64,000 nucleotides of DNA from NCBI RefSeq assembly GCF_003334405.1, contig NZ_QOWM01000002.1. The stretch is one strand, 5' to 3'. This document shows positions 1-64,000 of this stretch, in pieces (position 1 is the first letter of the stretch; every line of letters starts with the position of its first letter). The notes under the pieces were generated by a model. That model did no database searches. It had not been told where the DNA came from and saw only the letters and a list, made by a program, of their open reading frames with translations. Source of the stretch: Escherichia coli. GTDB taxonomy: Bacteria; Pseudomonadota; Gammaproteobacteria; Enterobacterales; Enterobacteriaceae. The position numbers were made by a program, and so were the translations under genes.

Positions 1-1839
1 GTTCGCGAGCTGGAACTCCCCGCCACCGGACAACACACCTGGCGATTTGGCCTGACGCGTATGTTGTTGGGCTACGCGATGGAGAGCGCGCAGGGCGAGT
101 GGCAATCGGTTCTACCTTATGATGAATCGAGCGGCTTAATTGCAGAACTGGTGGGGCATCTGGCTTCACTGCTAATGCAGCTAAACATCTGGCGTCGCGG
201 GCTGGCACAGGAGCGTCCGCTGGAAGAGTGGTTGCCGGTTTGTCGCGATATGCTCAACGCCTTCTTCCTGCCGGATGCGGAAACCGAAGCGGCGATGACG
301 CTGATCGAACAACAATGGCAGGCGATTATCGCCGAAGGTTTAGGTGCGCAGTATGGCGACGCGGTGCCGCTGTCACTATTGCGTGATGAACTGGCACAGC
401 GTCTGGATCAAGAACGTATCAGCCAGCGTTTTCTCGCCGGACCGGTTAACATTTGTACTCTGATGCCAATGCGTTCAATTCCGTTCAAAGTGGTTTGCCT
501 GCTGGGAATGAACGACGGCGTTTATCCACGTCAGCTTGCGCCATTGGGCTTTGACCTGATGAGCCAGAAACCGAAGCGTGGCGACCGTAGCCGTCGCGAT
601 GACGACCGCTATCTGTTCCTGGAAGCGTTAATTTCCGCGCAGCAAAAACTCTATATCAGCTATATCGGTCGTTCCATTCAGGATAACAGTGAGCGTTTCC
701 CGTCGGTACTGGTGCAGGAACTGATCGACTACATCGGGCAAAGTCATTATCTACCGGGCGATGAAGCGCTCAACTGTGATGAAAGCGAGGCAAGGGTAAA
801 AGCGCATCTTACTTGCCTCCATACCCGGATGCCGTTTGATCCACAAAACTACCAGCCAGGCGAACGACAAAGCTATGCTCGTGAATGGCTACCTGCGGCC
901 AGCCAGGCTGGTAAAGCACATTCTGAATTTGTTCAGCCGCTGCCGTTTACCTTACCGGAAACCGTGCCGCTGGAAACGCTACAACGATTCTGGGCACATC
1001 CGGTGCGGGCATTTTTCCAGATGCGTTTGCAGGTGAACTTCCGTACTGAAGACAGCGAAATCCCCGACACCGAGCCATTTATTCTGGAAGGACTTAGCCG
1101 TTATCAAATCAATCAGCAGTTATTGAATGCACTGGTTGAGCAGGATGATGCCGAACGCTTGTTCCGCCGCTTCCGAGCGGCAGGGGATTTACCGTATGGC
1201 GCTTTTGGTGAAATTTTCTGGGAAACACAGTGCCAGGAGATGCAGCAGCTTGCCGACAGAGTCATTGCCTGTCGCCAGCCGGGGCAGAGTATGGAAATTG
1301 ATCTCGCCTGCAACGGTGTGCAGATAACTGGCTGGTTGCCGCAGGTGCAGCCGGATGGCCTGTTGCGCTGGCGTCCCTCTTTATTAAGTGTGGCCCAGGG
1401 AATGCAACTTTGGCTGGAACACCTTGTCTACTGTGCCAGCGGTGGTAATGGTGAAAGTCGCCTTTTTCTACGCAAAGACGGCGAGTGGCGTTTTCCGCCG
1501 CTTGCAGCCGAACAGGCTTTGCATTACCTCTCACAACTGATTGAGGGGTATCGTGAAGGAATGTCCGCGCCATTGCTGGTGTTACCTGAAAGTGGCGGCG
1601 CGTGGCTAAAAACCTGTTATGACGCGCAAAACGATGCCATGCTGGATGACGATTCCACGTTGCAAAAAGCCCGTACGAAATTCCTTCAGGCTTACGAAGG
1701 CAACATGATGGTGCGTGGCGAAGGTGATGATATCTGGTATCAAAGGCTCTGGCGGCAATTAACACCAGAGACAATGGAGGCCATCGTTGAACAGTCGCAA
1801 CGTTTCCTGTTACCGCTGTTTCGCTTTAATCAGTCATGA
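1..1839 (+). CDS. recC: RecC, exodeoxyribonuclease V gamma subunit; C-terminal ~612 codons, 5' end lies outside the window
   Basis: Frame is open from base 1 with no stop before the listed ORF (61..1839). Translation is recognised as the RecC C-terminal region, and the context is the recC-ptrA-recB-recD cluster. Confidence 0.9.
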   Translation, partial: VRELELPATGQHTWRFGLTRMLLGYAMESAQGEWQSVLPYDESSGLIAELVGHLASLLMQLNIWRRGLAQERPLEEWLPVCRDMLNAFFLPDAETEAAMTLIEQQWQAIIAEGLGAQYGDAVPLSLLRDELAQRLDQERISQRFLAGPVNICTLMPMRSIPFKVVCLLGMNDGVYPRQLAPLGFDLMSQKPKRGDRSRRDDDRYLFLEALISAQQKLYISYIGRSIQDNSERFPSVLVQELIDYIGQSHYLPGDEALNCDESEARVKAHLTCLHTRMPFDPQNYQPGERQSYAREWLPAASQAGKAHSEFVQPLPFTLPETVPLETLQRFWAHPVRAFFQMRLQVNFRTEDSEIPDTEPFILEGLSRYQINQQLLNALVEQDDAERLFRRFRAAGDLPYGAFGEIFWETQCQEMQQLADRVIACRQPGQSMEIDLACNGVQITGWLPQVQPDGLLRWRPSLLSVAQGMQLWLEHLVYCASGGNGESRLFLRKDGEWRFPPLAAEQALHYLSQLIEGYREGMSAPLLVLPESGGAWLKTCYDAQNDAMLDDDSTLQKARTKFLQAYEGNMMVRGEGDDIWYQRLWRQLTPETMEAIVEQSQRFLLPLFRFNQS

Positions 1840-2014
1840 GTGCTGTATAAAAATTGCGCAATCTATCCGCTTACTTTATGATGCGCACCAGTCACGGACT
1901 GATGGTTATATAAACATAGGCTGACTCGTGCAGCACAAGATTAAATTCTGGCAGATGATTTGCGTTAACGTGTTGAATCTGGACAGAAAATTAAGTTGAT
2001 TATGAGGTCCGTGA

Positions 2015-4903
2015 ATGCCCCGCAGCACCTGGTTCAAAGCATTATTGTTGTTAGTTGCCCTTTGGGCACCCTTAAGTCAGGCAGAAACGGGATGGCAGCC
2101 GATTCAGGAAACCATCCGTAAAAGTGATAAAGATAACCGCCAGTATCAGGCTATACGTCTGGATAACGGTATGGTGGTCTTGCTGGTTTCTGATCCGCAG
2201 GCAGTTAAATCGCTCTCGGCGCTGGTGGTGCCCGTTGGGTCGCTGGAAGATCCCGAGGCGTACCAGGGGCTGGCACATTACCTTGAACATATGAGTCTGA
2301 TGGGGTCGAAAAAGTACCCGCAGGCTGACAGTCTGGCCGAATATCTCAAAATGCACGGCGGTAGTCACAATGCCAGCACTGCGCCGTATCGCACGGCTTT
2401 CTATCTGGAAGTTGAGAACGACGCCTTGCCTGGTGCGGTAGACCGCCTGGCCGATGCTATTGCTGAACCTTTGCTCGACAAGAAATATGCCGAACGTGAG
2501 CGTAATGCGGTGAACGCTGAATTAACCATGGCGCGTACGCGTGACGGGATGCGCATGGCACAGGTCAGCGCAGAAACCATTAACCCGGCACACCCCGGTT
2601 CAAAGTTTTCTGGTGGTAACCTCGAAACTTTAAGCGACAAACCTGGTAATCCGGTGCAGCAGGCGCTGAAAGATTTCCACGAGAAGTACTATTCCGCCAA
2701 TTTGATGAAGGCGGTTATTTACAGTAATAAACCGCTGCCGGAGTTGGCAAAAATGGCGGCGGACACCTTTGGTCGCGTGCCGAACAAAGAGAGCAAAAAA
2801 CCGGAAATCACCGTGCCGGTAGTCACCGACGCGCAAAAGGGCATTATCATTCATTACGTCCCTGCGCTGCCGCGTAAAGTGTTGCGCGTTGAGTTTCGCA
2901 TCGATAACAACTCAGCGAAGTTCCGTAGTAAAACCGATGAATTGATTACCTATCTGATTGGCAATCGCAGCCCAGGTACACTTTCTGACTGGCTGCAAAA
3001 GCAGGGATTAGTTGAGGGCATTAGCGCCAACTCCGATCCTATCGTCAACGGCAACAGCGGCGTATTAGCGATCTCTGCGTCTTTAACCGATAAAGGCCTG
3101 GCTAATCGCGATCAGGTTGTGGCGGCAATTTTTAGCTATCTCAATCTGTTACGTGAAAAAGGCATTGATAAACAATACTTCGATGAACTGGCGAATGTGC
3201 TGGATATCGACTTCCGTTATCCGTCGATCACCCGTGATATGGATTACGTCGAATGGCTGGCAGATACCATGATTCGCGTTCCTGTTGAGCATACGCTGGA
3301 TGCAGTCAATATTGCCGATCGGTACGATGCTAAAGCAGTAAAGGAACGTCTGGCGATGATGGCGCCGCAGAATGCGCGTATCTGGTATATCAGCCCGAAA
3401 GAGCCGCACAACAAAACGGCTTACTTTGTCGATGCGCCGTATCAGGTCGATAAAATCAGCGCACAAACTTTCGCCGACTGGCAGAAAAAAGCCGCCGACA
3501 TTGCGCTCTCTTTGCCAGAGCTTAACCCTTATATTCCTGATGATTTCTCGCTGATTAAGTCAGAGAAGAAATACGACCATCCAGAGCTGATTGTTGATGA
3601 GTCGAATCTGCGCGTGGTGTATGCGCCAAGCCGTTATTTTGCCAGCGAGCCCAAAGCTGATGTCAGCCTGATTTTGCGTAATCCGAAAGCCATGGACAGC
3701 GCCCGCAATCAGGTGATGTTTGCGCTCAATGATTATCTCGCAGGGCTGGCGCTTGATCAGTTAAGCAACCAGGCGTCGGTTGGTGGCATAAGTTTTTCCA
3801 CCAACGCTAACAACGGCCTTATGGTTAATGCTAATGGTTACACCCAGCGTCTGCCGCAGCTGTTCCAGGCATTGCTCGAGGGGTACTTTAGCTATACCGC
3901 TACGGAAGATCAGCTTGAGCAGGCGAAGTCCTGGTATAACCAGATGATGGATTCCGCAGAAAAGGGTAAAGCGTTTGAGCAGGCGATTATGCCCGCGCAG
4001 ATGCTCTCGCAAGTGCCGTACTTCTCGCGAGATGAACGGCGTAAAATTTTGCCCTCCATTACGTTGAAAGAGGTGCTGGCCTATCGCGACGCCTTAAAAT
4101 CAGGGGCTCGACCAGAGTTTATGGTTATCGGCAACATGACCGAGGCCCAGGCAACAACGCTGGCACGCGATGTGCAAAAACAGTTGGGCGCTGATGGTTC
4201 AGAGTGGTGTCGAAACAAAGATGTAGTGGTCGATAAAAAACAATCCGTCATCTTTGAAAAAGCCGGTAACAGCACCGACTCCGCACTGGCAGCGGTATTT
4301 GTACCGACTGGCTACGATGAATACACCAGCTCAGCCTATAGCTCTCTGTTGGGGCAGATCGTACAGCCGTGGTTCTACAATCAGTTGCGTACCGAAGAAC
4401 AATTGGGCTATGCCGTGTTTGCGTTTCCAATGAGCGTGGGGCGTCAGTGGGGCATGGGCTTCCTTTTGCAAAGCAATGATAAACAGCCTTCATTCTTGTG
4501 GGAGCGTTACAAGGCGTTTTTCCCAACCGCAGAGGCAAAATTGCGAGCGATGAAGCCAGATGAGTTTGCGCAAATCCAGCAGGCGGTAATTACCCAGATG
4601 CTGCAGGCACCGCAAACGCTCGGCGAAGAAGCATCGAAGTTAAGTAAAGATTTCGATCGCGGCAATATGCGCTTCGATTCGCGTGATAAAATCGTGGCCC
4701 AGATAAAACTGCTGACGCCGCAAAAACTTGCTGATTTCTTCCATCAGGCGGTGGTCGAGCCGCAAGGCATGGCTATTCTGTCGCAGATTTCCGGCAGCCA
4801 GAACGGGAAAGCCGAATATGTACACCCTGAAGGCTGGAAAGTGTGGGAGAACGTCAGCGCGTTGCAGCAAACAATGCCCCTGATGAGTGAAAAGAATGAG
4901 TGA
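2015..4903 (+). CDS. ptrA: Protease III (pitrilysin), periplasmic zinc metalloprotease
   Basis: 962-aa ORF with an N-terminal signal peptide (MPRSTWFKALLLLVALWAPLSQA) and an HYLEH inverted zinc-binding motif. It sits between recC and recB. Confidence 0.92.
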   Translation: MPRSTWFKALLLLVALWAPLSQAETGWQPIQETIRKSDKDNRQYQAIRLDNGMVVLLVSDPQAVKSLSALVVPVGSLEDPEAYQGLAHYLEHMSLMGSKKYPQADSLAEYLKMHGGSHNASTAPYRTAFYLEVENDALPGAVDRLADAIAEPLLDKKYAERERNAVNAELTMARTRDGMRMAQVSAETINPAHPGSKFSGGNLETLSDKPGNPVQQALKDFHEKYYSANLMKAVIYSNKPLPELAKMAADTFGRVPNKESKKPEITVPVVTDAQKGIIIHYVPALPRKVLRVEFRIDNNSAKFRSKTDELITYLIGNRSPGTLSDWLQKQGLVEGISANSDPIVNGNSGVLAISASLTDKGLANRDQVVAAIFSYLNLLREKGIDKQYFDELANVLDIDFRYPSITRDMDYVEWLADTMIRVPVEHTLDAVNIADRYDAKAVKERLAMMAPQNARIWYISPKEPHNKTAYFVDAPYQVDKISAQTFADWQKKAADIALSLPELNPYIPDDFSLIKSEKKYDHPELIVDESNLRVVYAPSRYFASEPKADVSLILRNPKAMDSARNQVMFALNDYLAGLALDQLSNQASVGGISFSTNANNGLMVNANGYTQRLPQLFQALLEGYFSYTATEDQLEQAKSWYNQMMDSAEKGKAFEQAIMPAQMLSQVPYFSRDERRKILPSITLKEVLAYRDALKSGARPEFMVIGNMTEAQATTLARDVQKQLGADGSEWCRNKDVVVDKKQSVIFEKAGNSTDSALAAVFVPTGYDEYTSSAYSSLLGQIVQPWFYNQLRTEEQLGYAVFAFPMSVGRQWGMGFLLQSNDKQPSFLWERYKAFFPTAEAKLRAMKPDEFAQIQQAVITQMLQAPQTLGEEASKLSKDFDRGNMRFDSRDKIVAQIKLLTPQKLADFFHQAVVEPQGMAILSQISGSQNGKAEYVHPEGWKVWENVSALQQTMPLMSEKNE

Positions 4904-7900
4904 TGTCGCCGAGACACTAGATCCTTTGCGCTTGCCCTTACAGGGTGAGCGCCTGATTGAAGCCTCTGCCGGCACAGGCAAAACCTTTACGATTGCGGCG
5001 CTCTATTTGCGCCTGTTACTTGGACTAGGCGGTTCCGCCGCCTTTCCCCGCCCGCTGACCGTTGAAGAACTGCTGGTGGTCACCTTTACCGAGGCTGCCA
5101 CGGCAGAATTGCGCGGTCGTATCCGTAGCAATATCCACGAGTTGCGCATCGCCTGTCTGCGTGAAACCACCGACAATCCACTGTACGAACGCCTGCTGGA
5201 AGAGATCGACGATAAAGCGCAAGCCGCGCAGTGGTTGTTGTTAGCCGAACGGCAGATGGATGAAGCGGCAGTCTTTACTATTCACGGCTTTTGCCAGCGC
5301 ATGCTCAACCTGAATGCCTTTGAATCCGGCATGCTGTTTGAGCAGCAGCTGATTGAAGATGAGTCTCTGCTACGCTACCAGGCCTGCGCCGATTTCTGGC
5401 GTCGCCACTGCTACCCGCTGCCGCGTGAAATAGCCCAGGTCGTCTTTGAAACCTGGAAAGGGCCGCAGGCGTTGCTGCGCGATATTAATCGTTATCTGCA
5501 AGGCGAAGCGCCGGTTATCAAAGCACCGCCGCCCGATGATGAAACGCTGGCTTCCCGTCACGCGCAAATTGTGGCGCGTATTGATACGGTAAAACAGCAG
5601 TGGCGCGACGCAGTGGGTGAACTGGATGCGCTGATCGAATCTTCTGGTATTGATCGACGCAAGTTTAACCGTAGCAATCAGGCTAAATGGATCGACAAGA
5701 TCAGCGCCTGGGCAGAAGAAGAGACAAACAGTTATCAGTTGCCGGAGTCGCTGGAAAAATTCTCCCAGCGTTTCTTAGAAGATCGCACGAAGGCCGGGGG
5801 GGGAACCCCGCGACATCCACTGTTTGAGGCGATCGATCAACTGCTTGCAGAACCATTGTCGATCCGCGATCTGGTGATCACCCGCGCATTGGCTGAGATC
5901 CGCGAAACAGTAGCGCGTGAAAAACGCCGCCGTGGCGAATTGGGTTTTGATGACATGTTAAGTCGGCTCGATTCCGCGCTGCGTAGCGAAAGCGGTGAGG
6001 TGTTGGCAGCGGCGATCCGTACGCGATTCCCGGTGGCAATGATCGATGAATTTCAGGATACCGACCCCCAGCAGTACCGAATTTTTCGCCGTATCTGGCA
6101 CCATCAGCCGGAAACCGCATTGTTGCTAATTGGCGACCCGAAGCAGGCCATATATGCATTCCGGGGTGCGGATATCTTCACTTATATGAAGGCGCGTAGC
6201 GAAGTTCACGCCCACTACACTTTAGACACCAACTGGCGTTCCGCACCAGGAATGGTGAACAGCGTGAATAAGCTTTTCAGCCAGACTGATGACGCGTTCA
6301 TGTTTCGCGAAATACCGTTTATTCCAGTGAAATCAGCCGGGAAAAATCAGGCGTTACGTTTTGTATTTAAAGGTGAAACACAGCCTGCGATGAAAATGTG
6401 GCTGATGGAAGGCGAAAGCTGCGGCGTTGGCGATTATCAAAGTACCATGGCGCAGGTATGTGCTGCGCAAATCCGCGACTGGCTACAAGCCGGACAGCGG
6501 GGCGAAGCGTTGCTGATGAACGGCGACGACGCGCGTCCGGTGCGTGCTTCGGACATCAGTGTGCTGGTGCGCAGCCGCCAGGAGGCCGCCCAGGTGCGCG
6601 ATGCCTTAACGTTGCTGGAAATCCCTTCCGTTTACCTTTCGAACCGCGACAGTGTTTTTGAAACTCTGGAAGCGCAGGAAATGCTTTGGTTGTTGCAGGC
6701 GGTGATGACGCCCGAACGTGAGAACACCCTGCGTAGTGCGCTGGCAACGTCAATGATGGGGCTGAACGCGCTGGATATCGAAACGCTGAACAATGACGAA
6801 CATGCGTGGGATGTGGTAGTCGAAGAGTTCGATGGTTATCGGCAAATCTGGCGCAAACGTGGCGTTATGCCGATGCTGCGGGCGCTGATGTCGGCGCGTA
6901 ACATTGCTGAAAACTTGCTGGCAACGGCAGGCGGTGAGCGGCGTCTTACCGATATCTTGCATATCAGCGAACTGCTACAAGAAGCCGGAACGCAGCTGGA
7001 AAGTGAACATGCGCTGGTACGCTGGTTATCGCAACATATCCTCGAGCCAGACAGTAATGCCTCCAGCCAACAAATGCGTCTCGAAAGTGATAAACATCTG
7101 GTGCAGATTGTCACGATCCACAAATCGAAAGGGCTGGAATATCCATTGGTCTGGCTGCCGTTTATCACCAATTTCCGCGTCCAGGAGCAGGCGTTTTATC
7201 ACGATCGCCACTCGTTTGAGGCAGTTCTGGATCTTAATGCTGCGCCAGAAAGCGTCGACCTCGCGGAGGCCGAACGTCTGGCGGAAGATCTGCGTTTGCT
7301 TTACGTGGCGCTGACACGTTCGGTTTGGCATTGCAGTCTCGGCGTTGCACCGCTGGTGCGCCGTCGTGGCGATAAAAAAGGTGACACCGACGTCCACCAA
7401 AGTGCGCTCGGGCGTTTGCTGCAAAAAGGGGAACCGCAAGATGCGGCAGGGCTTCGCACCTGTATTGAAGCGTTATGCGATGATGATATTGCCTGGCAAA
7501 CGGCACAAACTGGTGATAACCAACCCTGGCAGGTTAATGATGTTTCTACAGCAGAGCTGAATGCGAAGACGTTACAACGATTGCCCGGCGATAACTGGCG
7601 CGTCACCAGCTACTCTGGTTTGCAACAGCGTGGTCACGGTATCGCCCAGGATTTGATGCCTCGGCTGGATGTCGATGCTGCAGGCGTTGCCAGCGTCGTT
7701 GAAGAACCGACGTTAACACCACATCAGTTTCCGCGCGGTGCGTCACCGGGGACGTTCTTGCACAGTTTGTTTGAAGACCTGGATTTTACCCAGCCGGTTG
7801 ACCCGAACTGGGTGCGGGAAAAACTGGAACTCGGCGGCTTTGAATCGCAGTGGGAACCGGTATTGACCGAGTGGATCACGGCTGTCCTCCAGGCACCTCT

Positions 7901-8438
7901 CAATGAAACCGGCGTAAGCCTGAGTCAACTTTCCGCCCGCAATAAACAGGTGGAGATGGAGTTTTATCTGCCGATTAGTGAACCGCTTATCGCCAGTCAG
8001 CTTGATACGTTAATCCGCCAGTTTGACCCGCTATCCGCAGGCTGCCCGCCGCTGGAGTTCATGCAGGTACGTGGCATGTTAAAAGGCTTTATCGACCTGG
8101 TGTTCCGCCACGAAGGGCGTTATTACCTGCTCGACTATAAATCCAACTGGTTGGGTGAAGACAGTTCGGCTTACACCCAACAGGCTATGGCAGCGGCAAT
8201 GCAGGCACACCGCTATGATCTGCAATATCAGCTTTATACCCTGGCGCTGCATCGTTATCTGCGCCATCGCATTGCTGATTACGACTATGAGCACCACTTT
8301 GGCGGCGTTATTTATCTGTTCCTGCGTGGCGTTGATAAAGAACATCCGCAACAGGGGATTTACACAACCCGACCCAACGCCGGGTTGATTGCCCTGATGG
8401 ATGAGATGTTTGCCGGTATGACCCTGGAGGAGGCGTAA
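4896..8438 (+). CDS. recB: RecB, exodeoxyribonuclease V beta subunit (helicase-nuclease)
   Basis: ORF 4887..8438. The start is placed at the second ATG ([13 protein letters not shown]...), giving 1180 aa. Walker A motif [10 protein letters not shown] is present. The start overlaps the ptrA stop by 8 nt. Confidence 0.92.
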
Positions 8439-10264
8439 TGAAATTGCAAAAGCAATTACTGGAAGCTGTGGAGCACAAACAGCTACGCCCGCTGGATGTG
8501 CAATTTGCCCTGACCGTGGCGGGAGATGAACATCCTGCCGTCACCCTCGCGGCGGCACTGTTAAGTCATGATGCCGGAGAGGGACACGTTTGTTTGCCGC
8601 TTTCACGACTGGAAAATAACGAGGCGTCGCATCCGCTGTTGGCGACCTGTGTCAGTGAAATCGGTGAGCTACAAAATTGGGAAGAATGCTTGCTGGCTTC
8701 TCAAGCGGTCAGCAGGGGAGATGAACCCACGCCGATGATCCTCTGTGGCGATCGTCTTTATTTGAATCGCATGTGGTGTAACGAGCGCACAGTGGCACGC
8801 TTTTTCAACGAAGTGAATCATGCCATTGAGGTTGATGAAGCTCTACTGGCGCAAACCCTGGACAAACTTTTTCCAGTAAGCGATGAAATTAACTGGCAAA
8901 AAGTTGCGGCGGCAGTGGCGCTGACGCGGCGGATCTCGGTGATTTCCGGCGGCCCTGGCACCGGTAAAACGACCACCGTAGCGAAGTTGCTGGCAGCGTT
9001 AATTCAAATGGCCGACGGCGAACGCTGCCGTATCCGTCTGGCTGCACCAACGGGTAAAGCTGCCGCGCGCTTAACCGAATCTCTCGGCAAGGCTTTGCGA
9101 CAGTTACCGCTGACCGATGAACAAAAGAAACGCATTCCGGAAGATGCCAGCACTTTGCACCGATTGCTGGGCGCGCAGCCGGGTAGCCAGCGTTTACGTC
9201 ATCATGCCGGTAACCCGCTGCATCTTGATGTGCTGGTGGTAGATGAAGCGTCAATGATCGATCTGCCTATGATGTCGAGACTGATCGACGCTTTGCCCGA
9301 TCATGCGCGAGTGATCTTTCTCGGCGATCGTGATCAACTGGCCTCGGTTGAGGCTGGGGCTGTGCTGGGCGATATCTGCGCTTATGCCAACGCGGGCTTT
9401 ACCGCCGAGCGTGCCAGGCAGCTAAGCCGCCTGACGGGGACTCACGTTCCGGCAGGAACCGGCACAGAAGCGGCATCTTTGCGCGACAGTCTCTGCCTGC
9501 TGCAAAAAAGCTATCGTTTCGGCAGCGATTCTGGCATTGGTCAGTTAGCTGCGGCGATCAACCGTGGTGATAAAACGGCAGTGAAAACCGTTTTTCAGCA
9601 GGATTTTACTGATATCGAAAAACGGCTTTTACAGAGCGGCGAAGATTATATTGCGATGCTTGAGGAAGCTCTTGCGGGTTACGGACGTTATCTGGATCTG
9701 CTGCAAGCGCGTGCCGAGCCGGATTTAATCATTCAGGCGTTCAATGAGTACCAGCTTTTGTGCGCCCTGCGGGAAGGGCCGTTTGGCGTGGCTGGACTGA
9801 ATGAGCGAATTGAGCAGTTTATGCAACAGAAGCGCAAAATTCATCGTCATCCGCACTCTCGTTGGTACGAAGGTCGACCGGTGATGATTGCCCGTAATGA
9901 CAGCGCGCTTGGGTTGTTTAATGGCGATATCGGTATTGCGCTGGATCGCGGGCAGGGGACGCGCGTCTGGTTTGCGATGCCGGACGGCAATATTAAGTCT
10001 GTGCAACCGAGTCGCTTGCCAGAGCACGAAACTACGTGGGCGATGACGGTACATAAATCGCAGGGATCGGAGTTCGACCATGCGGCGTTGATTTTGCCGA
10101 GCCAACGCACGCCGGTAGTAACGCGAGAGCTGGTTTATACCGCGGTGACCCGCGCGCGTCGCCGTCTGTCGCTGTATGCCGATGAGCGCATATTAAGTGC
10201 GGCAATCGCCACTCGTACTGAGCGGCGCAGTGGTCTGGCGGCGTTGTTTAGTTCACGGGAATAA
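8438..10264 (+). CDS. recD: RecD, exodeoxyribonuclease V alpha subunit
   Basis: 608-aa ORF with Walker A motif [10 protein letters not shown]. Its ATG overlaps the recB TAA stop (TAATG). Confidence 0.93.
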
Positions 10265-10269
10265 ACGTA

Positions 10270-10320
10270 ATTGCCGGATGCGACGTACGAGTGTTACGCA
10301 TGTCGCATCCGACGATTTTC
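10270..10320. repeat. REP-like palindromic hairpin between convergent recD and argA; likely bidirectional terminator
   Basis: Inverted repeat ggatgcgacg ... tgtcgcatcc in the 61-bp convergent gap. Confidence 0.45.
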
Positions 10321-10325
10321 ATCGC

Positions 10326-11657
10326 TTACCCTAAATCCGCCATCAACACTTTGGATTTACGCTGGTAGTTGTACAACTGCTTTTTGCTCTCGGGCAGTAA
10401 ATCAATATCCACTGGGGTAAATCCACGTTCCTGGAACCAGTGAATACTGCGCGTGGTCAGCACAAACAATTTGCTTAAGCCGCTCTGCTTCGCCTGAGCG
10501 GCAATGCGTTCCAGCAGAACTTCACCCCTTGATGAACTGCGGTAATCCGGGTGAACTGCCACACAGGCCATTTCCCCAATCTTCTCTTCCGGGAACGGAT
10601 AGAGCGCGGCGCAGGCAATAGTCGTGTTATCGCGCTGAATAATGGTGAATTTGTCGATTTCCATCTCCAGCTGCTCGCGAGAACGGCGTACCAGAATACC
10701 TTGCTGCTCCAGTGGGCGAATCAACTCCAGAATACCGCCAATATCGTTGATTGTTGCGCGACGAATCTGCTCGGCGCTTTCCATCACAATCTGCGTACCG
10801 ATACCGTCGCGTGAGAACAACTCTTGCAACAGCGCGCCATCTTCCTGATAACTGATTAAATGACAGCGACGCACGCCGCTGCGGCAGGCTTTCACTGCGC
10901 CACGCAAAAAGCGCACCGTACCGGAGTTGTAATCGCCTTTCTCTTCCTGGGCTTCTACCCGCGCTTGCGCTTCGTTAGGGAAAAGTTCGGAGACAATATC
11001 ACCGTCGTCATTAGTGACGCCCTGGGAAGAGCAAAAACCAATCATCTTTTCAGCTTTCAGTTTGATGGCCAGTTGAGTGGCAATCTCTTCCGAGGTCAGG
11101 TTAAAGCTCTCGCCAGTGACTGAAACAGCGACCGGCCCCATTAGCACTATTGCACCGCTGTCCAGTTGACGATGGATCGCGTCTTCATCAATCCGCCGGA
11201 TACGCCCGCTATGGCAGTAATCCACGCCGTCATCGACGCCCAGCGGCTGGGCAATAATAAAATTGCCACTGACGACGTTGATATGCGCGCCCTGCAGCGG
11301 CGTGTTATTGAGACTCATCGACAGGCGAGCAGTAATATCCAGTTGCAATGTTCCCGCAGCCTGCTTCACCAGTTCCAGTGTTTTGGCGTCGGTCACACGT
11401 ATATTCTTGTGATACAGCGGTTCGTGGTGATGCGCAGCCAGATTTGCGTCGATCTGCGGACGTGCGCCATAGACCACCACCAGACGGATGCCGAGGCTGT
11501 GCAACAACCCGATATCATTAACGATACTGGAGAAATTCTCATGCTCAATGGCTTCACCGCCGAGCATGATGACAAACGTTTTTCCCCGGTGGGTATTGAT
11601 ATAGGGAACCGAATGGCGGAATCCCTCGACCAACTCGGTTTTACGTTCCTTTACCAC
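10326..11657 (-). CDS. argA: N-acetylglutamate synthase
   Basis: ORF 10326..11723. I place the start at the GTG codon at 11655..11657 (VKERKTEL...), which gives the expected 443 aa. C-terminal GNAT acetyltransferase region. Confidence 0.88.
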
Positions 11658-11888
11658 GGCACACCTCTTTGCATGATTATTCGAAATTAGTGTATTTTTA
11701 TTCTGTTTTTTCGCAGGGTGCAAGTGTAAATTTTATGCGAGAGCGACTTTTTTATCAGTAATGCCGTGAATATAAAAAGAATGTTTACCGTTTATTAGAT
11801 GACAGATTATGCGTCTTTCGCTAAAGTTTCCGGTCAAATTAGTCGTTTACTTGTTACACAGCTTAGATTTCTTTTGCTCGGGAGAGGC

Positions 11889-13142
11889 ATGTCAGGATCC
11901 AACACTGCAATCAGCCGTCGTCGTTTACTGCAAGGCGCGGGTGCCATGTGGCTATTGAGCGTAAGTCAGGTCAGTCTGGCTGCGGTCAGCCAGGTCGTGG
12001 CGGTGCGCGTCTGGCCTGCGTCCAGCTACACCCGCGTGACGGTGGAATCAAATCGTCAGCTGAAATATAAGCAGTTCGCGTTGAGTAACCCTGAACGCGT
12101 GGTGGTGGATATCGAAGATGTAAACCTGAACTCGGTACTCAAGGGGATGGCGGCACAAATTCGTGCAGACGACCCGTTCATCAAGTCGGCGCGCGTCGGG
12201 CAATTTGACCCGCAAACCGTACGGATGGTTTTTGAATTAAAGCAAAACGTAAAACCGCAGCTGTTTGCCCTTGCGCCGGTCGCCGGGTTTAAAGAGCGTC
12301 TGGTGATGGACCTCTATCCGGCCAATGCACAGGATATGCAGGACCCGCTGCTGGCGCTGCTGGAGGATTACAACAAAGGCGACCTCGAAAAGCAGGTGCC
12401 GCCAGCGCAAAGTGGTCCACAACCGGGTAAAGCAGGGCGCGATCGTCCGATTGTCATTATGCTTGACCCTGGCCACGGTGGCGAAGACTCCGGTGCGGTG
12501 GGGAAATACAAAACGCGCGAAAAAGATGTGGTATTGCAAATAGCTCGCCGTTTGCGCTCTCTGATCGAGAAAGAGGGCAATATGAAGGTGTACATGACGC
12601 GCAATGAAGACATCTTCATTCCATTGCAAGTGCGCGTAGCAAAAGCCCAGAAACAGCGTGCTGACCTGTTTGTCTCTATCCATGCCGACGCCTTTACCAG
12701 TCGTCAGCCGAGCGGTTCCTCTGTGTTTGCGCTCTCAACCAAAGGTGCAACCAGTACTGCGGCAAAATATCTGGCACAAACCCAGAACGCCTCGGACTTG
12801 ATTGGTGGCGTGAGCAAAAGCGGTGACCGCTATGTCGACCACACCATGTTCGATATGGTACAGTCGCTGACCATTGCCGACAGCCTGAAGTTTGGTAAAG
12901 CGGTACTGAATAAGCTCGGTAAAATCAACAAGCTGCATAAAAATCAAGTTGAACAGGCCGGGTTTGCCGTACTAAAGGCACCAGATATTCCCTCCATTCT
13001 GGTCGAAACGGCGTTTATCAGTAACGTTGAGGAAGAGCGTAAACTGAAAACGGCGACTTTCCAGCAGGAAGTTGCGGAGTCTATTCTTGCGGGGATTAAA
13101 GCGTATTTTGCCGATGGGGCGACGCTGGCGAGAAGGGGATGA
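11889..13142 (+). CDS. amiC: N-acetylmuramoyl-L-alanine amidase AmiC (Tat-exported)
   Basis: ORF 11799..13142. Start placed at the internal ATG giving 417 aa, beginning [19 protein letters not shown] (twin-arginine signal). Amidase_3 catalytic domain. Confidence 0.9.
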
Positions 13143-13145
13143 TAA

Positions 13146-13170
13146 AAAGGCGCTGAATGGCGCTTTTTTA
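13146..13170 (+). terminator. Putative intrinsic terminator after amiC
   Basis: Short GC stem (gcgc / gcgc with A-U extension) followed by tttttt at 13164..13169. The stem is weak. Confidence 0.4.
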
Positions 13171-13215
13171 TGGGAGACCAGAAACAAAAAAACACCCGTT
13201 AGGGTGTTCAATAAT

Positions 13216-13292
<77 letters not shown>

Positions 13293-13500
13293 TCCGTGGA
13301 TGCGCACTATACTCCGCTCGCGTTTTCATGCAACCTTTTTTTTACCCCGATCACGGATTTGGCATGATTTTGAACAAAAACAAATCACTAAAGCCTATTT
13401 TTTGTGCAAAATTTGCGTCAGGGAGAGGCTGCTCATTTCATTAAACGCGGCGGTTTGTTATCTTCGTTGCGCCTTATTTTTTAACCTGAAGAAGAGAACA

Positions 13501-14598
13501 ATGAAAGGACGTTGGGTAAAGTACCTTCTTATGGGCACGGTTGTGGCAATGCTTGCCGCCTGCTCTTCCAAACCAACCGATCGCGGACAGCAATATAAAG
13601 ACGGGAAATTTACCCAGCCTTTCTCTCTGGTGAACCAGCCAGATGCCGTTGGCGCGCCGATTAACGCCGGTGATTTTGCCGAGCAAATTAACCATATCCG
13701 TAATTCGTCACCGCGTCTGTATGGCAACCAGAGTAATGTTTATAACGCGGTGCAAGAGTGGCTGCGCGCAGGCGGTGATACCCGCAATATGCGCCAGTTC
13801 GGCATTGATGCCTGGCAGATGGAAGGTGCCGACAACTATGGTAACGTGCAGTTTACCGGTTATTACACGCCGGTAATTCAGGCGCGCCATACCCGCCAGG
13901 GCGAGTTCCAGTATCCTATTTACCGTATGCCGCCAAAACGTGGTCGTCTGCCGTCTCGTGCGGAGATCTACGCGGGGGCATTGAGTGATAAATATATTCT
14001 CGCTTACAGTAACTCCCTGATGGATAACTTCATTATGGATGTGCAGGGTAGTGGGTATATCGACTTTGGTGATGGCAGTCCGCTTAACTTTTTCAGCTAT
14101 GCAGGGAAAAACGGTCATGCCTATCGCAGCATTGGTAAGGTGCTGATCGACCGTGGCGAAGTGAAAAAAGAAGATATGTCGATGCAGGCGATTCGTCACT
14201 GGGGCGAAACACACAGTGAAGCCGAGGTTCGCGAGCTGCTGGAACAGAACCCGTCTTTCGTCTTCTTTAAACCGCAATCTTTTGCTCCGGTGAAAGGGGC
14301 AAGTGCGGTGCCGCTGGTTGGTCGCGCGTCAGTTGCCTCTGATCGTTCCATTATTCCGCCAGGTACTACCTTGCTGGCAGAAGTGCCGTTGCTGGATAAT
14401 AACGGCAAATTTAATGGTCAGTACGAACTGCGTCTGATGGTGGCGCTGGATGTCGGTGGTGCAATCAAAGGCCAACACTTCGATATCTATCAAGGGATCG
14501 GGCCGGAAGCCGGACACCGCGCAGGTTGGTACAACCACTATGGACGTGTCTGGGTGCTGAAAACCGCCCCGGGCGCAGGTAACGTCTTTAGCGGCTGA
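13501..14598 (+). CDS. mltA: Membrane-bound lytic murein transglycosylase A (lipoprotein)
   Basis: ORF 13072..14598. Start placed at MKGRWVKYLLMGTVVAMLAACSS, which has a lipobox (LAAC) and gives 365 aa. Confidence 0.9.
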   Translation: MKGRWVKYLLMGTVVAMLAACSSKPTDRGQQYKDGKFTQPFSLVNQPDAVGAPINAGDFAEQINHIRNSSPRLYGNQSNVYNAVQEWLRAGGDTRNMRQFGIDAWQMEGADNYGNVQFTGYYTPVIQARHTRQGEFQYPIYRMPPKRGRLPSRAEIYAGALSDKYILAYSNSLMDNFIMDVQGSGYIDFGDGSPLNFFSYAGKNGHAYRSIGKVLIDRGEVKKEDMSMQAIRHWGETHSEAEVRELLEQNPSFVFFKPQSFAPVKGASAVPLVGRASVASDRSIIPPGTTLLAEVPLLDNNGKFNGQYELRLMVALDVGGAIKGQHFDIYQGIGPEAGHRAGWYNHYGRVWVLKTAPGAGNVFSG

Positions 14599-14633
14599 TG
14601 TGATATTCTGTATGCCGTTTTTACGGATATGAC

Positions 14634-14816
14634 AGGGTGAGGGGTAACCTCACATCCTGATTATTGACTAAGTGCGCGTTGTTCATGCCGGATGCGGCGT
14701 GAACGCCTTATCCGGCCTACAAATCATGCAAATCCAAAATATTGCAGGAGTTATGTAGGCCTGATAAGCGTAGCGCATCAGGCATTTATGCGTTTAGGGT
14801 GAGGGATAACCTCGCC
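14634..14816. repeat. BIME: two inverted REP elements flanked by 21-bp direct repeats
   Basis: REP gccggatgcggcgtgaacgccttatccggcctac (14688..14720) and inverted REP gtaggcctgataagcgtagcgcatcaggc (14755..14783). Flanking repeats agggtgaggggtaacctcaca (14634..14654) and agggtgagggataacctcgcc (14796..14816). Confidence 0.7.
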
Positions 14817-14836
14817 CTTTTTAATTCTGAGGTGCT

Positions 14837-15643
14837 ATGTCTGTGGTAATTAGTGATGCATGGCGTCAGCGTTTTGGTGGCACAGCGCGTCTGTATGGTG
14901 AAAAAGCGTTGCAACTGTTTGCTGACGCGCATATTTGTGTGGTTGGTATCGGTGGTGTCGGTTCCTGGGCGGCGGAAGCGCTGGCGCGCACGGGGATTGG
15001 CGCAATCACGCTTATCGATATGGATGATGTGTGCGTCACCAATACCAATCGGCAAATTCATGCCCTGCGCGATAACGTTGGGCTGGCAAAAGCGGAAGTT
15101 ATGGCGGAGCGTATTCGCCAGATTAACCCGGAGTGCCGTGTAACGGTGGTGGATGATTTCGTGACGCCGGATAACGTAGCGCAGTATATGAGCGTGGGTT
15201 ATTCGTACGTGATTGATGCCATTGATAGTGTACGGCCCAAAGCGGCGCTGATTGCTTATTGTCGGCGCAATAAAATCCCACTGGTCACAACCGGTGGCGC
15301 GGGTGGGCAGATTGATCCGACGCAGATTCAGGTTACCGATCTGGCGAAAACGATTCAGGACCCGCTGGCGGCGAAGTTGCGCGAGCGCCTGAAAAGCGAT
15401 TTTGGCGTAGTGAAAAACAGTAAAGGTAAGCTCGGCGTGGATTGCGTGTTTTCTACTGAAGCACTGGTGTACCCGCAGTCAGACGGTACGGTGTGTGCGA
15501 TGAAAGCCACGGCAGAAGGGCCGAAGCGGATGGATTGTGCATCTGGATTTGGCGCGGCAACGATGGTGACCGCCACCTTTGGGTTTGTTGCGGTTTCTCA
15601 TGCGCTGAAGAAGATGATGGCGAAAGCGGCGCGTCAGGGTTAA
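14837..15643 (+). CDS. tcdA: tRNA threonylcarbamoyladenosine dehydratase (ThiF/MoeB-like E1 fold)
   Basis: 268-aa ORF with nucleotide-binding motif VVGIGGVGSWAAEALAR. Context is next to csdE/csdA. Confidence 0.88.
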   Translation: MSVVISDAWRQRFGGTARLYGEKALQLFADAHICVVGIGGVGSWAAEALARTGIGAITLIDMDDVCVTNTNRQIHALRDNVGLAKAEVMAERIRQINPECRVTVVDDFVTPDNVAQYMSVGYSYVIDAIDSVRPKAALIAYCRRNKIPLVTTGGAGGQIDPTQIQVTDLAKTIQDPLAAKLRERLKSDFGVVKNSKGKLGVDCVFSTEALVYPQSDGTVCAMKATAEGPKRMDCASGFGAATMVTATFGFVAVSHALKKMMAKAARQG

Positions 15644-15650
15644 ACAATCA

Positions 15651-15682
15651 GGTCGGATGAGACGCGAACGTCTTATCCGACC
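15651..15682. repeat. REP-like palindrome between convergent tcdA and csdE
   Basis: ggtcggatgagacgcgaacgtcttatccgacc is an imperfect palindrome. Confidence 0.45.
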
Positions 15683-15693
15683 CGGTTCTGTGC

Positions 15694-16137
15694 TTAAACC
15701 TGCTTCGTCGCAGCGATAATCGCCTCGCTTAACGCATTTAACCCCTGGCTGCGTGAGGCGCTAAGCTGCGCACGTAATCCCAGCTCATCAAACAATGCCA
15801 GTGGTGACTGTGCCTGCAACTCGGCGGCGGTTTTCCCCTCAACGGCAGTCAACAACACCGCCAGCAGGCCGCGCACAATGCGCCCTTCGCTGTCGCCAAA
15901 GAAATGCATTTTGCCGTTTTCAGCCACTGTATATCCCAGCCAGACGCGGTTTTCGCATCCGGCAATCTCTTTAGCCTGCGCTTTTAACTCGTCTGGCAAT
16001 GCCGGAAGCTGTTTCCCCAGCATGATCAACTGGCGATATTTATCTTCCCATTGCGTCAACGGTGCGAAGGTATTGCGTAACGTTTCTGCGGTTACGGTTG
16101 TGCCGAACGGATGTCCGGCGAATTGCGGGTTTGTCAT
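15694..16137 (-). CDS. csdE: Sulfur acceptor protein CsdE (SufE-like)
   Basis: 147-aa ORF, SufE family. Its ATG overlaps the csdA stop by 1 nt. Confidence 0.88.
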
Positions 16138-17342
16138 TAATCCACCAATAATTCCAGCGCGCGGTCAACGGCATTCACCAGCGCATCCACATCACTCTTT
16201 GTATTATATGGCGCAAAAGAGGCGCGCAGTGTGCCGGTTACGCCTAATTCTGCCAGTAGCGGCTGAGCGCAATGCTGCCCGGCCCGCAGGGCAATACCGT
16301 ACTCCGCCAGCAGCGTCACCATATCGCTATGATGAACGCCAGCAAAATCAAAGGCCAGCAGGCTGGAATCCTGGCAGCGGAATGAACGAAAGCCGGGACG
16401 TTTCGCCAGCGCATCTTCCGCCAGCGTTGCTAAGCTACGGCTCCAGCTTTCGGCCTGGTTGATATCGTAATCTGCCAGCCATTCCAGCGCCGCGCTTAAT
16501 CCTATGACACCAGCGACATTTGGCGTTCCAGCTTCCAGTTTCCACGGCGCAGATTGAGTCGTGAAGCCGTCAAAACTCACTTCGTGAACCATTTTGCCGC
16601 CGCCCAGCCAGGGCGACATCGCCTCCAGCAGTTCTGATTTACCATACAGCACGCCGATACCTGTCGGGCCATACAGTTTGTGACCTGAAAAAGCATAGAA
16701 ATCAATATCCAGTTGCTGAACATCCGCGGGGAAATGCACTGCCCCCTGAGCACCATCAACCATCACCACCATCCCGGCTGAATGAGCAAAGGTAATCGCT
16801 CGCGCCAGATCCGGGCAACCGCCAGTAACGTTCGACATCTGACCCAACGCCAGAATCCGACTACGGGGAGTAATCAGTTCTGGCAACAAATCGACATCCG
16901 GCAGTCGCTGCGCATTAAGCGGCAATTTCACCACTTTGGCTCCAGTTTGTTGGGCGACCATCAGCCAGGGGACGAGGTTGGCGTGGTGTTCTGCCACGCT
17001 GACAATAATCTCATCGCCCGGTTGCAGACGCGGACGCGCATAGCATTGTGCCACCATGTTGATGGATTCAGTGGTGCCGCGCGTCCAGACGATAGTTTTA
17101 TCATCCGGTGCATTCAGTAATTGCGCCACTTTCTCTCGTGCAGCTTCATAACGCGCGGTCAGGCGTTGGGCTTCGGCAAACTGGCTGCGATGGACGTTTC
17201 CGGCGCTCAGACTGTAAAACTGTTGGGTGGCTTCAACCACGGCTTCAGGTTTAAGCGCGGTCGCGGCGCTGTCGAGATAGACGCCCGCATCCTGTAGTGC
17301 GGGAAACTGGGCGCGAAACTGCGCGGGATTAAAAACGTTCAT
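16137..17342 (-). CDS. csdA: Cysteine sulfinate desulfinase / cysteine desulfurase CsdA
   Basis: ORF 16137..17378. Start placed at [16 protein letters not shown], giving 401 aa. Class V aminotransferase with an SGHK pyridoxal-phosphate lysine motif. Confidence 0.9.
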
Positions 17343-17533
17343 GGTACTCCTCGGCTTGATGCACCGATCGTGACGCAAAATTCACTTTGATACAAGGAGA
17401 GTGCTAACCATCAGAATTATCTGGATATCCTGGCGAAGCCGCGTAAGTAACATATGCTGAATAGTGTTAGGCGTTAATTTTAGCCTGTTAATCAATACTA
17501 TTAAGATTTATTAATCGCTTTAAGGAGAAGATG

Positions 17534-17761
17534 ATGAAAAAGACTGCCGCAATTATTTCTGCCTGTATGCTGACTTTTGCCCTGAGCGCCTGTTCCGGTT
17601 CGAACTATGTGATGCACACCAATGACGGACGTACCATCGTCTCTGACGGCAAACCACAGACTGATAACGATACCGGTATGATTTCGTATAAAGACGCTAA
17701 TGGCAACAAACAGCAGATCAACCGTACTGACGTGAAAGAGATGGTCGAACTGGATCAGTAA
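17534..17761 (+). CDS. ygdI: Small lipoprotein YgdI (DUF903)
   Basis: 75-76-aa ORF with signal peptide and lipobox ([20 protein letters not shown]). Start could be 17531 or 17534. Confidence 0.8.
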
Positions 17762-17777
17762 TTCGCGATCGCAAGGT

Positions 17778-17983
17778 AAAAAAAAGCACCGCAATTAGGC
17801 GGTGCTACATTAATCACTATGGACAGACAGGGTAAATGTACAGGAAGTGAAAAAAGGTAGCTTTGCTACCATGGTCTGAATCGCAGACCAATTGCAAACA
17901 CAACAACACAACATCACAACCGTAAGCCAAAAGTTCACCAGAACACGCATTCCGATAAAACTTTTCGTTCCGGCTCAGGAAGT
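17778..17983 (-). ncRNA. gcvB: GcvB small regulatory RNA
   Basis: The reverse complement matches the gcvB sequence as I recall it, from 5' ACTTCCTGAGCCGGAACG to the terminator hairpin (gcaccgcctaattgcggtgc) and U-tract. It is divergent from gcvA, with a TATAGT -10 just upstream on the minus strand. Confidence 0.85.
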
Positions 17984-18111
17984 GCCGCCACTATAGGTAT
18001 TTGCTGGTAGAAGCTCAACGGACAATTTATAATGGCTCAGATTAAAAAAACTAATAGGTTACATAGTGTGATCTAATTGTTAAATTCATTTAACATCAAA
18101 GTTTAATAGCC

Positions 18112-19029
18112 ATGTCTAAACGATTACCACCGCTAAATGCCTTACGAGTTTTTGATGCCGCAGCACGCCATTTAAGTTTCACTCGCGCAGCAGAAGAGCT
18201 TTTTGTGACCCAAGCCGCAGTAAGTCATCAAATCAAGTCTCTTGAGGATTTTTTGGGGCTAAAACTGTTCCGCCGCCGTAATCGTTCACTCCTGCTGACC
18301 GAGGAAGGGCAAAGCTATTTCCTCGATATCAAAGAGATATTTTCGCAATTAACCGAAGCGACGCGTAAACTCCAGGCCCGTAGCGCCAAGGGGGCGTTGA
18401 CGGTCAGTTTACTCCCCAGTTTCGCCATTCATTGGTTGGTTCCGCGACTTTCCAGCTTTAATTCAGCTTATCCGGGAATTGACGTTCGAATCCAGGCGGT
18501 TGATCGTCAGGAAGATAAGCTGGCGGATGATGTTGATGTGGCGATATTTTATGGTCGGGGCAACTGGCCGGGGCTACGGGTGGAAAAACTGTACGCCGAA
18601 TATTTATTGCCGGTGTGTTCGCCGCTACTGCTGACTGGCGAAAAACCCTTGAAGACACCGGAAGATCTGGCTAAACATACGTTATTACATGATGCTTCGC
18701 GCCGTGACTGGCAGACATATACCCGACAGTTGGGGTTAAATCATATCAACGTTCAGCAAGGGCCAATTTTTAGCCATAGCGCCATGGTGCTGCAAGCGGC
18801 TATCCACGGGCAGGGAGTGGCGCTGGCAAATAACGTGATGGCGCAATCTGAAATCGAGGCCGGACGTCTTGTTTGCCCGTTTAATGATGTTCTGGTCAGT
18901 AAAAATGCTTTTTATCTGGTTTGTCATGACAGTCAGGCAGAACTGGGTAAAATAGCCGCCTTTCGCCAATGGATCCTGGCGAAAGCCGCTGCTGAACAAG
19001 AAAAATTCCGCTTTCGTTATGAACAATAA
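18112..19029 (+). CDS. gcvA: LysR-family glycine cleavage system activator GcvA
   Basis: 305-aa ORF with N-terminal helix-turn-helix (LNALRVFDAAARHLSFTRAAEELFVTQAAVSHQIKSLE). Confidence 0.92.
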   Translation: MSKRLPPLNALRVFDAAARHLSFTRAAEELFVTQAAVSHQIKSLEDFLGLKLFRRRNRSLLLTEEGQSYFLDIKEIFSQLTEATRKLQARSAKGALTVSLLPSFAIHWLVPRLSSFNSAYPGIDVRIQAVDRQEDKLADDVDVAIFYGRGNWPGLRVEKLYAEYLLPVCSPLLLTGEKPLKTPEDLAKHTLLHDASRRDWQTYTRQLGLNHINVQQGPIFSHSAMVLQAAIHGQGVALANNVMAQSEIEAGRLVCPFNDVLVSKNAFYLVCHDSQAELGKIAAFRQWILAKAAAEQEKFRFRYEQ

Positions 19030-19047
19030 TTTACGTAGGGTACGACC

Positions 19048-19443
19048 ATGACCAGCCGTTTTATGCTGATTTTCGCCGCCATTAGCGGCTTCATTTTTGT
19101 GGCTCTGGGCGCTTTTGGCGCGCATGTGTTAAGTAAAACCATGGGGGCCGTTGAGATGGGCTGGATCCAGACCGGCCTCGAATACCAGGCGTTTCATACG
19201 CTGGCGATCTTAGGTCTGGCGGTGGCAATGCAGCGTCGCATCAGTATCTGGTTTTACTGGAGTAGCGTTTTCCTCGCGTTAGGCACGGTGTTGTTCAGCG
19301 GCAGCCTTTATTGCCTGGCGCTGTCCCATCTGCGTTTGTGGGCGTTTGTCACTCCGGTTGGCGGCGTGAGCTTCCTCGCGGGCTGGGCGTTAATGTTAGT
19401 TGGTGCTATCCGTTTAAAGCGCAAGGGCGTAAGTCATGAATAA
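19048..19443 (+). CDS. ygdD: Inner membrane protein YgdD (DUF423)
   Basis: 131-aa hydrophobic ORF. Overlaps the rlmM start. Confidence 0.82.
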
Positions 19444-20536
19444 GGTTGTATTGCTGTGCCGTCCGGGCTTTGAAAAAGAGTGCGCCGCAGAAATTACCGA
19501 TAAAGCCGGCCAGCGGGAAATTTTCGGTTTTGCCCGCGTGAAAGAGAATGCGGGTTATGTCATTTATGAATGTTATCAACCTGATGATGGCGATAAGTTA
19601 ATCCGTGAGCTGCCGTTCAGTTCATTAATTTTTGCCCGCCAGTGGTTTGTGGTGGGGGAACTCCTGCAGCATTTGCCGCCAGAAGATCGTATTACCCCCA
19701 TTGTCGGCATGTTACAGGGCGTAGTAGAGAAGGGCGGTGAACTGCGTGTTGAAGTTGCCGATACCAACGAAAGCAAAGAGTTACTGAAATTCTGCCGTAA
19801 ATTTACTGTTCCGCTACGCGCTGCCTTGCGCGATGCCGGGGTGCTGGCGAACTATGAAACGCCGAAGCGTCCGGTTGTGCATGTATTCTTTATTGCACCA
19901 GGCTGCTGCTATACCGGTTACTCATACAGCAACAATAATTCGCCGTTCTATATGGGCATTCCGCGCCTGAAATTTCCGGCAGATGCGCCGAGTCGTTCCA
20001 CGCTCAAACTGGAAGAGGCATTTCATGTGTTTATTCCTGCGGATGAGTGGGATGAACGCCTGGCGAACGGGATGTGGGCGGTGGATTTAGGCGCTTGCCC
20101 TGGCGGCTGGACCTACCAACTGGTGAAGCGCAACATGTGGGTTTATTCCGTCGACAACGGCCCGATGGCGCAAAGTCTGATGGATACCGGACAGGTGACG
20201 TGGCTGCGGGAAGACGGTTTCAAATTCCGTCCGACGCGCAGCAATATCTCCTGGATGGTATGCGATATGGTTGAAAAACCGGCGAAAGTTGCGGCATTGA
20301 TGGCGCAGTGGCTGGTTAATGGCTGGTGCCGTGAAACCATTTTCAACCTCAAACTGCCGATGAAAAAACGCTACGAAGAAGTGTCACACAATCTGGCGTA
20401 TATTCAGGCACAGCTTGATGAACATGGCATAAATGCTCAGATTCAGGCGCGGCAGTTGTATCACGATCGCGAAGAAGTGACGGTGCACGTCCGCCGCATC
20501 TGGGCTGCGGTGGGTGGTCGTCGCGACGAGCGATAA
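19436..20536 (+). CDS. rlmM: 23S rRNA (cytidine2498-2'-O)-methyltransferase RlmM
   Basis: 366-aa ORF recognised as YgdE/RlmM. Confidence 0.88.
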
Positions 20537-20579
20537 CAGGCAAGGCCGGGGCGTCGTCTCCGGCCTGCTACCCTTTCCG

Positions 20580-21311
20580 TCAGGCTGTTACCAAAGAAGT
20601 TGCAACCTGGCGCTCATCAGAAATAATGTGCGTTACCTCATCCAGATGCCCGATGCGGGCTTCCCCTGAACGATTAAATTTACTTTTATCAATCAATAAC
20701 AACGATTGCGCGGCACGTTTTAATAGCATCGATTTGTAATCAGCGTTGATCGCATTGGAGTCCCACAGTGCGCCGCTGCTATCGATCCCTTCACAAGAAA
20801 AAATAAACAGATCGATTTCCAGCGATTTAAGTTGGGAAATCAGCGAGGGATTGACGTAACAGCCATATTTGCGCTCAAGTGTGCCGCCGGAACTGATCAG
20901 TTGAATGCGTTCGCGTTTACCGAGTTCATGGCAAATCGGATGGCTATTGGTGAAGACCTGAATGTTGATGTCAGGCAACTGGCGTGCCAGATACCAGCAA
21001 GTTGAACTGGCGTCTAAGGCTATCACCATCCCTTCTTCAATCCACGCGAGCGCCTCGCGCGCGATATCTGCTTTATGCGCATAATGGCTTTTCAGCCTGA
21101 TGTGAAAGGGATCGCCACTGTCTTGATTTTGACGGTGGATATATTTAGCGCGTCCATGATTGCGCAGAATTTTACCCTGCGTCTGTAATTCATTGAGATC
21201 GCGACGAATGGTTTCTTTACTGACCTTTAGCTGTTCAGAGAGAGCTTCCGTGGTCAGGCTGGTATGGTTCAGCAGCAGGTCGACTATCGCTTGCTGGCGT
21301 GCCGCTTTCAT
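20580..21311 (-). CDS. fucR: DeoR-family L-fucose operon activator FucR
   Basis: ORF 20580..21320. Start taken at MKAARQQAIVDLL, giving 243 aa. DeoR-type helix-turn-helix. Confidence 0.88.
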   Translation of the reverse strand: MKAARQQAIVDLLLNHTSLTTEALSEQLKVSKETIRRDLNELQTQGKILRNHGRAKYIHRQNQDSGDPFHIRLKSHYAHKADIAREALAWIEEGMVIALDASSTCWYLARQLPDINIQVFTNSHPICHELGKRERIQLISSGGTLERKYGCYVNPSLISQLKSLEIDLFIFSCEGIDSSGALWDSNAINADYKSMLLKRAAQSLLLIDKSKFNRSGEARIGHLDEVTHIISDERQVATSLVTA

Positions 21312-21368
21312 ATTTTTCACCCCATCATTCGATAACCGCCCGCGTCATGCGGGCGTACCGGTATGAGA

Positions 21369-21791
21369 TTACGGTGTTACCCCTTTTTTTAAAAGAATAT
21401 TCCCGTACTTCGCTCGTTCGCCTGTGATAACGATCGCAAAGGCTTTTTGCGCCCGTTCATAAAACGCAAAACGATTGATGCGGATGATGTCAGGACACGG
21501 GGCTTGTAGTGAAAGCGCATTACGGTAACGTCGTTCTACTTCAGGATCGAGAGTGTCACCTTCTACCGCCGCCATCATCACCAGCGGCGGTGCATAACTG
21601 TCCAGTTCAAATAACGGGATAATCGCCTGGAGCAAGTCGCTCACCAACAGGCCATCAGCGCGGATCACCTGCGGTCCCATCGAATGGGCGGGAAAGTGAG
21701 CATCGGAAAAAATAATTTCATCTCCATGTCCCATCTCTGCCAGCACTTTCAATAGTTCGGGAGAAATTAACGGCGAAATTGTTTTCAGCAT
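21369..21791 (-). CDS. fucU: L-fucose mutarotase FucU
   Basis: 140-aa ORF, RbsD/FucU family. Confidence 0.9.
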
Positions 21792-21792
21792 T

Positions 21793-23241
21793 TCACACTT
21801 CCTCTATAAATTCAGGTTCAGTTTGCGGGTAGAAATAACGGTACTGATAATGAATCTGTGCGCGGGCTTCTTCCGGGCTGTTAAATTCCCCTACGCCATA
21901 CCAACCGAACAGCGCAGCTCCTGCGACGGTCGTTTCGGCGTCGTCGAGAACTTTTACCGGAATATCAAGCATATTGGCTTTAATCTGATTCCACAATGTG
22001 TTGCGACTTCCTCCACCGACTAACAATAATTCAGAGGCCTTAAAGTGCCCGATTTTTTCCAGCATCTGTAGATTGCGCTGTAATTGCGCAGTTAACCCTT
22101 CCAGCGCCGCGCGATAGAAATGCCCCCGCGTGGTATTAAGCGTCACTCCTTGCCAGCCAGCGTTCTGACACGACAATAAATCACACTGCATTTTTACGCC
22201 ATCCGCGCCAGGCGCGATCAGACGAGCTTCTTCAATCAACATTTGCCAGGGTGTTTCAGCCGTCCAGAACAGTTTTCTCACCCATTCCAGCACGCCGGAT
22301 GCCAGCCATTGCATACCTGGGTTATACAACCCTGCCTGGCTATCCAGTTCGCAGGTGGAACCGGCGTACTGACTTAACAGCGAAGTATCAACCTGGGCGC
22401 TGCGAACCATTAAAATTTCCCATGTACCGGAAGAGAGCACGGGTTCATTTTGTTCAGCACCAGCGCCAAAAAGGGCGAACTGGGTATCGTGACCTGCGGA
22501 AATCACCGGTATGCCAACGGGTAAGCCGAGCATTGCTGCGGCGCTGTTCTGTAGCGTACCAATCTGTTCACCCGCTTCCACCAGACGAGGGAAGAGTCGG
22601 CGTGGAATACCGGTGGCTTGTAAAATTTGCGGACTGAAATCGCGTTGCTGGATATCCAGCATCTGGCTGGTTCCGGCCATCGTGATATCAGTAGTGAATT
22701 CGCCGGTTAAACGGTGGTTAATCAGCGACGAAATAAAGAGCCAGGCGTGCGCGCGTTCCAGCAGTTGTGGATGATTTTCTTTCAACCACACCAACTTATA
22801 TAACGTATTGAAACTAAAGGCTCCGACGCCAGAAATAGCCTGCAACCGCTGTGCGGAGATTAACCGTTCAATATTGTCCATAACCGCTGCTGTTCGCGGA
22901 CATTTCCAGCTAATAATCGGATAGAGCAGATTGCCTTGCTTATCTACCAGAGCGCCATCCACACCAAAGGTGGTGACGGCGATACCGCGGATGTGGCATT
23001 CAGTCAGTTCACTATTGATTTGCCGACAGCAATCAGCAAAGCGTTGCAAAATGGCGTCTAAAGACCACTGGTGCCAGGTGTTGTTTTCCATCGCGATATC
23101 GCTGGCATTAGGCGTTGAGGCGCGGGCAACAATTTTGCCCTGCCGATTAACCGCGATGGCCCTGACATTGGTCGCGCCACAGTCGAGTACCAGGATAACT
23201 TCTTGTTTCATAATCGCTCCTGCAATATAGCCGGATAACAT
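21793..23241 (-). CDS. fucK: L-fuculokinase FucK (FGGY kinase)
   Basis: 482-aa ORF. An alternative start at [15 protein letters not shown] (23211) would give 472 aa. Confidence 0.9.
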
Positions 23242-23319
23242 TGCTTATCCGGCTAACCACTCTTGCTTGTTCAGGCCCGGTAGCCGGAGCGACCGGGCAT
23301 CACATCAGGGAGTAATGTA

Positions 23320-25095
23320 TTAACGCTTGTACAACGGACCGTAGTTCTGGCAAGCGCGGTAATCCTGGCCTTCAATATCCATGCCGTGCGCAGCCCAGGC
23401 AGAAGGACGATACACTTTGGTCTCTTCAACGTTGTGCATACATACCGGGATACGCAGCATGGAGGCGAGAGTGATAAAGTCTGCGCCAACGTGGCCGATG
23501 GTCAGAACCCCATGGTTAGCGCCCCAGTTCGCCATTACCGAGTACACATCCGTAAACGGCCCTTTACCGGTGAGGCGCGGTGCAAACCAGGTGGTTGGCC
23601 AGGTTGAGTTGGTGCGTTTGTTGAGGATGTCATGCACATCCTTCGGCAATTCCACGCTCCAGCCTTCCGCGATTTGCAGTACCGGTCCCAGGCCTTTGAT
23701 GATGTTGACACGAGTCATGGTGAACGGGACGCCGCCTTCGGTAAGGAAGCGGGAAGAGTAACCGCCGCCACGGAAGTATTCGTGGATCGCCGGGCACCAT
23801 TCGGTAGCGGCGAGGCAAGCGTCAGCCTCTTGCTGAGAGATTTCCCAGTGTGGCTTCATCGTCGGGTTACCTTCGCTGTCGCGTTGTTTACAGGAACCGT
23901 CCAGCGCAGCAGAACCGGAGTTGATCAAATGGATGATGCCGTGTTCTGCCAGTCCATCCAGTTTATGCCCCGTTACACGCTCAATTGCTTCTGGTGACCA
24001 GTAGGTACGCACATCGGCAAATACCTGAGCGGTGCCGGTGAGCTGGTGACCCATTAGCATTGCCACGCCGTTAAGACTGTCGTTTTCGGTCGCCACGACA
24101 AAGGGTTCGCGCACGCCATTCCAGTCAAATGAACTGTTGAGGATCGCTTCGGCGGTGTCACCATTGGGATATTGATCGGTCCAGTGACGTTGCCCCTGGA
24201 AGCCCGCAGCGATGGCGTTGTAGCCAAGTGATTCTTCCACGCGACCAATATCGGCCAGTTTGCTGTTGCCTTGCATCATGTCGCGGATACACATCGCCAT
24301 CAGTAAACTTTCGCGCAGAACTGCGCGGCTTTGCTCGGCATTACGTTGATACTGTTTGTTATTTTCATCTTCGCCATAGCGGAAGTTTTTATCAGCCCAG
24401 GCCAGTGCCATTTCCAATTCGGCTTCGTCGTAAATCTTCTGATCGATACGGCGACGCAGTTCGGTCATATCCACCGCCTGGACTTTCATTCCCAGCCAGG
24501 ATTCAAAGAAGTTGTGATCAACAATGGAACCGGCGATACCCATCGAAACGCCGCCCAGCGACAGATAGCTTTTACCTTTCATGCTGGCGACGGCCAAACC
24601 GGCGCGGGCAAAGCGCAGCAGTTTTTCTTCAACATCGGCAGGAATCGATGTGTCATCGGCATCCTGAACGTCATGACCGTAAATGGAGAATGCTGGGATG
24701 CCTTTCTGGCTGTGAGCTGCCAGAGCCGCTGCCAGGTAAACAGCGCCGGGGCGTTCAGTGCCGTTAAAGCCCCAAATGGCCTTCGGGCGGGTTGGATCCA
24801 TGTCGATGGTTTCACTGCCATAGCACCAGCAAGGCGTTACCGTAATGGTGAGGCCTACATTCTGACTGCTGAATTTTTCTTCGCAAGCAGCGGCTTCAGC
24901 CATACCCGCGATACAGGTATCGGAAATGACACACTCGACGGCAGCTCCGCAGGCATGGCGCAGTTTCTCGGTCAGCAGTGCGGCCGTAGCTTTCGCCATA
25001 TTCATTGTTTGTTCTTCAAGCGACTCACGAACACCCATGCGACGACCGTCAATAACCGGGCGGATACCAATTTTCGGTAAGCTGATTTTTTTCAT
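23320..25095 (-). CDS. fucI: L-fucose isomerase FucI
   Basis: 591-aa ORF recognised as FucI. Confidence 0.93.
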
Positions 25096-25127
25096 TACAG
25101 ATTCCTCACTTTATTCGGAAAATATGT

Positions 25128-26444
25128 TCAGTTAGTTGCCGTTTGAGAACGGAAACGGGCAAAGATAAAGATGACCGCGAAGCAGAGTGCGGGGATCAGT
25201 TCAGCAGTGGGGATGTTGCCCGCCGCGTCACTGACAAAACCCATGACCGGAGTGACAATACCGCCGCCAATAATGGTCATAACGATGAAGGACGAACCAT
25301 ATTTGGTGTCCTGGCCGAGATTCTTAATGCCCAGCGAGAAGATTGTTGGGTACTGAATCGACATAAAGGCGCTGCATAAAGTCAGGGCTATTAAGCCCAC
25401 ATGACCGCCAGCGAAGGCTGAGATCAGGCACAGTGCCATAGCGATTAATGCGTAGGCGGCCAGGACTTTGTGTGGTGCGAAGCGACTGATGAGCCAGGTA
25501 CCGGTGAAACGACCAATAAAGAAGCACACCATGGTTCCGGTTAAATAGTTAGCGGCAAAGCCTGCAGTCATACCTGGAATTTCTTCTACAGCGTAGCGAA
25601 TCAAATAGCTCCAGCAGGCCGTTTGTGCGCCGACATAGCAGAATTGCGCTAATACCGCCCAGCGCCAGTGGCGAATACGCGCCAGGCGAGAAAGCGATGC
25701 GGAGAACGATCCTTGTTTGGCGTCACTGTGATTATCACTCTGCAATGCCGGGAATTTCGTCAGCATGATCAGCAGGGCGACCAGTAACACGATAGCCACG
25801 ATGATCATATAAGGTGTCTGTACCGATAATACCAGGCTGTGTTTATACGCACTCAATTGCTCTGGAGACATTTTATCGAGAACGTCTTGCGATTGATGTG
25901 GCACGTTAGACAAAATAAGACTTTGCCCAAAGACAACCGCGATAATTGCGCCAAACGAGTTAAATGTTTGCGCAAGATTTAAGCGGAAGTGACCACTACT
26001 TTCCGGCCCTAATACCGTAACAAAAGGGTTTGCGGCAGTTTCCAGACAACCTAATCCGGCTGCAATAATAAATAGGCCAACTAAAAATAAGGTGTAGTTC
26101 ATTATTTCTGCGGCGGGCCAGAATAATGCAGCACCCAAGGCATATAAAAATAACCCGGTAATAATCCCTGCTTTATAACTGAGTTTTTTCATCAATATCC
26201 CAGCAGGGATTGGGATAATGAAATAACCAAAGTAAAAGGCCGATTGGATCAGGCCAGCCTGGAAATTTGTCAGCGTAAAAGCCTGCTGGAATTGAGGTAA
26301 TAAAATGTCGTTAAGGTTATTGGCTACCGCCCAAAGAAAAAACAGTGAGCACAGCAGCGCGAATGGAATAATGTAACTTCTGCTTTGCCCTGCATCTTTA
26401 TCTACCGCACGGTAACTCTGCGTTTGTATTGATGTGTTTCCCAT
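25128..26444 (-). CDS. fucP: L-fucose:H+ symporter FucP (MFS)
   Basis: 438-aa ORF with multiple transmembrane segments. Confidence 0.92.
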   Translation of the reverse strand: MGNTSIQTQSYRAVDKDAGQSRSYIIPFALLCSLFFLWAVANNLNDILLPQFQQAFTLTNFQAGLIQSAFYFGYFIIPIPAGILMKKLSYKAGIITGLFLYALGAALFWPAAEIMNYTLFLVGLFIIAAGLGCLETAANPFVTVLGPESSGHFRLNLAQTFNSFGAIIAVVFGQSLILSNVPHQSQDVLDKMSPEQLSAYKHSLVLSVQTPYMIIVAIVLLVALLIMLTKFPALQSDNHSDAKQGSFSASLSRLARIRHWRWAVLAQFCYVGAQTACWSYLIRYAVEEIPGMTAGFAANYLTGTMVCFFIGRFTGTWLISRFAPHKVLAAYALIAMALCLISAFAGGHVGLIALTLCSAFMSIQYPTIFSLGIKNLGQDTKYGSSFIVMTIIGGGIVTPVMGFVSDAAGNIPTAELIPALCFAVIFIFARFRSQTATN

Positions 26445-26990
26445 AGCATCCTCTTAGGTTCAGAAGCTTAAGCACGTAATCGGTTATGTTTTCAAAAGTG
26501 CAAAACCAGCGAGTTCGGGCTTCATATCAGTGAATATTTGCCTGTCTGAAATGAACTCATGGATTCATTTTCAAATAAAAAACGCTCTGTAATATGACGG
26601 CGGTCACACTTATTAGCTAGAAGGTGACTTTATGTGACTACCATCACTTTAATAATCGAAATTTCATGCCCGTTTCAGAAAATAAATCATAAAAAACACA
26701 AATCAGATGACCGTATTAATTGTTTGTGCCGAAAACGGTCATTCCGGGCTTGGAGGAATAGAAAAATGACCGTTTTGATAAATATTTTTAAGAGCGGTCA
26801 TTTTTAATGGGGTTATAAAAAGAGAACTTGCAGTTATTTACTGTGATTAGTTGAACCAGGTCACAAAATATAAGCTTGTGAATTTCTTTCTTGTTAATCA
26901 GGAAGAAGATGGTGGGTAATTAAACGGCTAATTCAATAGTGTGAAAGGAACAACATTATTGCCCTGTTTTGAATCAGAGAGAGGTAGCTA
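26445..26990. promoter_or_regulatory. Divergent fucPIKUR / fucAO control region
   Basis: 546-bp AT-rich intergenic region between divergent fucP and fucA. Individual binding sites could not be pinned down by eye. Confidence 0.6.
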
Positions 26991-27638
26991 ATGGAACGAA
27001 ATAAACTTGCTCGTCAGATTATTGACACTTGCCTGGAAATGACCCGCCTGGGACTGAACCAGGGGACAGCGGGGAACGTCAGTGTACGTTATCAGGATGG
27101 GATGCTGATTACGCCTACAGGCATTCCATATGAAAAACTGACGGAGTCGCATATTGTCTTTATTGATGGCAACGGTAAACATGAGGAAGGAAAGCTCCCC
27201 TCAAGCGAATGGCGTTTCCATATGGCAGCCTATCAAAGCAGACCGGATGCCAACGCGGTTGTTCACAATCATGCCGTTCATTGCACGGCAGTTTCCATTC
27301 TTAACCGATCGATCCCCGCTATTCACTACATGATTGCGGCGGCTGGCGGTAATTCTATTCCTTGCGCGCCTTATGCGACCTTTGGAACACGCGAACTTTC
27401 TGAACATGTTGCGCTGGCTCTCAAAAATCGTAAGGCAACTTTGTTACAACATCATGGGCTTATCGCTTGTGAGGTGAATCTGGAAAAAGCGTTATGGCTG
27501 GCGCATGAAGTTGAAGTGCTGGCGCAACTTTACCTGACGACCCTGGCGATTACGGACCCGGTGCCAGTGCTGAGCGATGAAGAGATTGCCGTAGTGCTGG
27601 AGAAATTCAAAACCTATGGGTTACGAATTGAAGAGTAA
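26991..27638 (+). CDS. fucA: L-fuculose-1-phosphate aldolase FucA
   Basis: 215-aa class II aldolase ORF. Confidence 0.92.
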   Translation: MERNKLARQIIDTCLEMTRLGLNQGTAGNVSVRYQDGMLITPTGIPYEKLTESHIVFIDGNGKHEEGKLPSSEWRFHMAAYQSRPDANAVVHNHAVHCTAVSILNRSIPAIHYMIAAAGGNSIPCAPYATFGTRELSEHVALALKNRKATLLQHHGLIACEVNLEKALWLAHEVEVLAQLYLTTLAITDPVPVLSDEEIAVVLEKFKTYGLRIEE

Positions 27639-27665
27639 TTTCGTAAAGCAACAAGGAGAAGGATG

Positions 27666-28814
27666 ATGGCTAACAGAATGATTCTGAACGAAACGGCATG
27701 GTTTGGTCGGGGTGCTGTTGGGGCTTTAACCGATGAGGTGAAACGCCGTGGTTATCAGAAGGCGCTGATCGTCACCGATAAAACGCTGGTGCAATGCGGC
27801 GTGGTGGCGAAAGTGACCGATAAGATGGATGCTGCAGGGCTGGCATGGGCGATTTACGACGGCGTAGTGCCCAACCCAACAATTACTGTCGTCAAAGAAG
27901 GGCTCGGTGTATTCCAGAATAGCGGCGCGGATTACCTGATCGCTATTGGTGGTGGTTCTCCACAGGATACTTGTAAAGCGATTGGCATTATCAGCAACAA
28001 CCCGGAGTTTGCCGATGTGCGTAGCCTGGAAGGGCTTTCCCCGACCAATAAACCCAGTGTACCGATTCTGGCAATTCCTACCACAGCAGGTACTGCGGCA
28101 GAAGTGACCATTAACTACGTGATCACTGACGAAGAGAAACGGCGCAAGTTTGTTTGCGTTGATCCGCATGATATCCCGCAGGTGGCGTTTATTGACGCTG
28201 ACATGATGGATGGTATGCCTCCAGCGCTGAAAGCTGCGACGGGTGTCGATGCGCTCACTCATGCTATTGAGGGGTATATTACCCGTGGCGCGTGGGCGCT
28301 AACCGATGCATTGCACATTAAAGCGATTGAAATCATTGCTGGGGCGCTGCGAGGATCGGTTGCTGGTGATAAGGATGCCGGAGAAGAAATGGCGCTCGGG
28401 CAGTATGTTGCGGGTATGGGCTTCTCGAATGTTGGGTTAGGGTTGGTGCATGGTATGGCGCATCCACTGGGCGCGTTTTATAACACTCCACACGGTGTTG
28501 CGAACGCCATCCTGTTACCGCATGTCATGCGTTATAACGCTGACTTTACCGGTGAGAAGTACCGCGATATCGCGCGCGTTATGGGCGTGAAAGTGGAAGG
28601 TATGAGCCTGGAAGAGGCGCGTAATGCCGCTGTTGAAGCGGTGTTTGCTCTCAACCGTGATGTCGGTATTCCGCCACATTTGCGTGATGTTGGTGTACGC
28701 AAGGAAGACATTCCGGCACTGGCGCAGGCGGCACTGGATGATGTTTGTACCGGTGGCAACCCGCGTGAAGCAACGCTTGAGGATATTGTAGAGCTTTACC
28801 ATACCGCCTGGTAA
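27666..28814 (+). CDS. fucO: Lactaldehyde reductase (1,2-propanediol oxidoreductase) FucO
   Basis: ORF 27663..28814. Second ATG taken (MANRMILNE...), giving 382 aa. Iron-containing alcohol dehydrogenase with aaggaga SD upstream. Confidence 0.9.
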   Translation: MANRMILNETAWFGRGAVGALTDEVKRRGYQKALIVTDKTLVQCGVVAKVTDKMDAAGLAWAIYDGVVPNPTITVVKEGLGVFQNSGADYLIAIGGGSPQDTCKAIGIISNNPEFADVRSLEGLSPTNKPSVPILAIPTTAGTAAEVTINYVITDEEKRRKFVCVDPHDIPQVAFIDADMMDGMPPALKAATGVDALTHAIEGYITRGAWALTDALHIKAIEIIAGALRGSVAGDKDAGEEMALGQYVAGMGFSNVGLGLVHGMAHPLGAFYNTPHGVANAILLPHVMRYNADFTGEKYRDIARVMGVKVEGMSLEEARNAAVEAVFALNRDVGIPPHLRDVGVRKEDIPALAQAALDDVCTGGNPREATLEDIVELYHTAW

Positions 28815-28832
28815 ATGCGCTGATGTGATAAT

Positions 28833-28862
28833 GCCGGATACGACGTTTGCGGCGTATCCGGC
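28833..28862. repeat. REP-like palindrome between fucO and xni
   Basis: gccggatacgacgtttgcggcgtatccggc is a near-perfect palindrome. Confidence 0.5.
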
Positions 28863-28868
28863 TCGCCG

Positions 28869-29735
<867 letters not shown>

Positions 29736-31103
29736 TTAATCGCAGGCAACGATCTTCATTGCCAGGCCGCCGCGAGAGGTTTCGCGGTACTTGGCGTTCA
29801 TATCTTTACCTGTTTCGTACATGGTTTCGATAACTTTATCGAGGCAGACGCGCGGCTCGCTGGTACGGCGCAGCGCCATACGTGCGGCGTTCACCGCTTT
29901 TACTGCCGCAATGGCGTTACGCTCGATGCATGGCACCTGTACCTGTCCGGCGACCGGGTCACACGTCAGACCGAGGTTGTGCTCCATGGCGATTTCCGCC
30001 GCGATGCACACCTGCGCCGGGCTTGCGCCTAATAGTTCTGCCAGACCAGCCGCCGCCATTGAGCACGCCACGCCAACTTCACCCTGGCAACCCACTTCAG
30101 CACCAGAAATCGACGCGTTCATCTTATAAAGAGAACCAATGGCGCTGGCTACCAGCAGGTAACGAGCCAGTGAGTTAGCGTTCACTTCGCGGATAAACTT
30201 GTCGTAGTACGCCAGAACTGCCGGGATAATCCCGCACGCACCGTTAGTCGGCGCAGTCACCACGCGACCGCCAGCAGCGTTCTCTTCGTTCACTGCCAGT
30301 GCAAACATGTTGATCCAGTCAACAACCGCCATCGGGTCAGTGGTGGTTTTATCCTGGCTGACCAGCATCCGGCGTAGTGCCGCAGCACGGCGTGGAACGC
30401 GCAGTTTGCCAGGCAACACGCCTTCGGTGGAAATACCGCGCTCAATACCGCCGCGCATGACTTCCCAGACGTTCGCCAGGTGCTGTTCCAGCTCTTCTTT
30501 GCTGTGCAGCGCCAGCTCGTTTTTCATCATCAGGCCAGAGAGTGACAGCCCGGTTTCCTGACAATGTTTTTGCAGATCGGCTGCTGAACTGTACGGATAA
30601 GGAACTTCAACCGGTGCGCTATCCTGCTGGCCAAAATGCTCTTCATCAACGATAAAGCCACCGCCAATAGAGTAGTAAGTCTGGCTGTAAACGACTTTAT
30701 CGCCCGCCAGCGCGGTAATGCGCATACCGTTTTCATGCAGAGAAAGGTTGTCGGCGTGGAAGTTCATGCACTGATCAACCGGGAACTCCACTTCATGCTG
30801 ACCGTTTGCCAGCATCAGGCGACCATGAGTATTCACATCCTGAATAAAACTGGGGATGGAATCGATATCCACGGTATCCGGCAGGTTACCCGCCAGGCCC
30901 ATAATAATGGCGATATCAGTGTGGTGGCCTTTACCGGTCAGAGAGAGCGAGCCGTACACGTCAACCACCACGCGGGTCACGTCTTTAAGCAGGTTACGGG
31001 CAATCAGATCGTCGGTAAATTGTTTACCCGCTTTCATTGGTCCAACGGTATGAGAACTGGAAGGGCCAATGCCGATTTTGAAAATATCGAATACGCTAAT
31101 CAT
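29736..31103 (-). CDS. sdaB: L-serine dehydratase 2
   Basis: 455-aa ORF recognised as SdaB. A hairpin terminator lies downstream at about 29700..29730 on the minus strand. Confidence 0.92.
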   Translation of the reverse strand: MISVFDIFKIGIGPSSSHTVGPMKAGKQFTDDLIARNLLKDVTRVVVDVYGSLSLTGKGHHTDIAIIMGLAGNLPDTVDIDSIPSFIQDVNTHGRLMLANGQHEVEFPVDQCMNFHADNLSLHENGMRITALAGDKVVYSQTYYSIGGGFIVDEEHFGQQDSAPVEVPYPYSSAADLQKHCQETGLSLSGLMMKNELALHSKEELEQHLANVWEVMRGGIERGISTEGVLPGKLRVPRRAAALRRMLVSQDKTTTDPMAVVDWINMFALAVNEENAAGGRVVTAPTNGACGIIPAVLAYYDKFIREVNANSLARYLLVASAIGSLYKMNASISGAEVGCQGEVGVACSMAAAGLAELLGASPAQVCIAAEIAMEHNLGLTCDPVAGQVQVPCIERNAIAAVKAVNAARMALRRTSEPRVCLDKVIETMYETGKDMNAKYRETSRGGLAMKIVACD

Positions 31104-31160
31104 AGGAAATACATCGCGTTAAAACGGAGGAAGCGCCGCCCGAAAGCGGCGCGAAAGGAC

Positions 31161-32450
31161 TTAGCTGAACAGAGAGTAGAAGATTGCGGAGATTGCAATC
31201 AGACCCATCACGACAACGAATACGTTGCTGATGTGACCGCTGTACTTACGCATTGCCGGTACTTTCTGAATTGCGTACATCGGCATCAGGAACAGGATCA
31301 TCGCGATGATTGGACCGCCCAGGGTTTCAATCATACCCAGGATGCTCGGGTTCAGGGTGGCAACAATCCAGGTCGTTACCAGCATGAACAGCGCAGTGAT
31401 ACGGTTCAGCTTGTTGATTTCGATAGACTTACCTTTACCACGCAGAGATTTAATCACCATACCGTTGAAGCCTTCACGTGCGCCCAGGTAGTGACCGAGG
31501 AAGGATTTGGTGATAGCGATAATCGCGATAATCGGAGCCATCCACGCGATAACCGGTGCGTTAAAGTGGTTAGCCAGGTAAGACAGAATCGAGATGTTCT
31601 GCTCTTTAGCCGCAGCCAGGTCTGCCGGAGTCAGGCTCAGTACACAGCTGAAGACGAAGAACATTACGGTCAGCACCATCATGATGTGTGCGAATGCCAG
31701 GATCTTCGAGCATTTCTGTTCTGCCATATCGCCGTACTCTTCACGCTTCGCAACGGCGAAAGAAGAGATGATCGGAGAGTGGTTGAACGAGAACACCATT
31801 ACCGGAATTGCCAGCCACAGGGTCATCCACAGACCGTTTCCGGTTGCAGATGCAGTGTCCAGAGACAGCGTTTCCAGTGCAGCGCCGTTCCACTGCGGGA
31901 TCAGGTACAGAGCCAGCAGCATCAGTACGCCAACAAACGGGAATACCAGAATACTCATCGCTTTAACGATCATCTGCTCACCGAAGCGAACGATGGTCAT
32001 CATACCCACGATCAGGATCAGCGACAGAATCGCACGCGGCGGTGGCGTCATACCCAGCTGGTGAGACATGAAGCTTTCAACGGTATTGGTGATTGCCACG
32101 CTATAAACCAGCAGGATCGGGTAGATAGCGAAGAAGTAGAGCAGGGTAATCAGTTTACCTGCGCCAATACCAAAGTGTTCTTCTACAACCTCGGTGATGT
32201 CTTCGCCCGGGTTTTTACCAGACAGTACGAAGCGAGTCAGGCCGCGGTGAGCAAAAAACGTCATCGGGAACGCAAGGATAGCCATGATGATCAGCGGGAT
32301 CATACCGCCAACACCGGCGTTGATTGGCAGGAACAGCACGCCCGCGCCGATTGCCGTGCCGTAAAGGCCCAGCATCCACATGGTGTCTGTCTTGCGCCAG
32401 GCACTACGAGAGTCTTTCGACGCAATCGTGCTGGTTTGAGTCGTTTCCAT
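31161..32450 (-). CDS. sdaC: Serine:H+ symporter SdaC
   Basis: 429-aa polytopic membrane ORF. Confidence 0.92.
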
Positions 32451-33006
32451 CTATTTCTCCTGGAGGAATGCAAATAATTCAGCTTTTAGCCAGTTCAGCC
32501 CGGGAAGGTGCCTGACCGTAAAAATGAAATCTGTCTATCGGCGATGGCTTAATCATTTACCGCCGTAATAATTTGAGGGCGGAAAGATACACACAAGTTA
32601 TGTATCTATCAGTGATCTTGATCTCAAATACAATAATCTACTTGGAAGATAGATTATCCCAACGCTTTACTCTGTAAATCAAAAGTAAAAGAGAATTTAA
32701 GGGCAATATTTGCCCATTAAACGACATCTGACTTCTTCCGGGGCGCGCAATATATGTAGGTTGAACTGAAAAAATCAATACTTTTAGTTAATCATGGCGA
32801 TAATTTCTTTTTCATAGCGATAAAATACGGTTTATGAAAATAGGGAAACGTTTGCGTTGCAACATAAATTGTATGACATATTAACTGTGATGATATTTGT
32901 CGCGTGAGGGTGGTAAGAAACATTCATATAACAAATGAAATGAGTTGATGAGTAAGTGACCAAAAACGAGAAAACCCGGCAACAAACGTCACCGGGGGAG
33001 CGGAGA

Positions 33007-34371
33007 TTACGTGCAGATTTCGTAGCAAGGGATGTAGGCTGAGCCTGGCAACTTCATACGATGCTGGGCAACAAAACCCTGTAGCAGGTCGTCCATACGA
33101 CGCATAATCTCTTTATCGCCGTTGATTTTGTAAGGACCAAACTCTTCAATGGCGCGAATACCGACTTCTTTTACGTTACCCGCCACAATACCGGAGAACG
33201 CACGGCGCAGGTCGGCAGCCAGCACTTCAACAGGTTGATCCGGGTAAAGCTTCAGATTAGCCATATTCTCGTGAGACGGCTCAAACGGCATTTGCAAATC
33301 TGGCGCAATGCGCATTGACCAGTTAAAGCTGTAGGCATCGCCTGTATCACGGCGATTTTCTTTCACCAGCGGCATCGATTTTTTCATCTGACGAGCGACT
33401 TCAGCTGCGTCATCAATGATGATGCGGTAATGGCGGCGCGCGTTTTCACCCAGCGTATGCACGACAAACTCGTCCAGTACGCGGAAGTAGTCGGCGCTCT
33501 CTTTCGGGCCGGTGAGGATCAATGGTAAAACCTGATCTTTGTTGGCCGGGTTCATTAAAATTCCCAGCAAATAGAGCAACTCTTCTGCCGTACCCACACC
33601 GCCAGGGAAGATAATGATACCGTGAGCGATACGGACAAACGCTTCCAGACGTTTTTCGATATCTGGCATGATGATCAATTCGTTGACCAGCGGGTTAGGC
33701 GGTTCAGCGGCGATAATCGACGGCTCTGTCATACCAATAAAACGACTGTCTTTGTAACGCTGCTGCGCGTGTCCGACCGCAGCACCTTTCATCGGCGCTT
33801 CCATCGCTCCCGGACCACAGCCGGTGCAGATATTCAGCTCACGCAGGCCCAGCTGGTTTCCGACGCGACGGGCATACAAATACTCGTTTTCGTTAATTGA
33901 GTGACCGCCCCAGCAGACCACCATATTTGGCGCTTCACCCACATGCAGCGCGCGAGCGTTACGCAAGATGGAAAAGACCAGGTTAGTGATGTGGACGGAG
34001 TTGTCGAGATTCAGGTTGGGAAAACGAACGGTGTTATGGATTTGCCCGTAAACGAAGAGAATGTCACGCAGGACCGCGAACAAGTTGGCCTGCAAAGCGC
34101 GAATAATTCGCCCATCGACAAAAGCCTCTTCCGGGGGATTAATCAGTTCCAGCTTTACGCCGCGTTCACGGCGCAAGACGTTAATATCGAAATTTTCAAA
34201 ACGAGACAGCAATTCTTTGCTGTTATCGGTCAAACTACCGGAGTTCAGTACGGCAAGTGAACAGTTGCGAAACAGTTGATAGAGGTCGCTGCTGGCGGTG
34301 CGTTTAAGCATATCCACTTCCAGCTGCGACAACATATCCATGGAGCCAAGCGGGCTAATATGTGTAATCAA
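33007..34371 (-). CDS. ppnN: Nucleotide 5'-monophosphate nucleosidase PpnN (YgdH, LOG family)
   Basis: 454-aa ORF with a LOG-family region ([10 protein letters not shown]). Confidence 0.85.
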
Positions 34372-34482
34372 GAAAAACTCCTTATGGGACGAATATCGTC
34401 ATTCCCTTTGATTACAATAGCCCTGCCTGATGACCTTTCACAACCTTCTGCGTGAATCCAGCACGCAAAATTGAGAAAAAAT

Positions 34483-35331
34483 TTATTGCCGAACCAGTCT
34501 TGTGGTCGATGGGACAAAATCGCTATTACTGCGCCACGGGTTAATGTCCAGACCGCCACGACGGGTATAACGTGCGTAAACGCTCAATTTTTCTGGCTGG
34601 CAGAAGCGTAACAGGTCATTAAAGATGCGTTCCACGCACTGTTCGTGGAACTCGTTGTGATGACGGAATGAGACCAGGTAACGCAGCAGTTTTTCTCTGT
34701 CAATTTGGCGTCCACGATACTGAATTTGGAGCGAACCCCAATCTGGTTGATGGGTGATCAGGCAGTTTGATTTCAGCAGGTGGCTGACAAGCGTCTCTTC
34801 CACTACTTTTTCACCACAGGTGGCATTCTCCAGATAGTCAGTAGTGAATTCATAGTTATCGATAGTGATATCCTGGTCATCAATGCAAGTGCCATTAAAA
34901 TGACCTATCGGCTGGCCTTCCAGTTCATCAAGACGATATAACGCCACGCTAATCTTACCCTGAGCGCAAGTGCTTAAGTCGCGCTCCAGCGTCTGGCGCA
35001 CCTCATCCCAGTTATTAAAACGCGTCTGGTTAAAACTGTTGAGATAGAGCTTAAAACTCTTCGACTCAATCAGATTTACGCTGGTGTAATCAAGTTCAAC
35101 ATGACCGACAGCGACCTGCGGCAAACCTTTCGCATTCAGCCAGGAAAGTTCATACAGCGTCCAGATATCCGTACCGTGAAAAGGCAGGTTATCCGCTTTC
35201 AGACCCAGCGGGTCGCGATTCAGGCTGCGTGGAACGCCTTGCAGTAGGCTGGCGTCATAGGTATCCCGGTAATCGGTTGATTTTCCAAGAGTCAGGCCCG
35301 CAAGTGCCTGATGGTTTGCATAAGAAGACAT
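34483..35331 (-). CDS. queF: NADPH-dependent 7-cyano-7-deazaguanine reductase QueF
   Basis: 282-aa ORF beginning [31 protein letters not shown]. Confidence 0.9.
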
Positions 35332-35398
35332 GTTTCACCGTCATAAACCAGATAAACTAAACGACAAGTGTATCTGGTTTAAGTGAAGAGAGAAATTA

Positions 35399-35944
35399 GT
35401 GGACGATTTGACCGCACAAGCCCTGAAAGATTTTACTGCACGCTACTGCGATGCGTGGCATGAAGAGCATAAAAGCTGGCCGTTAAGTGAGGAACTGTAC
35501 GGTGTTCCTTCACCGTGCATTATTTCAACTACCGAAGATGCCGTATACTGGCAACCCCAGCCGTTTACCGGGGAACAAAATGTAAACGCGGTTGAACGCG
35601 CTTTTGATATTGTGATACAACCCACAATTCATACCTTTTATACGACTCAGTTTGCCGGGGATATGCACGCGCAGTTTGGCGATATCAAACTGACATTGCT
35701 GCAAACCTGGAGTGAAGACGACTTCCGTCGGGTGCAGGAAAATCTGATTGGTCATCTGGTGACTCAGAAAAGGCTAAAACTGCCGCCCACACTATTTATC
35801 GCGACGCTGGAAGAAGAGTTAGAGGTCATCTCGGTGTGTAATCTCTCCGGTGAAGTGTGCAAAGAGACGCTGGGAACACGTAAACGGACGCATTTAGCCT
35901 CAAATCTTGCGGAATTCCTTAATCAACTTAAGCCTCTTCTGTAA
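35399..35944 (+). CDS. syd: SecY-interacting protein Syd
   Basis: 181-aa ORF recognised as Syd. Confidence 0.88.
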
Positions 35945-35963
35945 TCCAAATACCCCATCTGGT

Positions 35964-35981
35964 TGTGAGAGATCTCTTACA
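35964..35981. promoter_or_regulatory. 18-bp palindrome upstream of csrB; candidate UvrY (BarA-UvrY) binding box
   Basis: Perfect palindrome tgtgagagatctcttaca about 165 bp upstream of csrB. Confidence 0.55.
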
Positions 35982-36144
35982 GACTCTGTAGGAGATCGCC
36001 AGGAAATAAGCGAATACTTAAAAAGATAAGAATCGTTATTTTCATTTAAAATCAAAATGTTGATTGTTAATTCTTAACTTTCATATGAAATTTTCCTTAA
36101 GGCATTGTCTGTAAGCGCCTTGTAAGACTTCGCGAAAAAGACGA

Positions 36145-36520
36145 TTCTATCTTCGTCGACAGGGAGTCAGACAACGAAGTGAACATCAGGATGATGACAC
36201 TTCTGCAGGACACACCAGGATGGTGTTTCAGGGAAAGGCTTCTGGATGAAGCGAAGAGGATGACGCAGGACGCGTTAAAGGACACCTCCAGGATGGAGAA
36301 TGAGAACCGGTCAGGATGATTCGGTGGGTCAGGAAGGCCAGGGACACTTCAGGATGAAGTATCACATCGGGGTGGTGTGAGCAGGAAGCAATAGTTCAGG
36401 ATGAACGATTGGCCGCAAGGCCAGAGGAAAAGTTGTCAAGGATGAGCAGGGAGCAACAAAAGTAGCTGGAATGCTGCGAAACGAACCGGGAGCGCTGTGA
36501 ATACAGTGCTCCCTTTTTTT
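36145..36520 (+). ncRNA. csrB: CsrB, CsrA-sequestering small RNA
   Basis: About 370 nt with roughly 20 reiterated GGA motifs (caggatg, aggaca, cagggag). Ends in a terminator hairpin gggagcgctg..cagtgctccc plus ttttttt (36488..36520). The 5' end is approximate. Confidence 0.85.
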
Positions 36521-36565
36521 ATTCCTGCTATCCTTCGCGGCAGTTTTTCTTATTGAGGTTGCTTT

Positions 36566-36895
36566 ATGACCACTCATGACCGCGTTCGTCTCCAGTTGCA
36601 GGCGCTTGAAGCGTTACTGCGTGAACATCAGCACTGGCGAAACGATGAACCCCAGCCGCATCAATTTAATAGTACCCAACCGTTCTTTATGGACACCATG
36701 GAACCACTGGAGTGGTTGCAGTGGGTGCTGATCCCGCGAATGCACGATTTGTTAGATAACAAACAGCCGTTACCGGGCGCTTTTGCCGTTGCACCCTATT
36801 ATGAAATGGCGCTGGCGACGGACCATCCGCAACGCGCGCTTATTCTGGCTGAGCTGGAAAAACTGGATGCTCTTTTTGCGGATGATGCGAGCTAA
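36566..36895 (+). CDS. yqcC: DUF446 protein YqcC
   Basis: 109-aa ORF. Its stop overlaps the truC start (TAATG). Confidence 0.82.
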   Translation: MTTHDRVRLQLQALEALLREHQHWRNDEPQPHQFNSTQPFFMDTMEPLEWLQWVLIPRMHDLLDNKQPLPGAFAVAPYYEMALATDHPQRALILAELEKLDALFADDAS

Positions 36896-37677
36896 TGCTG
36901 GAAATACTCTATCAGGATGAATGGCTGGTTGCGGTAAATAAACCCTCCGGCTGGCTGGTTCACCGCAGCTGGCTGGATCGCGACGAGAAAGTAGTGGTCA
37001 TGCAAACCGTGCGTGACCAGATAGGCCAGCATGTTTTTACTGCTCATCGTCTGGACCGACCCACTTCTGGTGTGTTGTTGATGGGATTATCCAGCGAGGC
37101 CGGACGGCTGCTGGCACAACAGTTTGAACAGCACCAAATCCAGAAACGTTACCATGCGATTGTGCGCGGCTGGTTGATGGAAGAAGCGGTGCTGGATTAT
37201 CCACTGGTGGAAGAACTGGACAAAATCGCTGATAAATTTGCCCGCGAAGATAAAGGCCCGCAGCCAGCAGTGACGCATTATCGCGGTCTGGCGACCGTAG
37301 AAATGCCGGTAGCGACCGGACGTTACCCGACCACGCGCTACGGCCTGGTGGAACTGGAGCCGAAAACCGGACGCAAACATCAGCTTCGCCGACATCTTGC
37401 CCATTTGCGTCATCCGATTATTGGCGATAGCAAACATGGCGATTTACGCCAGAATCGCAGCGGTGCTGAGCATTTTGGCCTCCAGCGGTTAATGCTACAT
37501 GCCAGTCAGTTGTCATTGACGCATCCTTTTACTGGCGAGCCGCTGACTATTCACGCGGGCCTGGACGACACCTGGATGCAGGCGTTATCACAATTTGGCT
37601 GGCGCGGTCTGCTTCCTGAAAATGAAAGGGTTGAGTTCAGTGCGCCATCGGGTCAGGATGGAGAGATAAGTTCCTAA
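36895..37677 (+). CDS. truC: tRNA pseudouridine65 synthase TruC
   Basis: 260-aa ORF, RluA-family pseudouridine synthase with catalytic HRLDRPTSG motif. Confidence 0.9.
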
Positions 37678-37694
37678 TCCAGGGAGAAAACGGT

Positions 37695-38144
37695 ATGGCG
37701 GAAATTGGTATTTTTGTCGGCACCATGTACGGGAATTCACTGTTAGTGGCCGAAGAAGCGGAAGCGATTCTGACCGCGCAGGGCCACAAAGCAACGGTAT
37801 TTGAAGATCCTGAATTAAGCGACTGGCTGCCCTATCAGGATAAGTATGTTCTGGTGGTTACGTCCACGACCGGGCAGGGCGACCTTCCTGATAGCATTGT
37901 GCCACTCTTTCAGGGAATCAAAGATAGTCTGGGCTTCCAGCCGAATCTGCGTTATGGCGTGATTGCGCTCGGCGACAGTAGTTATGTGAATTTCTGCAAT
38001 GGCGGCAAACAGTTCGATGCCTTGTTGCAGGAACAGAGCGCTCAGCGGGTTGGCGAAATGCTGTTGATTGACGCCAGTGAGAACCCGGAACCGGAAACGG
38101 AATCAAATCCGTGGGTCGAACAGTGGGGCACGCTGTTGTCCTGA
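37695..38144 (+). CDS. yqcA: Flavodoxin-like protein YqcA
   Basis: 149-aa ORF with flavodoxin signature ([11 protein letters not shown]). Confidence 0.88.
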
Positions 38145-38578
38145 TATGTTCAGCGAGCGGTAAATGTCGTTTTAGCGGTGCTGAATCGAATCTTTTCAGG
38201 CAAATGCCAGTAAAAACTGCTTCATAGCGCGGATTTTTACTGGCGTTTGCCTGGAGTCAAGCGATCCATTTCATACTCTTCTTTATTTCTTCGTTTTAAC
38301 CCTTCCTTTCTTGTTCTTGTTTTCATTTCCGTGAAGTGGATTCCACCGTCCAGGGCTAATGCCAAAATCGGGCCTCATTGAACGCATTAATGTTGTGTTG
38401 TTGCACGGTGAGCCGCTATGGCGCGCTTTTTATACTGCTATTGCCAGATATAAACACGCGCCGTATTCGGCGAACGACCTATAAAAACGGCAAAAAACAC
38501 CCTACGTCACCTCTGATTTCCTGGCGATGTCGCAGTCCAGAGTGAGCGTGGCTAACGCGAATTTTCAGGAGTGCAACA

Positions 38579-39931
38579 ATGAGTTCTTTAAGTCAGGCTG
38601 CGAGCAGTGTGGAAAAACGCACAAATGCTCGTTACTGGATAGTGGTGATGTTGTTTATCGTCACATCCTTCAACTACGGCGACCGCGCTACGCTCTCTAT
38701 CGCCGGTTCGGAAATGGCCAAAGATATCGGCCTTGATCCCGTGGGAATGGGCTATGTGTTCTCTGCTTTCTCATGGGCTTATGTTATCGGGCAGATCCCT
38801 GGTGGCTGGTTGCTGGACCGTTTTGGTTCAAAACGCGTCTACTTCTGGTCGATCTTTATCTGGTCGATGTTTACCTTGCTGCAAGGCTTCGTCGATATCT
38901 TTAGTGGATTCGGCATTATCGTTGCCCTGTTTACGCTGCGCTTCCTGGTCGGGCTTGCTGAAGCGCCATCTTTCCCCGGCAACAGTCGCATTGTTGCGGC
39001 CTGGTTTCCGGCGCAGGAAAGGGGAACGGCGGTGTCGATTTTTAACTCCGCTCAATACTTCGCAACGGTGATCTTCGCGCCGATTATGGGCTGGCTGACG
39101 CATGAAGTGGGCTGGTCACACGTCTTCTTCTTTATGGGCGGTCTGGGGATTGTCATCAGCTTTATCTGGTTGAAAGTCATCCACGAGCCAAATCAACATC
39201 CGGGGGTAAATAAGAAAGAGCTGGAGTACATCGCCGCGGGTGGTGCGCTGATCAATATGGATCAGCAAAACACCAAAGTTAAAGTGCCGTTCAGCGTGAA
39301 GTGGGGGCAGATCAAACAGCTGCTAGGGTCACGGATGATGATCGGCGTTTATATCGGTCAGTACTGTATCAACGCCCTGACTTACTTCTTTATTACCTGG
39401 TTCCCGGTTTATCTGGTGCAGGCACGCGGGATGTCGATTCTGAAAGCGGGCTTTGTGGCTTCCGTTCCGGCGGTTTGCGGTTTTATCGGCGGTGTGCTGG
39501 GTGGGATTATTTCCGACTGGCTGATGCGCCGCACGGGATCGCTGAACATTGCGCGTAAAACACCGATCGTAATGGGCATGTTGCTGTCGATGGTGATGGT
39601 GTTCTGCAACTACGTCAACGTTGAGTGGATGATCATCGGCTTTATGGCGCTGGCCTTCTTCGGTAAGGGCATCGGGGCGCTGGGTTGGGCAGTAATGGCA
39701 GATACCGCGCCAAAAGAGATCAGCGGTCTTTCCGGTGGCCTGTTCAACATGTTCGGTAACATTTCTGGCATCGTCACGCCAATCGCAATTGGTTATATCG
39801 TTGGCACGACTGGCTCGTTTAATGGGGCGCTGATTTATGTTGGTGTTCATGCCTTAATCGCGGTACTGAGCTACCTGGTGCTGGTGGGCGATATCAAGCG
39901 TATCGAGTTGAAACCTGTTGCGGGGCAATAA
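38579..39931 (+). CDS. gudP: Glucarate/galactarate MFS transporter GudP
   Basis: 450-aa ORF with multiple transmembrane segments. Confidence 0.9.
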
Positions 39932-39932
39932 G

Positions 39933-41273
39933 ATGGCGACACAATCCAGTCCTGTTATTACTGATATGAAAGTCATTCCGGTGGCCGGGCATGACAGCAT
40001 GTTGCTTAATATTGGTGGGGCACATAACGCATATTTCACCCGCAATATTGTGGTACTCACCGATAACGCCGGGCATACCGGCATTGGTGAAGCGCCGGGC
40101 GGAGATGTGATTTATCAGACGCTTGTCGATGCTATTCCGATGGTTCTGGGCCAGGAAGTTGCGCGACTGAATAAAGTGGTCCAGCAGGTGCATAAAGGTA
40201 ATCAGGCCGCCGATTTTGATACCTTCGGTAAAGGTGCCTGGACCTTTGAATTACGCGTTAACGCCGTGGCGGCGCTGGAAGCCGCTTTGCTTGACCTGCT
40301 AGGTAAGGCGCTGAATGTTCCGGTCTGCGAACTGTTAGGGCCAGGCAAGCAACGCGAGGCTATTACCGTCCTCGGTTATCTGTTTTATATCGGTGATCGG
40401 ACCAAAACCGATCTTCCTTATGTGGAAAATACGCCGGGCAACCATGAGTGGTATCAGTTGCGGCATCAGAAAGCAATGAACAGCGAAGCCGTTGTGCGTC
40501 TGGCGGAAGCCTCACAGGATCGCTACGGCTTTAAAGATTTCAAACTTAAGGGCGGCGTGTTACCTGGCGAGCAAGAAATCGACACTGTTCGTGCATTGAA
40601 GAAACGCTTCCCGGATGCGCGGATTACCGTTGATCCCAACGGTGCATGGCTGCTTGATGAAGCCATTTCTTTATGCAAAGGGCTGAATGATGTTCTTACC
40701 TATGCCGAAGATCCATGCGGCGCAGAACAGGGCTTCTCCGGACGTGAAGTGATGGCGGAATTTCGACGGGCGACCGGCTTGCCCGTCGCGACTAACATGA
40801 TCGCCACCAACTGGCGCGAAATGGGTCATGCGGTGATGCTCAATGCGGTAGATATTCCACTTGCCGATCCGCACTTCTGGACGCTTTCCGGTGCAGTCCG
40901 TGTGGCGCAGCTTTGCGACGACTGGGGGCTGACCTGGGGCTGCCATTCTAATAACCATTTCGATATCTCTCTGGCGATGTTTACCCATGTGGGCGCGGCG
41001 GCACCGGGTAATCCTACCGCTATCGATACCCACTGGATTTGGCAGGAGGGCGATTGTCGCCTGACCCAAAATCCGCTGGAGATTAAAAACGGAAAAATTG
41101 CCGTTCCTGATGCGCCCGGTCTGGGCGTGGAACTGGACTGGGAACAGGTACAAAAGGCACATGAGGCCTATAAACGTCTGCCTGGCGGTGCGCGTAACGA
41201 CGCAGGTCCGATGCAGTACCTGATCCCCGGCTGGACCTTTGACCGTAAACGTCCCGTTTTCGGCCGTCATTGA
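39933..41273 (+). CDS. gudX: Glucarate dehydratase-related protein GudX (enolase superfamily)
   Basis: ORF 39918..41273. Start placed at [22 protein letters not shown], giving 446 aa. Paralogous to the next ORF. Confidence 0.88.
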
Positions 41274-41293
41274 TTCTGAAAAAGGACATAAAT

Positions 41294-42634
41294 ATGAGTT
41301 CTCAATTTACGACGCCTGTTGTTACTGAAATGCAGGTTATCCCGGTGGCGGGTCATGACAGTATGCTGATGAATCTGAGTGGTGCACACGCACCGTTCTT
41401 TACGCGTAATATTGTGATTATCAAAGATAATTCTGGTCACACTGGCGTAGGGGAAATTCCCGGCGGCGAGAAAATCCGTAAAACGCTGGAAGATGCGATT
41501 CCGCTGGTGGTAGGTAAAACGCTGGGTGAATACAAAAACGTTCTGACGCTGGTGCGTAATACTTTTGCCGATCGTGATGCTGGTGGGCGCGGTTTGCAGA
41601 CATTTGACCTACGTACCACTATTCATGTAGTTACCGGGATAGAAGCGGCAATGCTGGATCTGCTGGGGCAGCATCTGGGGGTAAACGTGGCATCGCTGCT
41701 GGGCGATGGTCAACAGCGTAGCGAAGTCGAAATGCTCGGTTATCTGTTCTTCGTCGGTAATCGCAAAGCCACGCCGCTGCCGTATCAAAGCCAGCCGGAT
41801 GACTCATGCGACTGGTATCGCCTGCGTCATGAAGAAGCGATGACGCCGGATGCGGTGGTGCGCCTGGCGGAAGCGGCATATGAAAAATATGGCTTCAACG
41901 ATTTCAAACTGAAGGGCGGTGTACTGGCCGGGGAAGAAGAGGCCGAGTCTATTGTGGCACTGGCGCAACGCTTCCCGCAGGCGCGTATTACGCTCGATCC
42001 TAACGGTGCCTGGTCGCTGAACGAAGCGATTAAAATCGGTAAATACCTGAAAGGTTCGCTGGCTTATGCAGAAGATCCGTGTGGTGCGGAGCAAGGTTTC
42101 TCCGGGCGTGAAGTGATGGCAGAGTTCCGTCGCGCGACAGGTCTACCGACTGCAACCAATATGATCGCCACCGACTGGCGGCAAATGGGCCATACGCTCT
42201 CCCTGCAATCCGTTGATATCCCGCTGGCGGATCCGCATTTCTGGACAATGCAAGGTTCGGTACGTGTGGCGCAAATGTGCCATGAATTTGGCCTGACCTG
42301 GGGTTCACACTCTAACAACCACTTCGATATTTCCCTGGCGATGTTTACCCATGTTGCCGCCGCTGCACCGGGTAAAATTACTGCTATTGATACGCACTGG
42401 ATTTGGCAGGAAGGCAATCAGCGCCTGACCAAAGAACCGTTTGAGATCAAAGGCGGGCTGGTACAGGTGCCAGAAAAACCGGGGCTGGGTGTAGAAATCG
42501 ATATGGATCAAGTGATGAAAGCCCATGAGCTGTATCAGAAACACGGGCTTGGCGCGCGTGACGATGCGATGGGAATGCAGTATCTGATTCCTGGCTGGAC
42601 GTTCGATAACAAGCGCCCGTGCATGGTGCGTTAA
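41294..42634 (+). CDS. gudD: D-glucarate dehydratase GudD
   Basis: ORF 41270..42634. Start placed at [23 protein letters not shown], giving 446 aa. Strong similarity to the upstream paralogue is visible directly. Confidence 0.9.
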
Positions 42635-42757
42635 GACAGAAAACCAAAACCGGCTCTATCTGGAGTCGGTTTGAGACTGATGCTAAACGCAAAATAGCCT
42701 GTTGTGCTATGTATCAGGTCTACATCATTTTTTAATTCATTGAATTTAATTGGTTTT

Positions 42758-42791
42758 GTAGGCCGGATAAGGCGTTAACGCCGCATCCGGC
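42758..42791. repeat. REP element between convergent gudD and barA
   Basis: gtaggccggataaggcgttaacgccgcatccggc is the reverse complement of a canonical REP. Confidence 0.6.
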
Positions 42792-42865
42792 ATAAACACA
42801 GGCACTTTGTCACCAATCTGAAACCAGCGTCATAAAAAGCCGATTGCTACTCGACAAGACATCCA

Positions 42866-45622
42866 TTACCCGAGAATTTTGCTGGCTTCGCGCGCGACAT
42901 TATCCATCTCGTCCAACAGTTCCAGCAGCTCCGGTTCCAAATCTTCTTCTTTAGTACCGCTACGTAGCTGTTGTTCGATCAGTTGGCAGAGATTCTTCAT
43001 ACGTGGCACACCGCTATAGCCGCAACTGCCATGCAGTTTATGAATCAAATCAACCAGGCCTTCCGGGTTTTCTCCAACCAGCTGTTCCTCAACTTTGTTG
43101 CGAACTTCAGGCAGGAAATCGAGTAACATTTGCAGCATATCGCGCGCTAAATCGGTTTTTCCTGCTGCCTGGCGTAGTGCCAGTTGCCAGTCGAGGGTCG
43201 CATTCGGGTTCACCACAATTTCGTTGACTTCGGGCGTCACGACGCGAGAGGAAATACCGCTGCCAGGCTTGTAGCGCAACAACAAATTATGCAATCGCTC
43301 TTCTTCAATCGGTTTCGCCAGATAATCGCTCATCCCTGCGCCAAGCAGCTTCTCTTTTTGCCCGGCCATTGCATGCGCCGTTACCGCGATAACCGGCGTT
43401 TGTTGCTGATGCGGGAGTTGGTGGATGAGTTCGCAGGCCCGAATGCCATCCATGTCCGGCATTTGAATATCCATTAAGATCAAATCGAACGGCATCTGTT
43501 TCGCCCGTTCAACCGCCTGATGCCCGCTATCGCAAAGTTCCACATGTTGCACCATATCTTCCAGCAATGCGCCGATAAGTTTCAGGTTAGCGGGGTTGTC
43601 ATCAACCGCCATGACTGTCATTGCCAGCTTACTTTCATCGGTTACAGGCAAAAGCGTGTTTTGTTTGTGATGACAAAATTCCGTCAGGGCAGGCAACAGG
43701 CGTGTAGGTGTTAATGGTTTCAGCAGACACGCGCCGATACCATCTTGCTTGAGTTTTTCAGCATTGACTTGTGCATGGCAAGGAAGTGCCAGCATCAGGA
43801 AATCGGTCATCGATACCGCTTTCGCTAATCGCTCATGTTGCATTGTTAGCGGCTCGCGGAAGGTCACCGCGATGCCTAACAACATCATGTCGTAATGCGC
43901 GGGAGGCAGCGCGGAGAACGTTGGGCTATAAACCACTTCCAGCGGCGTTTCACTTAAAATATCCAGCGTGCATTGCGCTGCTGCGGAGTTTGGTTCGACA
44001 TAGGCCAGGCGCTTACCTGCGAGGCACTGGGTGGATGGCCCTTCGATAATAATGTTCGGGTTCAGATCGAGATTAATGTGGAACCAGAAAGTTGAACCGC
44101 GATTCGGCTGGCTATGGAACGAAATATCGCCGCCCATTTCATTAACCAGTTTTTGTGTAATCACCAGCCCCAGCCCGGTGCCACCATGACGGCGGGAAAT
44201 ACTGGCATCAGCCTGTCGGAAGGCCTGGAATAAGCGCGATTGATCGCGTTCAGGAATACCAATGCCGGTATCCCGAATCTGCACTTCAATCTGCACTTTG
44301 GTATTACTCAGCGCACGTTTTTCTACCAGAATATCAATGTTGCCATTCTCGGTGAATTTAATTGCATTCCCCACCAGGTTAGTGATGATTTGCTGTAATC
44401 GCAGCGGGTCGCCGATCACGTTATCAGGCACGTCGCTTTTAATATTGAGCGTCAGTTCTAACCCTTTATCGTGAGAAGAATGTGCCAGCAGAGTAACGAC
44501 TTCATCCAGCGTGCTGCGTAGTGGGAATGGAATACTTTCCAGAATCAGCTTACCTGCTTCCAGTTTCGAGAAGTCGAGAACATCATTAATAATTGCCAGC
44601 AAATTATTTGCCGAACGTTCAATCGTATTCAGGTGATCGCGCTGCGTTGGTGTTAATTCTGTTTTCAGCGTCAGGCGGGTAAAGCCAATAACACCATTCA
44701 GTGGTGTACGCAGCTCGTGTGACATATTTGCCAGAAACTCGGATTTAATACGCGCCGCTTCCTGGGCGCGCTTTTTCGCCAGATCTAACTCAACGTTCTG
44801 AATTTCCATCTGCTCCAGCGTTTCACGCAGATCGGACGTCGCCTGGTCGATATTGTGCTGCATCTCTTCGTGATAAGCAGCCAGCGACATTGCCATCGAG
44901 TTGATACCGTTTTTCAGCATATCCAGCTCGCCGAGCATAAATCCTTCCACCCGGCTGTCGAGTTGCCCGCGACGGATGCGGTCGACGGTATTCACCATGT
45001 TGCGAATCGGACCGGTTACATCGCGCATTAAGCGCCAGCCAAAAATAAGCGCAATACCGATACAAAACAGCATCATCACGCTGGAAATAAAGATCTCTTT
45101 ATATTGCTGCAAGCGAACCGATTTAAGATCCAGCTCCAGCGCAATATATCCCAACATATTTTGACTATTTTTGGCATCGCTACTGGGCGATTCGTCGGGG
45201 GAGTAACTCTCAGAAATAATCGGCGTGCGGAGGATCATAATATCGCCGTCACGAGTGACAGTGAGCTGGCGAGGAAACGGCACGTTGCTGCCGAGCTGCA
45301 TTGATGAGGGATCAAGATGAAAATTGGAGGTGACAAAGAGTCGGTTATTTTCATCATAAACCGAAATCGCGCGAACAATATCGGAATGGCGACGATGCAG
45401 TACGCTTATTAACTGACCGATAGATTCGCGATTTTGCAGGCTCATGCCATATTCAGTAGAAACTGCAAGCGGCTCAATAATGCTGGCACCGGCATCTTCC
45501 AGTTGACGCTGCAAGTCGTTATAGCGATGCACGACGAAAAAGATACTCAGCAATAAACCAATAAGGACGGTCGGTGCCAGGATCAGAATCATCATGCGTG
45601 CGCGCAGGCTGTAGTTGGTCAT
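42866..45622 (-). CDS. barA: Hybrid sensor histidine kinase BarA (HAMP, HisKA/HATPase, receiver, HPt)
   Basis: 918-aa ORF with H-box (SHELRTPLN), a receiver region ([12 protein letters not shown]) and C-terminal HPt region. Confidence 0.93.
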
Positions 45623-45678
45623 GGAGTTCCGTTATGGGACAATTAAGGTCACACTGTTAAATTGAGAAAGTCTCGCCA

Positions 45679-46980
45679 ATGGCGCAATTCTACTCTGCAA
45701 AACGACGCACGACGACGCGTCAGATCATAACCGTTTCAGTCAACGACCTCGACTCTTTTGGTCAGGGCGTGGCGCGACATAACGGCAAAACGCTATTTAT
45801 CCCCGGATTATTGCCGCAGGAAAACGCGGAAGTTACTGTTACTGAAGATAAAAAACAGTATGCCCGCGCTAAAGTCGTACGCCGGTTAAGCGATAGCCCG
45901 GAACGCGAAACGCCACGCTGTCCTCATTTTGGCGTATGCGGTGGCTGTCAGCAACAACACGCCAGCGTGGATTTACAGCAGCGAAGCAAAAGTGCGGCAC
46001 TCGCCCGATTAATGAAACACGATGTCTCTGAAGTGATCGCCGATGTTCCCTGGGGCTATCGCCGTCGCGCGCGTTTAAGTCTGAACTACTTACCGAAAAC
46101 ACAGCAACTTCAGATGGGGTTTCGCAAAGCGGGCTCCAGTGACATTGTCGACGTCAAACAATGCCCCATTTTAGCGCCCCAACTTGAAGCATTGCTGCCC
46201 AAAGTCAGGGCATGTCTGGGCAGCTTACAAGCTATGCGCCATCTTGGTCATGTTGAACTGGTACAGGCAACCAGCGGCACGCTGATGATTTTGCGCCATA
46301 CCGCACCGCTAAGTTCGGCAGATCGCGAAAAACTGGAACGCTTTTCGCATTCTGAAGGCCTGGATCTGTATCTCGCCCCCGATAGTGAGATACTCGAAAC
46401 CGTCTCTGGTGAGATGCCCTGGTATGACTCAAACGGGTTGCGCTTAACTTTTAGCCCGCGCGATTTTATTCAGGTCAATGCGGGTGTGAACCAAAAAATG
46501 GTAGCGCGTGCGTTGGAATGGCTGGATGTGCAACCTGAAGATCGCGTACTGGATCTGTTCTGCGGTATGGGCAACTTTACACTGCCATTGGCGACACAAG
46601 CTGCCAGTGTGGTCGGTGTAGAAGGTGTTCCGGCGCTGGTGGAAAAAGGCCAGCAGAATGCGCGTCTTAATGGCTTACAGAATGTGACGTTTTATCACGA
46701 AAATCTTGAAGAAGATGTCACAAAGCAGCCGTGGGCGAAAAACGGCTTCGATAAAGTGTTGCTGGACCCGGCGCGAGCAGGTGCCGCAGGTGTTATGCAG
46801 CAAATTATAAAACTGGAACCTATTCGTATAGTTTATGTATCCTGTAACCCTGCAACGCTGGCTCGGGATAGCGAAGCGTTATTAAAAGCAGGATATACCA
46901 TTGCGCGACTGGCGATGCTGGATATGTTCCCACACACGGGACATCTGGAATCGATGGTACTTTTCTCGCGCGTTAAATAG
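45679..46980 (+). CDS. rlmD: 23S rRNA (uracil1939-C5)-methyltransferase RlmD
   Basis: 433-aa ORF with an Fe-S cysteine cluster ([11 protein letters not shown]) and a SAM-methyltransferase region ([14 protein letters not shown]). Confidence 0.9.
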
Positions 46981-47027
46981 TTGCGATTTGCCGATTTCGG
47001 CAGGTCTGGTCCCTAAAGGAGAGGACG

Positions 47028-49262
47028 ATGGTTGCGGTAAGAAGTGCACATATCAATAAGGCTGGTGAATTTGATCCGGAAAAATGGATCGCAAGTCTGG
47101 GTATTACCAGCCAGAAGTCGTGTGAGTGCTTAGCCGAAACCTGGGCGTATTGTCTGCAACAGACGCAGGGGCATCCGGATGCCAGTCTGTTATTGTGGCG
47201 TGGTGTTGAGATGGTGGAGATCCTCTCGACATTAAGTATGGACATTGACACGCTGCGGGCGGCGCTGCTTTTCCCTCTGGCGGATGCCAACGTAGTCAGC
47301 GAAGATGTGCTGCGTGAGAGCGTCGGTAAGTCGGTCGTTAACCTTATTCACGGCGTGCGTGATATGGCGGCGATCCGCCAGCTGAAAGCGACGCACACTG
47401 ATTCTGTTTCCTCCGAACAGGTCGATAACGTTCGCCGGATGTTATTGGCGATGGTCGATGATTTTCGCTGCGTAGTCATCAAACTGGCGGAGCGTATTGC
47501 TCATCTGCGCGAAGTAAAAGATGCGCCGGAAGATGAACGTGTACTGGCGGCAAAAGAGTGTACCAACATCTACGCACCGCTGGCTAACCGTCTCGGAATC
47601 GGACAACTGAAATGGGAACTGGAAGATTACTGCTTCCGTTACCTCCATCCAACCGAATACAAACGAATTGCCAAACTGCTGCATGAACGGCGTCTCGACC
47701 GCGAACACTACATCGAAGAGTTCGTTGGTCATCTGCGCGCTGAGATGAAAGCTGAAGGCGTTAAAGCGGAAGTGTATGGTCGTCCGAAACACATCTACAG
47801 CATCTGGCGTAAAATGCAGAAAAAGAACCTCGCCTTTGATGAGCTGTTTGATGTGCGTGCGGTACGTATTGTCGCCGAGCGTTTACAGGATTGCTATGCC
47901 GCACTGGGGATAGTGCACACTCACTATCGCCACCTGCCGGATGAGTTTGACGATTACGTCGCTAACCCGAAACCAAACGGTTATCAGTCTATTCATACCG
48001 TGGTTCTGGGGCCGGGTGGAAAAACCGTTGAGATCCAAATCCGCACCAAACAGATGCATGAAGATGCAGAGTTGGGTGTTGCTGCGCACTGGAAATATAA
48101 AGAGGGCGCGGCTGCTGGCGGCGCACGTTCGGGACATGAAGACCGGATTGCCTGGCTGCGTAAACTGATTGCGTGGCAGGAAGAGATGGCTGATTCCGGC
48201 GAAATGCTCGACGAAGTACGTAGTCAGGTCTTTGACGACCGGGTGTACGTCTTTACGCCGAAAGGTGATGTCGTTGATTTGCCTGCGGGATCAACGCCGC
48301 TGGACTTCGCTTACCACATCCACAGTGATGTCGGACACCGCTGCATCGGGGCAAAAATTGGCGGGCGCATTGTGCCGTTCACCTACCAGCTGCAGATGGG
48401 CGACCAGATTGAAATTATCACCCAGAAACAGCCGAACCCCAGCCGTGACTGGTTAAACCCAAACCTCGGTTACGTCACAACCAGCCGTGGGCGTTCGAAA
48501 ATTCACGCCTGGTTCCGTAAACAGGACCGTGACAAAAACATTCTGGCTGGGCGGCAAATCCTTGACGACGAGCTGGAACATCTGGGGATCAGCCTGAAAG
48601 AAGCAGAAAAACATCTGCTGCCGCGTTACAACTTCAATGATGTCGACGAGTTGCTGGCGGCGATTGGTGGCGGGGATATCCGTCTCAATCAGATGGTGAA
48701 CTTCCTGCAATCGCAATTTAATAAGCCGAGTGCCGAAGAGCAGGACGCCGCCGCGCTGAAGCAACTTCAGCAAAAAAGCTACACGCCGCAAAACCGCAGT
48801 AAAGATAACGGTCGCGTGGTAGTCGAAGGTGTTGGCAACCTGATGCACCACATCGCGCGCTGCTGCCAGCCGATTCCTGGAGATGAGATTGTCGGCTTCA
48901 TTACCCAGGGGCGCGGTATTTCAGTACACCGCGCCGATTGCGAACAACTGGCGGAACTGCGCTCCCATGCGCCAGAACGCATTGTTGACGCGGTATGGGG
49001 TGAGAGCTACTCCGCCGGATATTCGCTGGTGGTCCGCGTGGTAGCTAATGATCGTAGTGGGTTGTTACGTGATATCACGACCATTCTCGCCAACGAGAAG
49101 GTGAACGTGCTTGGCGTTGCCAGCCGTAGCGACACCAAACAGCAACTGGCGACCATCGACATGACCATTGAGATTTACAACCTGCAAGTGCTGGGGCGCG
49201 TGCTGGGTAAACTCAACCAGGTGCCGGATGTTATCGACGCGCGTCGGTTGCACGGGAGTTAG
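47028..49262 (+). CDS. relA: GTP pyrophosphokinase RelA, (p)ppGpp synthetase I
   Basis: 744-aa ORF with RelA/SpoT synthetase domain and TGS/ACT C-terminal regions. Confidence 0.93.
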   Translation: MVAVRSAHINKAGEFDPEKWIASLGITSQKSCECLAETWAYCLQQTQGHPDASLLLWRGVEMVEILSTLSMDIDTLRAALLFPLADANVVSEDVLRESVGKSVVNLIHGVRDMAAIRQLKATHTDSVSSEQVDNVRRMLLAMVDDFRCVVIKLAERIAHLREVKDAPEDERVLAAKECTNIYAPLANRLGIGQLKWELEDYCFRYLHPTEYKRIAKLLHERRLDREHYIEEFVGHLRAEMKAEGVKAEVYGRPKHIYSIWRKMQKKNLAFDELFDVRAVRIVAERLQDCYAALGIVHTHYRHLPDEFDDYVANPKPNGYQSIHTVVLGPGGKTVEIQIRTKQMHEDAELGVAAHWKYKEGAAAGGARSGHEDRIAWLRKLIAWQEEMADSGEMLDEVRSQVFDDRVYVFTPKGDVVDLPAGSTPLDFAYHIHSDVGHRCIGAKIGGRIVPFTYQLQMGDQIEIITQKQPNPSRDWLNPNLGYVTTSRGRSKIHAWFRKQDRDKNILAGRQILDDELEHLGISLKEAEKHLLPRYNFNDVDELLAAIGGGDIRLNQMVNFLQSQFNKPSAEEQDAAALKQLQQKSYTPQNRSKDNGRVVVEGVGNLMHHIARCCQPIPGDEIVGFITQGRGISVHRADCEQLAELRSHAPERIVDAVWGESYSAGYSLVVRVVANDRSGLLRDITTILANEKVNVLGVASRSDTKQQLATIDMTIEIYNLQVLGRVLGKLNQVPDVIDARRLHGS

Positions 49263-49275
49263 GCCGAAATTTGCT

Positions 49276-49320
49276 CGTATCTACAATGTAGATTGATATA
49301 TACTGTATCTACATATGATA
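49276..49320. promoter_or_regulatory. mazEF promoter/operator with overlapping palindromes
   Basis: Palindromic atctacaatgtagat and related atctacat half-sites lie 20-65 bp upstream of the mazE ATG. Confidence 0.55.
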
Positions 49321-49339
49321 GCGGTTTGAGGAAAGGGTT

Positions 49340-49588
49340 ATGATCCACAGTAGCGTAAAGCGTTGGGGAAATTCACCGGCGGTGCGGATCCCGGCTACGT
49401 TAATGCAGGCGCTCAATCTGAATATTGATGATGAAGTGAAGATTGACCTGGTGGATGGCAAATTAATTATTGAGCCAGTGCGTAAAGAGCCCGTATTTAC
49501 GCTTGCTGAACTGGTCAACGACATCACGCCGGAAAACCTCCACGAGAATATCGACTGGGGAGAGCCGAAAGATAAGGAAGTCTGGTAA
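49340..49588 (+). CDS. mazE: Antitoxin MazE (type II toxin-antitoxin)
   Basis: 82-aa ORF beginning [25 protein letters not shown]. Its stop overlaps the mazF ATG. Confidence 0.92.
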
Positions 49589-49923
49589 TGGTAAGCCGAT
49601 ACGTACCCGATATGGGCGATCTGATTTGGGTTGATTTTGACCCGACAAAAGGTAGCGAGCAAGCTGGACATCGTCCAGCTGTTGTCCTGAGTCCTTTCAT
49701 GTACAACAACAAAACAGGTATGTGTCTGTGTGTTCCTTGTACAACGCAATCAAAAGGATATCCGTTCGAAGTTGTTTTATCCGGTCAGGAACGTGATGGC
49801 GTAGCGTTAGCTGATCAGGTAAAAAGTATCGCCTGGCGGGCAAGAGGAGCAACGAAGAAAGGAACAGTTGCCCCAGAGGAATTACAACTCATTAAAGCCA
49901 AAATTAACGTACTGATTGGGTAG
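49588..49923 (+). CDS. mazF: Toxin MazF, ACA-specific mRNA interferase
   Basis: 111-aa ORF beginning [35 protein letters not shown]. Confidence 0.93.
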   Translation: MVSRYVPDMGDLIWVDFDPTKGSEQAGHRPAVVLSPFMYNNKTGMCLCVPCTTQSKGYPFEVVLSGQERDGVALADQVKSIAWRARGATKKGTVAPEELQLIKAKINVLIG

Positions 49924-49993
49924 TGTTACTAACTCACTTCTATTCTGGTCACAGGTTTCCACCTGACAGACCCGCAATTTTCAGGACAATTCA

Positions 49994-50785
49994 ATGAATC
50001 AAATCGACCGTTTGCTCACTATTATGCAGCGCCTGCGCGATCCGGAAAACGGCTGCCCGTGGGATAAAGAGCAGACATTTGCCACCATTGCGCCTTACAC
50101 CCTTGAAGAAACCTACGAAGTGCTGGACGCCATCGCCCGTGAAGATTTTGACGATCTTCGCGGTGAACTGGGCGATCTGCTATTCCAGGTGGTGTTTTAC
50201 GCGCAAATGGCTCAGGAAGAAGGGCGCTTTGACTTTAATGATATTTGCGCTGCTATTAGCGATAAATTAGAGCGTCGCCATCCGCATGTTTTTGCTGATA
50301 GTTCTGCCGAAAACAGTAGTGAAGTGCTTGCCCGTTGGGAGCAAATCAAAACCGAAGAGCGCGCGCAGAAAGCGCAGCATTCGGCGCTGGACGATATTCC
50401 TCGTAGTTTACCGGCTTTAATGCGTGCGCAAAAAATCCAGAAACGTTGCGCCAACGTTGGCTTCGATTGGACGACGCTTGGTCCGGTAGTCGATAAAGTC
50501 TACGAAGAGATCGACGAGGTGATGTACGAAGCGCGGCAGGCTGTTGTCGACCAGGCTAAACTGGAGGAGGAAATGGGGGACCTGCTGTTTGCCACGGTTA
50601 ATCTGGCTCGCCATTTAGGGACGAAAGCAGAAATCGCATTGCAAAAAGCGAACGAAAAATTCGAGCGTCGTTTTCGCGAAGTGGAGCGTATTGTTGCCGC
50701 GCGTGGACTGGAAATGACAGGTGTTGACCTCGAAACAATGGAAGAAGTCTGGCAACAGGTAAAACGGCAGGAAATTGATCTCTAA
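49994..50785 (+). CDS. mazG: Nucleoside triphosphate pyrophosphohydrolase MazG
   Basis: 263-aa ORF recognised as MazG. Confidence 0.9.
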   Translation: MNQIDRLLTIMQRLRDPENGCPWDKEQTFATIAPYTLEETYEVLDAIAREDFDDLRGELGDLLFQVVFYAQMAQEEGRFDFNDICAAISDKLERRHPHVFADSSAENSSEVLARWEQIKTEERAQKAQHSALDDIPRSLPALMRAQKIQKRCANVGFDWTTLGPVVDKVYEEIDEVMYEARQAVVDQAKLEEEMGDLLFATVNLARHLGTKAEIALQKANEKFERRFREVERIVAARGLEMTGVDLETMEEVWQQVKRQEIDL

Positions 50786-50997
50786 GGGAATTACGCGGTC
50801 AAGCGCCATTTGTGTCATTTTTTAAATGACAAGCGCTTGATTTGCGTCAAAAACATTTACCCCAAAGGGGCTATTTTCTCACTCCTGATTTCAATAGTGC
50901 GCTGGCGAAGAGGAGGGATAATGAAAGTTTGTGGCACAGGTCATGTTCGGGTATACTGCTTTCCCGTCTTGGTTATTCCATCGTCTTTTCAACCTAA

Positions 50998-52650
<1,653 letters not shown>

Positions 52651-52667
52651 GTAAAAAAGTTAGAGCG

Positions 52668-52700
52668 GCAACGCGTACCCTGGGTACGCGTTGTTTGTCT
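52668..52700 (+). terminator. Putative intrinsic terminator after pyrG
   Basis: Hairpin aacgcgtaccc tgg gggtacgcgtt followed by a T-rich tract. Confidence 0.5.
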
Positions 52701-52722
52701 GGAGTTTCAGTTTAACTAGTGA

Positions 52723-54036
<1,314 letters not shown>

Positions 54037-54055
54037 GACTGACTTTATCTGATTT

Positions 54056-54088
54056 AAAAATGCCAGCCTCCGGGCTGGCATTTTTTAT
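54056..54088. terminator. Bidirectional intrinsic terminator between convergent eno and ygcG
   Basis: Hairpin gccagcc tccg ggctggc flanked by aaaaa on the left and tttttt on the right. Confidence 0.65.
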
Positions 54089-54095
54089 GGTTGAG

Positions 54096-54968
54096 TTACC
54101 AGCGGCCGGATGCGCCGCCACCTCCAGAAGAACCGCCCCCGCCGCTAAATCCGCCGCTATCTGAGCCTCCAGCGGAACCGCTGTTGTCTGAATGATAACT
54201 TCTACCAGATGCTCTTTTCTGAAGTACACATAAACAGGTAAAGACCATAAATATGGTGAAAGTAAAAAAGAAGGAAAATACAGCAATGGAAAAAATTTTA
54301 TCGGAGAACAGGAATAAATCTAAAAGATAGATTGCTGAAATACAGACTCCACTTTTACATGCGCGACAAAAATTACTGCCTTGATGAAAAAACCAGAAAG
54401 GGAAGAACATCACTGCAAATACCCAAAAAATAGCAAAGTAATAATGATCACTGGAAGACGCTGATTCACTTTCTGAAGGATTAGTCGGATATTGGTGTTG
54501 TGAAGTGAGTTGGTTATTCAAAGCGTTTATAGCTAGCTCTAATCCCTTAGCTAATTTTTGTTGTTTAAATGCGGGTATCATGTTGCTACGGATGATATCT
54601 CCAGCCAGAGCATCGGTTACCTTTTCTTCCAGCCCATAACCTACCTGGATGCGGACAGTGCGATCCGACCAGGCAACAACGATCAGTATCCCATCATTAC
54701 GTTTGGCATCTCCTAAACGCCAATTGTCAAAAACTCTTGTAGCATATTGTTCAATTGTCTCGTCTTTGGTTGTGGGAACAATTAATACGGCAATTTGCAC
54801 TTGGGTATTATTGAAAATAGATTCTAACTTGTGCGTCAGTTCTTTCTTTTCTTGTGAGTTTAAGCTACTCGTAAGATCCGTAACTTGTTGCTGTAATTGT
54901 GGGACAATAGTTGGTTGGGCTGCAACAAAGGAACATACGAAAGTGAACATTAGTATGAAATAGCGCAT
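54096..54968 (-). CDS. ygcG: TPM-domain membrane protein YgcG with Gly/Ser-rich C-terminal tail
   Basis: ORF 54096..55037. Start placed at [17 protein letters not shown] (signal peptide), giving 290 aa. Hydrophobic segments are followed by the tail [31 protein letters not shown]. Confidence 0.8.
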
Positions 54969-55260
54969 TATAAATTTCTCATTAAATCTGGATAAATAAA
55001 TTGACGGCGGCATCGGTAATTTTATATTCGTTATCATTAAAAACTAATACAGAAAAAATAAATATAATTTTGGTGAATGTTTTGACATGATTAAATCCAT
55101 TTTCTTTATTTTCTTCTGACATAATACGTTACTCCCTTTAATTATTAACGATATGTTTCGCATTTTTCTTTAAACCTGCCTGTAACAGAATGTTAATAAG
55201 ACATGATTGTTGTGGCAGGATCTGCAATAATTAACAATTATCCACTTCACAGAGAATGCT

Positions 55261-55932
55261 ATGCAGTACCCGATTAACGAGATGTTCCAGACCCTGCAAG
55301 GTGAGGGTTACTTTACCGGCGTTCCCGCCATTTTTATTCGTTTACAGGGATGCCCGGTTGGCTGTGCCTGGTGCGACACCAAACACACCTGGGAAAAGCT
55401 TGAGGATCGGGAAGTCTCCCTTTTCAGCATTCTGGCGAAGACCAAAGAGAGTGATAAGTGGGGGGCTGCGAGCAGTGAAGATTTGCTGGCTGTCATTGGT
55501 CGCCAGGGATACACCGCGCGGCATGTGGTGATTACGGGTGGTGAGCCTTGCATTCATGATTTGCTGCCACTGACTGATCTGCTCGAAAAGAACGGTTTTA
55601 GCTGCCAGATCGAAACCAGTGGTACTCATGAGGTACGCTGCACACCGAATACCTGGGTTACCGTATCGCCAAAGCTGAACATGCGCGGCGGCTATGAAGT
55701 GTTGTCACAGGCACTGGAGCGAGCCAACGAAATCAAGCATCCAGTGGGGCGCGTACGCGATATTGAAGCACTGGATGAACTACTGGCAACGCTGACCGAT
55801 GATAAACCGCGAGTCATTGCACTGCAGCCGATTAGCCAAAAGGATGATGCCACACGTTTGTGCATTGAAACCTGCATTGCGCGTAATTGGCGTTTGTCGA
55901 TGCAAACACATAAATATCTAAATATTGCCTGA
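55261..55932 (+). CDS. queE: 7-carboxy-7-deazaguanine synthase QueE (radical SAM)
   Basis: 223-aa ORF with a cysteine cluster (CPVGCAWCDTKHTW). Confidence 0.9.
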   Translation: MQYPINEMFQTLQGEGYFTGVPAIFIRLQGCPVGCAWCDTKHTWEKLEDREVSLFSILAKTKESDKWGAASSEDLLAVIGRQGYTARHVVITGGEPCIHDLLPLTDLLEKNGFSCQIETSGTHEVRCTPNTWVTVSPKLNMRGGYEVLSQALERANEIKHPVGRVRDIEALDELLATLTDDKPRVIALQPISQKDDATRLCIETCIARNWRLSMQTHKYLNIA

Positions 55933-56099
55933 TTAAACATTTATAAGCGTTATAAATGGGTGGAACCTGTAAAGACTTCTACTCATTTATATTGTTTGTC
56001 GCCTCTGAAAACTCCTCCATTTTACCCATCCAGGGCTAATCATTAGCATTCTCTACAAATTCTGTGGCATTAATTTTTCGCTGGAGTGAAAATTATTGC

Positions 56100-56271
56100 G
56101 GTAAAGTTTGGTAGATTTTAGTTTGTATAGAGTTATTTTAAATATTTACCTTTTTAATCAATGGATTAAGTGCTCTTTAACATAATGGATGTGTTGTTTG
56201 TGTGATACTATAAAGTTGGTAGATTGTGACTGGCTTAAAAAATCATTAATTAATAATAGGTTATGTTTAGA
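56100..56271 (+). promoter_or_regulatory. CRISPR leader (AT-rich), immediately upstream of the first repeat
   Basis: About 170 bp of AT-rich sequence ending ...taataataggttatgtttaga next to repeat 1. The repeat orientation puts the leader on this side. Confidence 0.5.
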
Positions 56272-56544
56272 GTGTTCCCCGCGCCAGCGGGGATAAACCG
56301 GCAAAAACCGGGCAATCGCAAAAAGGCGTAATGTGTTCCCCGCGCCAGCGGGGATAAACCTGTGTTTGCGGCATTAACGCTCACCAGCATTTCGTGTTCC
56401 CCGCGCCAGCGGGGATAAACCGAGCAGATACACGGCTTTGTATTCCGTGCGCCCGTGTTCCCCGCGCCAGCGGGGATAAACCGGAGCCTGACGAGACTAC
56501 TGAGGCCGTTCTGTCGAGTTCCCCGCGCCAGCGGGGATAAACCA
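56272..56544 (+). CRISPR. Type I-E CRISPR array, 5 repeats of 29 nt and 4 spacers of 32 nt (61-bp period)
   Basis: Repeats start at 56272, 56333, 56394, 56455 and 56516, with consensus gtgttccccgcgccagcggggataaaccg. The last repeat reads gagttccccgcgccagcggggataaacca. Spacers: 56301..56332 gcaaaaaccgggcaatcgcaaaaaggcgtaat; 56362..56393 gtgtttgcggcattaacgctcaccagcatttc; 56423..56454 agcagatacacggctttgtattccgtgcgccc; 56484..56515 gagcctgacgagactactgaggccgttctgtc. Confidence 0.95.
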
Positions 56545-56998
56545 CCATATAACCCGTTATCTCTTTCTCAAGTTTTTATATTAGCAGTACTTGTAATAAG
56601 CAACATATCCACGTAACACCTCATGTTCAAAATAGTTCTCCATGCCAGAGAGGTTCACAATTATCGATACAAAAAATTAAATTTAATCAAAGTGTTATTT
56701 GTATGATTCTTAAATCGTTAAGAAATTTTAATCTATTATTTTTTTAATATTGAATTAATGCCTGTTAATTTTTTCTTTAGAATAACAGTATATTTTTTAA
56801 GCTTGTTATTCATTGGTTAAGTAATAAATCTGGAAGTTTGTCTTTGTTTTGAGGCTAATGAGTGGTTTTACATAACCGCCTCTATACGCTGTTGATGAAT
56901 AGTTCTTATGAATAAAGATATCCAGTTCATACTTTAAGTGAAAATTGATAAAGTGCGATTCGTATTGTCTTTTATTCTAAAGACATCGAGTGTAGTTA

Positions 56999-57136
56999 AT
57001 ATTCCTTGTAAAAACAGGGATAAACCGAACTAGTTAAAGTTTTTATTATGTTCCCTGCATCAGCGGGGATAAACCGGACTTGTTATCATTTTTTAAGTTG
57101 TCGAACTTATGTTCCCCGCGTCAGCGGGGATAACCA
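56999..57136 (+). CRISPR. Degenerate CRISPR remnant: one truncated and two mutated I-E-like repeats
   Basis: Partial repeat ending cagggataaaccg at 57027; atgttccctgcatcagcggggataaaccg at 57048..57076; a 32-nt spacer at 57077..57108; atgttccccgcgtcagcggggataacca at 57109..57136. Same strand and 61-bp spacing as the main array. Confidence 0.6.
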
Positions 57137-57182
57137 TTCAGGTATGTTCAGGCCGGGCAGTTTCCCGCCCGGCCTTCCTCAC

Positions 57183-58439
57183 TTACGCATTCGACCAGCT
57201 CTGGATCGAATCCACATTCCCCAATTCCCCATGCATCACTTCATACGATTTTTTCAGGATCACATCAGTATGTTTGGTTAGGTCTTTGAAAATGCCTTTA
57301 TTCATCGCGTCGTAGCGTTTGGCATTGCTCTCAATCGGTATAAAGATATCTTTCACGCGAACCATGTTATCGACAGCCGTTGCGTAATCCGGGTATAGCC
57401 CCAGACCTACCGCTGTATTAATCGCTGCCCCCAGGCTTGCACAACCGTTAATGGCGTTACGTCGTGCCGGAAGGTTGAACACGTCGGCAAAAATCTGCAT
57501 AAACAGATCGCTGTTCGAACCGCCGCCAGTAATGATCACATGCTTCGCAAAGTGATTCATTTCATTACACATATTGTCGTAATTGTTCTTCAGCGTCAGC
57601 GCCACGCTTTCCAGTATCGAACGATATATCCATGCGTAATCCATGCTGGAATCAAAGCCGATCATAATCCCGCGTTTGTACGGTTCCCACGGATTGGTCA
57701 GCCAGTCCAGCACCGTCATCAGACCATTACAGCCTGGCGGCACACAAGAAGCTTTTTTGTTGAGTAAATCTTCCGGTGAAAGATCCTGCGCCCTGGCATC
57801 CTGAATTAACGACTCGCCTAGCATGTCGCGCAGCCAGCTCACCGTCCACATGCCTTTGCGAATACCGTAACCTTCATACAGCAATGTTTGCGGAATAGAA
57901 GACATAATCGGCCAGTACGCTACTGGATCTTTCGGCAGTGCTTTGCCGTTCATCATCAATGCGATGTAAGTGCCAAGAGAAATTACCGCCGTTTCATCAT
58001 CCAGTAATCCGGCCCCCAGAGCTTCTACCGGTTTATCACTGGTGGTACAAACAACCGGCAGTCCTGCCGGGAAATGTGTCGCCAGTGCGGCTTGTGGTGT
58101 GATATGTCCGAGGACGGTGCCAGGCATTTGCACATCAAACAGCATATGACGGGGGATATTAAACTTATCCATTACCGCAGCATCTTCGCTCCATGCCCAG
58201 CTCTTATAATCCACCGGCCACTGACCAAAATAGTTGGCGATATTGTCTTTAAACTCGCCGGTTAACCGCCCGCCGGAAAGATTTTTGCTGCCGGGGATTT
58301 CAGCGCGTTCCAGTAACAAAACGGATAAACCCGCTCGCGCGCAGCGTAACGCGCAAGCGGTGCCTGCAATACCGGCACCAATAATAATAATGTCGCAGTC
58401 GTCTTCCATGTCATGCCCCAGATATCCAGAACACAACAC
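57183..58439 (-). CDS. Hybrid ORF: FAD-binding Rossmann N-terminus (about 50 aa) fused to the C-terminal ~365 aa of an FGGY sugar kinase; probable deletion-fusion product
   Basis: 418-aa ORF. The N-terminus DIIIIGAGIAGTACALRCARAGLSVLLLER is a classic GxGxxG dinucleotide-binding fold. The rest is FGGY-like (VISLGTYIALM ... HVIITGGGSNSDLFMQIFADVFNLPARR) and lacks the N-terminal ATP-binding motif of that family. Alternative start at the ATG at 58409. Confidence 0.6.
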   Translation of the reverse strand: MLCSGYLGHDMEDDCDIIIIGAGIAGTACALRCARAGLSVLLLERAEIPGSKNLSGGRLTGEFKDNIANYFGQWPVDYKSWAWSEDAAVMDKFNIPRHMLFDVQMPGTVLGHITPQAALATHFPAGLPVVCTTSDKPVEALGAGLLDDETAVISLGTYIALMMNGKALPKDPVAYWPIMSSIPQTLLYEGYGIRKGMWTVSWLRDMLGESLIQDARAQDLSPEDLLNKKASCVPPGCNGLMTVLDWLTNPWEPYKRGIMIGFDSSMDYAWIYRSILESVALTLKNNYDNMCNEMNHFAKHVIITGGGSNSDLFMQIFADVFNLPARRNAINGCASLGAAINTAVGLGLYPDYATAVDNMVRVKDIFIPIESNAKRYDAMNKGIFKDLTKHTDVILKKSYEVMHGELGNVDSIQSWSNA

Positions 58440-58486
58440 CCTAACATAGCGTTACTTAAGGGAAATTGACCGCCGACACACTCTTA

Positions 58487-58852
58487 TCATTCGCCGCGAT
58501 AGATACAACCTGCGGTGCAGGTTTCTTTTACCATCACCGCACTTAACAGCGGCACAACGGGTTTAACCTGATCCCAAATCCATTTTGCTAAAACCTCGCT
58601 GGTTGGGTTTTCCAGACCTGGAATATCATTGAGATAATGGTGATCGAGGCGCTCGTAGGTTGGTTTAAACGCCGCTTTTAGTTCAGCGAAATCGATAATC
58701 CAGCCCGTATGCGGATCGACTTCCCCGGTAATTTCCAGTCGCACCATAAAGGAATGCCCGTGCAGGCGACCACATTTATGCCCTTCCGGGACGTGTGGTA
58801 AGCGGTGAGCGGCTTCGAAGGTGAAATCTTTAAATAACGTGGTGGACATCAT
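58487..58852 (-). CDS. queD: 6-carboxy-5,6,7,8-tetrahydropterin synthase QueD
   Basis: ORF 58487..58936. Start placed at [18 protein letters not shown], giving 121 aa, with the CGRLHGHSF zinc-binding motif. Confidence 0.88.
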
Positions 58853-59167
58853 AATTTCTCTACAGGACGATAAAACCGCCGTAGAGTACCGGAAAGGCTG
58901 TTTTTTCGCATTATCTAAAACGACTTTGTTGCGCAAAATCGCTGATTTATCTTAATGATTGGCTAAATTCATTTGTTTTTCATTAGGTTGGTTAATCTAT
59001 TTTGTTGTTAAAGACTATTGCTAAAACAGGTTAGTCGATTTGGTTATTAGTTATCGCTATCCCGTCTTTAATCCACACCGTTTGCCCCGTTAACCTTACC
59101 TTCTCTTCTGTTTTATGGGCGCTGACAGGGCGCAGAAACAGCTTTGCTTACTGGAACATAACGACGC

Positions 59168-60967
59168 ATGACGACACAGGTCCCACCTTCCGCGTTGCTT
59201 CCGTTGAACCCGGAGCAACTGGCACGCCTTCAGGCGGCCACGACCGATTTAACTCCCACCCAGCTTGCCTGGGTTTCTGGCTATTTCTGGGGCGTACTCA
59301 ATCAGCAGCCTGCTGCGCTTGCAGCGACGCCAGCGCCAGCCGCAGAAATGCCGGGTATAACTATTATCTCCGCCTCGCAAACCGGCAATGCGCGCCGGGT
59401 TGCTGAAGCATTACGTGATGATTTATTAGCAGCAAAACTGAACGTTAAGCTGGTGAACGCGGGCGACTATAAATTCAAACAAATCGCCAGCGAAAAACTG
59501 CTCATCGTAGTGACGTCAACGCAAGGGGAAGGGGAACCGCCGGAAGAAGCCGTCGCGCTGCATAAGTTCCTGTTCTCCAAAAAAGCGCCAAAGCTGGAAA
59601 ACACCGCGTTTGCCGTGTTTAGCCTCGGCGATAGCTCTTATGAATTTTTCTGCCAGTCCGGGAAAGATTTCGACAGCAAGCTGGCGGAACTGGGTGGTGA
59701 ACGCCTGCTCGACCGTGTCGATGCCGATGTTGAATACCAGGCTGCTGCCAGCGAGTGGCGCGCCCGCGTGGTTGATGCGCTTAAATCGCGTGCGCCTGTC
59801 GCGGCACCTTCGCAATCCGTCGCTACTGGCGCGGTAAATGAAATCCACACCAGCCCGTACAGCAAAGACGCGCCGCTGGTGGCTAGCCTCTCTGTTAACC
59901 AGAAAATTACCGGGCGTAACTCTGAAAAAGACGTTCGCCATATCGAAATTGACTTAGGTGACTCGGGCCTGCGTTACCAGCCGGGTGACGCGCTGGGCGT
60001 CTGGTATCAGAACGATCCGGCACTGGTGAAAGAACTTGTCGAACTGCTGTGGCTGAAAGGCGATGAACCTGTCACCGTCGAGGGCAAAACGTTGCCTCTG
60101 AACGAAGCGCTACAGTGGCACTTCGAACTGACCGTCAACACCGCCAACATTGTTGAGAATTACGCCACGCTTACCCGCAGTGAAACACTGCTGCCGCTGG
60201 TGGGCGATAAAGCGAAGTTACAGCATTACGCCGCGACGACGCCGATTGTTGACATGGTGCGTTTCTCCCCGGCACAGCTTGATGCCGAAGCGCTAATTAA
60301 TCTGCTGCGCCCGCTGACGCCGCGTCTCTATTCCATTGCCTCCTCGCAGGCGGAAGTCGAGAACGAAGTACACGTCACCGTTGGTGTGGTGCGTTACGAC
60401 GTGGAAGGCCGCGCCCGTGCCGGTGGTGCCTCCAGCTTCCTCGCTGACCGCGTGGAAGAAGAGGGCGAAGTCCGCGTATTTATCGAACATAACGATAACT
60501 TCCGCCTGCCAGCCAATCCAGAAACCCCGGTGATTATGATTGGCCCAGGCACCGGCATCGCGCCGTTCCGCGCCTTTATGCAGCAACGTGCTGCCGATGA
60601 AGCGCCGGGAAAAAACTGGCTGTTCTTTGGCAACCCGCACTTTACGGAAGATTTCCTCTACCAGGTGGAGTGGCAGCGCTACGTCAAAGAGGGTGTGCTG
60701 ACGCGGATCGATCTCGCCTGGTCGCGCGACCAAAAAGAAAAAGTTTACGTACAAGACAAACTGCGCGAACAGGGCGCGGAGCTGTGGCGCTGGATCAATG
60801 ACGGTGCCCACATTTATGTCTGCGGTGACGCTAATCGCATGGCGAAAGACGTTGAGCAGGCACTTCTGGAAGTGATTGCCGAATTTGGTGGCATGGACAC
60901 CGAAGCGGCGGATGAATTTTTAAGTGAGCTGCGCGTAGAGCGCCGTTATCAGCGAGATGTCTACTAA
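59168..60967 (+). CDS. cysJ: Sulfite reductase [NADPH] flavoprotein alpha subunit
   Basis: 599-aa ORF with flavodoxin-like and FAD/NADPH-binding regions. Its stop overlaps the cysI start (TAATG). Confidence 0.93.
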
Positions 60968-62679
60968 TGAGCGAAAAACATCCAGGGCCTTTAGTGGTCG
61001 AAGGAAAACTGACAGACGCCGAGCGCATGAAGCTTGAAAGCAACTACCTGCGCGGCACCATTGCGGAAGATTTAAACGACGGTCTGACCGGCGGCTTTAA
61101 GGGCGACAACTTCCTGCTGATCCGCTTCCACGGCATGTATCAGCAGGATGACCGCGACATCCGCGCCGAACGTGCTGAACAGAAGCTGGAGCCGCGCCAC
61201 GCGATGCTGTTGCGCTGCCGTCTGCCGGGTGGGGTGATTACCACTAAACAGTGGCAGGCGATAGACAAATTTGCCGGTGAAAACACCATCTATGGCAGCA
61301 TTCGCCTGACCAACCGCCAGACGTTTCAGTTCCACGGCATTCTGAAAAAGAACGTCAAACCGGTGCACCAGATGCTGCACTCGGTTGGTCTTGATGCGCT
61401 GGCGACCGCTAACGACATGAACCGTAACGTACTCTGCACCTCGAACCCTTACGAGTCGCAGCTACACGCGGAAGCGTACGAGTGGGCGAAGAAGATTTCT
61501 GAGCATCTGCTGCCGCGTACCCGCGCGTATGCGGAGATCTGGCTCGACCAGGAAAAAGTCGCCACTACTGATGAAGAACCGATCCTCGGCCAGACCTACC
61601 TGCCGCGTAAATTCAAAACCACGGTAGTGATCCCGCCACAGAACGATATCGATCTGCACGCCAACGACATGAACTTCGTGGCGATCGCCGAAAACGGCAA
61701 GCTGGTGGGCTTTAACCTGTTGGTGGGCGGTGGGCTTTCCATCGAACACGGCAACAAGAAAACCTACGCCCGCACCGCGAGTGAGTTTGGCTATCTGCCG
61801 CTGGAGCATACGCTGGCGGTGGCCGAAGCCGTCGTGACAACTCAGCGTGACTGGGGTAACCGAACCGATCGTAAAAATGCCAAAACCAAATACACGCTGG
61901 AGCGCGTGGGGGTTGAGACGTTTAAAGCGGAAGTGGAGCGTCGCGCGGGGATCAAATTTGAACCGATCCGTCCATATGAGTTCACCGGACGAGGCGATCG
62001 TATTGGCTGGGTTAAGGGCATTGATGATAACTGGCACCTGACGCTGTTTATCGAAAATGGTCGCATCCTTGATTATCCGGCGCGTCCGCTGAAAACCGGC
62101 CTGCTGGAGATCGCGAAGATCCACAAAGGCGATTTCCGCATTACGGCGAACCAGAATCTGATCATCGCCGGTGTACCGGAAAGCGAGAAAGCGAAGATCG
62201 AGAAGATCGCCAAAGAGAGCGGGTTAATGAATGCCGTCACGCCGCAGCGTGAAAACTCAATGGCCTGCGTGTCATTCCCGACTTGCCCGCTGGCGATGGC
62301 GGAAGCGGAGCGTTTCCTGCCGTCTTTTATCGACAACATCGATAATTTAATGGCGAAACATGGTGTCAGCGATGAGCATATCGTGATGCGTGTAACAGGC
62401 TGCCCGAACGGTTGTGGTCGCGCGATGCTGGCGGAAGTGGGCCTGGTGGGTAAAGCGCCGGGTCGCTACAACCTGCATCTTGGCGGCAACCGCATTGGGA
62501 CACGTATCCCTCGGATGTATAAAGAAAACATCACCGAGCCGGAAATCCTGGCGTCGCTTGATGAACTGATAGGGCGCTGGGCGAAAGAGCGCGAAGCGGG
62601 TGAAGGCTTCGGCGACTTTACGGTGCGTGCGGGCATCATTCGCCCGGTGCTCGATCCGGCGCGCGATTTGTGGGATTAA
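60967..62679 (+). CDS. cysI: Sulfite reductase [NADPH] hemoprotein beta subunit
   Basis: 570-aa ORF with a siroheme/4Fe-4S cysteine region ([16 protein letters not shown] ... TGCPNGCGR). Confidence 0.93.
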
Positions 62680-62696
62680 CCATCAGCCCGGTCTTG

Positions 62697-62731
62697 TAGG
62701 CCTGATAAGACGCGTGAGCGTCGCATCAGGC
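62697..62731. repeat. REP element between cysI and cysH
   Basis: gtaggcctgataagacgcgtgagcgtcgcatcaggc is REP-like. Confidence 0.55.
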
Positions 62732-62752
62732 AAGGCAAACAGTGAGGAATCT

Positions 62753-63487
62753 ATGTCCAAACTCGATCTAAACGCCCTGAACGAACTGCCGAAGGTAGAT
62801 CGCATTCTGGCGCTGGCGGAAACTAACGCCCAACTGGAAAAACTGGACGCTGAAGGCCGCGTAGCCTGGGCGCTGGATAATCTGCCCGGTGAATATGTGC
62901 TTTCTTCCAGCTTCGGCATTCAGGCGGCGGTGAGCCTGCATCTGGTGAATCAGATTCGGCCGGATATTCCAGTGATCCTCACCGATACCGGTTATCTGTT
63001 TCCGGAAACCTACCGCTTTATTGACGAGTTAACGGACAAACTCAAGCTCAACCTGAAAGTGTACCGTGCTACCGAAAGCGCCGCCTGGCAGGAAGCACGC
63101 TACGGCAAACTGTGGGAACAGGGCGTTGAAGGCATTGAAAAGTACAATGACATCAACAAAGTCGAACCGATGAACCGGGCGCTGAAAGAACTTAACGCGC
63201 AAACCTGGTTTGCTGGCCTGCGCCGCGAACAATCCGGCAGCCGCGCCAATTTACCGGTGCTGGCAATTCAGCGTGGCGTATTTAAAGTGCTGCCGATTAT
63301 CGACTGGGATAACCGAACTATTTATCAGTACCTGCAAAAACATGGCCTGAAATATCACCCATTATGGGATGAAGGATATTTATCGGTCGGTGATACCCAT
63401 ACAACCCGTAAATGGGAACCTGGCATGTCGGAAGAAGAAACACGTTTCTTTGGCTTAAAAAGGGAATGTGGATTGCACGAAGGGTAA
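62753..63487 (+). CDS. cysH: Phosphoadenosine phosphosulfate (PAPS) reductase
   Basis: ORF 62600..63487. Start placed at [42 protein letters not shown], giving 244 aa, with a C-terminal ECGLH motif. Confidence 0.92.
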
Positions 63488-63751
63488 ATATTGCCGGATA
63501 AATTAAACGCCTCTGTCAGAAATGATGGGGGCGTTTTTATTTTGCGAGCAGTATTCCTGATTTTAAACGTGAACGCCGCTGGAAGAATTATCAGGTATAG
63601 AATGGCGTCGGGTGCTTGAGGCTGTCTGGCGTTAAGCATTCGCGAGGTTCCAGATGGACAAAAGCCCCAGGCGATATTTCTATCAACCTGAGGCTTACGT
63701 TCGAACCCAAACAATTCGAATGTTAGTCTCTTCTTTGCAGGGAGGCAAGAC

Positions 63752-63904
63752 ATGCTGACAAAATATGCCCTTGTGGCAATCATAGTGCTGTGTTTTACAG
63801 TACTGGGATTCACGCTGATGGTAGGCGACTCGTTGTGTGAGTTGAGTATCAGAGAACGTGGTATGGAGTTTAAGGCAGTTCTCGCTTACGAATCGAAGAA
63901 GTAG
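63752..63904 (+). CDS. Hok/Gef-family type I toxin (50 aa), HokE-like
   Basis: Not in the ORF track because it is under 60 aa. I translated it by hand: [51 protein letters not shown] ggagg SD sits 7-11 nt upstream. It has one transmembrane helix and the conserved SLCE...R and AYES motifs of the Hok family. Confidence 0.7.
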
Positions 63905-64000
63905 CCACCACGCGGGGGTAAAACCCATAAGCGCTAACTTAAGGGTTGAACCATCTGAAGAATGCGACGCCTCGGTGCCTCGTTAAGACGATGCCTCGCG

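Follow-up and report, generated by a model that had tools for sequence, protein, structure and literature searches.

Termination-reinitiation has been described at stop-start overlaps of -4, -1 or -8 nt between co-directional neighbouring genes carried on one mRNA, such as trpE-trpD and trpB-trpA and the hyfHI, astDB and menDH pairs (Huber et al. 2019). Three classes of stop-to-start spacing are enriched for this kind of coupling, and -1 and -8 nt are two of them (PMC12548453; PMC10666635), the -8 spacing being less favourable than spacings from -4 to +3 (PMC12548453). Among E. coli pairs overlapping at the -4 spacing, four of five were found to be coupled, and removal of the Shine-Dalgarno (SD) motif usually reduces reinitiation at E. 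coli overlaps (PMC6728339). Coupling by RNA unfolding, as in MS2 coat-lysis and atpHA, also involves a downstream start within or beside the upstream coding region.

A close relative of the locus considered here is the recC-recB-recD operon of most bacteria, in which recC abuts recB, with an SD, and the orthologous recB and recD genes form the same chain of stop-start overlaps. E. coli and its relatives differ in carrying ptrA between recC and recB; in E. coli the recC-ptrA gap is 175 nt and has its own promoter, and the recB start overlaps ptrA instead. The ptrA-recB-recD genes have been treated as one operon with a single promoter upstream of ptrA, and coupling between ptrA and recB was already put forward in the same 2025 study (PMC12342828).

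We have analysed the junctions of this operon within a 64,000-nt stretch of DNA (the window) from a non-K-12 E. coli strain (GCF_003334405.1, NZ_QOWM01000002.1), with the gene order recC'-ptrA-recB-recD to cysJIH. A sequence-only reading of the window had proposed tight translational coupling across ptrA-recB-recD.

Results

Overlapping junctions in the window

Junction geometry, SD strength, cross-species conservation and gene identity are direct observations. PtrA, RecB and RecD match their equivalog models end to end, each with a score above the cut-off, and the ptrA-recB-recD region is 100% identical to that of many E. coli genomes, being found in 5426 of 5426. In the closest E. coli genome matches, there is approximately 9.5 kb of additional DNA between queD and queE.

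The overlaps listed in the sequence-only reading are borne out at every coordinate (Table 1), both for the recB ATG that lies 8 nt inside ptrA, which the open reading frames and RefSeq also support, and for the 1-nt overlaps at recB/recD, csdA/csdE, yqcC/truC, mazE/mazF and cysJ/cysI. Starts and stops are identical in the RefSeq annotation of K-12 and strain FORC 064; in K-12 the recB ATG is at position 2956003, the recD ATG at 2952461 and the GTG upstream of recB at 2956012. A second -8 overlap, ygdD/rlmM, was absent from that list, as were fucK/fucU and gudP/gudX, each of which has a 1-nt gap. The same reading took the overlaps to mark operon boundaries, which is wrong: the junctions sit within operons, and the known co-transcribed units that hold them include ptrA-recB-recD, csdAE, mazEF and cysJIH.

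Of the 33 adjacent CDS pairs in the window that run in the same direction, nine (27%) have a spacing from -8 to +6 nt, as do 707 of 2,987 such pairs in K-12 (24%) (PMC10666635). Chance does not account for the overlaps, yet they are not unusual either. The only mild oddity is that the -1 class has five members in the window and the -4 class, the commonest genome-wide, has none. Every pair has been tabulated with an identical distance in a 2023 supplement (PMC10666635); the overlaps are already known, being annotated in RefSeq, tabulated, and members of the best-known class of prokaryotic gene junction.

Table 1. Genes, junctions and regulatory or candidate elements, in window coordinates
Feature	Position	Strand	Details and basis
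Hfq-binding site, 36 nt, ptrA 5' UTR	1965..2000	+	exact match to the sequence in PMC12342828; occurs once in the window
ptrA (pitrilysin/protease III), first gene of the operon	2015..4903	+	ORF; RefSeq; NCBIfam equivalog NF011681, 1852 bits; TGA 4901-4903
In-frame GTG, alternative recB start, 3 codons upstream of the ATG	4887..4889	+	ORF list; judged not to be the start
ptrA/recB overlap, 8 nt (ATGAGTGA), spacing -8, no upstream SD	4896..4903	+	recB ATG 4896-4898; ptrA TGA 4901-4903
recB (exodeoxyribonuclease V beta subunit), 1180 aa	4896..8438	+	NCBIfam NF008128, 2336 bits; PDB 1w36_B match, residues 1-1180
5-codon ORF (MSPRH*), opened by TGATG at the ptrA stop	4903..4920	+	frame differs from recB; read from sequence
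recD SD (GGAGGAGG), within the last codons of recB	8426..8433	+	anti-SD duplex -12.1 kcal/mol
recB/recD TAATG, spacing -1, shared base 8438	8436..8440	+	recB TAA 8436-8438; recD ATG 8438-8440
recD (exodeoxyribonuclease V alpha subunit), 608 aa	8438..10264	+	NCBIfam NF008127, 1140 bits; full-length PDB 1w36_D match
csdA/csdE TAATG, shared base 16137	16135..16139	-	sequence; NCBIfam CsdA and CsdE equivalogs; -1 in PMC10666635 supplement
ygdD/rlmM overlap, 8 nt (ATGAATAA), geometry as ptrA/recB	19436..19443	+	sequence; -8 in PMC10666635 supplement
yqcC/truC TAATG	36893..36897	+	sequence; PMC10666635 supplement
mazE/mazF TAATG	49586..49590	+	sequence; NCBIfam; PMC10666635 supplement
cysJ/cysI TAATG	60965..60969	+	sequence; PMC10666635 supplement

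Shine-Dalgarno strength and conservation of the junctions

SD strength was expressed as the energy of the duplex with the anti-SD, in kcal/mol, for the 47 genes of the window and for a background. The SD of recD is the strongest of the 47 (-12.1), while that of recB (-2.5) is at background level (background median -2.2; window gene median -6.2). The motif is moderate in mazF (-6.3) and borderline in csdE (-4.9), and the duplexes of truC (-3.3) and cysI (-3.6) are weak. An SD-like motif in the 3' end of the upstream gene, which is usual at coupled pairs though not obligatory, is present for recD and lacking for recB.

Conservation was assessed in 120 loci from other species. A recB-recD overlap of 1, 4 or 8 nt is found in 47 of 57 species (-4 in 43, -1 in two, -8 in two), and is kept despite changes of stop codon and register, reading TAATG in E. 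coli, TGATG in E. albertii and ATGA in Citrobacter. The recC-recB spacing is -4 or -1 in 64 of 82 loci (54 and 10, respectively), and ptrA overlaps recB in all eight of its junctions (-8 in three, -4 in three, -1 in two). In independently published distances, the median for RecB@RecD is -4 across 318 genomes and that for MazE@MazF is also -4 (PMC10666635 supplement).

At overlapping junctions in other species, the median SD energy is -7.8 kcal/mol for recC-recB, -7.9 for recB-recD and -4.9 for ptrA-recB, with a background of -2.7; an SD-like motif of -6 kcal/mol or stronger is kept at 85% of recB-recD junctions. The ptrA-recB and recC-recB junctions differ in SD strength (Mann-Whitney p = 6e-5), in a comparison where the eight ptrA loci represent one clade. 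Where ptrA is upstream of recB an overlap is retained, with a weak SD or none, and Escherichia and Citrobacter combine the -8 overlap with a background-level SD. Relative to the recC-recB-recD operon of most bacteria, the SD of recB appears to have been lost in E. coli (-2.5 versus a median of -7.8 kcal/mol).

RNA structure

Folds of 100 nt around the two recB junctions show nothing unusual (z = -0.17 for ptrA/recB and +1.04 for recB/recD), and the minimum-energy structure leaves the recB start unpaired. The opening energies of the nine overlapping or abutting starts are no different from those of the other 38 genes (p = 0.31). On the basis of the 47 opening energies and the folds of both recB junctions, we reject RNA structure occluding the downstream starts as a mechanism. 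In this respect the locus differs from MS2 coat-lysis and atpHA; because no stable structure occludes the recB or recD start, reinitiation is favoured over a mechanism based on RNA unfolding. Terminator-like sites are no commoner than in shuffled sequences, and a crude consensus scan finds neither a terminator nor a sigma-70 promoter near the two recB junctions.

Discussion

We consider it likely that these are ordinary stop-start overlaps on one mRNA, coupled by termination-reinitiation, and that the two recB junctions are built differently. As in the described termination-reinitiation pairs, adjacent genes run in the same direction, probably on one mRNA, with spacings of -1 or -8, the recD SD lies inside the upstream coding sequence, and recB/recD, mazE/mazF and cysJ/cysI encode partners in the same complex. 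They differ in that the E. coli pairs tested by experiment have the -4 spacing and coupling of those in the window is predicted, and in that ptrA/recB has no SD and encodes functionally unrelated proteins. That reinitiation occurs at these junctions, and with what efficiency, is what we infer. A ribosome ending the upstream gene would already be placed on the next start codon and could restart there, and downstream output would then be tied to upstream translation.

At recB/recD, where UAAUG follows GGAGGAGG, the hand-over would be assisted by the SD and would probably be efficient, holding two subunits of RecBCD in step. At ptrA/recB, with the AUG set 8 nt back from the UGA and without an SD, few ribosomes would be expected to load independently, and reinitiation would need a short backward move and would probably be inefficient. 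RecB would then be made in a small proportion relative to PtrA, in keeping with a reported level of under 10 molecules of RecB per cell (PMC12342828). A point against this reading is that overlaps of -8 without an SD may support almost no reinitiation. PtrA and RecB are not partners in one complex. Only the recB-recD junction looks built for efficient coupled translation. The strong SD and conserved overlap of recD, as opposed to the SD-less start of recB, make the proposed tight coupling plausible for recB-recD; for ptrA-recB it is unproven, and such coupling is probably inefficient.

It could instead be that the overlaps are by-products of a compact genome without functional coupling, with stops drifting, genes extending and ribosomes loading independently at each start, although we regard this as unlikely. 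The one uncoupled pair of the five tested in E. coli, bioBF, initiates de novo in spite of its overlap (PMC6728339), and synthesis of MazE outpaces that of MazF from a single transcript in spite of the -1 overlap between them (PMC5535158), so that an overlap does not equate to matched output. For yqcC/truC and ygdD/rlmM, matched amounts are not known to be needed, and the strong recD SD, with its unstructured start region, could equally serve independent loading of free 30S subunits. Such loading is, however, hard to picture at recB, which lacks an SD. Drift would also have to account for the retention of the recB/recD and recC/recB overlaps across Proteobacteria, Actinobacteria, Verrucomicrobia and Myxococcota, for a spacing that is nearly always -4, -1 or -8 and stays so when stop codon and register change, and for the 4.5-fold enrichment of short overlaps among E. 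coli pairs encoding subunits of the same complex (PMC10666635).

Two further explanations concern internal promoters and the recB start codon. It is very unlikely that recB, recD or both are expressed mainly from internal promoters in the upstream gene, which would make the overlap with the upstream reading frame irrelevant to their translation. A sigma-28 holoenzyme peak detected by genomic SELEX lies within recB (K-12 position 2952958, approximately window position 7941), about 0.5 kb upstream of recD, and would allow a separate recD transcript (PMC5493296). However, a deletion in the ptrA 5' UTR halves recB mRNA (2025 study, PMC12342828). In addition, a crude consensus scan, restricted to sigma-70-like promoters and thus not covering sigma-28, finds none in ptrA 3' of 2352 or in recB, and only one site in 8.8 kb as against 6.4 expected by chance. 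In early cloning work recB was reportedly expressed from fragments without the ptr promoter. Hardly credible is the reading in which recB begins at GTG 4887 and not at ATG 4896, which would lengthen the overlap to 17 nt (-17) and make stop-start reinitiation unlikely. In favour of this GTG are its place as the earliest start codon in the open frame and its conservation in E. albertii and Citrobacter, but it is confined to Escherichia and Citrobacter; in the other five Enterobacterales genera it is missing, and a single ATG precedes the Walker A glutamate by 20-22 codons (21 in E. coli). An in-frame stop directly precedes the aligned recB ATG in Superficieibacter, the E. coli GTG follows closely on two in-frame stops and likewise has no preceding SD, and the GTGAAAAGA triplets are ptrA codons (..S-E-K-N..) in another frame. 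The ATG is the start adopted in RefSeq, in NCBIfam (profile positions 2-1179) and in every PDB entry, although these follow annotation and are not independent evidence. We reject the GTG as the recB start on comparative grounds.

Position 4887 is also the coordinate at which the sequence-only reading began its feature, without mentioning the GTG. Its remark that overlaps help in choosing between starts was sound, as ATG 4896 aligns with the sole ATG available in other Enterobacterales. When a start codon overlaps the upstream stop and other species keep that arrangement, it can be taken, as a matter of routine, as a good indication of the true start, and the starts of recB and recD both fit this.

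Within the preferred reading of coupling by termination-reinitiation, a more specific and more tentative possibility concerns ptrA itself. In those Enterobacterales with ptrA placed between recC and recB, an SD-less overlap may have replaced the SD-assisted recC/recB hand-over of most bacteria and come to act as a fixed attenuator, setting RecB below 10 molecules per cell and providing the route by which Hfq acts on it; only a small share of the ribosomes translating ptrA would then enter recB. Deletion of the Hfq-binding site in the ptrA 5' UTR approximately doubles the number of RecB proteins per mRNA, from 7.9 to 16.3 (PMC12342828), as is expected if translation of recB follows that of ptrA. 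Coupling would thus explain why Hfq, when bound at the ribosome-binding site of ptrA, reduces the RecB protein made from each mRNA. The doubling could also come about through altered folding or decay of the mRNA in place of coupling. PtrA, RecB and RecD have no entries in the Mori 2021 supplements and are not mentioned in the text of the Ribo-RET preprint.

The 5-codon ORF opened at the ptrA stop (Table 1) is a putative competing reinitiation site and, judging from its position, could divert further reinitiating ribosomes from recB. It is not kept as a short ORF in Citrobacter, and we reject it as a conserved element.

As a discovery the overlaps are of little significance, since they belong to standard E. 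coli annotation. The point of some interest is the difference between the two junctions, recB-recD having a strong SD and deep conservation, whereas ptrA-recB is SD-less and lineage-specific. This contrast offers a simple candidate explanation both for the scarcity of RecB and for how regulation at the ptrA leader may reach RecB.

Gene identities and overlaps

A 5-kb piece around ptrA-recB-recD is matched in every complete E. coli genome (5,426 of 5,426), in many with 100% identity, and the matched genes are annotated ptrA, recB and recD. Our gene map, built by placing annotated K-12 MG1655 and FORC 064 genes on the window, reads recC' (1..1839), ptrA, recB, recD, argA, amiC ... mazEFG, pyrG, eno, cysJIH; the window, from a non-K-12 strain, is the reverse complement of K-12 2.89-2.96 Mb. 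Full-length NCBIfam equivalog models confirm PtrA, RecB, RecD, CsdA, CsdE, TruC, MazE and MazF, and the crystallised RecB and RecD proteins are matched end to end by the window translations.

All overlap coordinates of the sequence-only reading are right: sequence and RefSeq annotation agree, with identical starts and stops. Absent from it were a second overlap of 8 nt (spacing -8), at ygdD/rlmM, and the 1-nt gaps of fucK/fucU and gudP/gudX. Its description of the overlaps as operon boundaries is wrong, as these junctions lie inside operons.

Coordinates of features in the window (Rfam matches are those above the gathering score)
Feature	Position	Strand	Basis
Published Hfq site in front of ptrA	1965..2000		
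ptrA/recB overlap, 8 nt	ptrA TGA 4901-4903, recB ATG 4896	+	sequence
Five-codon ORF (MSPRH*)	4903..4920	+	
GGAGGAGG upstream of recD	8426..8433		
recB/recD TAATG	recB TAA 8436-8438, recD ATG 8438-8440	+	sequence
Initiator tRNA-Met gene	13216..13292	-	
ES036, downstream of mltA	14720..14762	+	Rfam
csdA/csdE TAATG	16139..16135	-	sequence
GcvB	17778..17983	-	Rfam
ygdD/rlmM overlap	19436..19443	+	
CsrB	36164..36523	+	Rfam
yqcC/truC TAATG	36893..36897	+	sequence
mazE/mazF TAATG	49586..49590	+	sequence
Type I-E CRISPR array	56272..56543		
Two degenerate CRISPR repeats	57048..57136		
418-aa chimeric ORF	57183..58439	-	
cysJ/cysI TAATG	60965..60969	+	sequence
sok-like antitoxin RNA, adjoining cysH	63610..63767	+	Rfam

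The overlaps are typical, not accidents. Of the co-directional adjacent CDS pairs of the window, 9 of 33 (27%) have spacings of -8 to +6 nt, as do 707 of 2,987 such pairs in K-12 (24%) (PMC10666635); according to reviews, three spacings are enriched across all prokaryotes: -4, -1 and -8 (PMC12548453). The supplement of PMC10666635 lists ptrA/recB and ygdD/rlmM at -8, csdA/csdE and yqcC/truC at -1, and recB/recD, mazE/mazF and cysJ/cysI at -1 and marked as complexes, distances equal to those in the window for all seven pairs; the feature is therefore already known, and it is ordinary. All five -1 overlaps are TAATG. None of the 33 pairs in the 64 kb has a -4 (ATGA) overlap, the commonest class in E. 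coli, probably by small-number chance.

Other features of the window

The chimeric ORF matches FAD-dependent oxidoreductases over its first ~70 residues (the 5' end of ygcN, nt 1-147 of which map to 58409..58263) and FGGY sugar kinases over residues 58-390 (the 3' part of ygcE). It appears that ~9.5 kb (ygcO..yqcE), present between queD and queE in K-12 and the closest complete genomes, was lost, giving an in-frame ygcN'-'ygcE fusion. The CRISPR array adjoins queE and has five repeats (GTGTTCCCCGCGCCAGCGGGGATAAACC) with a 61-nt period; the degenerate repeats lie ~500 nt beyond it. K-12 and FORC 064 have three tandem initiator tRNA-Met genes (metZ, metW, metV) where the window has one and is 220 nt shorter.

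The recB start codon

The sequence-only reading overlooked an in-frame GTG at 4887 as an alternative recB start. Two stop codons lie immediately 5' of it in the recB frame, and Val-Lys-Arg is therefore the only possible RecB extension. In other Enterobacterales only one ATG is present, 20-22 codons ahead of the glutamate of Walker A (E. coli, 21), and in Superficieibacter a stop codon directly precedes it. Because the ATG is single elsewhere and stops bound the extension, the start is, on this comparative evidence, ATG 4896, and the suggestion that overlaps can guide the choice of start holds for recB.

Shine-Dalgarno strength and RNA structure

Anti-Shine-Dalgarno (SD) duplex energies were computed by pairing the 16S rRNA tail with positions -20 to -3 of each gene start. 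The motif upstream of recD scores -12.1 kcal/mol, the strongest among 47 genes, and that of mazF is moderate (-6.3); csdE is borderline (-4.9), whereas cysI (-3.6) and truC (-3.3) are weak and recB (-2.5) is at the level of random positions (median -2.2; genes of the window, -6.2). None of these starts is hidden by RNA structure: the energy needed to open the nine starts that overlap or abut a neighbouring gene is no different from that of the other genes (p = 0.31), and neither recB junction is more stably folded than shuffled sequence (z = -0.17 and +1.04).

Junctions across species

The RecB Walker A motif, written as a degenerate DNA pattern, gave 120 loci from as many other species. Among the 57 reaching recD, recB-recD spacing is -4 in 43, -1 in 2 and -8 in 2, the rest being mostly other short overlaps, and recB ends in TGA in 53. 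The register differs yet the overlap is kept (TAATG in E. coli, TGATG in E. albertii, ATGA in Citrobacter); the median RecB/RecD distance over 318 genomes is also -4 (PMC10666635 supplement).

Upstream, recC directly precedes recB in 82 loci (-4 in 54, -1 in 10). In eight Enterobacterales ptrA does, overlapping in 8/8: E. albertii and two Citrobacter have a spacing of -8, three others (Superficieibacter, Yersinia and Ca. Pantoea persica) one of -4, and both Enterobacter sp. Ag1 and a MAG one of -1. Median SD energies are -7.8 kcal/mol for recC-recB (77% at or below -6), -7.9 for recB-recD (85%), -4.9 for ptrA-recB (1/8) and -2.7 for background (9%). ptrA-recB and recC-recB differ at p = 6e-5, but all eight ptrA loci belong to a single clade, and the difference is therefore close to a single evolutionary event. 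Vibrionaceae (Vibrio, Aliivibrio; loci L008, L017, L055, L056, L075, L077, L089, L110) are an exception to nearly all other sampled bacteria, with 200-500 nt between recC and recB and no overlap; in the three that reach recD (L075, L077, L110), recB and recD still overlap or lie close together (-8, -1 or +2).

Coupling at the two recB junctions

The observation of the sequence-only reading is confirmed and its interpretation partly supported: tight coupling is plausible at recB/recD, with its strong SD and conserved overlap, and overstated at ptrA/recB, which lacks an SD and is spaced at -8. Overlap can occur without coupling, as in bioBF (PMC6728339), or without equal output, as in mazEF, where one transcript yields MazE at a higher rate than MazF (PMC5535158).

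The recB AUG, which has no SD, is placed 5 nt ahead of the ptrA stop codon, so that free 30S subunits would find little to bind and a terminating ribosome would need a backward step to reach it. In experiments, SD removal usually lowers reinitiation (PMC6728339), and coupling is weaker at more negative spacings (PMC12548453). We infer that translation of recB amounts to a small share of that of ptrA, which would fit the fewer than 10 RecB molecules per cell and the doubling of RecB protein per mRNA upon deletion of the Hfq site (PMC12342828). The TGATG at the ptrA stop also opens, at ATG 4903, the five-codon ORF, out of the recB frame; it could be a rival to the recB AUG for reinitiating ribosomes, and in Citrobacter it is not conserved as a short ORF.

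It is possible that recD is partly expressed independently, from a candidate sigma-28 promoter within recB: a genomic-SELEX peak of sigma-28 RNA polymerase (K-12 2952958, window ~7941; PMC5493296) lies ~0.5 kb upstream of recD and leaves room for some such expression. A consensus scan found no sigma-70-like promoter near either recB junction, and terminator-like sites were no more frequent than in shuffles. In the coupled reading of recB/recD, which is the most likely one, a ribosome terminating at the UAA would already be on the AUG, held there by the strong SD, the same arrangement as in classical SD-assisted termination-reinitiation. Deep conservation across species speaks for the importance of this overlap, which plausibly keeps two subunits of the same enzyme at matching levels.

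Follow-up and report, generated by a model that had tools for sequence, protein, structure and literature searches.

The BIME-1 copy in the mltA-tcdA spacer of Escherichia coli was probably inserted into the mltA terminator hairpin in an ancestor within Escherichia, with duplication of the whole hairpin. The initial annotation had suggested that the direct repeats around this REP pair could be a footprint, and they do read as one, here of insertion, with a single copy of the repeated motif at sites that lack the element. Within the window (the 64-kb stretch of DNA that was analyzed), mltA occupies positions 13501 to 14598 (1,098 nt; stop codon TGA at 14596 to 14598) and is the 3' gene of the upstream transcription unit. 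The downstream gene, tcdA, occupies 14837 to 15643, and both genes lie on the plus strand, as does every feature described below. The mltA coding sequence was taken from the open reading frame list and the RefSeq annotation of genomes identical over the query; for tcdA, the open reading frame and RefSeq annotation were joined by a protein search that names the product TcdA. The spacer between the two genes is 238 bp long, and the BIME-1 copy within it is extragenic and at the 3' end of a transcription unit, as is characteristic of this element class. The spacer with its BIME-1 copy is common to K-12, a repeat feature for it is absent from the RefSeq MG1655 feature table, and a promoter scan of positions 14300 to 15100 detected none.

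The two direct repeats, AGGGTGAGGGGTAACCTCACA (14634 to 14654) and AGGGTGAGGGATAACCTCGCC (14796 to 14816), have 3 mismatches in 21 positions, and their starts are separated by 162 bp. This is the near identity, 18 of 21 positions, that had been noticed at first reading, and these two were the only matches in the 64-kb window: no third match to the 21-mer was found there with up to 3 mismatches, and 100 shuffles gave an expectation of 0. Strict repeat blocks at 14634 to 14653 and 14796 to 14815 match at 18 of 20 positions, and when an AT bulge is allowed the repeat extends to 14634 to 14658 versus 14796 to 14818.

Both copies fold (left, −14.7 kcal/mol; right, −17.2 kcal/mol), consistent with the earlier description of the flanks as small hairpins. 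The right copy, AGGGTGAGG-GATAA-CCTCGCCCT then TTTT (14796 to 14822), was delimited by a terminator scan, by RNA folding, and by a layout that is the same as that of the hairpin in empty alleles. It forms a G+C-rich 9-bp stem with a 5-nt loop, then TTTTT (z = −4.2 for the RNA fold), was called terminator-like by the consensus scan, and combines a hairpin with a T-run in the manner of an intrinsic terminator; the single copy in empty alleles shares this stem, loop, and T-run. The left copy, AGGGTGAGG-GGTAA-CCTCAC(AT)CCT (14634 to 14658; strict block 14634 to 14653), was defined by the repeat search, by RNA folding, and by its single counterpart in empty alleles and in Salmonella. Its stem is the same except for a 2-nt AT bulge, but the hairpin is followed by GATTATTGAC with no T-run, which sets it apart from an intrinsic terminator, and it should not terminate transcription alone. 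The right copy is the working form of the mltA intrinsic terminator, and the 21-bp repeats are host sequence, a duplicated mltA terminator hairpin that lies outside the element proper. The suggestion in the initial annotation of a composite element with terminal repeats was accordingly abandoned: the repeats are a duplicated host hairpin, and the element ends are different, conserved inverted-repeat motifs.

The element between the hairpins is BIME-1 (also RIP or RIB), consisting of a left motif, a Y REP, an L linker, a Z1 REP, and a truncated right motif. The earlier proposal of a defined BIME subtype was therefore correct, the combination of Y REP, L linker, and Z1 REP identifying that subtype as BIME-1. 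Elements of this class contain Y and Z1 REPs separated by a long L linker that often carries an IHF site (PMC3333891), are found at the 3' ends of E. coli transcription units (Gilson 1991, Bachellier 1994, Boccard & Prentki 1993, and Oppenheim 1993, as summarised in PMC3333891), and have been stated to occur as single copies (PMC3333891).

The outer left motif of the window copy, CTGATTATTGACTAAGTGCGCGTTGTTCAT (14657 to 14686; family consensus CAGATTGCTGACAAAGTGCGCtTTGTTCa), was recognized by its recurrence in E. coli and by alignment with other BIME-1 left ends, and it has mismatches to the family end at 4 of 21 positions. Because this motif overlaps the end of the hairpin by about 2 nt, the left junction is ambiguous. 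The Y-type REP, or palindromic unit (14687 to 14720), contains an internal inverted repeat, matches the Y sequence of other BIME-1 copies exactly, and is oriented so that it ends in CCTAC (14716 to 14720). The L linker (14721 to 14754) was identified through a match to Rfam family RF02751 (ES036/CssrF; 46.5 bits versus a gathering score of 37.6, positions 14720 to 14762), a match at 15 of 17 positions (2 mismatches) to the L core AATTCAATATATTGCAG, and an IHF pattern check. The last of these placed an IHF-consensus-like site, ATCCAAAATATTG, at 14732 to 14744 within the linker; as a pattern only, this candidate core matches WATCAANNNNTTR at 11 of 13 positions (2 mismatches), versus 12 of 13 for the family consensus. 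The second REP, GTAGGCCTGATAAGCGTAGCGCATCAGGC (14755 to 14783), which we take to be the type named Z1, shows inverted repeats, is in the 5' GTAG orientation, and matches the second REP in other BIME-1 copies exactly; the same REP was present at that position in all BIME-1 copies examined. Its tag, GTAGG (14755 to 14759), is inverted relative to the CCTAC of the Y REP, and the REP arms at 14687 to 14720 and 14755 to 14783 agree with the two inverted REPs first annotated.

Beyond the second REP, the outer right motif ATTTATGCGTTT is reduced to a 12-nt tail (14784 to 14795) that breaks off after GCGTTT and is without about 13 nt (GTCATCAGTCTCA) of the right-end consensus GCAaTTTTGCGTTTGTCATCAGTCTCA. 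This truncation is shared by E. coli E69 and Escherichia sp. MOD1-EC7003 and is therefore old. The window copy is like other BIME-1 elements in its inverted Y and Z1 REPs, its L linker, its outer motifs on both sides, and its position directly after a gene, but it differs from the family in a candidate IHF core with a second mismatch to the consensus and in a shortened right motif. A further difference is that the element plus one hairpin has been tandemly amplified at mltA-tcdA in another Escherichia lineage, and also at tkt. Other Rfam matches, including naRNA4 fragments on the REPs and mir-76, were below the gathering score and were discarded as REP cross-matches or chance.

Occupied and empty sites were compared by searching a 501-nt query across the spacer in all 5,426 complete E. 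coli genomes. The long allele, at full query length, was found in 2,752 of these genomes, and in the remaining 2,674 the flanks were exactly 162 bp closer. When three short alleles (ST131, O111:NM, and ST648) were aligned with two long alleles, all three contained exactly one hairpin and then a T-run, AGGGTGAGGG[G/A]TAACCTC[A/G]CCCTTTTTAATTC, indicating that the 162 bp represents one hairpin copy plus the element. This hairpin and T-run, the terminator of the short allele, lie 35 nt downstream of the mltA stop codon. Two Salmonella enterica genomes, found via the TcdA protein, also have mltA and tcdA adjacent with no BIME, and both carry a single homologous hairpin with a T-run, GGGGTGAGGAATAACCTC[A/G]CCTTTTTT, just upstream of tcdA. 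Since a single hairpin without a BIME is present in both Salmonella and the short alleles, the single hairpin is ancestral and the bracketed form is derived. The empty-site comparison proposed with the initial annotation thus gave a single motif copy at sites without the REP pair, both in the three short alleles and in Salmonella. In a relative with TcdA at 97% identity, the contig was too short and a different REP lay upstream, and that genome was uninformative on the empty site.

Specificity for the locus was assessed with a 34-mer from the short allele that spans the single hairpin and its T-run. This query had 8,202 occurrences across the 5,426 E. coli genomes (minimum 1, median 2, and maximum 4 per genome), a total close to one copy per short-allele genome plus two per long-allele genome. 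Counts of 1 to 2 in most genomes show that the motif belongs to the mltA-tcdA locus and is no general REP linker. It had been foreseen that the 21-mer might prove to be a common linker next to REPs, which would have undone its reading as a footprint; the genome-wide median of 2 shows otherwise.

The 162-bp unit was observed at mltA-tcdA in copy numbers of 0, 1, and at least 5. The highest number was in Escherichia sp. MOD1-EC7003, where at least 5 tandem units are present, the internal hairpins are all left-type, and the final hairpin is right-type and the sole keeper of the T-run. The presence of two hairpin copies would make the 162-bp unit gainable and losable via repeat recombination. In E. 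coli, both flank haplotypes carry long alleles and short alleles, so the polymorphism has been reshuffled by recombination or by repeated excision, and some short alleles may be secondary. A single crossover of the present long allele would retain the AT bulge, and the ST131-type short allele (CAC-CCT-TTTT) is not derivable in this way; at least the ST131-type site therefore looks as if it was never occupied.

Comparison with other loci defined the ends of the element. The 31 nt to the left of the first REP, which have a median of 4 occurrences per E. coli genome, are the conserved BIME-1 outer motif, and the idea that the insert had been copied from a donor with a unique flank was rejected for this reason. 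The left motif, Y REP, L linker, Z1 REP, and right motif (GTTTTGCGTTTGCCATCAGTCTCA) were found together at five other loci (yqjF-yqjG, mscK-rsmS, downstream of mngB, and two alleles downstream of tkt), and each of these copies lies between direct duplicates of its own locus-specific hairpin. A scan for the L core in one genome per species yielded 78 loci, from Escherichia and Pseudocitrobacter. Element length was 152 to 154 bp in the 34 copies with both end motifs. The terminal inverted repeats of the family, CAGATTGCTGACAAA and TTTGTCATCAGTCTCA, pair at 12 of 15 positions, and the right one is deleted in the window copy.

For a test of duplication across the family, orthologous loci were collapsed to 24 independent complete BIME-1 sites in Escherichia and Pseudocitrobacter, and the 45 nt outside the left end were locally aligned to the 45 nt outside the right end. 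Scores of 10 or more were obtained at 18 of the 24 loci, compared to 20 of 552 mismatched left/right flank pairs (3.6%). In a slightly stricter set, 17 of 23 loci had repeats, which were 13 to 30 nt long; nearly all of the 17 pairs abut the element ends within about 3 nt, and about 13 of 17 repeats fold at −9 to −19 kcal/mol. A T-rich tail lies to the right of the repeat in 14 of 17, many with an A-rich head before it, and on the basis of these tails and heads the repeats look like bidirectional terminators. A hand count at loci with clear duplication gave about 6 with only a right T-run, 2 with only a left A-run, and 9 with both, numbers too small for a claim about orientation.

In the cases that were read closely, the duplicated stretch is the palindrome plus 0 to 3 closing A/T pairs and is symmetric about the dyad, as with AAGGGCCGCGAAAGCGGCCCTT at tkt and AAACCTCGCATCGCGAGGTTT at a further BIME-1 locus (L032). 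Perfect duplications of 16 to 23 nt were present at several Pseudocitrobacter loci. Among copies that are truncated on one side, 6 of 9 and 5 of 8 still have a hairpin next to the end that remains. At the 6 exceptions among the 24 loci, there was no clear duplication or one of only 7 to 8 nt (ATGCTAT in L026 and L034), and the targets are not hairpins. Empty sites at other loci resemble those at mltA-tcdA. At yqjF-yqjG, 78 of 5,426 E. coli genomes have the element, and each of the two empty alleles for which the sequence was obtained contains one hairpin, AAAAAACGAGGAGGAAGCTCCTCGTTTTTG; at tkt, alleles with 0, 1, and 2 tandem copies were found, and the empty site is a single hairpin. Insertion was accompanied by duplication, the duplicated unit is the target palindrome, which varies in length, and the element ends are sharp.

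The two copies of the hairpin have also diverged unevenly. Across loci, 13 of 89 unpaired positions differ between copies, compared with 13 of 272 in stems, and two stem pairs changed on both sides. The lower frequency of differences in stems, together with the paired changes, indicates that both copies tend to stay hairpins, through either selection or palindrome-templated correction.

These observations suggest that the duplication is a target-site duplication with a length set by the hairpin rather than by a fixed ruler. Read on either strand, the junction runs from the hairpin through T(0-3) to the element 5' end. In the mechanism that we propose, each of the two DNA strands would be linked to the element at one of the opposite bases of the hairpin, or of an extruded cruciform, and filling in of the single-stranded, hairpin-length gaps would then produce two hairpin copies. 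On each strand, a target 3'-OH just 3' of the hairpin would be joined to the 5' end of the element; the opposite polarity is also compatible with the sequence. At mltA-tcdA itself, the original junctions are blurred by truncation of the right motif and by 2 differences in 20 positions, as well as a 2-nt indel, between the copies. It is conceivable, and we put it forward tentatively, that BIME-1, at about 153 bp, is a genuinely mobile element that undergoes structure-directed integration at both bases of a terminator hairpin or cruciform, with a target duplication of palindrome length. To our knowledge, hairpin-length duplication is otherwise known only from CRISPR repeat duplication and is undescribed for REP or BIME sequences or for Y1/HUH transposases. 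If the proposed mechanism is true, the footprints would be the first in vivo record of insertion by a REP-type element and would explain the presence of REP-type elements at gene 3' ends and within bidirectional terminators.

A replication-based origin ranks second after structure-directed insertion, and we regard it as unlikely. According to this explanation, a nascent strand would stall past the hairpin, join or switch to single-stranded BIME-1, and resume upstream, so that the hairpin would be copied twice with no staggered double-strand cleavage. A duplication length that is variable and tracks the hairpin, tandem hairpin-plus-BIME arrays suggestive of slippage-type amplification, and truncated copies that adjoin a hairpin at their one intact end are all in keeping with such an event, as is the action of RAYT, which works on single-stranded DNA only and can transfer strands (PMC3333891). 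However, only 0 to 1 nt of ambiguous overlap between the right end of the element and the pre-hairpin sequence was seen by eye, with no clear microhomology for re-priming, and strand switching would not obviously make the duplicated stretch symmetric about the dyad. The hairpin copies could instead be older than the element or unrelated to it, with short alleles produced by deletion between pre-existing repeats, but the probability of this is very low. Repeats of 20 to 23 bp that are 162 bp apart can recombine, long and short alleles exist on both E. coli flank haplotypes, and the copy number of the unit varies, all of which would be expected if deletion were the whole story. Such deletions would not place a different, locus-specific duplicate exactly at both element ends at 18 of 24 loci, and the ST131-type short allele would need a retained AT bulge if it came from one crossover. 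As an origin, deletion is ruled out by the Salmonella outgroup, with its single hairpin and no BIME, and by the rarity of the filled yqjF-yqjG allele (78 of 5,426).

Slightly harder still to credit is classical peel-and-paste by RAYT (a Y1, IS200/IS605-like enzyme) beside a hairpin without duplication, followed by the later appearance of a second hairpin selected to restore the terminator. A terminator is needed downstream of mltA, and the REPs bear the GTAG tag recognized by RAYT, a cutter and joiner of single-stranded DNA (PMC3333891). The second hairpin is, however, a sequence copy of the first and not just another hairpin, the perfect 16- to 23-nt duplications in Pseudocitrobacter favor a single event, and the complete elements yielded no intermediate form in which a left hairpin and the full element were followed by a T-run without a second hairpin. 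Finally, there is almost no chance that the 21-mer is a common linker accompanying REPs or a coincidental match, explanations that were ruled out by the shuffles, in which 0 matches are expected in the window, and by the 34-mer counts of 1 to 2 per genome in most genomes; the flanking sequences also differ at other BIME-1 loci.

RAYT cleaves single-stranded DNA at C^T (PMC3333891), and its close relatives, the IS200/IS605-type Y1 transposases, make no flanking duplications (PMC3333891, PMC2817692). Like a REPIN, the window copy has two inverted GTAG-tagged REPs around a spacer, and E. coli has a RAYT that acts on single-stranded DNA containing REPs. IS200/IS605-type transposition proceeds without target duplication, whereas BIME-1 duplicates the hairpin, here and at 18 of 24 loci. 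RAYT would be the obvious candidate enzyme, yet it would not be the simple expectation for BIME-1 insertion. At the rayT locus of K-12, the flanking REPs are all of the Y and Z2 types, and the end, outer, and L linker motifs of BIME-1 were not found there, which removed a link to RAYT via shared end motifs from consideration.

BIME-1 also resembles MITEs, in that it has a discrete length (152 to 154 bp), terminal inverted repeats, no coding capacity, presence/absence polymorphism, and a flanking direct duplication of the target. The duplications made by MITEs are short and of a fixed length set by the parent transposase, whereas the BIME-1 duplication has the length of the target palindrome and varies between 7 and 30 nt. 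We know of no parent insertion sequence with BIME-1 ends. As an analogy of outcome only, Cas1-Cas2 integration likewise duplicates a partly palindromic unit of about 20 to 30 bp around inserted DNA, through attacks at the borders on opposite strands and fill-in. Sites beside a cruciform-prone inverted repeat are also used for integration by E. coli Cas1-Cas2 in vitro, and integration at the natural site involves IHF (PMC5389526). The BIME-1 insert differs in being about 150 bp rather than 33 bp and in having many different terminators as targets, and nothing ties Cas1-Cas2 to BIME-1.

The element class is long known, and with its BIME-1 copy in a spacer shared with K-12, the mltA-tcdA locus itself is ordinary. 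The general hairpin-duplication footprint is possibly an under-described clue to how BIME-1 inserts. No statement that a duplicated terminator hairpin brackets complete BIME-1 elements was found in the accessible literature, a scope outside which the BIME papers of the 1990s fall, and an earlier description is possible. Excisions of whole BIME-1 elements were reportedly described by Bachellier et al. 1997 (Genetics 145:551), and flanking repeats may have been noticed there already.

Together, mltA-tcdA and about 20 other loci provide concrete insertion footprints, each with a terminator hairpin as the target, a duplicate of the whole hairpin, and sharp inverted-repeat ends. These footprints constrain the mechanism of BIME-1 insertion, argue against plain IS200/IS605-type single-strand peel-and-paste, and would explain the position of BIME-1 at gene 3' ends. 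Each insertion turns a terminator into a series of hairpin, REP, REP, and terminator, which alters the 3' untranslated region of the upstream gene and adds a module of variable copy number. Because the left copy at mltA-tcdA has no U-tract, mltA transcripts should read through both REPs and stop at the right copy, and in strains with the long allele mltA would gain a REP-containing 3' untranslated region.

Complete BIME-1 elements, in which an outer left motif, a Y REP, the L linker, a Z1 REP, and an outer right motif follow one another, were strikingly uniform in length, measuring 152 to 154 bp among the loci compared (L011 to L088). At the same loci, complete elements ended in terminal inverted repeats (CAGATTGCTGACAAA and TTTGTCATCAGTCTCA), giving BIME-1 an anatomy that resembles a MITE and that reaches past its two REPs.

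Amplification of the element together with its hairpin was evident at two loci. In the mltA-tcdA spacer of Escherichia sp. MOD1-EC7003 (L077, reverse strand, first ~800 nt), 162-bp units consisting of the mltA terminator hairpin plus BIME-1 were repeated in tandem at least 5 times, a count that is a lower bound because the array reaches the edge of the locus sequence. Every internal hairpin in this array had the left-type form (CACATCCT), and the T-run was retained by the final hairpin alone. Such an array contrasts with the description of BIME-1 elements as occurring in single copies (PMC3333891). The region downstream of tkt is a second locus with the module behavior seen at mltA-tcdA, as three E. 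coli strains (L091, L009, and L010) carried BIME-1 plus hairpin in 0, 1, and 2 tandem copies. In many other E. coli genomes, the gene after tkt is instead cmtB, and the terminator there also differs (L092). A second, distinct amplification route for BIME-1-like units is represented by two further loci of MOD1-EC7003 (L083 and L082), where arrays of at least 5 Y-L-Z1 units repeated with a 115-bp period and had neither hairpins nor outer motifs between units.

Copies lacking one end (L024, L028, L030, L087, and others) followed a different pattern. BIME-1 elements without the left outer motif started directly after the stop codon of a gene and had a hairpin terminator at the right end only, with no duplication, while elements without the right motif showed the reverse arrangement. 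These one-ended copies may be truncated insertions, or may reflect deletions at a later date.

Where hairpins were duplicated on both sides of BIME-1, loops diverged between the two copies about three times faster than stems. For example, in Pseudocitrobacter faecalis (L023) the stems of both copies were identical, and the 4-nt loops differed at 4 of 4 positions (ACCG versus TTAC). At yqjF-yqjG, both hairpin copies had a 5-nt loop, compared to a 4-nt loop in the empty allele. Such loop differences may stem from processing of the loop at insertion or from mutation afterwards. One stem position of the mltA terminator was A/G polymorphic (a T-A versus a T-G pair), and it varied independently in Salmonella enterica (L093 and L094), among E. 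coli short alleles, which lack BIME-1, and between the two window copies (position 14814).

Around the K-12 transposase gene rayT (yafL-rayT-lfhA, L097:455-1365), REPs were of the Y and Z2 types only, and neither the BIME-1 outer motifs nor the L motif was present. The family showing hairpin duplications therefore differs from the elements surrounding the transposase gene.

In a relative with a 97% identical TcdA (L095), a different REP (GTAGGCCTGATAAGGCGCAGCCGCCATCAGGC) lies upstream of tcdA, and no mltA terminator hairpin was recognizable there, on a contig too short to be informative. The window also contains a second Y-type REP (42758-42791, minus strand), with 1 mismatch relative to the copy at 14687-14720. 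The L linker of the window BIME-1 matched Rfam family ES036/CssrF (RF02751, 43 nt) above the gathering score, at 14720-14762. This "sRNA" family seems to represent a repeat-element linker rather than a unique gene.

Follow-up and report, generated by a model that had tools for sequence, protein, structure and literature searches.

The gcvB Locus

Between the convergent lipoprotein gene ygdI and the divergent regulator gene gcvA lies, almost certainly, the gene for the small regulatory RNA GcvB, together with its own promoter hexamers, three seed regions and a 3' terminator hairpin (Table 1). The window, that is, the whole stretch of Escherichia coli DNA analyzed here, is 64,000 nt long, and it was scanned in its entirety with Rfam 15 at gathering thresholds. 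The GcvB family model, RF00022, matches the minus strand from 17983 to 17778 over model positions 1-204 of 204, and the match is not truncated. The covariance-model scan gave this match a score of 199.0 bits (E = 1.1e-46), compared with a gathering score of 42. An earlier note, made from the sequence alone, had placed gcvB at 17778-17983 on the minus strand and had proposed such a scan as a check. The full-length match agrees with that placement to the base. The note had also proposed a check of the G/U-rich R1 region, and the R1 string GTTGTGATGTTGTGTTGTTGTGTTTG is found once in the gene without a mismatch.

The gene is identical at 206 of 206 bases to gcvB (b4443) of E. coli K-12 MG1655. In NC_000913.3, positions 2942696..2942901 are annotated as the ncRNA gcvB, "small regulatory RNA GcvB," with gcvA on one side and ygdI on the other. 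The identity includes the surrounding 2.2 kb, as window positions 16979..19179 are the reverse complement of K-12 2941500..2943700 with 0 mismatches. Based on this evidence, the probability that the minus strand of 17778..17983 is E. coli gcvB, the gene for the 206-nt Hfq-dependent small regulatory RNA GcvB, is about 98%. Refutation of this identity is very unlikely because the copy is 100% identical to the K-12 gene, for which experiments on the transcript and on target repression were reported positive. The earlier interpretation of the locus as the GcvB sRNA is therefore supported.

TABLE 1. Features of the gcvB locus, with positions in the window and, for the RNA, nucleotide numbers counted from the 5' end.
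Feature	Position	Strand	Basis and remarks
gcvB gene, 206-nt GcvB small RNA	17778..17983	-	5' end 17983, 3' end 17778; RF00022 match and identity with K-12
ygdI (lipoprotein), convergent neighbor	17534..17761	+	ORF list; K-12 annotation b2809
gcvA (LysR-type regulator, 305 aa), divergent neighbor	18112..19029	+	ORF list; K-12 annotation b2808
-10 hexamer TATAGT	17990..17995	-	-12..-7; no variation among 43 aligned intergenic regions of many genera
-35 hexamer TTGAGC	18013..18018	-	-35..-30; 17-nt spacer to the -10 hexamer
Upstream control block ATTAG-T7-AAT-CTGAGCCATTATAAATTGTCCG	18019..18055	-	-36..-72; conserved
Stem-loop 1 (SL1)	17925..17975	-	nt 9-59; Rfam consensus structure, MFE and centroid folds
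R1, G/U-rich main seed	17895..17920	-	nt 64-89; exact match; 96% G+U over nt 63-88
R1 core seed AUGUUGUG	17907..17914	-	nt 70-77; mean P(unpaired) 0.67
Stem-loop 2 (SL2)	17872..17890	-	nt 94-112; Rfam structure, MFE fold
Stem-loop 3 (SL3) and U6, internal terminator-like hairpin with U-rich stretch	17850..17870	-	nt 114-134; terminator scan
R2 CACUUCCUGUACAU	17836..17849	-	nt 135-148
R3 CCUGUCUGUCC, third seed, loop of stem-loop 4 (SL4)	17821..17831	-	nt 153-163
Stem-loop 5 (SL5), Rho-independent terminator and U8 tail	17778..17806	-	8-bp stem with 6 G-C pairs, 6-nt loop

The arrangement of the neighboring genes is typical of GcvB. In the ORF list, ygdI appears as a frame of 76 aa (17531..17761), and the table gives the equivalent of the K-12 annotation. 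The earlier note had described a terminator hairpin that abuts the ygdI stop. The hairpin is present, but it does not abut the stop codon (17759-17761), which is separated from the last GcvB base by 16 nt. The divergence from gcvA that the note described is confirmed by the strands of the two genes, and 128 nt separate the gcvB 5' end from the gcvA ATG. In other species, gcvA is adjacent and divergent in all 93 of the loci that hold both the gcvB 5' end and the gcvA N-terminus, with a spacer of 101-296 nt (median 128). A position next to gcvA with divergent transcription is given in the literature as characteristic of GcvB, a non-coding sRNA of about 200 nt (PMC9299463, PMC5900567).

Transcription Signals

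A consensus promoter scan identified the gcvB promoter, which is conserved and of the sigma-70 type, on the minus strand as TTGAGC-17-TATAGT, ending 7 nt upstream of base 17983. Its -10 hexamer is the TATAGT named in the earlier note. In an alignment of 43 gcvB-gcvA spacers, the string CCTATAGT, which holds the -10 hexamer, is invariant. The -35 hexamer is somewhat more variable across genera: TTGA is near-invariant, and position 5 is usually G (TTGAG/TTGAT). Immediately upstream, within the block at -36..-72, ATTAG and the T-run are invariant in the 43 sequences, and CATTATAA and TTGTCC are near-invariant. This block is probably the GcvA binding region. We take CTAAT, the complement of ATTAG, to be the GcvA recognition motif, and the invariant ATTAG would fit a GcvA site here. 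Footprinting work from the Stauffer laboratory is reportedly the basis for assigning this block to GcvA binding and the gcvA promoter. A TATAAT on the plus strand (18028..18033) lies inside the same block, and we infer that it would suit the divergent gcvA promoter.

At the other end of the gene, a terminator scan found the 3' hairpin AGCACCGC-CTAATT-GCGGTGCT followed by a U-run, and a second terminator-like hairpin on the RNA strand, GGTAGC-AAA-GCTACC followed by U6, which corresponds to SL3. Urbanowski et al. are said to have described, in 2000, a shorter transcript (~130 nt) in E. coli, and such a transcript would fit the internal site. Judged by sequence, the locus appears to carry its own promoter and Rho-independent terminator for a primary transcript of ~200 nt.

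RNA Architecture and Seed Regions

The predicted fold of GcvB is more stable than expected from its composition, with an MFE of -62.1 kcal/mol (z = -3.6) that is better than all 200 shuffles. SL1, SL2, SL3 and the terminator of the MFE fold agree with the Rfam consensus. SL1 carries one of the two sites at which the RNA SroC pairs (PMC9299463). The main seed, R1, is unpaired in both the Rfam structure and the centroid fold, and its string occurs exactly only once in the window, while 0 of 100 shuffles matched it.

The remaining seeds lie in the 3' half of the molecule. The ensemble gives R2 a P(unpaired) of 0.36, that is, mostly paired, and the Rfam consensus leaves most of R2 unpaired. The role described for R2 is repression of cycA (PMC9299463). 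R3 is predicted to be mostly accessible, with a mean P(unpaired) of 0.61, and it has been linked to control of phoP and lrp and to SroC, for which it is a pairing site (PMC3536696, PMC9299463). The RNA ends in a U-rich 3' tail with a P(unpaired) of 0.99, and a U6 run is also present internally. A separate observation concerns the octamer ACUUCCUG, which occurs twice in GcvB, at nt 1-8 (17976..17983) and at nt 136-143 inside R2. Both copies are conserved, and a single such repeat in 206 nt could be due to chance.

Homologs and Conservation of Structure

Within the species, gcvB is carried by all complete genomes. The 206-nt query was found in 5,426 of 5,426 complete E. coli genomes, with at least 99% identity in 5,390, and a 651-nt query comprising the spacer and flanks had a similar distribution among E. 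coli genomes. The gene of one strain is interrupted. In E. coli OkiPb01677 (NZ_AP042483.1, 3137300..3140100), an IS4-family element with an annotated ISVsa5 transposase lies inside gcvB. The insertion falls between positions 3137985 and 3139315 of that record, after about GcvB nt 125, and the junctions carry a duplication of ~9 nt of gcvB. It is a natural disruption that parts R1 from R2, R3 and the terminator.

For the homolog search, a species-representative genome collection was scanned with the two conserved halves of R1, which yielded 120 loci. By blastn, 109 of these are GcvB homologs. Genera represented include Citrobacter, Enterobacter, Yersinia, Serratia, Photorhabdus, Xenorhabdus and Proteus, and also Providencia, Morganella, Edwardsiella, Erwinia, Rahnella and Hafnia. 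The remaining 11 loci (Oscillospiraceae, Bacteroidota and others) have no other similarity to GcvB and were discarded as chance matches.

The structure was tested on 48 Enterobacterales homologs that are pairwise less than 96% identical. These were aligned with MAFFT, and the Rfam structure was projected onto the alignment columns. Standard pairs fill 82.7% of the cells of the Rfam structure, and this value falls to 34-50% in controls with the 3' partners displaced by 1-3 columns. Compensation is seen in 15 pairs, where 74 cells are changed on both sides, and the observed covariation score was reached by 0 of 500 shuffles. Specifically, the base of SL1 is invariant, and 6 of 6 pairs of its distal helix show compensatory changes. 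SL3 is 86-92% paired and also contains compensatory changes. The terminator stem is 97% paired across the homologs, with 6 of its 8 pairs invariant. Overall, the five-stem-loop consensus is supported by covariation, with weaker support for SL2 and SL4, which are 65 and 71% paired, respectively, on this structure-blind alignment. These low values largely reflect alignment shifts; for SL2, the cause is a one-column offset of the stem between groups of the family. RNAalifold, applied to the same MAFFT alignment, recovered only the SL1 base and the terminator among the Rfam helices and added a different pairing, among invariant columns of the R2 region, for which no covariation is seen. Its result was uninformative, so the projected Rfam structure was used instead.

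In primary sequence, the R1 core, R2, R3 and the terminator stem show little or no variation among the 48 homologs: every position of R2 is either invariant or conserved to 90% or more, and R3 is invariant. The block that runs from R2 through R3 (nt 131-172; 17812..17853, minus strand) is the most conserved part of GcvB and is more uniform than R1. Nearly every position of these ~40 nt is invariant or at least 90% conserved among the Enterobacterales homologs. In the literature, few targets are attributed to this block, along with the SroC site. A further function, for instance as a protein-binding platform or through a larger R2/R3 regulon that is masked by SroC, is conceivable but rather unlikely, and, if true, it would bear on GcvB as a family and not on this particular window.

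Alternative Readings of the Locus

The locus could in principle be read in other ways. One is that the region codes for a small protein, either alone or as a dual-function RNA. The earlier note had described the six-frame track as unmarked here. Its statement that no credible ORF is present stands, but the list itself is not empty, as three ORFs overlap the gene, two on the minus strand (46 and 37 aa) and one on the plus strand (34 aa). The 46-aa ORF (17810..17950, minus strand) starts with ATG inside the transcript, on the RNA strand, and is kept by several close relatives. Among the 48 homologs, however, the start codon is present at the corresponding column in 25, the frame is maintained in 13, and the frame is open without an internal stop in 12. 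The start codon lies in the SL1 loop, where indels are not multiples of three. Moreover, the longest sense ORF varies widely in position and length across homologs, from 17 to 58 codons, and conservation tracks the RNA stems and seeds and not codons. Because the 46-aa ORF is not conserved, the three overlapping ORFs are not credible and the small-protein reading, which is very improbable, was rejected. GcvB is non-coding, with no conserved reading frame or peptide.

It is equally improbable that the conserved sequence is purely a DNA-level element for control of gcvA, or for 3' processing or termination of ygdI, with no RNA product of its own. The hairpin at 17785..17806 does lie just downstream of the convergent ygdI, and the gcvA side of the spacer holds conserved blocks that resemble regulator-binding sites. 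However, conservation reaches 200 nt past any plausible gcvA operator, a conserved promoter is directed into the region, and compensatory base-pair changes are the signature of an RNA and not of a DNA site. Nor is the ygdI side in favor, since many loci have GcvB but no detectable ygdI homolog in the fetched DNA. On the plus strand, the hairpin is followed by ACATTAAT, with no T-run, and the terminator scan lists no plus-strand site there. A bidirectional terminator common to gcvB and ygdI, which was also considered, is unsupported for these same reasons. Lastly, a G/T-rich, low-complexity stretch might resemble R1 by chance, and the R1 pattern alone does match unrelated genomes, as in the 11 discarded loci described above. 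Here, however, the match spans all model positions, including the five stem-loops, R2, R3 and the terminator, with E = 1e-46, and a chance resemblance can be dismissed. The reading as gcvB is the one that accounts for the locus.

Regulation by GcvB

The physiological role of this copy may be outlined from studies of the K-12 gene. GcvB is transcribed divergently from gcvA (PMC9299463), and its transcription is controlled by GcvA and GcvR and induced by high glycine (PMC9299463, PMC5900567). When glycine is plentiful, GcvA, the product of the divergent neighbor, would activate transcription of gcvB, and when glycine is scarce, GcvR would block this activation. For this copy, both the activation by GcvA and glycine and the repression by GcvR are expectations taken from the literature. 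Together with Hfq, the R1 core would then pair with C/A-rich sequences, located at the ribosome-binding site or upstream of it, in dozens of mRNAs that encode biosynthetic enzymes and transporters of amino acids and peptides. Such pairing would block translation and promote decay of the mRNA. R2 and R3 would act on a smaller set of targets, namely cycA, phoP, lrp and gdhA. GcvB itself may be degraded by RNase E when SroC, a sponge RNA derived from gltI, pairs with SL1 and R3.

Three seeds have been described, and most targets pair with the G/U-rich R1; R2 is highly conserved and known mainly for cycA, while R3 in SL4 acts on phoP, lrp and others (PMC9299463, PMC3536696, PMC4474525). SroC originates from the gltI 3' UTR, pairs with SL1 and SL4 and triggers degradation by RNase E (PMC9299463, PMC3536696, PMC4474525). 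The motif on the target side is CACAACAT, which is complementary to the R1 core. GcvB blocks translation by pairing at the ribosome-binding site or close to it, and C/A-rich sites farther upstream are translational enhancers that GcvB masks (PMC5900567). Binding of Hfq and repression of targets by seed pairing were reported for the identical K-12 sequence (PMC9299463, PMC3536696). All of the sequence elements of this mechanism are present and intact in the window copy. Transcription, Hfq binding and target repression in the source strain would be expected from its identity with K-12.

The window itself offers no lead to new targets. The complement of gcvB aside, the window has a single exact copy of CACAACAT, which lies in the yqcA-gudP spacer (38390..38397, minus strand), antisense to the gudP leader. 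Related 8-mers lie near 58430 on the plus strand. The single copy is at chance level, as about two occurrences of any 8-mer can be expected in the 128 kb that the two strands make up. The paper on the GcvB regulon makes no mention of sdaC, sdaB, argA or csdA.

Other Features of the Window

The window is about 99.9% identical to K-12 MG1655 and collinear with it to about 58,270, and the strain is not MG1655. Collinearity ends inside ygcE, at about 58,268. The remainder, ~58270..64000, matches the cysJ-cysI-cysH region of other E. coli strains, indicating that the strain is without the ygc gene block of MG1655. As a result of this absence, the cysJIH region falls within the window, as does a sok-like antitoxin RNA at its very end (63610..63767, plus strand; Rfam RF01794, 113 bits). 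In the ygcE-queE spacer, at 56393..56543, two K-12 BLAST pieces overlap by 151 nt in the window compared with only 29 nt in K-12, pointing to a repeat that differs in copy number, by about 120 nt.

Other RNA genes and matches are also present. CsrB, a well-known regulatory RNA that is likewise unmarked by an ORF track, was found at full length (36164..36523, plus strand; Rfam RF00018, 380 bits) and is equivalent to K-12 csrB, b4408. There is one initiator tRNA-Met gene (13216..13292, minus strand), whereas MG1655 has three in tandem (metZ, metW and metV). The alignment to the metV side ends at 13294 and that to the metZ side begins at 13212, and the window is 220 nt shorter than K-12 at this site. 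When the 601-nt stretch around this tRNA gene was used as a query, 226 of 5,426 genomes matched it in one place at a coverage of at least 80%, and the top genomes among the matches listed have two copies. The single copy is either a real copy-number variant or a repeat that was collapsed in assembly. Lastly, the mltA-tcdA spacer contains a match to Rfam ES036 (CssrF) at 14720..14762 on the plus strand (46.5 bits; gathering score, 37.6), and REP-like palindromes lie on either side of it (gccggatgcggcg... / ...gtaggcctgataagcgtagcgcatcaggc).

Annotation and Significance

GcvB has been studied since 2000. The identification made here is correct and already known, and there is nothing new in this copy; with a sequence identical to the reference, it brings no new biology. 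Its value is practical, as a reading of the raw sequence recognized an unannotated sRNA gene with exact coordinates. Among the E. coli records from RefSeq/PGAP, none of the eight matches listed for the 206-nt query (8 of 8) has a feature under gcvB, and the record summaries for the longer spacer query give only ygdI and gcvA. Of the records inspected, the curated NC_000913.3 is the only one that annotates gcvB. Both the ORF-based tracks and the RefSeq/PGAP annotation inspected miss this gene, which encodes a major regulator of amino-acid metabolism.

Comparison With Known Systems

The closest relative of this copy is GcvB of E. coli K-12, which is the same in its bases, flanking ygdI and gcvA genes, promoter, both terminator-like hairpins, R1, R2 and R3. 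There is no difference inside the gene, although the host strain itself is other than MG1655. All of the GcvB family features that can be assessed from sequence are found here, and the copy shows no difference from the type example.

GcvB of Salmonella enterica and other Enterobacterales has the same order of elements, SL1, R1, SL2, SL3, R2, SL4 with R3, and SL5, as well as the same divergent gcvA and the same promoter hexamers. Between E. coli and Salmonella, 10 nt of GcvB differ, and structure and function are common to both (PMC9299463). Members of the family differ in R1, which occurs in two lengths (columns 88-108 of the 48-homolog alignment). A version 8 nt shorter, with a pattern match of 20 nt, occurs in Yersinia, Serratia, Photorhabdus, Proteus, Providencia, Edwardsiella and others. 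In contrast, Escherichia, Citrobacter, Enterobacter and their relatives possess an extra GTTGTGTT-type repeat unit in R1, giving a pattern match of 28 nt. The distal part of SL1 and the loops also differ between GcvB of the Yersinia/Serratia/Photorhabdus type and that of E. coli.

Other multi-target sRNAs that depend on Hfq and combine a single-stranded seed with a Rho-independent terminator, RybB and MicA among them, have an accessible, conserved seed and a GC-rich hairpin that leads into a U-rich 3' tail, and they repress at or near ribosome-binding sites. GcvB has this general design in common with them. One target is also common, as phoP is acted on by both MicA and GcvB (PMC3536696). However, GcvB is distinct from these sRNAs in its greater length and in the internal, not 5'-terminal, location of its main seed, and it possesses three separate seeds and a dedicated sponge, SroC.

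Follow-up and report, generated by a model that had tools for sequence, protein, structure and literature searches.

The closest described counterpart of the locus analysed here is csrB of Escherichia coli K-12 MG1655 (b4408), which is annotated as a 369 nt ncRNA between syd and yqcC. The K-12 RNA, identical to the one encoded here, binds and sequesters multiple CsrA dimers (PMC4682653 and PMC5027483). In E. coli the tripartite histidine kinase BarA (918 aa) responds to carboxylates, acetate and formate among them, by phosphorylating UvrY; UvrY-P in turn binds an 18 bp repeat upstream of csrB (PMC4682653). Zere et al. (2015) found this repeat by UvrY ChIP-exo; they call it an '18 nt nearly perfect palindrome', and its centre lies at -183/-182 of E. 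coli csrB. Only the phosphorylated form of UvrY protected it from DNase I, and UvrY binding at csrB in vivo required BarA and IHF (PMC4682653). The same study noted a 'partially conserved additional sequence', which reads TGTAGGAGA and follows the repeat after 5 bp, and placed a putative IHF site between two UvrY crosslinking regions; at csrB, UvrY needs IHF to bind and activate optimally (PMC4682653). A promoter-proximal ChIP-exo signal, extending from -56 to +25, was recorded without a UvrY-P footprint in vitro (PMC4682653). Regarding the removal of the RNA, Vakulskas et al. (2016) describe the decay of CsrB (+1 to 369) as following an RNase E cut in an unstructured segment directly 5' of the terminator; CsrA protects this segment, and CsrD overcomes the protection (PMC5027483).

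Two further systems are relevant. E. coli csrC resembles csrB in having the same regulator, a far-upstream repeat starting TGTGAGA and CsrA-sponge logic, but at 246 nt it is shorter. The csrC repeat, TGTGAGACATTGCCGATA, is far less symmetric than that of csrB, the extra half-site lies 16 bp upstream of the csrC repeat rather than 5 bp downstream as at csrB, and csrC, unlike csrB, shows no IHF dependence (PMC4682653). In Pseudomonas, the orthologous two-component system GacS/GacA activates the CsrA/RsmA-sponge RNA genes rsmY and rsmZ; these RNAs belong to other Rfam families and are much shorter than CsrB. The target of GacA is an upstream activating palindrome of the type TGTAAG-N6-CTTACA.

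We analysed a 64 kb window, by which we mean the whole stretch of E. coli DNA under study (64,000 nt). From the letters alone, a csrB gene of about 370 nt had been placed in the syd-yqcC spacer, with a covariance-model scan proposed as the check. An Rfam covariance scan of the whole window returned a full-length match to CsrB/RsmB (RF00018) at 36164..36523 (+), covering model positions 1-356 of 356 with a score of 380.4 bits (E 1.2e-110), which exceeds the gathering score of 71 more than fivefold and supports the placement. From the first base of syd through the last of yqcC (35399..36895), the window matches K-12 MG1655 at 1497/1497 positions, and the 369 nt extent of the gene in Table 1 was transferred from the K-12 annotation, where csrB occupies the equivalent position. 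The locus does not differ from K-12 csrB in sequence, length, GGA-loop hairpins, terminator or flanking genes; the surrounding window, by contrast, is not K-12-like throughout, and a difference in tRNA-Met copy number lies outside the csrB locus.

Table 1. Features of the csrB locus and its surroundings, in window coordinates
Feature	Position	Strand	Basis or comment
syd	35399..35944		Upstream neighbour of csrB
UvrY-P upstream activating site, 18-mer TGTGAGAGATCTCTTACA	35964..35981	.	Match to published footprint
Third half-site TGTAGGAGATCG	35987..35998	+	Direct copy of repeat left arm and centre, 5 bp downstream
IHF consensus match AATCAAAATGTTG (WATCAANNNNTTR)	36050..36062	+	Pattern match; between UvrY site and promoter
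ORF, 62 aa	36097..36285	-	Open frame, judged spurious
Putative core promoter	36120..36148	+	-35 TTGTAA 36120..36125, 17 bp spacer, -10 GATTCT 36143..36148
csrB	36155..36523	+	RF00018, K-12 b4408 identity, GGA count, fold, covariation
ORF, 71 aa	36362..36577	-	Open frame, judged spurious
RNase E 'necessary cleavage site', probable position, GAAACGAACC	36478..36487	+	Directly 5' of terminator
csrB intrinsic terminator	36488..36520	+	Stem-loop 36488..36513, then TTTTTTT
yqcC	36566..36895		Downstream neighbour of csrB
barA	42866..45622	-	ORF, 918 aa; annotated BarA WP_000186450.1 at matching coordinates in strain E2865

We consider it nearly certain (a probability of roughly 97%) that the locus is E. 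coli csrB in its canonical form, encoding a CsrA-sequestering RNA activated by UvrY-P and IHF, with an inherited proximity to barA. We found no evidence contradicting the canonical reading. The original prediction had described the arrangement as a known circuit, and all of its elements do match the published system. As csrB, the UvrY-P site, IHF dependence and CsrD/RNase E decay are already published for the identical sequence, the finding of csrB here has little discovery value, and the mechanism outlined below would carry over from the published work on K-12.

The 701 bp region around csrB (35900..36600) was found in 5426/5426 complete E. coli genomes, always with at least 95% identity. For 22 of these genomes, coverage of the region at any single place stayed below 80%, and one match was on a plasmid. 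The prediction that csrB is easy to miss also held: PGAP records of E. coli (RefSeq H1-H12) carry only syd and yqcC under 35900-36600 and have no csrB feature. Readers of such a record would see a seemingly empty spacer of 620 bp with two spurious ORFs, in a place that encodes a main global regulator of carbon metabolism, motility and biofilm formation; this gives the locus its value for annotation.

The RNA itself shows the expected signature of a CsrA sponge. CsrB contains 22 GGA triplets in 369 nt (roughly 20 had been predicted), compared with a window background of 4.8, and the next-highest count in any other 369 nt stretch of the window was 13. The prediction had also proposed that the motifs be located in loops. 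When the 21 GGA triplets inside the model were placed on the Rfam consensus structure, 11 fell in hairpin loops, eight in single-stranded linkers and two in paired positions, and all 11 non-terminator hairpins presented GGA in the loop. With hairpin loops accounting for 19% of the model, the binomial P for 11/21 in loops is about 7e-4. Folding with ViennaRNA gave a free energy of -120.7 kcal/mol (z = -3.85 against dinucleotide shuffles), with nine GGA triplets in hairpin loops in the minimum-free-energy structure and 11 in the centroid, and 16 and 17, respectively, fully unpaired. RNAalifold analysis of 23 homologues from more than 15 genera revealed compensatory double changes in 17/46 consensus pairs, including GGA-loop hairpins and the terminator stem, in a MAFFT alignment that recovers the Rfam structure only in part. 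The terminator, previously described as strong, was identified by a terminator scan as an 11 bp stem with seven G-C pairs and a 4 nt loop, followed by T7. The gene product would be an untranslated RNA of 369 nt with a strong intrinsic terminator at its 3' end, and its 22 GGA motifs (11 in loops and eight in linkers) would serve as high-affinity decoys that draw CsrA dimers off their mRNA targets.

The decay determinant described for K-12 can also be located. We provisionally assigned the RNase E 'necessary cleavage site' to GAAACGAACC by its position directly 5' of the terminator, where PMC5027483 puts the segment; the exact nucleotides are approximate. This segment is single-stranded in the Rfam structure, and AAACGAACC is nearly invariant in the 23 CsrB homologues. 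Removal of CsrB would proceed by an RNase E cut before the terminator, which CsrA binding would block and CsrD would permit by relieving the block.

Both minus-strand frames listed in the original prediction, and dismissed there as spurious, do exist (Table 1). They could be real small-protein genes, in which case the region would be coding rather than an RNA gene, and it is true that both frames are open here and in the closest Escherichia relatives. However, the 62 aa frame already has a stop in E. albertii and Citrobacter, and in most other genera both frames are fragmented by one to three stops even though the DNA is still alignable. No CDS is annotated there in either K-12 or the PGAP record, and conservation follows the pairing of the plus-strand RNA, in which compensatory changes occur. 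We therefore give the coding interpretation practically no credence. The terminator, the unconserved antisense ORFs and the absence of a K-12 CDS at this position all characterize CsrB as a non-coding RNA with Rho-independent termination.

Upstream of csrB, the prediction had drawn attention to a perfect palindrome about 165 bp from the gene, and had suggested comparing it with published UvrY/SirA footprints. Two details needed correction. The repeat is only nearly perfect, with 8/9 pairs (16/18 bases) and a mismatch in which the G at 35967 faces the T at 35978 (G4/T15), and the gap between its end and the csrB +1 measures 173 bp. The suspected resemblance to the UvrY-responsive element proved to be exact: TGTGAGAGATCTCTTACA is letter for letter the UvrY-P site of Zere et al. 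(2015), and with +1 at 36155 its central bases, 35972 and 35973, fall at -183 and -182 (centre -182.5), the same position relative to +1 as in K-12. Further correspondences with the published site are TGTAGGAGA lying 5 bp downstream and the IHF site lying toward the promoter; we saw no differences (PMC4682653). The repeat also fits the 18 bp inverted-repeat form TGTRAG-N6-CTYACA.

Symmetry by itself says little about such a sequence. The window contains ten 18-mers with 8/9 pairs, compared with 6.9 +/- 2.5 in shuffles, which is not above chance. The significance of TGTGAGAGATCTCTTACA rests instead on its identity to the published footprint and on its conservation. A second palindrome with 8/9 pairs, AACTTTCATATGAAATTT, is present at 36076..36093 (-79 to -62), between the IHF site and the -35 hexamer; it is AT-rich and poorly conserved across genera, and we rejected it as probably a chance occurrence.

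The csrB loci of other species (n = 59) were fetched with a csrB-internal 20-mer, an anchor that is independent of the repeat. The anchor biases the sample to csrB genes that keep it, and Salmonella and Klebsiella were not retrieved, so the figures that follow describe this sample and are not family-wide. Full-length CsrB was present in every enterobacterial locus tested, with Rfam scores of 203-377 bits. Five of the 59 loci, from Anaerolineae, Desulfovibrio, Acidobacteria, Paenibacillus and Bathyarchaeota, had no CsrB model match, and these non-enterobacterial chance loci served as negative controls. Among the native csrB copies of other Enterobacterales with enough upstream sequence to be assessed (n = 51), the repeat was found with at most two mismatches in 49; the remaining two had three to four mismatches at the same distance. 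The best repeat matches in the five control loci had 6-8 mismatches and lay at scattered distances. In 20/23 mapped modules the Rfam model start followed the centre of the repeat at a distance of 188-193 bp. In an alignment of 50 modules, conservation peaked at the repeat, at TGTAGGAGATCG, at the ATCAA-N4-TTG IHF core (36050..36062) and at the TTGT of the -35 hexamer.

Two loci in this sample were unusual. Enterobacillus tribolii (L046:7700-9299, minus strand) carries three tandem full-length csrB genes (232-239 bits) at a spacing of about 610 bp. Each copy has its own upstream repeat with two mismatches, accompanied by the third half-site in the form TGTGAGAGATCG in two copies and in the degenerate form TGTGAGCCTTCT in the third; in this species the entire enhancer-promoter-RNA module is triplicated. 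A 797 bp contig of a Phyllobacterium myrsinacearum assembly (L043:246-797) carries a 6S RNA (139.8 bits) and, after 45 bp, a CsrB resembling that of E. coli (318 bits), which the contig end cuts short; the native csrB upstream region is absent. This contig appears to be either a chimera or enterobacterial contamination within an alphaproteobacterial assembly.

These comparisons bear on whether the 18 bp palindrome is a protein-binding site of csrB at all, or instead arose by chance or forms a hairpin or terminator in the syd RNA. The repeat begins only 20 bp past the syd stop codon, and the unexceptional number of 8/9-pair 18-mers in the window would also be compatible with chance. However, the terminator scan was negative at the repeat and no T-run follows it. 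The pattern of conservation is likewise not that of a hairpin, because across genera it is the bases that are kept and not the pairing: the G4/T15 mismatch was retained in 42/50 modules and flipped to A4/C15 in three, and a perfect 9/9 palindrome occurred in 0/50. Chance would account neither for a distance between repeat and csrB that is fixed to within a few base pairs, nor for the separate repeat that accompanies each tandem csrB copy in Enterobacillus. UvrY-P also footprints the repeat in vitro (PMC4682653). We regard a chance or syd-related origin as extremely improbable, and interpret TGTGAGAGATCTCTTACA as the UvrY-P site of csrB.

The alignment also clarified the element downstream of the repeat. 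The published TGTAGGAGA maps to 35987..35995 in the window, within the third half-site of Table 1. A TGTRRGANATC motif was present in 46 of the 50 modules; in 45 it stood 5 bp past the repeat, and its commonest form was TGTGAGAGATCG, which indicates that the E. coli third half-site is slightly degenerate. Judged by sequence, our comparison adds to the published description (PMC4682653) a conserved third half-site at the downstream element, and in most of the other genera its likeness to the arm exceeds that of the E. coli element. The IHF core was present in 41/50 modules, with the ATCA and TTR positions forming conserved columns. IHF probably acts at ATCAA-N4-TTG (at about -100) by bending the DNA, bringing UvrY-P to RNA polymerase at a weak promoter.

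A promoter scan found no consensus-grade sigma-70 promoter upstream of csrB, which fits the activator dependence of the gene and the weakness of the promoter proposed here. The putative -35 and -10 hexamers were placed by their spacing to +1 at 36155 and by conservation, the -35 TTGT being 90-100% conserved and GATTCTA moderately conserved in the 50-module alignment. A terminator-like hairpin on the minus strand over the -10/+1 region (36157..36140) was rejected, having only five pairs and arms that do not form a repeat in other genera.

The -35 hexamer overlaps a half-site-like TGTAAGA (36121..36127), which is seen in Enterobacteriaceae. This sequence could be a fourth UvrY half-site, touched directly by looped UvrY-P, which would explain the promoter-proximal ChIP-exo signal. 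TGTRAGA occurs four times in the 64 kb on both strands, compared with 10.9 expected, and three of the four lie upstream of csrB; the TGTAAGA in question is inside the published downstream crosslinking interval (PMC4682653), and in addition to the strong conservation of TTGT, TTGTAAGA is found in 25/50 modules. On the other hand, the conserved TTG is probably nothing more than the -35 core. Erwiniaceae carry TTGTTTGC at that position, and E. coli csrC, which has the same promoter-proximal crosslinking, has TTGATTGTTTG without a half-site. The region is also unprotected by UvrY-P in vitro, and the authors favour indirect crosslinking via RNA polymerase (PMC4682653). We think a fourth half-site unlikely. 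We are equally doubtful of a related model, in which the conserved unit is not a simple palindrome but consists of three half-sites (the two inverted arms and the direct copy 5 bp downstream) and UvrY-P may form a higher-order oligomer that touches promoter DNA directly via the IHF bend. If that model were true, the site would be directional by virtue of its conserved G4/T15 asymmetry. The cross-genus comparison as such represents a modest refinement of the UvrY site, in terms of the third half-site, the fixed spacing and the asymmetry, and could be of use for modelling UvrY/GacA-type activators.

Finally, the prediction had pointed out that barA, which encodes the sensor kinase of the pathway, lies only 6 kb from csrB. 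Its coordinates were correct and its distance approximately so, barA being 6.3 kb from the csrB 3' end; it is encoded on the opposite strand, convergent with csrB, with yqcC, truC, yqcA and gudPXD in between. Strain E2865, the source of the matching BarA annotation, is 100% identical to the window over the 701 bp query 35900..36600. The genes uvrY, csrA, csrC and csrD were absent from the 64 kb window, and a tblastn search of the window for CsrA returned nothing.

It is conceivable that the closeness of barA and csrB is itself functional, through selected co-localization or shared regulation, given that barA was convergent and downstream of csrB in 10 of the 11 loci whose downstream flank reached 7.5 kb or more. 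The loci with this synteny came from Escherichia, Kosakonia, Yokenella, Mangrovibacter, Buttiauxella, Phytobacter, Erwinia and Pantoea (the Pantoea match being partial and 47% identical). However, BarA works by a diffusible phosphorelay to UvrY, whose gene lies elsewhere. The gap varies from 1.6 to 9.5 kb and is occupied by the unrelated yqcC, truC and yqcA and, in some lineages, gudPXD. Enterobacillus has no barA within 7.7 kb of csrB, and the functionally unrelated GcvB is likewise syntenic. The varying gap, the intervening genes and the synteny of GcvB are explained by vertical synteny, and we consider a functional role for the proximity very unlikely; it looks like ancestral Enterobacterales gene order and not evidence of cis or functional coupling.

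The csrB-barA gaps fell mainly into two classes, one of about 1.7 kb (E. albertii, Erwinia persicina, Pluralibacter and Yokenella) and one of about 7.4 kb (Kosakonia, Mangrovibacter and Phytobacter); gaps of 2.9, 8.3 and 9.5 kb were also seen. The size difference fits the gudPXD glucarate operon, located in the gap here (36523-42866), being present in some lineages and missing from others: loci without gudPXD-sized sequence had a gap of about 1.7 kb, the others one of 7.4-9.5 kb.

Several other features of the window were recorded. The GcvB sRNA is encoded at 17778-17983 (-), with a full-length Rfam match of 199 bits, and in the Phytobacter, Edwardsiella, Winslowiella and Izhakiella loci GcvB was also found, within about 7-9 kb of csrB. 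A single tRNA-Met (CAT) is present at 13216-13292 (-), between amiC and mltA, where the best-matching E. coli genomes show two and need two alignment pieces, indicating that the window holds a contracted copy of a tandem initiator-tRNA array; 12600..15000 was matched contiguously by only 226/5426 E. coli genomes. A sok-type antitoxin RNA (RF01794, 113 bits) at 63610-63767 (+) adjoins cysH and a Hok/Gef family gene and is a chromosomal hok/sok locus; similar sequence was found at up to 22 places per genome, on plasmids too. A match to the ES036 (CssrF) sRNA lies at 14720-14762 (+) with 46.5 bits, and the 2.4 kb around it holds a repeated element that recurs in E. coli genomes, at a median of 39 places in each.

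What the first reader, a model, noticed from the sequence alone, without database searches (positions are those of the whole stretch)
49263..49923. mazEF toxin-antitoxin module with a palindromic operator, between relA and mazG
mazE and mazF are intact and translationally coupled (overlap at 49588). The 77-bp gap after relA contains overlapping palindromes (atctacaatgtagat and repeats of atctacat) consistent with an autoregulatory operator. This is a well-described system. It is listed because it is the only type II toxin-antitoxin pair in the window and its intactness is informative about the strain.
Basis: partly seen in the sequence, partly recalled or inferred. Interest (0 to 1): 0.2.

Follow-up and report, generated by a model that had tools for sequence, protein, structure and literature searches.

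The report
Ordinary E. coli mazEF toxin-antitoxin locus
This is the textbook mazE-mazF toxin-antitoxin gene pair of Escherichia coli with its known operator, base-for-base identical to laboratory strain K-12, so it is real and intact but entirely ordinary.

Summary
mazE is 49340-49588 and mazF is 49588-49923. They share one base (TAATG). The gap after the relA stop codon is 77 bp. It carries ATCTACA (49279-85), TGTAGAT (49287-93) and ATCTACA (49307-13), an arrangement seen in 19 of 20,000 shuffles.

Both proteins are 100% identical to the solved E. coli MazE and MazF structures. Window 46679-51179 is identical to MG1655 at every base. Window 49274-49323 matches 50 of the 51 bases of the published 'cab' operator oligonucleotide that was shown to bind three MazE dimers.

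- The ATATAT core of operator site 'a' (49296-49301).
- The annotated antisense RNA aMEF on the minus strand (49628 to 49229).
- The cassette is a presence/absence polymorphism. 4416 of 5426 complete E. coli genomes carry it. The rest have an uninterrupted relA-mazG junction. Homology breaks at the last base of the relA stop codon and resumes 37 nt before mazG.

The polymorphism is already published. The allele is shared by many strains, so it says little about strain identity.

Verdict: already known, with no deviation from the reference. Interest is very low.

The parts
47028..49262 (+). relA (GTP diphosphokinase, 744 aa). It is the upstream gene of the relA-mazE-mazF-mazG transcription unit. 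Its stop codon TAG is at 49260-49262.
   Evidence: ORF. NCBIfam equivalog NF008124 scores 1678 bits against a cut-off of 728. Identical to MG1655 b2784 from 46679 onward.
49263..49339 (+). 77-bp relA-mazE intergenic region. It holds the mazEF promoters (P2 and P3 in the literature), the operator and the mazE Shine-Dalgarno sequence (GAGGA at 49328-49332).
   Evidence: Sequence. Identical to MG1655. The best sigma-70-like pair I found is TTGATA (49293) - 15 nt - TATGAT (49314), which is inference only. The tool's own promoter scan did not recover a convincing promoter.
49274..49323 (.). mazEF operator 'cab', with three MazE-dimer sites. By the published oligonucleotides these are site c at 49277-49295, site a at 49293-49306 and site b at 49298-49316.
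   Evidence: Exact 50-nt match to the oligonucleotide 5'-CTCGTATCTACAATGTAGATTGATATATACTGTATCTACATATGATAGCG-3' of Zorzini et al. 2015 (PMC4333400). Columns 49277-49319 are invariant in two E. coli alleles that are 98% identical overall.
49279..49285 (.). Upstream arm ATCTACA of the alternating palindrome.
   Evidence: the repeat finder I2 and D1.
49286..49293 (.). Middle arm (A)TGTAGAT. It is complementary to either the upstream or the downstream arm.
   Evidence: the repeat finder I1 and I2. The 'alternating palindrome' is described in PMC4803016.
49296..49301 (.). ATATAT perfect palindrome, the core of operator site 'a' used for the MazE-DNA structural model (PDB 2MRU).
   Evidence: the repeat finder I4. 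PMC4333400.
49307..49314 (.). Downstream arm ATCTACA(T) of the alternating palindrome.
   Evidence: the repeat finder I1 and D1.
49340..49588 (+). mazE, the antitoxin (82 aa). It has an N-terminal AbrB/SpoVT-type DNA-binding domain and a C-terminal MazF-binding tail. The DNA-contact residues K7, R8, W9, N11 and R16 are present.
   Evidence: 100% identity over 82 of 82 residues to PDB 1MVF_D and 1UB4_C. NCBIfam NF007312 scores 196 bits against a cut-off of 113. Pfam PF04014, E 4.6e-14. The residue roles come from PMC4333400.
49588..49923 (+). mazF, the ACA-specific endoribonuclease toxin (111 aa). Its ATG overlaps the mazE stop codon by 1 nt. AGGA lies at 49575-49578. E24, R29 and T52 are present.
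   Evidence: 100% identity over 111 of 111 residues to PDB 3NFC_A and 5CK9_A. NCBIfam NF007386 scores 227 bits against a cut-off of 120. Pfam PF02452, E 6.4e-24. There are 9 ACA sites in mazF and 2 in mazE, as published.
49229..49628 (-). aMEF antisense RNA (MG1655 ameF, b4844), mapped by sequence identity. Its 5' end lies inside mazF codon 14. It runs antisense across all of mazE, the operator and promoter, and the last 34 nt of relA.
   Evidence: The MG1655 annotation places this ncRNA at 2911051-2911450. The window is identical there. Function is described in PMC8749433.
49924..49993 (+). mazF-mazG spacer (70 bp). Bases 49924-49956 belong to the cassette. Bases 49957-49993 are shared with genomes that lack mazEF.
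   Evidence: Alignment to the empty-site alleles L002 and L003. No plus-strand terminator-like site lies between relA and mazG.
49994..50785 (+). mazG (nucleoside triphosphate pyrophosphohydrolase, 263 aa), the downstream gene of the unit.
   Evidence: NCBIfam TIGR00444 scores 419 bits and NF007113 scores 370 bits. Matches MG1655 b2781.

Best explanation
This is the canonical chromosomal mazEF (chpA) type II toxin-antitoxin cassette of Escherichia coli, in the K-12 allele. It sits between relA and mazG.

Shown here by sequence:
- Both genes are intact and identical to the experimentally characterised proteins.
- The operator is identical to the DNA that was shown to bind MazE.
- The antisense aMEF region is identical to MG1655.

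Established in the literature for this exact sequence:
- MazF dimers cleave single-stranded RNA at ACA.
- A MazE dimer neutralises two MazF dimers through its disordered C-terminal tails.
- MazE is labile to the ClpAP and Lon proteases, so a halt in synthesis frees MazF.
- MazE, and more strongly the MazE-MazF complex, binds three adjacent sites (c, a, b) that overlap the two promoters P2 and P3 and represses transcription. Excess MazF relieves binding.
- Fis activates transcription from a site upstream.
- MazF also cuts its own mRNA, which has 9 ACA sites in mazF and 2 in mazE.
- The antisense RNA aMEF raises mazEF expression.

Inferred:
- Translational coupling, from the TAATG overlap.
- Read-through from relA and on into mazG, because no plus-strand terminator-like site was found.

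Biological role: this is contested in the literature. I lean towards a horizontally acquired accessory cassette. It causes autoregulated, reversible growth arrest when MazE is depleted, may contribute to defence against phage, and is dispensable for the relA-mazG operon.
For: - Protein identity: 100% to PDB chains for MazF (3NFC, 5CK9, 1UB4) and MazE (1MVF, 1UB4).
- Family models: NCBIfam equivalogs score well above their cut-offs. Pfam finds PemK_toxin and MazE_antitoxin.
- DNA identity: window 46679-51179 has 0 mismatches to MG1655 2909500-2914000.
- Annotation: RefSeq labels matching loci relA | mazE | mazF | mazG, and 4416 of 5426 genomes hold at least 80% of the query.
- Operator: exact 50-nt match to the published oligonucleotide. 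The arrangement is rare in shuffles, 19 of 20,000. The operator core is invariant in 98%-identical alleles.
- ACA counts match Nikolic et al. 2018.
- aMEF is annotated in MG1655 over the identical sequence.
- No plus-strand terminator-like site lies in 49000-50100.
Against: Nothing in the sequence argues against the identification. The limits are these:
- No activity, binding or expression was or could be measured here.
- The simple sigma-70 scan did not recover P2 or P3. My -35/-10 candidates are inference. The original promoter paper (Marianovsky et al. 2001) is not in the held library.
- The operator strand folded as single-stranded DNA is no more stable than shuffles (z = -0.57). The palindromes are therefore better read as symmetric protein-binding sites than as an extruded structure.
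- The physiological role of mazEF is disputed.
Confidence: 0.97

Rival explanations
1. The genes are present but the module is inert in this strain, as a decayed or silenced toxin-antitoxin remnant.
For: Chromosomal toxin-antitoxin loci often decay. A hok/sok remnant lies elsewhere in the same window. Nothing at this locus itself supports decay.
Against: Both ORFs are full length and 100% identical to active reference proteins. The promoter/operator, both Shine-Dalgarno sequences and the aMEF region are base-identical to MG1655, where the system is expressed and active.
Confidence: 0.01
2. The palindromes in the 77-bp gap are chance features of AT-rich promoter DNA, or a relA terminator, and not an operator.
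For: A single 7-nt non-overlapping inverted repeat is common in shuffles of the gap (2882 of 20,000). The strand folds no better than shuffles.
Against: The three-arm arrangement is rare, 19 of 20,000 shuffles. The sequence is identical to DNA shown by ITC, EMSA and NMR to bind MazE specifically. It is invariant in diverged alleles while flanking bases vary. No terminator-like site was found on the plus strand.
Confidence: 0.01
3. Concerning its role, mazEF is a host stress-response or programmed-cell-death module functionally tied to relA and ppGpp, and not a selfish or accessory insertion.
For: It lies inside the relA-mazG unit. The literature reports ppGpp-dependent regulation and death under many stresses.
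Against: About 1010 of 5426 complete E. coli genomes lack the cassette and have an undisturbed relA-mazG junction. The review PMC7167474 reports that deleting mazEF causes no fitness defect under stress, that there is no functional link to the neighbouring cistrons, and that the PCD and leaderless-mRNA claims are contested. Related mazEF pairs sit on conjugative plasmids.
Confidence: 0.25

Closest known systems
E. coli K-12 MG1655 mazE-mazF (chpAI-chpAK; b2783-b2782) with its 'alternating palindrome' operator and the antisense RNA aMEF (b4844)
   Same: Everything tested is the same. The DNA is identical over 4.5 kb including relA and mazG, and part of rlmD and pyrG. The proteins are identical. 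The operator is identical. Gene order is identical.
   Different: Nothing differs at this locus. The surrounding window is not MG1655. It is 99.9% identical and differs in three places: one initiator tRNA-Met gene instead of three, a shorter CRISPR-2 array, and a 9.5-kb ygcN-ygcE deletion.
E. coli chpBIK (ChpS/ChpB), the chromosomal paralogue
   Same: Same PemK/MazF toxin fold, the same AbrB-type antitoxin and the same antitoxin-first operon layout.
   Different: It is a distinct equivalog. The window proteins score 55 bits (cut-off 129) against the ChpB model and 34.6 bits (cut-off 101) against the ChpS model. It also sits at a different chromosomal location.
Plasmid Kis/Kid (parD of R1), PemI/PemK (R100), and plasmid-borne mazEF of Klebsiella, Providencia and Proteus
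   Same: Homologous toxin: Kid (PDB 1M1F) matches at E 7.6e-9. Plasmid mazEF pairs are annotated with the same family names. Autoregulation by the antitoxin-toxin complex works the same way.
   Different: These are only distantly related, at 65-69% nucleotide identity over about half of the cassette. They are plasmid-borne with a post-segregational killing role, and they have different operators.
Empty-site relA-mazG allele of E. coli (for example UTI89-type strains)
   Same: relA and mazG are the same, as are the last 37 nt before mazG.
   Different: A filler of about 58 bp carrying the hairpin GCTGGATA-N12-TATCCAGC replaces the 694-bp cassette. The relA stop codon is TAA instead of TAG.

Membership tests
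MazF/PemK endoribonuclease toxins (E. coli MazF equivalog) | Full-length PemK/MazF domain that scores above the curated equivalog threshold. | tested here: met
   NF007386 scores 227.4 bits against a cut-off of 120, covering residues 1-111 of 111. Pfam PF02452, E 6.4e-24.
MazF/PemK endoribonuclease toxins (E. coli MazF equivalog) | Active-site and functionally required residues are intact (E24, R29, T52 in E. coli numbering). | tested here: met
   111 of 111 residues are identical to wild-type E. coli MazF in PDB 3NFC and 5CK9. The sequence shows E24, R29 and T52. E24A is the inactive mutant used in PMC5888573. The conserved Arg/Thr pair is essential in homologues. Assigning this role to R29 and T52 in E. 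coli MazF rests on my own knowledge of the structural literature.
MazF/PemK endoribonuclease toxins (E. coli MazF equivalog) | ACA-specific cleavage of single-stranded RNA. | not testable with these tools
   Published for the identical protein. Not measurable here.
MazE antitoxins (AbrB/SpoVT/MazE fold) | N-terminal swapped-hairpin DNA-binding domain and a C-terminal toxin-binding tail, scoring above the equivalog threshold. | tested here: met
   NF007312 scores 196.2 bits against a cut-off of 113, covering residues 1-82 of 82. Pfam PF04014 covers residues 6-51. 82 of 82 residues are identical to PDB 1MVF and 1UB4. K7, R8, W9, N11 and R16 are present.
Type II toxin-antitoxin operon | Two small adjacent co-oriented genes, antitoxin first, abutting or overlapping. 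| tested here: met
   mazE is 49340-49588 and mazF is 49588-49923, with a 1-nt overlap in TAATG.
Type II toxin-antitoxin operon | Palindromic operator at the promoter, bound by the antitoxin or the complex (autoregulation). | tested here: met
   The sequence criterion is met. There is an exact 50-nt match to the experimentally bound 'cab' operator and the repeat architecture is confirmed. Binding itself was not measured here.
Type II toxin-antitoxin operon | Proteolytically unstable antitoxin (degraded by ClpAP or Lon) and a stable toxin. | not testable with these tools
   From the literature only.
E. coli chromosomal mazEF (chpA) locus | Position between relA and mazG. | tested here: met
   relA ends at 49262 and mazG starts at 49994. 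RefSeq genomes show the same order.
ChpBIK paralogue (considered) | Scores above the ChpB and ChpS equivalog thresholds. | tested here: not met
   55.2 bits against 129, and 34.6 bits against 101.

The most novel reading that the evidence does not exclude
The only slightly new angle left open concerns the cassette junctions. Homology to empty-site genomes breaks at the third base of the relA stop codon (TAG versus TAA) and resumes 37 nt before mazG. The cassette replaces a filler of about 58 bp that carries a hairpin. These junctions might record a specific mechanism or target by which the mazEF cassette entered, or was excised from, the relA-mazG operon. Which state is ancestral across E. coli phylogroups could be resolved from these junctions.
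Probability: 0.05. Interest if true: 0.25.

Novelty: already known. Interest (0 to 1): 0.04.

Why it matters
It matters very little beyond annotation. The result confirms that this E. coli strain carries the wild-type K-12-type mazEF allele, with an intact operator and the aMEF region. Published K-12 results on MazF activity and autoregulation should therefore transfer to it directly. The presence/absence polymorphism is a usable but coarse strain marker: about 81% of complete E. coli genomes carry the cassette. It also supports the published view that mazEF is an accessory insertion and not an integral part of the stringent-response operon.

Tried and rejected
- I looked for any difference from the reference that could make the locus unusual. 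There were 0 mismatches over 4.5 kb to MG1655.
- I tested whether the palindromes could be chance. A single 7-nt inverted repeat is common in shuffles, but the three-arm arrangement is not. My first statistic was flawed because it counted overlapping palindromes. I replaced it.
- I tested whether the 'alternating palindrome' is a notably stable single-strand structure. It is not (z = -0.57).
- I tried to place promoters P2 and P3. The consensus scan gave no convincing site in the gap. A looser scan gave TTGATA-15-TATGAT, which is only a guess. The primary paper (PubMed 11071896) is not in the held library.
- I searched plasmids and phages for a recent mobile source of the cassette. Plasmids gave only distant relatives at 65-69% identity, plus one 4.8-Mb chromosome filed as a plasmid. 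Phages gave nothing.
- I tried to identify the strain from the unusual ygcN-ygcE junction. Only one RefSeq complete genome covers it, and that genome has an IS1 at the junction.

Full report
**1. Observation**

The sequence and the ORF list show these boundaries:
- relA (744 aa) ends with TAG at 49260-49262.
- An 82-aa ATG ORF lies at 49340-49588.
- A 111-aa ATG ORF lies at 49588-49923.
- mazG starts at 49994.

The relA-mazE gap (49263-49339) is exactly 77 bp. The two small ORFs share base 49588 (TAATG). GAGGA lies 7 nt before the mazE ATG, and AGGA (49575-49578) lies 9 nt before the mazF ATG.

- ATCTACA / TGTAGAT at 49279-85 and 49287-93, 1 nt apart.
- ATGTAGAT / ATCTACAT at 49286-93 and 49307-14, 13 nt apart.
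- A 9-nt direct repeat GTATCTACA at 49277 and 49305.
- The short palindromes ATATAT (49296-301) and CATATG (49312-17).

Three of the five ATCTACA occurrences in the whole 64-kb window (both strands) fall inside these 35 bp. Two direct copies plus one inverted non-overlapping 7-mer copy were seen in 19 of 20,000 dinucleotide shuffles of the gap. An earlier statistic wrongly counted overlapping palindromes and was discarded.

**2. What it is**

- MazF is identical at 111 of 111 residues to E. coli MazF in PDB 3NFC and 5CK9.
- MazE is identical at 82 of 82 residues to 1MVF and 1UB4.
- The NCBIfam equivalogs for MazE, MazF, MazG and RelA all score far above their cut-offs. The ChpS and ChpB paralogue models fall far below theirs.
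- Pfam finds PemK_toxin and MazE_antitoxin.
- Window 46679-51179 is identical at every base to the reverse complement of MG1655 2909500-2914000. That stretch is annotated there as rlmD, relA, mazE, mazF, mazG and pyrG, plus the antisense ncRNA ameF.
- No frameshift or substitution exists. E24, R29 and T52 of MazF are present, as are K7, R8, W9, N11 and R16 of MazE.

**3. Operator**

Zorzini et al. 2015 (PMC4333400) measured MazE binding to a 'cab' oligonucleotide, CTCGTATCTACAATGTAGATTGATATATACTGTATCTACATATGATAGCGT, and to sub-sites c, a and b. The first 50 bases match window 49274-49323 exactly, and this is the only match in the window.

By those oligonucleotides the sites are:
- site c: 49277-49295
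- site a: 49293-49306
- site b: 49298-49316

That core is the element used for the MazE-DNA structural model.

In two E. coli alleles that are 98% identical overall, positions 49277-49319 are invariant. Substitutions fall just outside, at 49270, 49274 and 49320.

Folded as single-stranded DNA, the operator is no more stable than shuffles (z = -0.57). I therefore read the symmetry as binding sites for MazE dimers and not as an extruded hairpin.

I could not place P2 and P3 independently. The consensus scan found nothing convincing in the gap. A looser scan gave TTGATA (49293) - 15 nt - TATGAT (49314), which is inference only. The primary paper is not in the held library.

**4. How it works**

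The following is established for this exact sequence in the literature, not tested here:
- A MazE dimer bridges two MazF dimers and inactivates them.
- MazE is degraded by ClpAP and Lon.
- MazE, and more strongly the MazE-MazF complex, represses P2 and P3 through the operator. A large excess of MazF abolishes binding.
- Fis activates transcription from upstream.
- MazF also cleaves its own message. I count 2 ACA sites in mazE and 9 in mazF, the numbers given by Nikolic et al. 2018.
- The minus strand carries aMEF, mapped by identity to 49628 -> 49229. This RNA raises mazEF expression.

No plus-strand terminator-like site lies between relA and mazG. This fits the described relA-mazEFG co-transcription. 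Translational coupling is inferred from the overlap only.

**5. Population context**

- All 5426 complete E. coli genomes match the relA end of the query.
- 4416 of them hold at least 80% of the 801-bp query. Many are 100% identical.
- The rest have relA followed directly by mazG after 95 bp.

Aligning occupied and empty alleles shows where homology stops and restarts. It stops at the third base of the relA stop codon and resumes at 49957, 37 nt before mazG. The cassette is therefore about 694 bp. The empty allele has a filler of about 58 bp with a hairpin in its place.

This polymorphism and its interpretation are already published in PMC7167474: mazEF is an insertion into an otherwise functional relA-mazG operon. 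Distant mazEF relatives (65-69% nucleotide identity) sit on conjugative plasmids of Klebsiella, Providencia and Proteus. None were found in phages.

**6. Verdict**

The finding is real, correctly interpreted and already known in every respect. It is identical to the reference. 'Informative about the strain' is only weakly true. Interest is 0.04.

**7. The rest of the window**

The window is not MG1655. It is 99.9% identical over 99-56543, with these differences:
- One initiator tRNA-Met gene instead of three.
- A CRISPR-2 array that lacks two of the K-12 spacers.
- A 9.5-kb deletion that fuses ygcN to ygcE.
- A sok (hokX/sokX) match near cysH.

Noticed in passing
window 13216-13292 (minus strand): There is only one initiator tRNA-Met gene where MG1655 has three in tandem (metZ, metW, metV). 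The window is 220 bp shorter here, and the top-matching RefSeq genomes carry two copies.
   Followed up: partly
window 56272-56544 and 57048-57137: This is the type I-E CRISPR-2 array between queE and ygcE, with 5 repeats and 4 spacers. All four spacers are shared with MG1655, which has two further spacers. Two degenerate repeats lie about 500 bp further on.
   Followed up: partly
window 57183-58439 (minus strand); junction near 58263-58268: A 9.5-kb deletion relative to MG1655 (2892803 to 2902289) fuses the 5' end of ygcN to the 3' part of ygcE and creates a chimeric 418-aa ORF. Only one RefSeq complete genome (NZ_AP027818.1) covers this junction region, and it has an IS1 there.
   Followed up: partly
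window 63610-63767 (+): An Rfam sok antitoxin (RF01794) match of 113 bits lies next to cysH. It corresponds to the hokX/sokX type I toxin-antitoxin remnant of K-12. Homology to MG1655 ends at 63754, just before where K-12 has cas3.
   Followed up: no
L002:1564-1658 and L003:2564-2658 (empty relA-mazG alleles): Genomes without mazEF carry a filler of about 58 bp with a perfect 8-bp-stem hairpin (GCTGGATA-N12-TATCCAGC) directly after a TAA relA stop codon. Its role is unknown.
   Followed up: no
window 49963-49990 (+): A sigma-70-like match (CTGACA-16-GACAAT) lies just upstream of mazG, in the part of the spacer shared with empty-site genomes. It is a possible mazG-proximal promoter, but the evidence is a consensus match only.
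   Followed up: no
window 36164-36523 (+), 17778-17983 (-), 14720-14762 (+): Rfam finds the CsrB and GcvB sRNAs at the positions expected from K-12, plus a short ES036 (CssrF) match.
   Followed up: no
plasmid collection hit H36 (NZ_OL790696.1): A 4.8-Mb E. coli record in the plasmid collection carries the cassette at 99.4% identity. From its size it appears to be a chromosome filed as a plasmid.
   Followed up: no

Follow-up and report, generated by a model that had tools for sequence, protein, structure and literature searches.

A four-spacer type I-E CRISPR array between queE and ygcE in Escherichia coli and its relation to the CRISPR-II locus of K-12

The CRISPR-II locus and its flanking genes

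The DNA analysed here is a 64-kb stretch from E. coli (hereafter the window). It is collinear as a whole with annotated stretches of E. coli X14-3, from recC to hok. The genes are arranged in the order recC, ptrA, recB, recD, argA, amiC, ..., csrB, ..., barA, rlmD, relA, mazEFG, pyrG and eno, followed by ygcG, yqcG, queE, a CRISPR array, ygcE, ..., queD, cysJIH and hok. Three small RNA loci are found at their usual E. coli positions, namely CsrB (36164-36523, plus strand), GcvB (17778-17983, minus strand) and a match to ES036 (14720-14762, plus strand). One tRNA-Met (CAT) gene is located between mltA and amiC (13216-13292, minus strand). X14-3 has three tandem copies of it, 110 bp apart, and two copies appear to have been lost from the window by recombination between repeats.

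The array occupies 56272-56544 on the plus strand. It consists of five 29-nt repeats, which start at 56272, 56333, 56394, 56455 and 56516 with an exact period of 61 bp, and four 32-nt spacers. Repeat 1 (56272..56300; GTGTTCCCCGCGCCAGCGGGGATAAACCG) is followed by the leader-proximal spacer A (56301..56332; GCAAAAACCGGGCAATCGCAAAAAGGCGTAAT), repeat 2 (56333..56361), spacer B (56362..56393; GTGTTTGCGGCATTAACGCTCACCAGCATTTC), repeat 3 (56394..56422), spacer C (56423..56454; AGCAGATACACGGCTTTGTATTCCGTGCGCCC), repeat 4 (56455..56483), the trailer-proximal and oldest spacer D (56484..56515; GAGCCTGACGAGACTACTGAGGCCGTTCTGTC) and repeat 5 (56516..56544; GAGTTCCCCGCGCCAGCGGGGATAAACCA), a terminal variant. 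All four spacers are distinct, and none is duplicated elsewhere in the window, where the best other match is 21/32. The 26-nt core of the repeat, GTTCCCCGCGCCAGCGGGGATAAACC, has five exact copies in the window and two further copies with three mismatches, and its chance expectation is 0.00 in 100 dinucleotide-preserving shuffles of the window. A sequence-only reading of the window had described a type I-E array with four spacers at this place; the lengths of the repeats and spacers, the 61-bp period and the shuffles confirm it. The same reading had called the repeats exact, and this is wrong. The core is exact in all five, and the repeats vary at positions 2 and 29 only: the last base of repeat 2 (56361) is T and not G, as in every relative compared, and repeat 5 starts with GAG (A at position 2) and has A at position 29.

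All five repeats fit the I-E consensus G(A/T)GTTCCCCGCGCCAGCGGGGATAAACCG, in which the 29 nt comprise 28 nt plus a PAM-derived base, and a sequence comparison showed them to be identical to the repeats of K-12. The repeat RNA is predicted to fold as ....(((((((....)))))))......., that is, into a 7-bp stem with a 4-nt loop, at -15.1 to -15.2 kcal/mol (-15.2 kcal/mol for repeat 1) and with a z-score of about -3.2 to -3.7; the terminal repeat keeps this hairpin. The predicted hairpin has the shape expected of a Cas6e substrate. An Rfam search, at gathering as well as permissive thresholds, gave no match to a CRISPR-repeat family and only two sub-threshold chance matches. The repeats are intergenic and palindromic, as interspersed palindromes of the REP/BIME type would be, and one could ask whether they are such elements or a tandem structure produced by chance. 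The exact 61-bp period with unique 32-nt spacers, the chance expectation of zero, the match to the I-E consensus and the annotation of these repeats as CRISPR in thousands of genomes speak against it, and we regard the probability of a non-CRISPR origin as negligible.

The array is almost certainly CRISPR2.3 of the E. coli CRISPR-II locus, which is located between queE (ygcF) and ygcE. The subtype I-E (cas-E) system serves two arrays, of which CRISPR2.3 is one. On the left, queE (ygcF) is an open reading frame at 55261..55932 on the plus strand, and X14-3, K-12 and others have an annotated queE at the corresponding place. On the right lies ygcE, in the form described below, and the position of the array itself is annotated as CRISPR in matching E. 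coli genomes. We tried to refute the assignment on the identity of the flanks and on the match of the repeats to the I-E consensus, and both held. The locus has been described as CRISPR2.3 with its own conserved leader, together with a degenerate CRISPR2.2 located 0.5 kb away (PMC3903273; mBio 2014). The array is not the cas-adjacent one next to iap. A displaced cas-adjacent array was rejected as well, as CRISPR2.3 is always set apart from the cas genes: in every strain, the cysJIH region separates the CRISPR2.3 array from the cas operon.

The right flank is not intact. A deletion of 9,491 bp relative to intact strains has left an in-frame ygcN'-'ygcE fusion at 57183..58409 on the minus strand. 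Its junction is at 58263-58265, where there are 3 bp of microhomology. The deletion removed the 5' part of ygcE, all of yqcE, ygcW, ygcU, ygcS, ygcR, ygcQ, ygcP and ygcO, and most of ygcN. The fusion reading frame consists of the first 49 codons of ygcN and the last 360 of ygcE, and cysJIH now lies within 2.7 kb of the array. No genome among the best-matching complete E. coli genomes listed aligned across the 58263-58265 junction as a single piece. Different deletions of the ygcE-ygcN region are found in other strains.

Leader and CRISPR2.2-type remnant

The sequence-only reading had placed an AT-rich leader on the left of the array. We agree with this polarity, since the degenerate terminal repeat marks the right-hand end of the array, opposite the leader, and the GC content of the 200 nt upstream of the array is 26.5%, compared with 51% in the whole window. 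The last 110 nt of the leader (56162..56271, plus strand) are the same in K-12, X14-3, strain 97.3 and strain MLI104K2. A -10 box was reported at -61 to -66, and acquisition was found to need about 60 bp of the leader (Yosef 2012, PMC3384332). The window carries TGATACTAT at 56203-56211 (-69 to -61), in which the hexamer TACTAT corresponds to -66 to -61 and is preceded by TGA. A generic scan of the leader for sigma-70 promoters and terminators found nothing on the plus strand. A weak IHF-like site is present at 56241-56253 (-31 to -19), where the consensus WATCAANNNNTTR is matched only with two mismatches. With one mismatch or fewer, no match to the IHF consensus was found in the leader, in a test that is weak in that such sites occur in 29% of shuffled sequences.

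We judge the functional status of the leader from its identity to a tested leader and not from these motifs. It is identical to the leader of K-12 array II at 110 of 110 positions. Expression of Cas1 and Cas2 leads to expansion of K-12 array II (Yosef 2012, PMC3384332). BL21-AI has no cas genes, and upon expression of Cas1 and Cas2 its array expands as well; the repeats and leader of this array were described as identical to those of K-12 array II (Yosef 2012, PMC3384332). The likeness between the BL21-AI array and the window runs through that description (PMC3384332) and the leader of K-12 array II.

The sequence-only reading had overlooked further repeats downstream. Three decayed repeats are present on the plus strand at 56999-57027, 57048-57076 and 57109-57137; the two intervening spacers measure 20 and 32 nt. 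This remnant (56999..57137) begins 455 bp past the last repeat of CRISPR2.3. Two of its repeats have three mismatches in the core and the third is decayed further. As judged from sequence, 56999-57137 fits the published description of CRISPR2.2 (PMC3903273). The stretch that bears it is 100% identical in K-12 and close relatives.

All three decayed repeats are still predicted to form the hairpin with a 7-bp stem and a 4-nt loop. In the most decayed one, it is formed through paired changes from C-G to U-A at two positions of the stem, plus one G-U wobble. One could suppose that selection other than current immunity keeps the CRISPR-II locus, or the CRISPR2.2 hairpins, independently of the cas genes. 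This reading follows from the invariant leader, from the array being kept in lineages without cas-E and from the survival of the CRISPR2.2 hairpins through paired substitutions. A possible role would be that of a standing landing pad, useful once a cas-E module is regained by recombination; another possible role is that of a Cas-independent structured RNA or DNA element. Two paired changes among three repeats could be due to chance or hitch-hiking, and we consider selection of this kind quite unlikely.

Spacer order and spacer targets

The order of spacers at this locus was compared among strains. It is A-B-C-D in the window, A-B-E-C-F-D in X14-3, A-B-E-C-D in one K-12 record, A-B-E-D in strain 97.3 and A-B-D in strain MLI104K2. 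In canonical K-12 strains, all four spacers of the window fall within 337 bp, a length that fits six spacers. The window, X14-3, K-12, 97.3 and MLI104K2 also share the 110-nt leader and the repeat variants, including the final T of repeat 2. The array belongs to a known CRISPR2.3 spacer group, in that its four spacers are shared with K-12 and others. The leader, repeat 1 and spacer A occur together in 773 of 5,426 complete genomes, K-12 included, and 1,695 genomes carry one or more of the four spacers of the window. The commonest of the four is spacer D, which is found alone in many unrelated strains. The exact A-B-C-D allele is absent among the 5,426 complete RefSeq E. coli genomes, where the best match is 95%.

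On this comparison of sequences, all four spacers are ancestral. Because A to D occur in a common order in relatives with the same leader and repeat variants, we infer that the array of the window derives, through loss of spacers, from an ancestral set common to them all. The only differences between the window and the relatives are losses of internal spacers. Spacers E and F would have been lost from a six-spacer array of the K-12 type, presumably by recombination between repeats. The array would thus be a frozen and decaying copy of an old spacer set, with four of six spacers kept and nothing gained. The comparison of spacer order with other E. coli arrays had been proposed as a check, and it places A to D in the same order within the K-12-type set, with E and F missing.

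Taken together, K-12 CRISPR-II resembles the window in its flanking genes, the 110-nt leader, the repeat variants (T at the end of repeat 2 and a terminal repeat of the form GAG...A), the order of spacers A to D and the CRISPR2.2-bearing stretch, which is 100% identical. It differs in that the window is without the internal spacers E and F and has its ygcE cut short by the 9.5-kb deletion.

We searched the spacers by blastn (E<=10) against 50,697 phage records and 72,556 plasmids. Only spacer B gave matches, and these are in genes for the portal protein of temperate phages of Klebsiella and Escherichia and of phage-plasmids. The full-length match of spacer B is 29/32; positions 2, 6 and 12 are mismatched, and GCG is the upstream triplet. 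In a more distant phage the match is 27/32 and the upstream triplet is AAC. A scan of 2.9 million viral contigs of IMG/VR, in which every sixth base was masked, gave no match for any of the four spacers. For spacers A, C and D, no target was thus found among the phage records, the plasmids or IMG/VR, and the search that had been proposed for the spacers yielded only the imperfect portal match of spacer B. In E. coli chromosomes, every sampled match lies in a CRISPR array, except for one prophage portal gene in strain Ec42, which matches spacer B at 28/30. No self-target was found within the window, where the best match outside the array is 21/32.

In Cascade, the bases at spacer positions 6 and 12 flip out, and mismatches there are tolerated; position 2 is in the seed. 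GCG is not an interference-type PAM. Because of the seed mismatch at position 2 and the GCG triplet, the phages with these portal genes are, as far as their sequences tell, relatives of the source of spacer B and not targets that would be cut. In type I-E systems, the last base of the repeat is copied from the final PAM position of the source of the spacer. The final T of repeat 2 thus raises the question of the PAM at the origin of spacer B, which may derive from a non-AAG site. When this was examined in the related phages, they were found to carry G or C at the position in question.

These results bear on whether the array is an active, recently adapting record, in which the leader-proximal spacers stem from recent encounters with phages or plasmids. 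The polarity of the array, from the leader at its left-hand end to the degenerate repeat at its right-hand end, is what such a record would show, and a phage portal gene does resemble spacer B. On the other hand, 773 complete genomes have spacer A next to the leader, all four spacers are present in K-12 and in distant isolates with none peculiar to the strain of the window, and spacer losses are the sole differences from the relatives. Moreover, no interference-competent target was found in the 50,697 phage records, the 72,556 plasmids and the 2.9 million viral contigs. We consider a recently adapting array highly improbable. The sequence-only reading had taken the spacer at 56301..56332 to be the newest. 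This is formally right, as the spacer is leader-proximal, but it is uninformative about recent encounters of this strain, as it occupies the same position in 773 genomes including K-12. Derivation by spacer loss from the ancestral set remains our reading of the array.

The IS element beside hok and the cas genes

No cas genes are present in the 64-kb window, and the collinear annotation of X14-3, from recC to hok, likewise has none. The earlier statement that no cas reading frame occurs in the window thus holds. It had also been proposed, by analogy with K-12, that the cas operon lies just past the right-hand end. The gene order is in agreement with this: cysJIH is followed by hok/sok and then by the position of cas3. 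The sok RNA and the hok toxin gene, a type I toxin-antitoxin locus, are at 63610..63904 on the plus strand (Rfam sok, 113 bits), with the hok coding sequence at 63752-63904 and a Hok/Gef coding sequence annotated at the homologous position. This locus lies between cysH and an IS element, and no other landmark comes between it and the place of the cas genes. At 63926..64000, the window closes with 75 nt from the end of an element of the IS186/IS421 type, with its terminal inverted repeat (CATAAGCGCTAACTTAAGGGTTG...), preceded by GGGGTAAAACC at 63915-63925. The analogy with K-12 is unsafe because the window ends in an IS element right after hok, and genomes with the same junction are divided between cas-less ones and ones in which the IS reaches the region upstream of cas3.

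The hok-IS junction of the window recurs unchanged in 844 complete genomes. In 328 genomes, the IS runs into the upstream region of cas3, as found with a query for the junction between the IS and this region. In 279 genomes, the whole cas operon is gone, as found with a contiguous query from cysH through hok, the IS and the array remnant to iap. About 237 of the 844 junction genomes belong to neither count. A cas-less count of 273, obtained with a short junction query, was dropped in favour of 279, as the second IS copy of X14-3 carries the same junction.

The IS end could belong to a simple insertion between hok and the promoter region of cas3, in which case an intact cas-E operon would follow about 2.1 kb past the end of the window, and the array would be part of a working, probably H-NS-silenced, complete I-E system. 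X14-3 is the example of this arrangement. It is cas-positive and identical to the window at 100% over 58263-64000, the right 5.7 kb, and its IS421 is a simple insertion followed by the AT-rich region upstream of cas3 and then by cas3, casABCDE, cas1, cas2 and CRISPR2.1. GGGGTAAAACC is present on both sides of this IS, as a target-site duplication. The 328 genomes with the junction between the IS and the cas3 upstream region also point to an intact operon. Against it are the 279 genomes that have the same hok-IS junction and no operon, BL21 and E. coli C among them, and four cas-less strains, BUCT2930, 17MR471, AH21 and PC6, that match 24.9 kb of the window's left flank at 100%. The window contains one end of the IS only, and with it one of the two sides needed to recognise a target-site duplication. 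We put the chance of an intact operon slightly below even.

IS186-associated removal of the cas-E genes has been described (PMC3903273). In the cas-less group, which comprises BL21, E. coli C, BUCT2930, 17MR471, AH21 and PC6, the far end of the IS abuts a fragment of a spacer; what is left of the iap-side array, short and without a leader, comes next, and then iap. In BL21 and E. coli C, the arrangement is a full IS of about 1.34 kb, then GGGTTTTTCCCCACCGTTCAGG, a few repeats and iap. The deletion that left this scar took away the leader, a part of the iap-side array and all eight cas-E genes, namely cas3, cse1, cse2, cas7, cas5, cas6e, cas1 and cas2. E. coli B (BL21/BL21-AI) and E. coli C, which have orphan I-E arrays without cas-E, carry the same hok-IS186/IS421-type junction as the window. 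The window is also like the IS186 remodelling of CRISPR-I (PMC3903273), including the cas-less 'case G', in having an IS186-type end just past hok/sok at a GC-rich target, as published for the IG2-IG3 boundary; it differs from those arrangements in that only the first 75 nt of the IS are seen. In X14-3 (24640-36740), two IS421 copies of opposite annotated orientation enclose the whole cas-E operon together with most of CRISPR2.1. The second of them lies inside the array, and its far junction is as in the cas-less strains. This pair of IS copies resembles the two-IS intermediate that was postulated as a precursor of cas loss (PMC3903273).

Point differences between the window and its relatives do not discriminate between the two arrangements. 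E. coli C, which is cas-negative, is 100% identical to the window across the right flank, as cas-positive X14-3 is over the right 5.7 kb, and the window differs from cas-positive or cas-negative relatives by 0-4 SNPs over about 20 kb. That the strain is cas-less and the array an orphan has, in our judgement, an even or marginally better than even chance.

Use of the array would hinge on the sequence past the window. With Cas proteins present, the known I-E scheme would apply as follows. The leader promoter would transcribe the array rightwards, and Cas6e would cut each repeat at the 3' base of the 7-bp hairpin, giving 61-nt crRNAs. In each crRNA, a 32-nt spacer would lie between the 8-nt handle AUAAACCG and a 21-nt hairpin handle. 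Cascade with its crRNA would find PAM-flanked protospacers, Cas3 would degrade the target, and Cas1-Cas2 with IHF would insert new spacers where the leader meets repeat 1. In a cas-less strain, the array would be inert. Even so, by analogy it should still accept spacers when Cas1-Cas2 is supplied in trans, since BL21-AI acquires spacers in this way with repeats and a leader identical to those of K-12 array II (Yosef 2012), and the leader of the window matches the K-12 leader at 110 of 110 positions.

The locus, its leader, the companion remnant and the nearby IS186-mediated loss of cas-E have all been described before (PMC3903273, PMC3384332). The only new items are the A-B-C-D spacer-loss allele, unseen in the 5,426 complete genomes, and the adjacent 9.5-kb deletion. 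Their practical value lies in annotation and strain typing, as the A-B-C-D allele together with the ygcE-ygcN deletion would mark a lineage. This case illustrates that the I-E arrays of closely related E. coli strains differ by loss of spacers and not by gain. This pattern fits the published view that the I-E system is largely inactive in nature.
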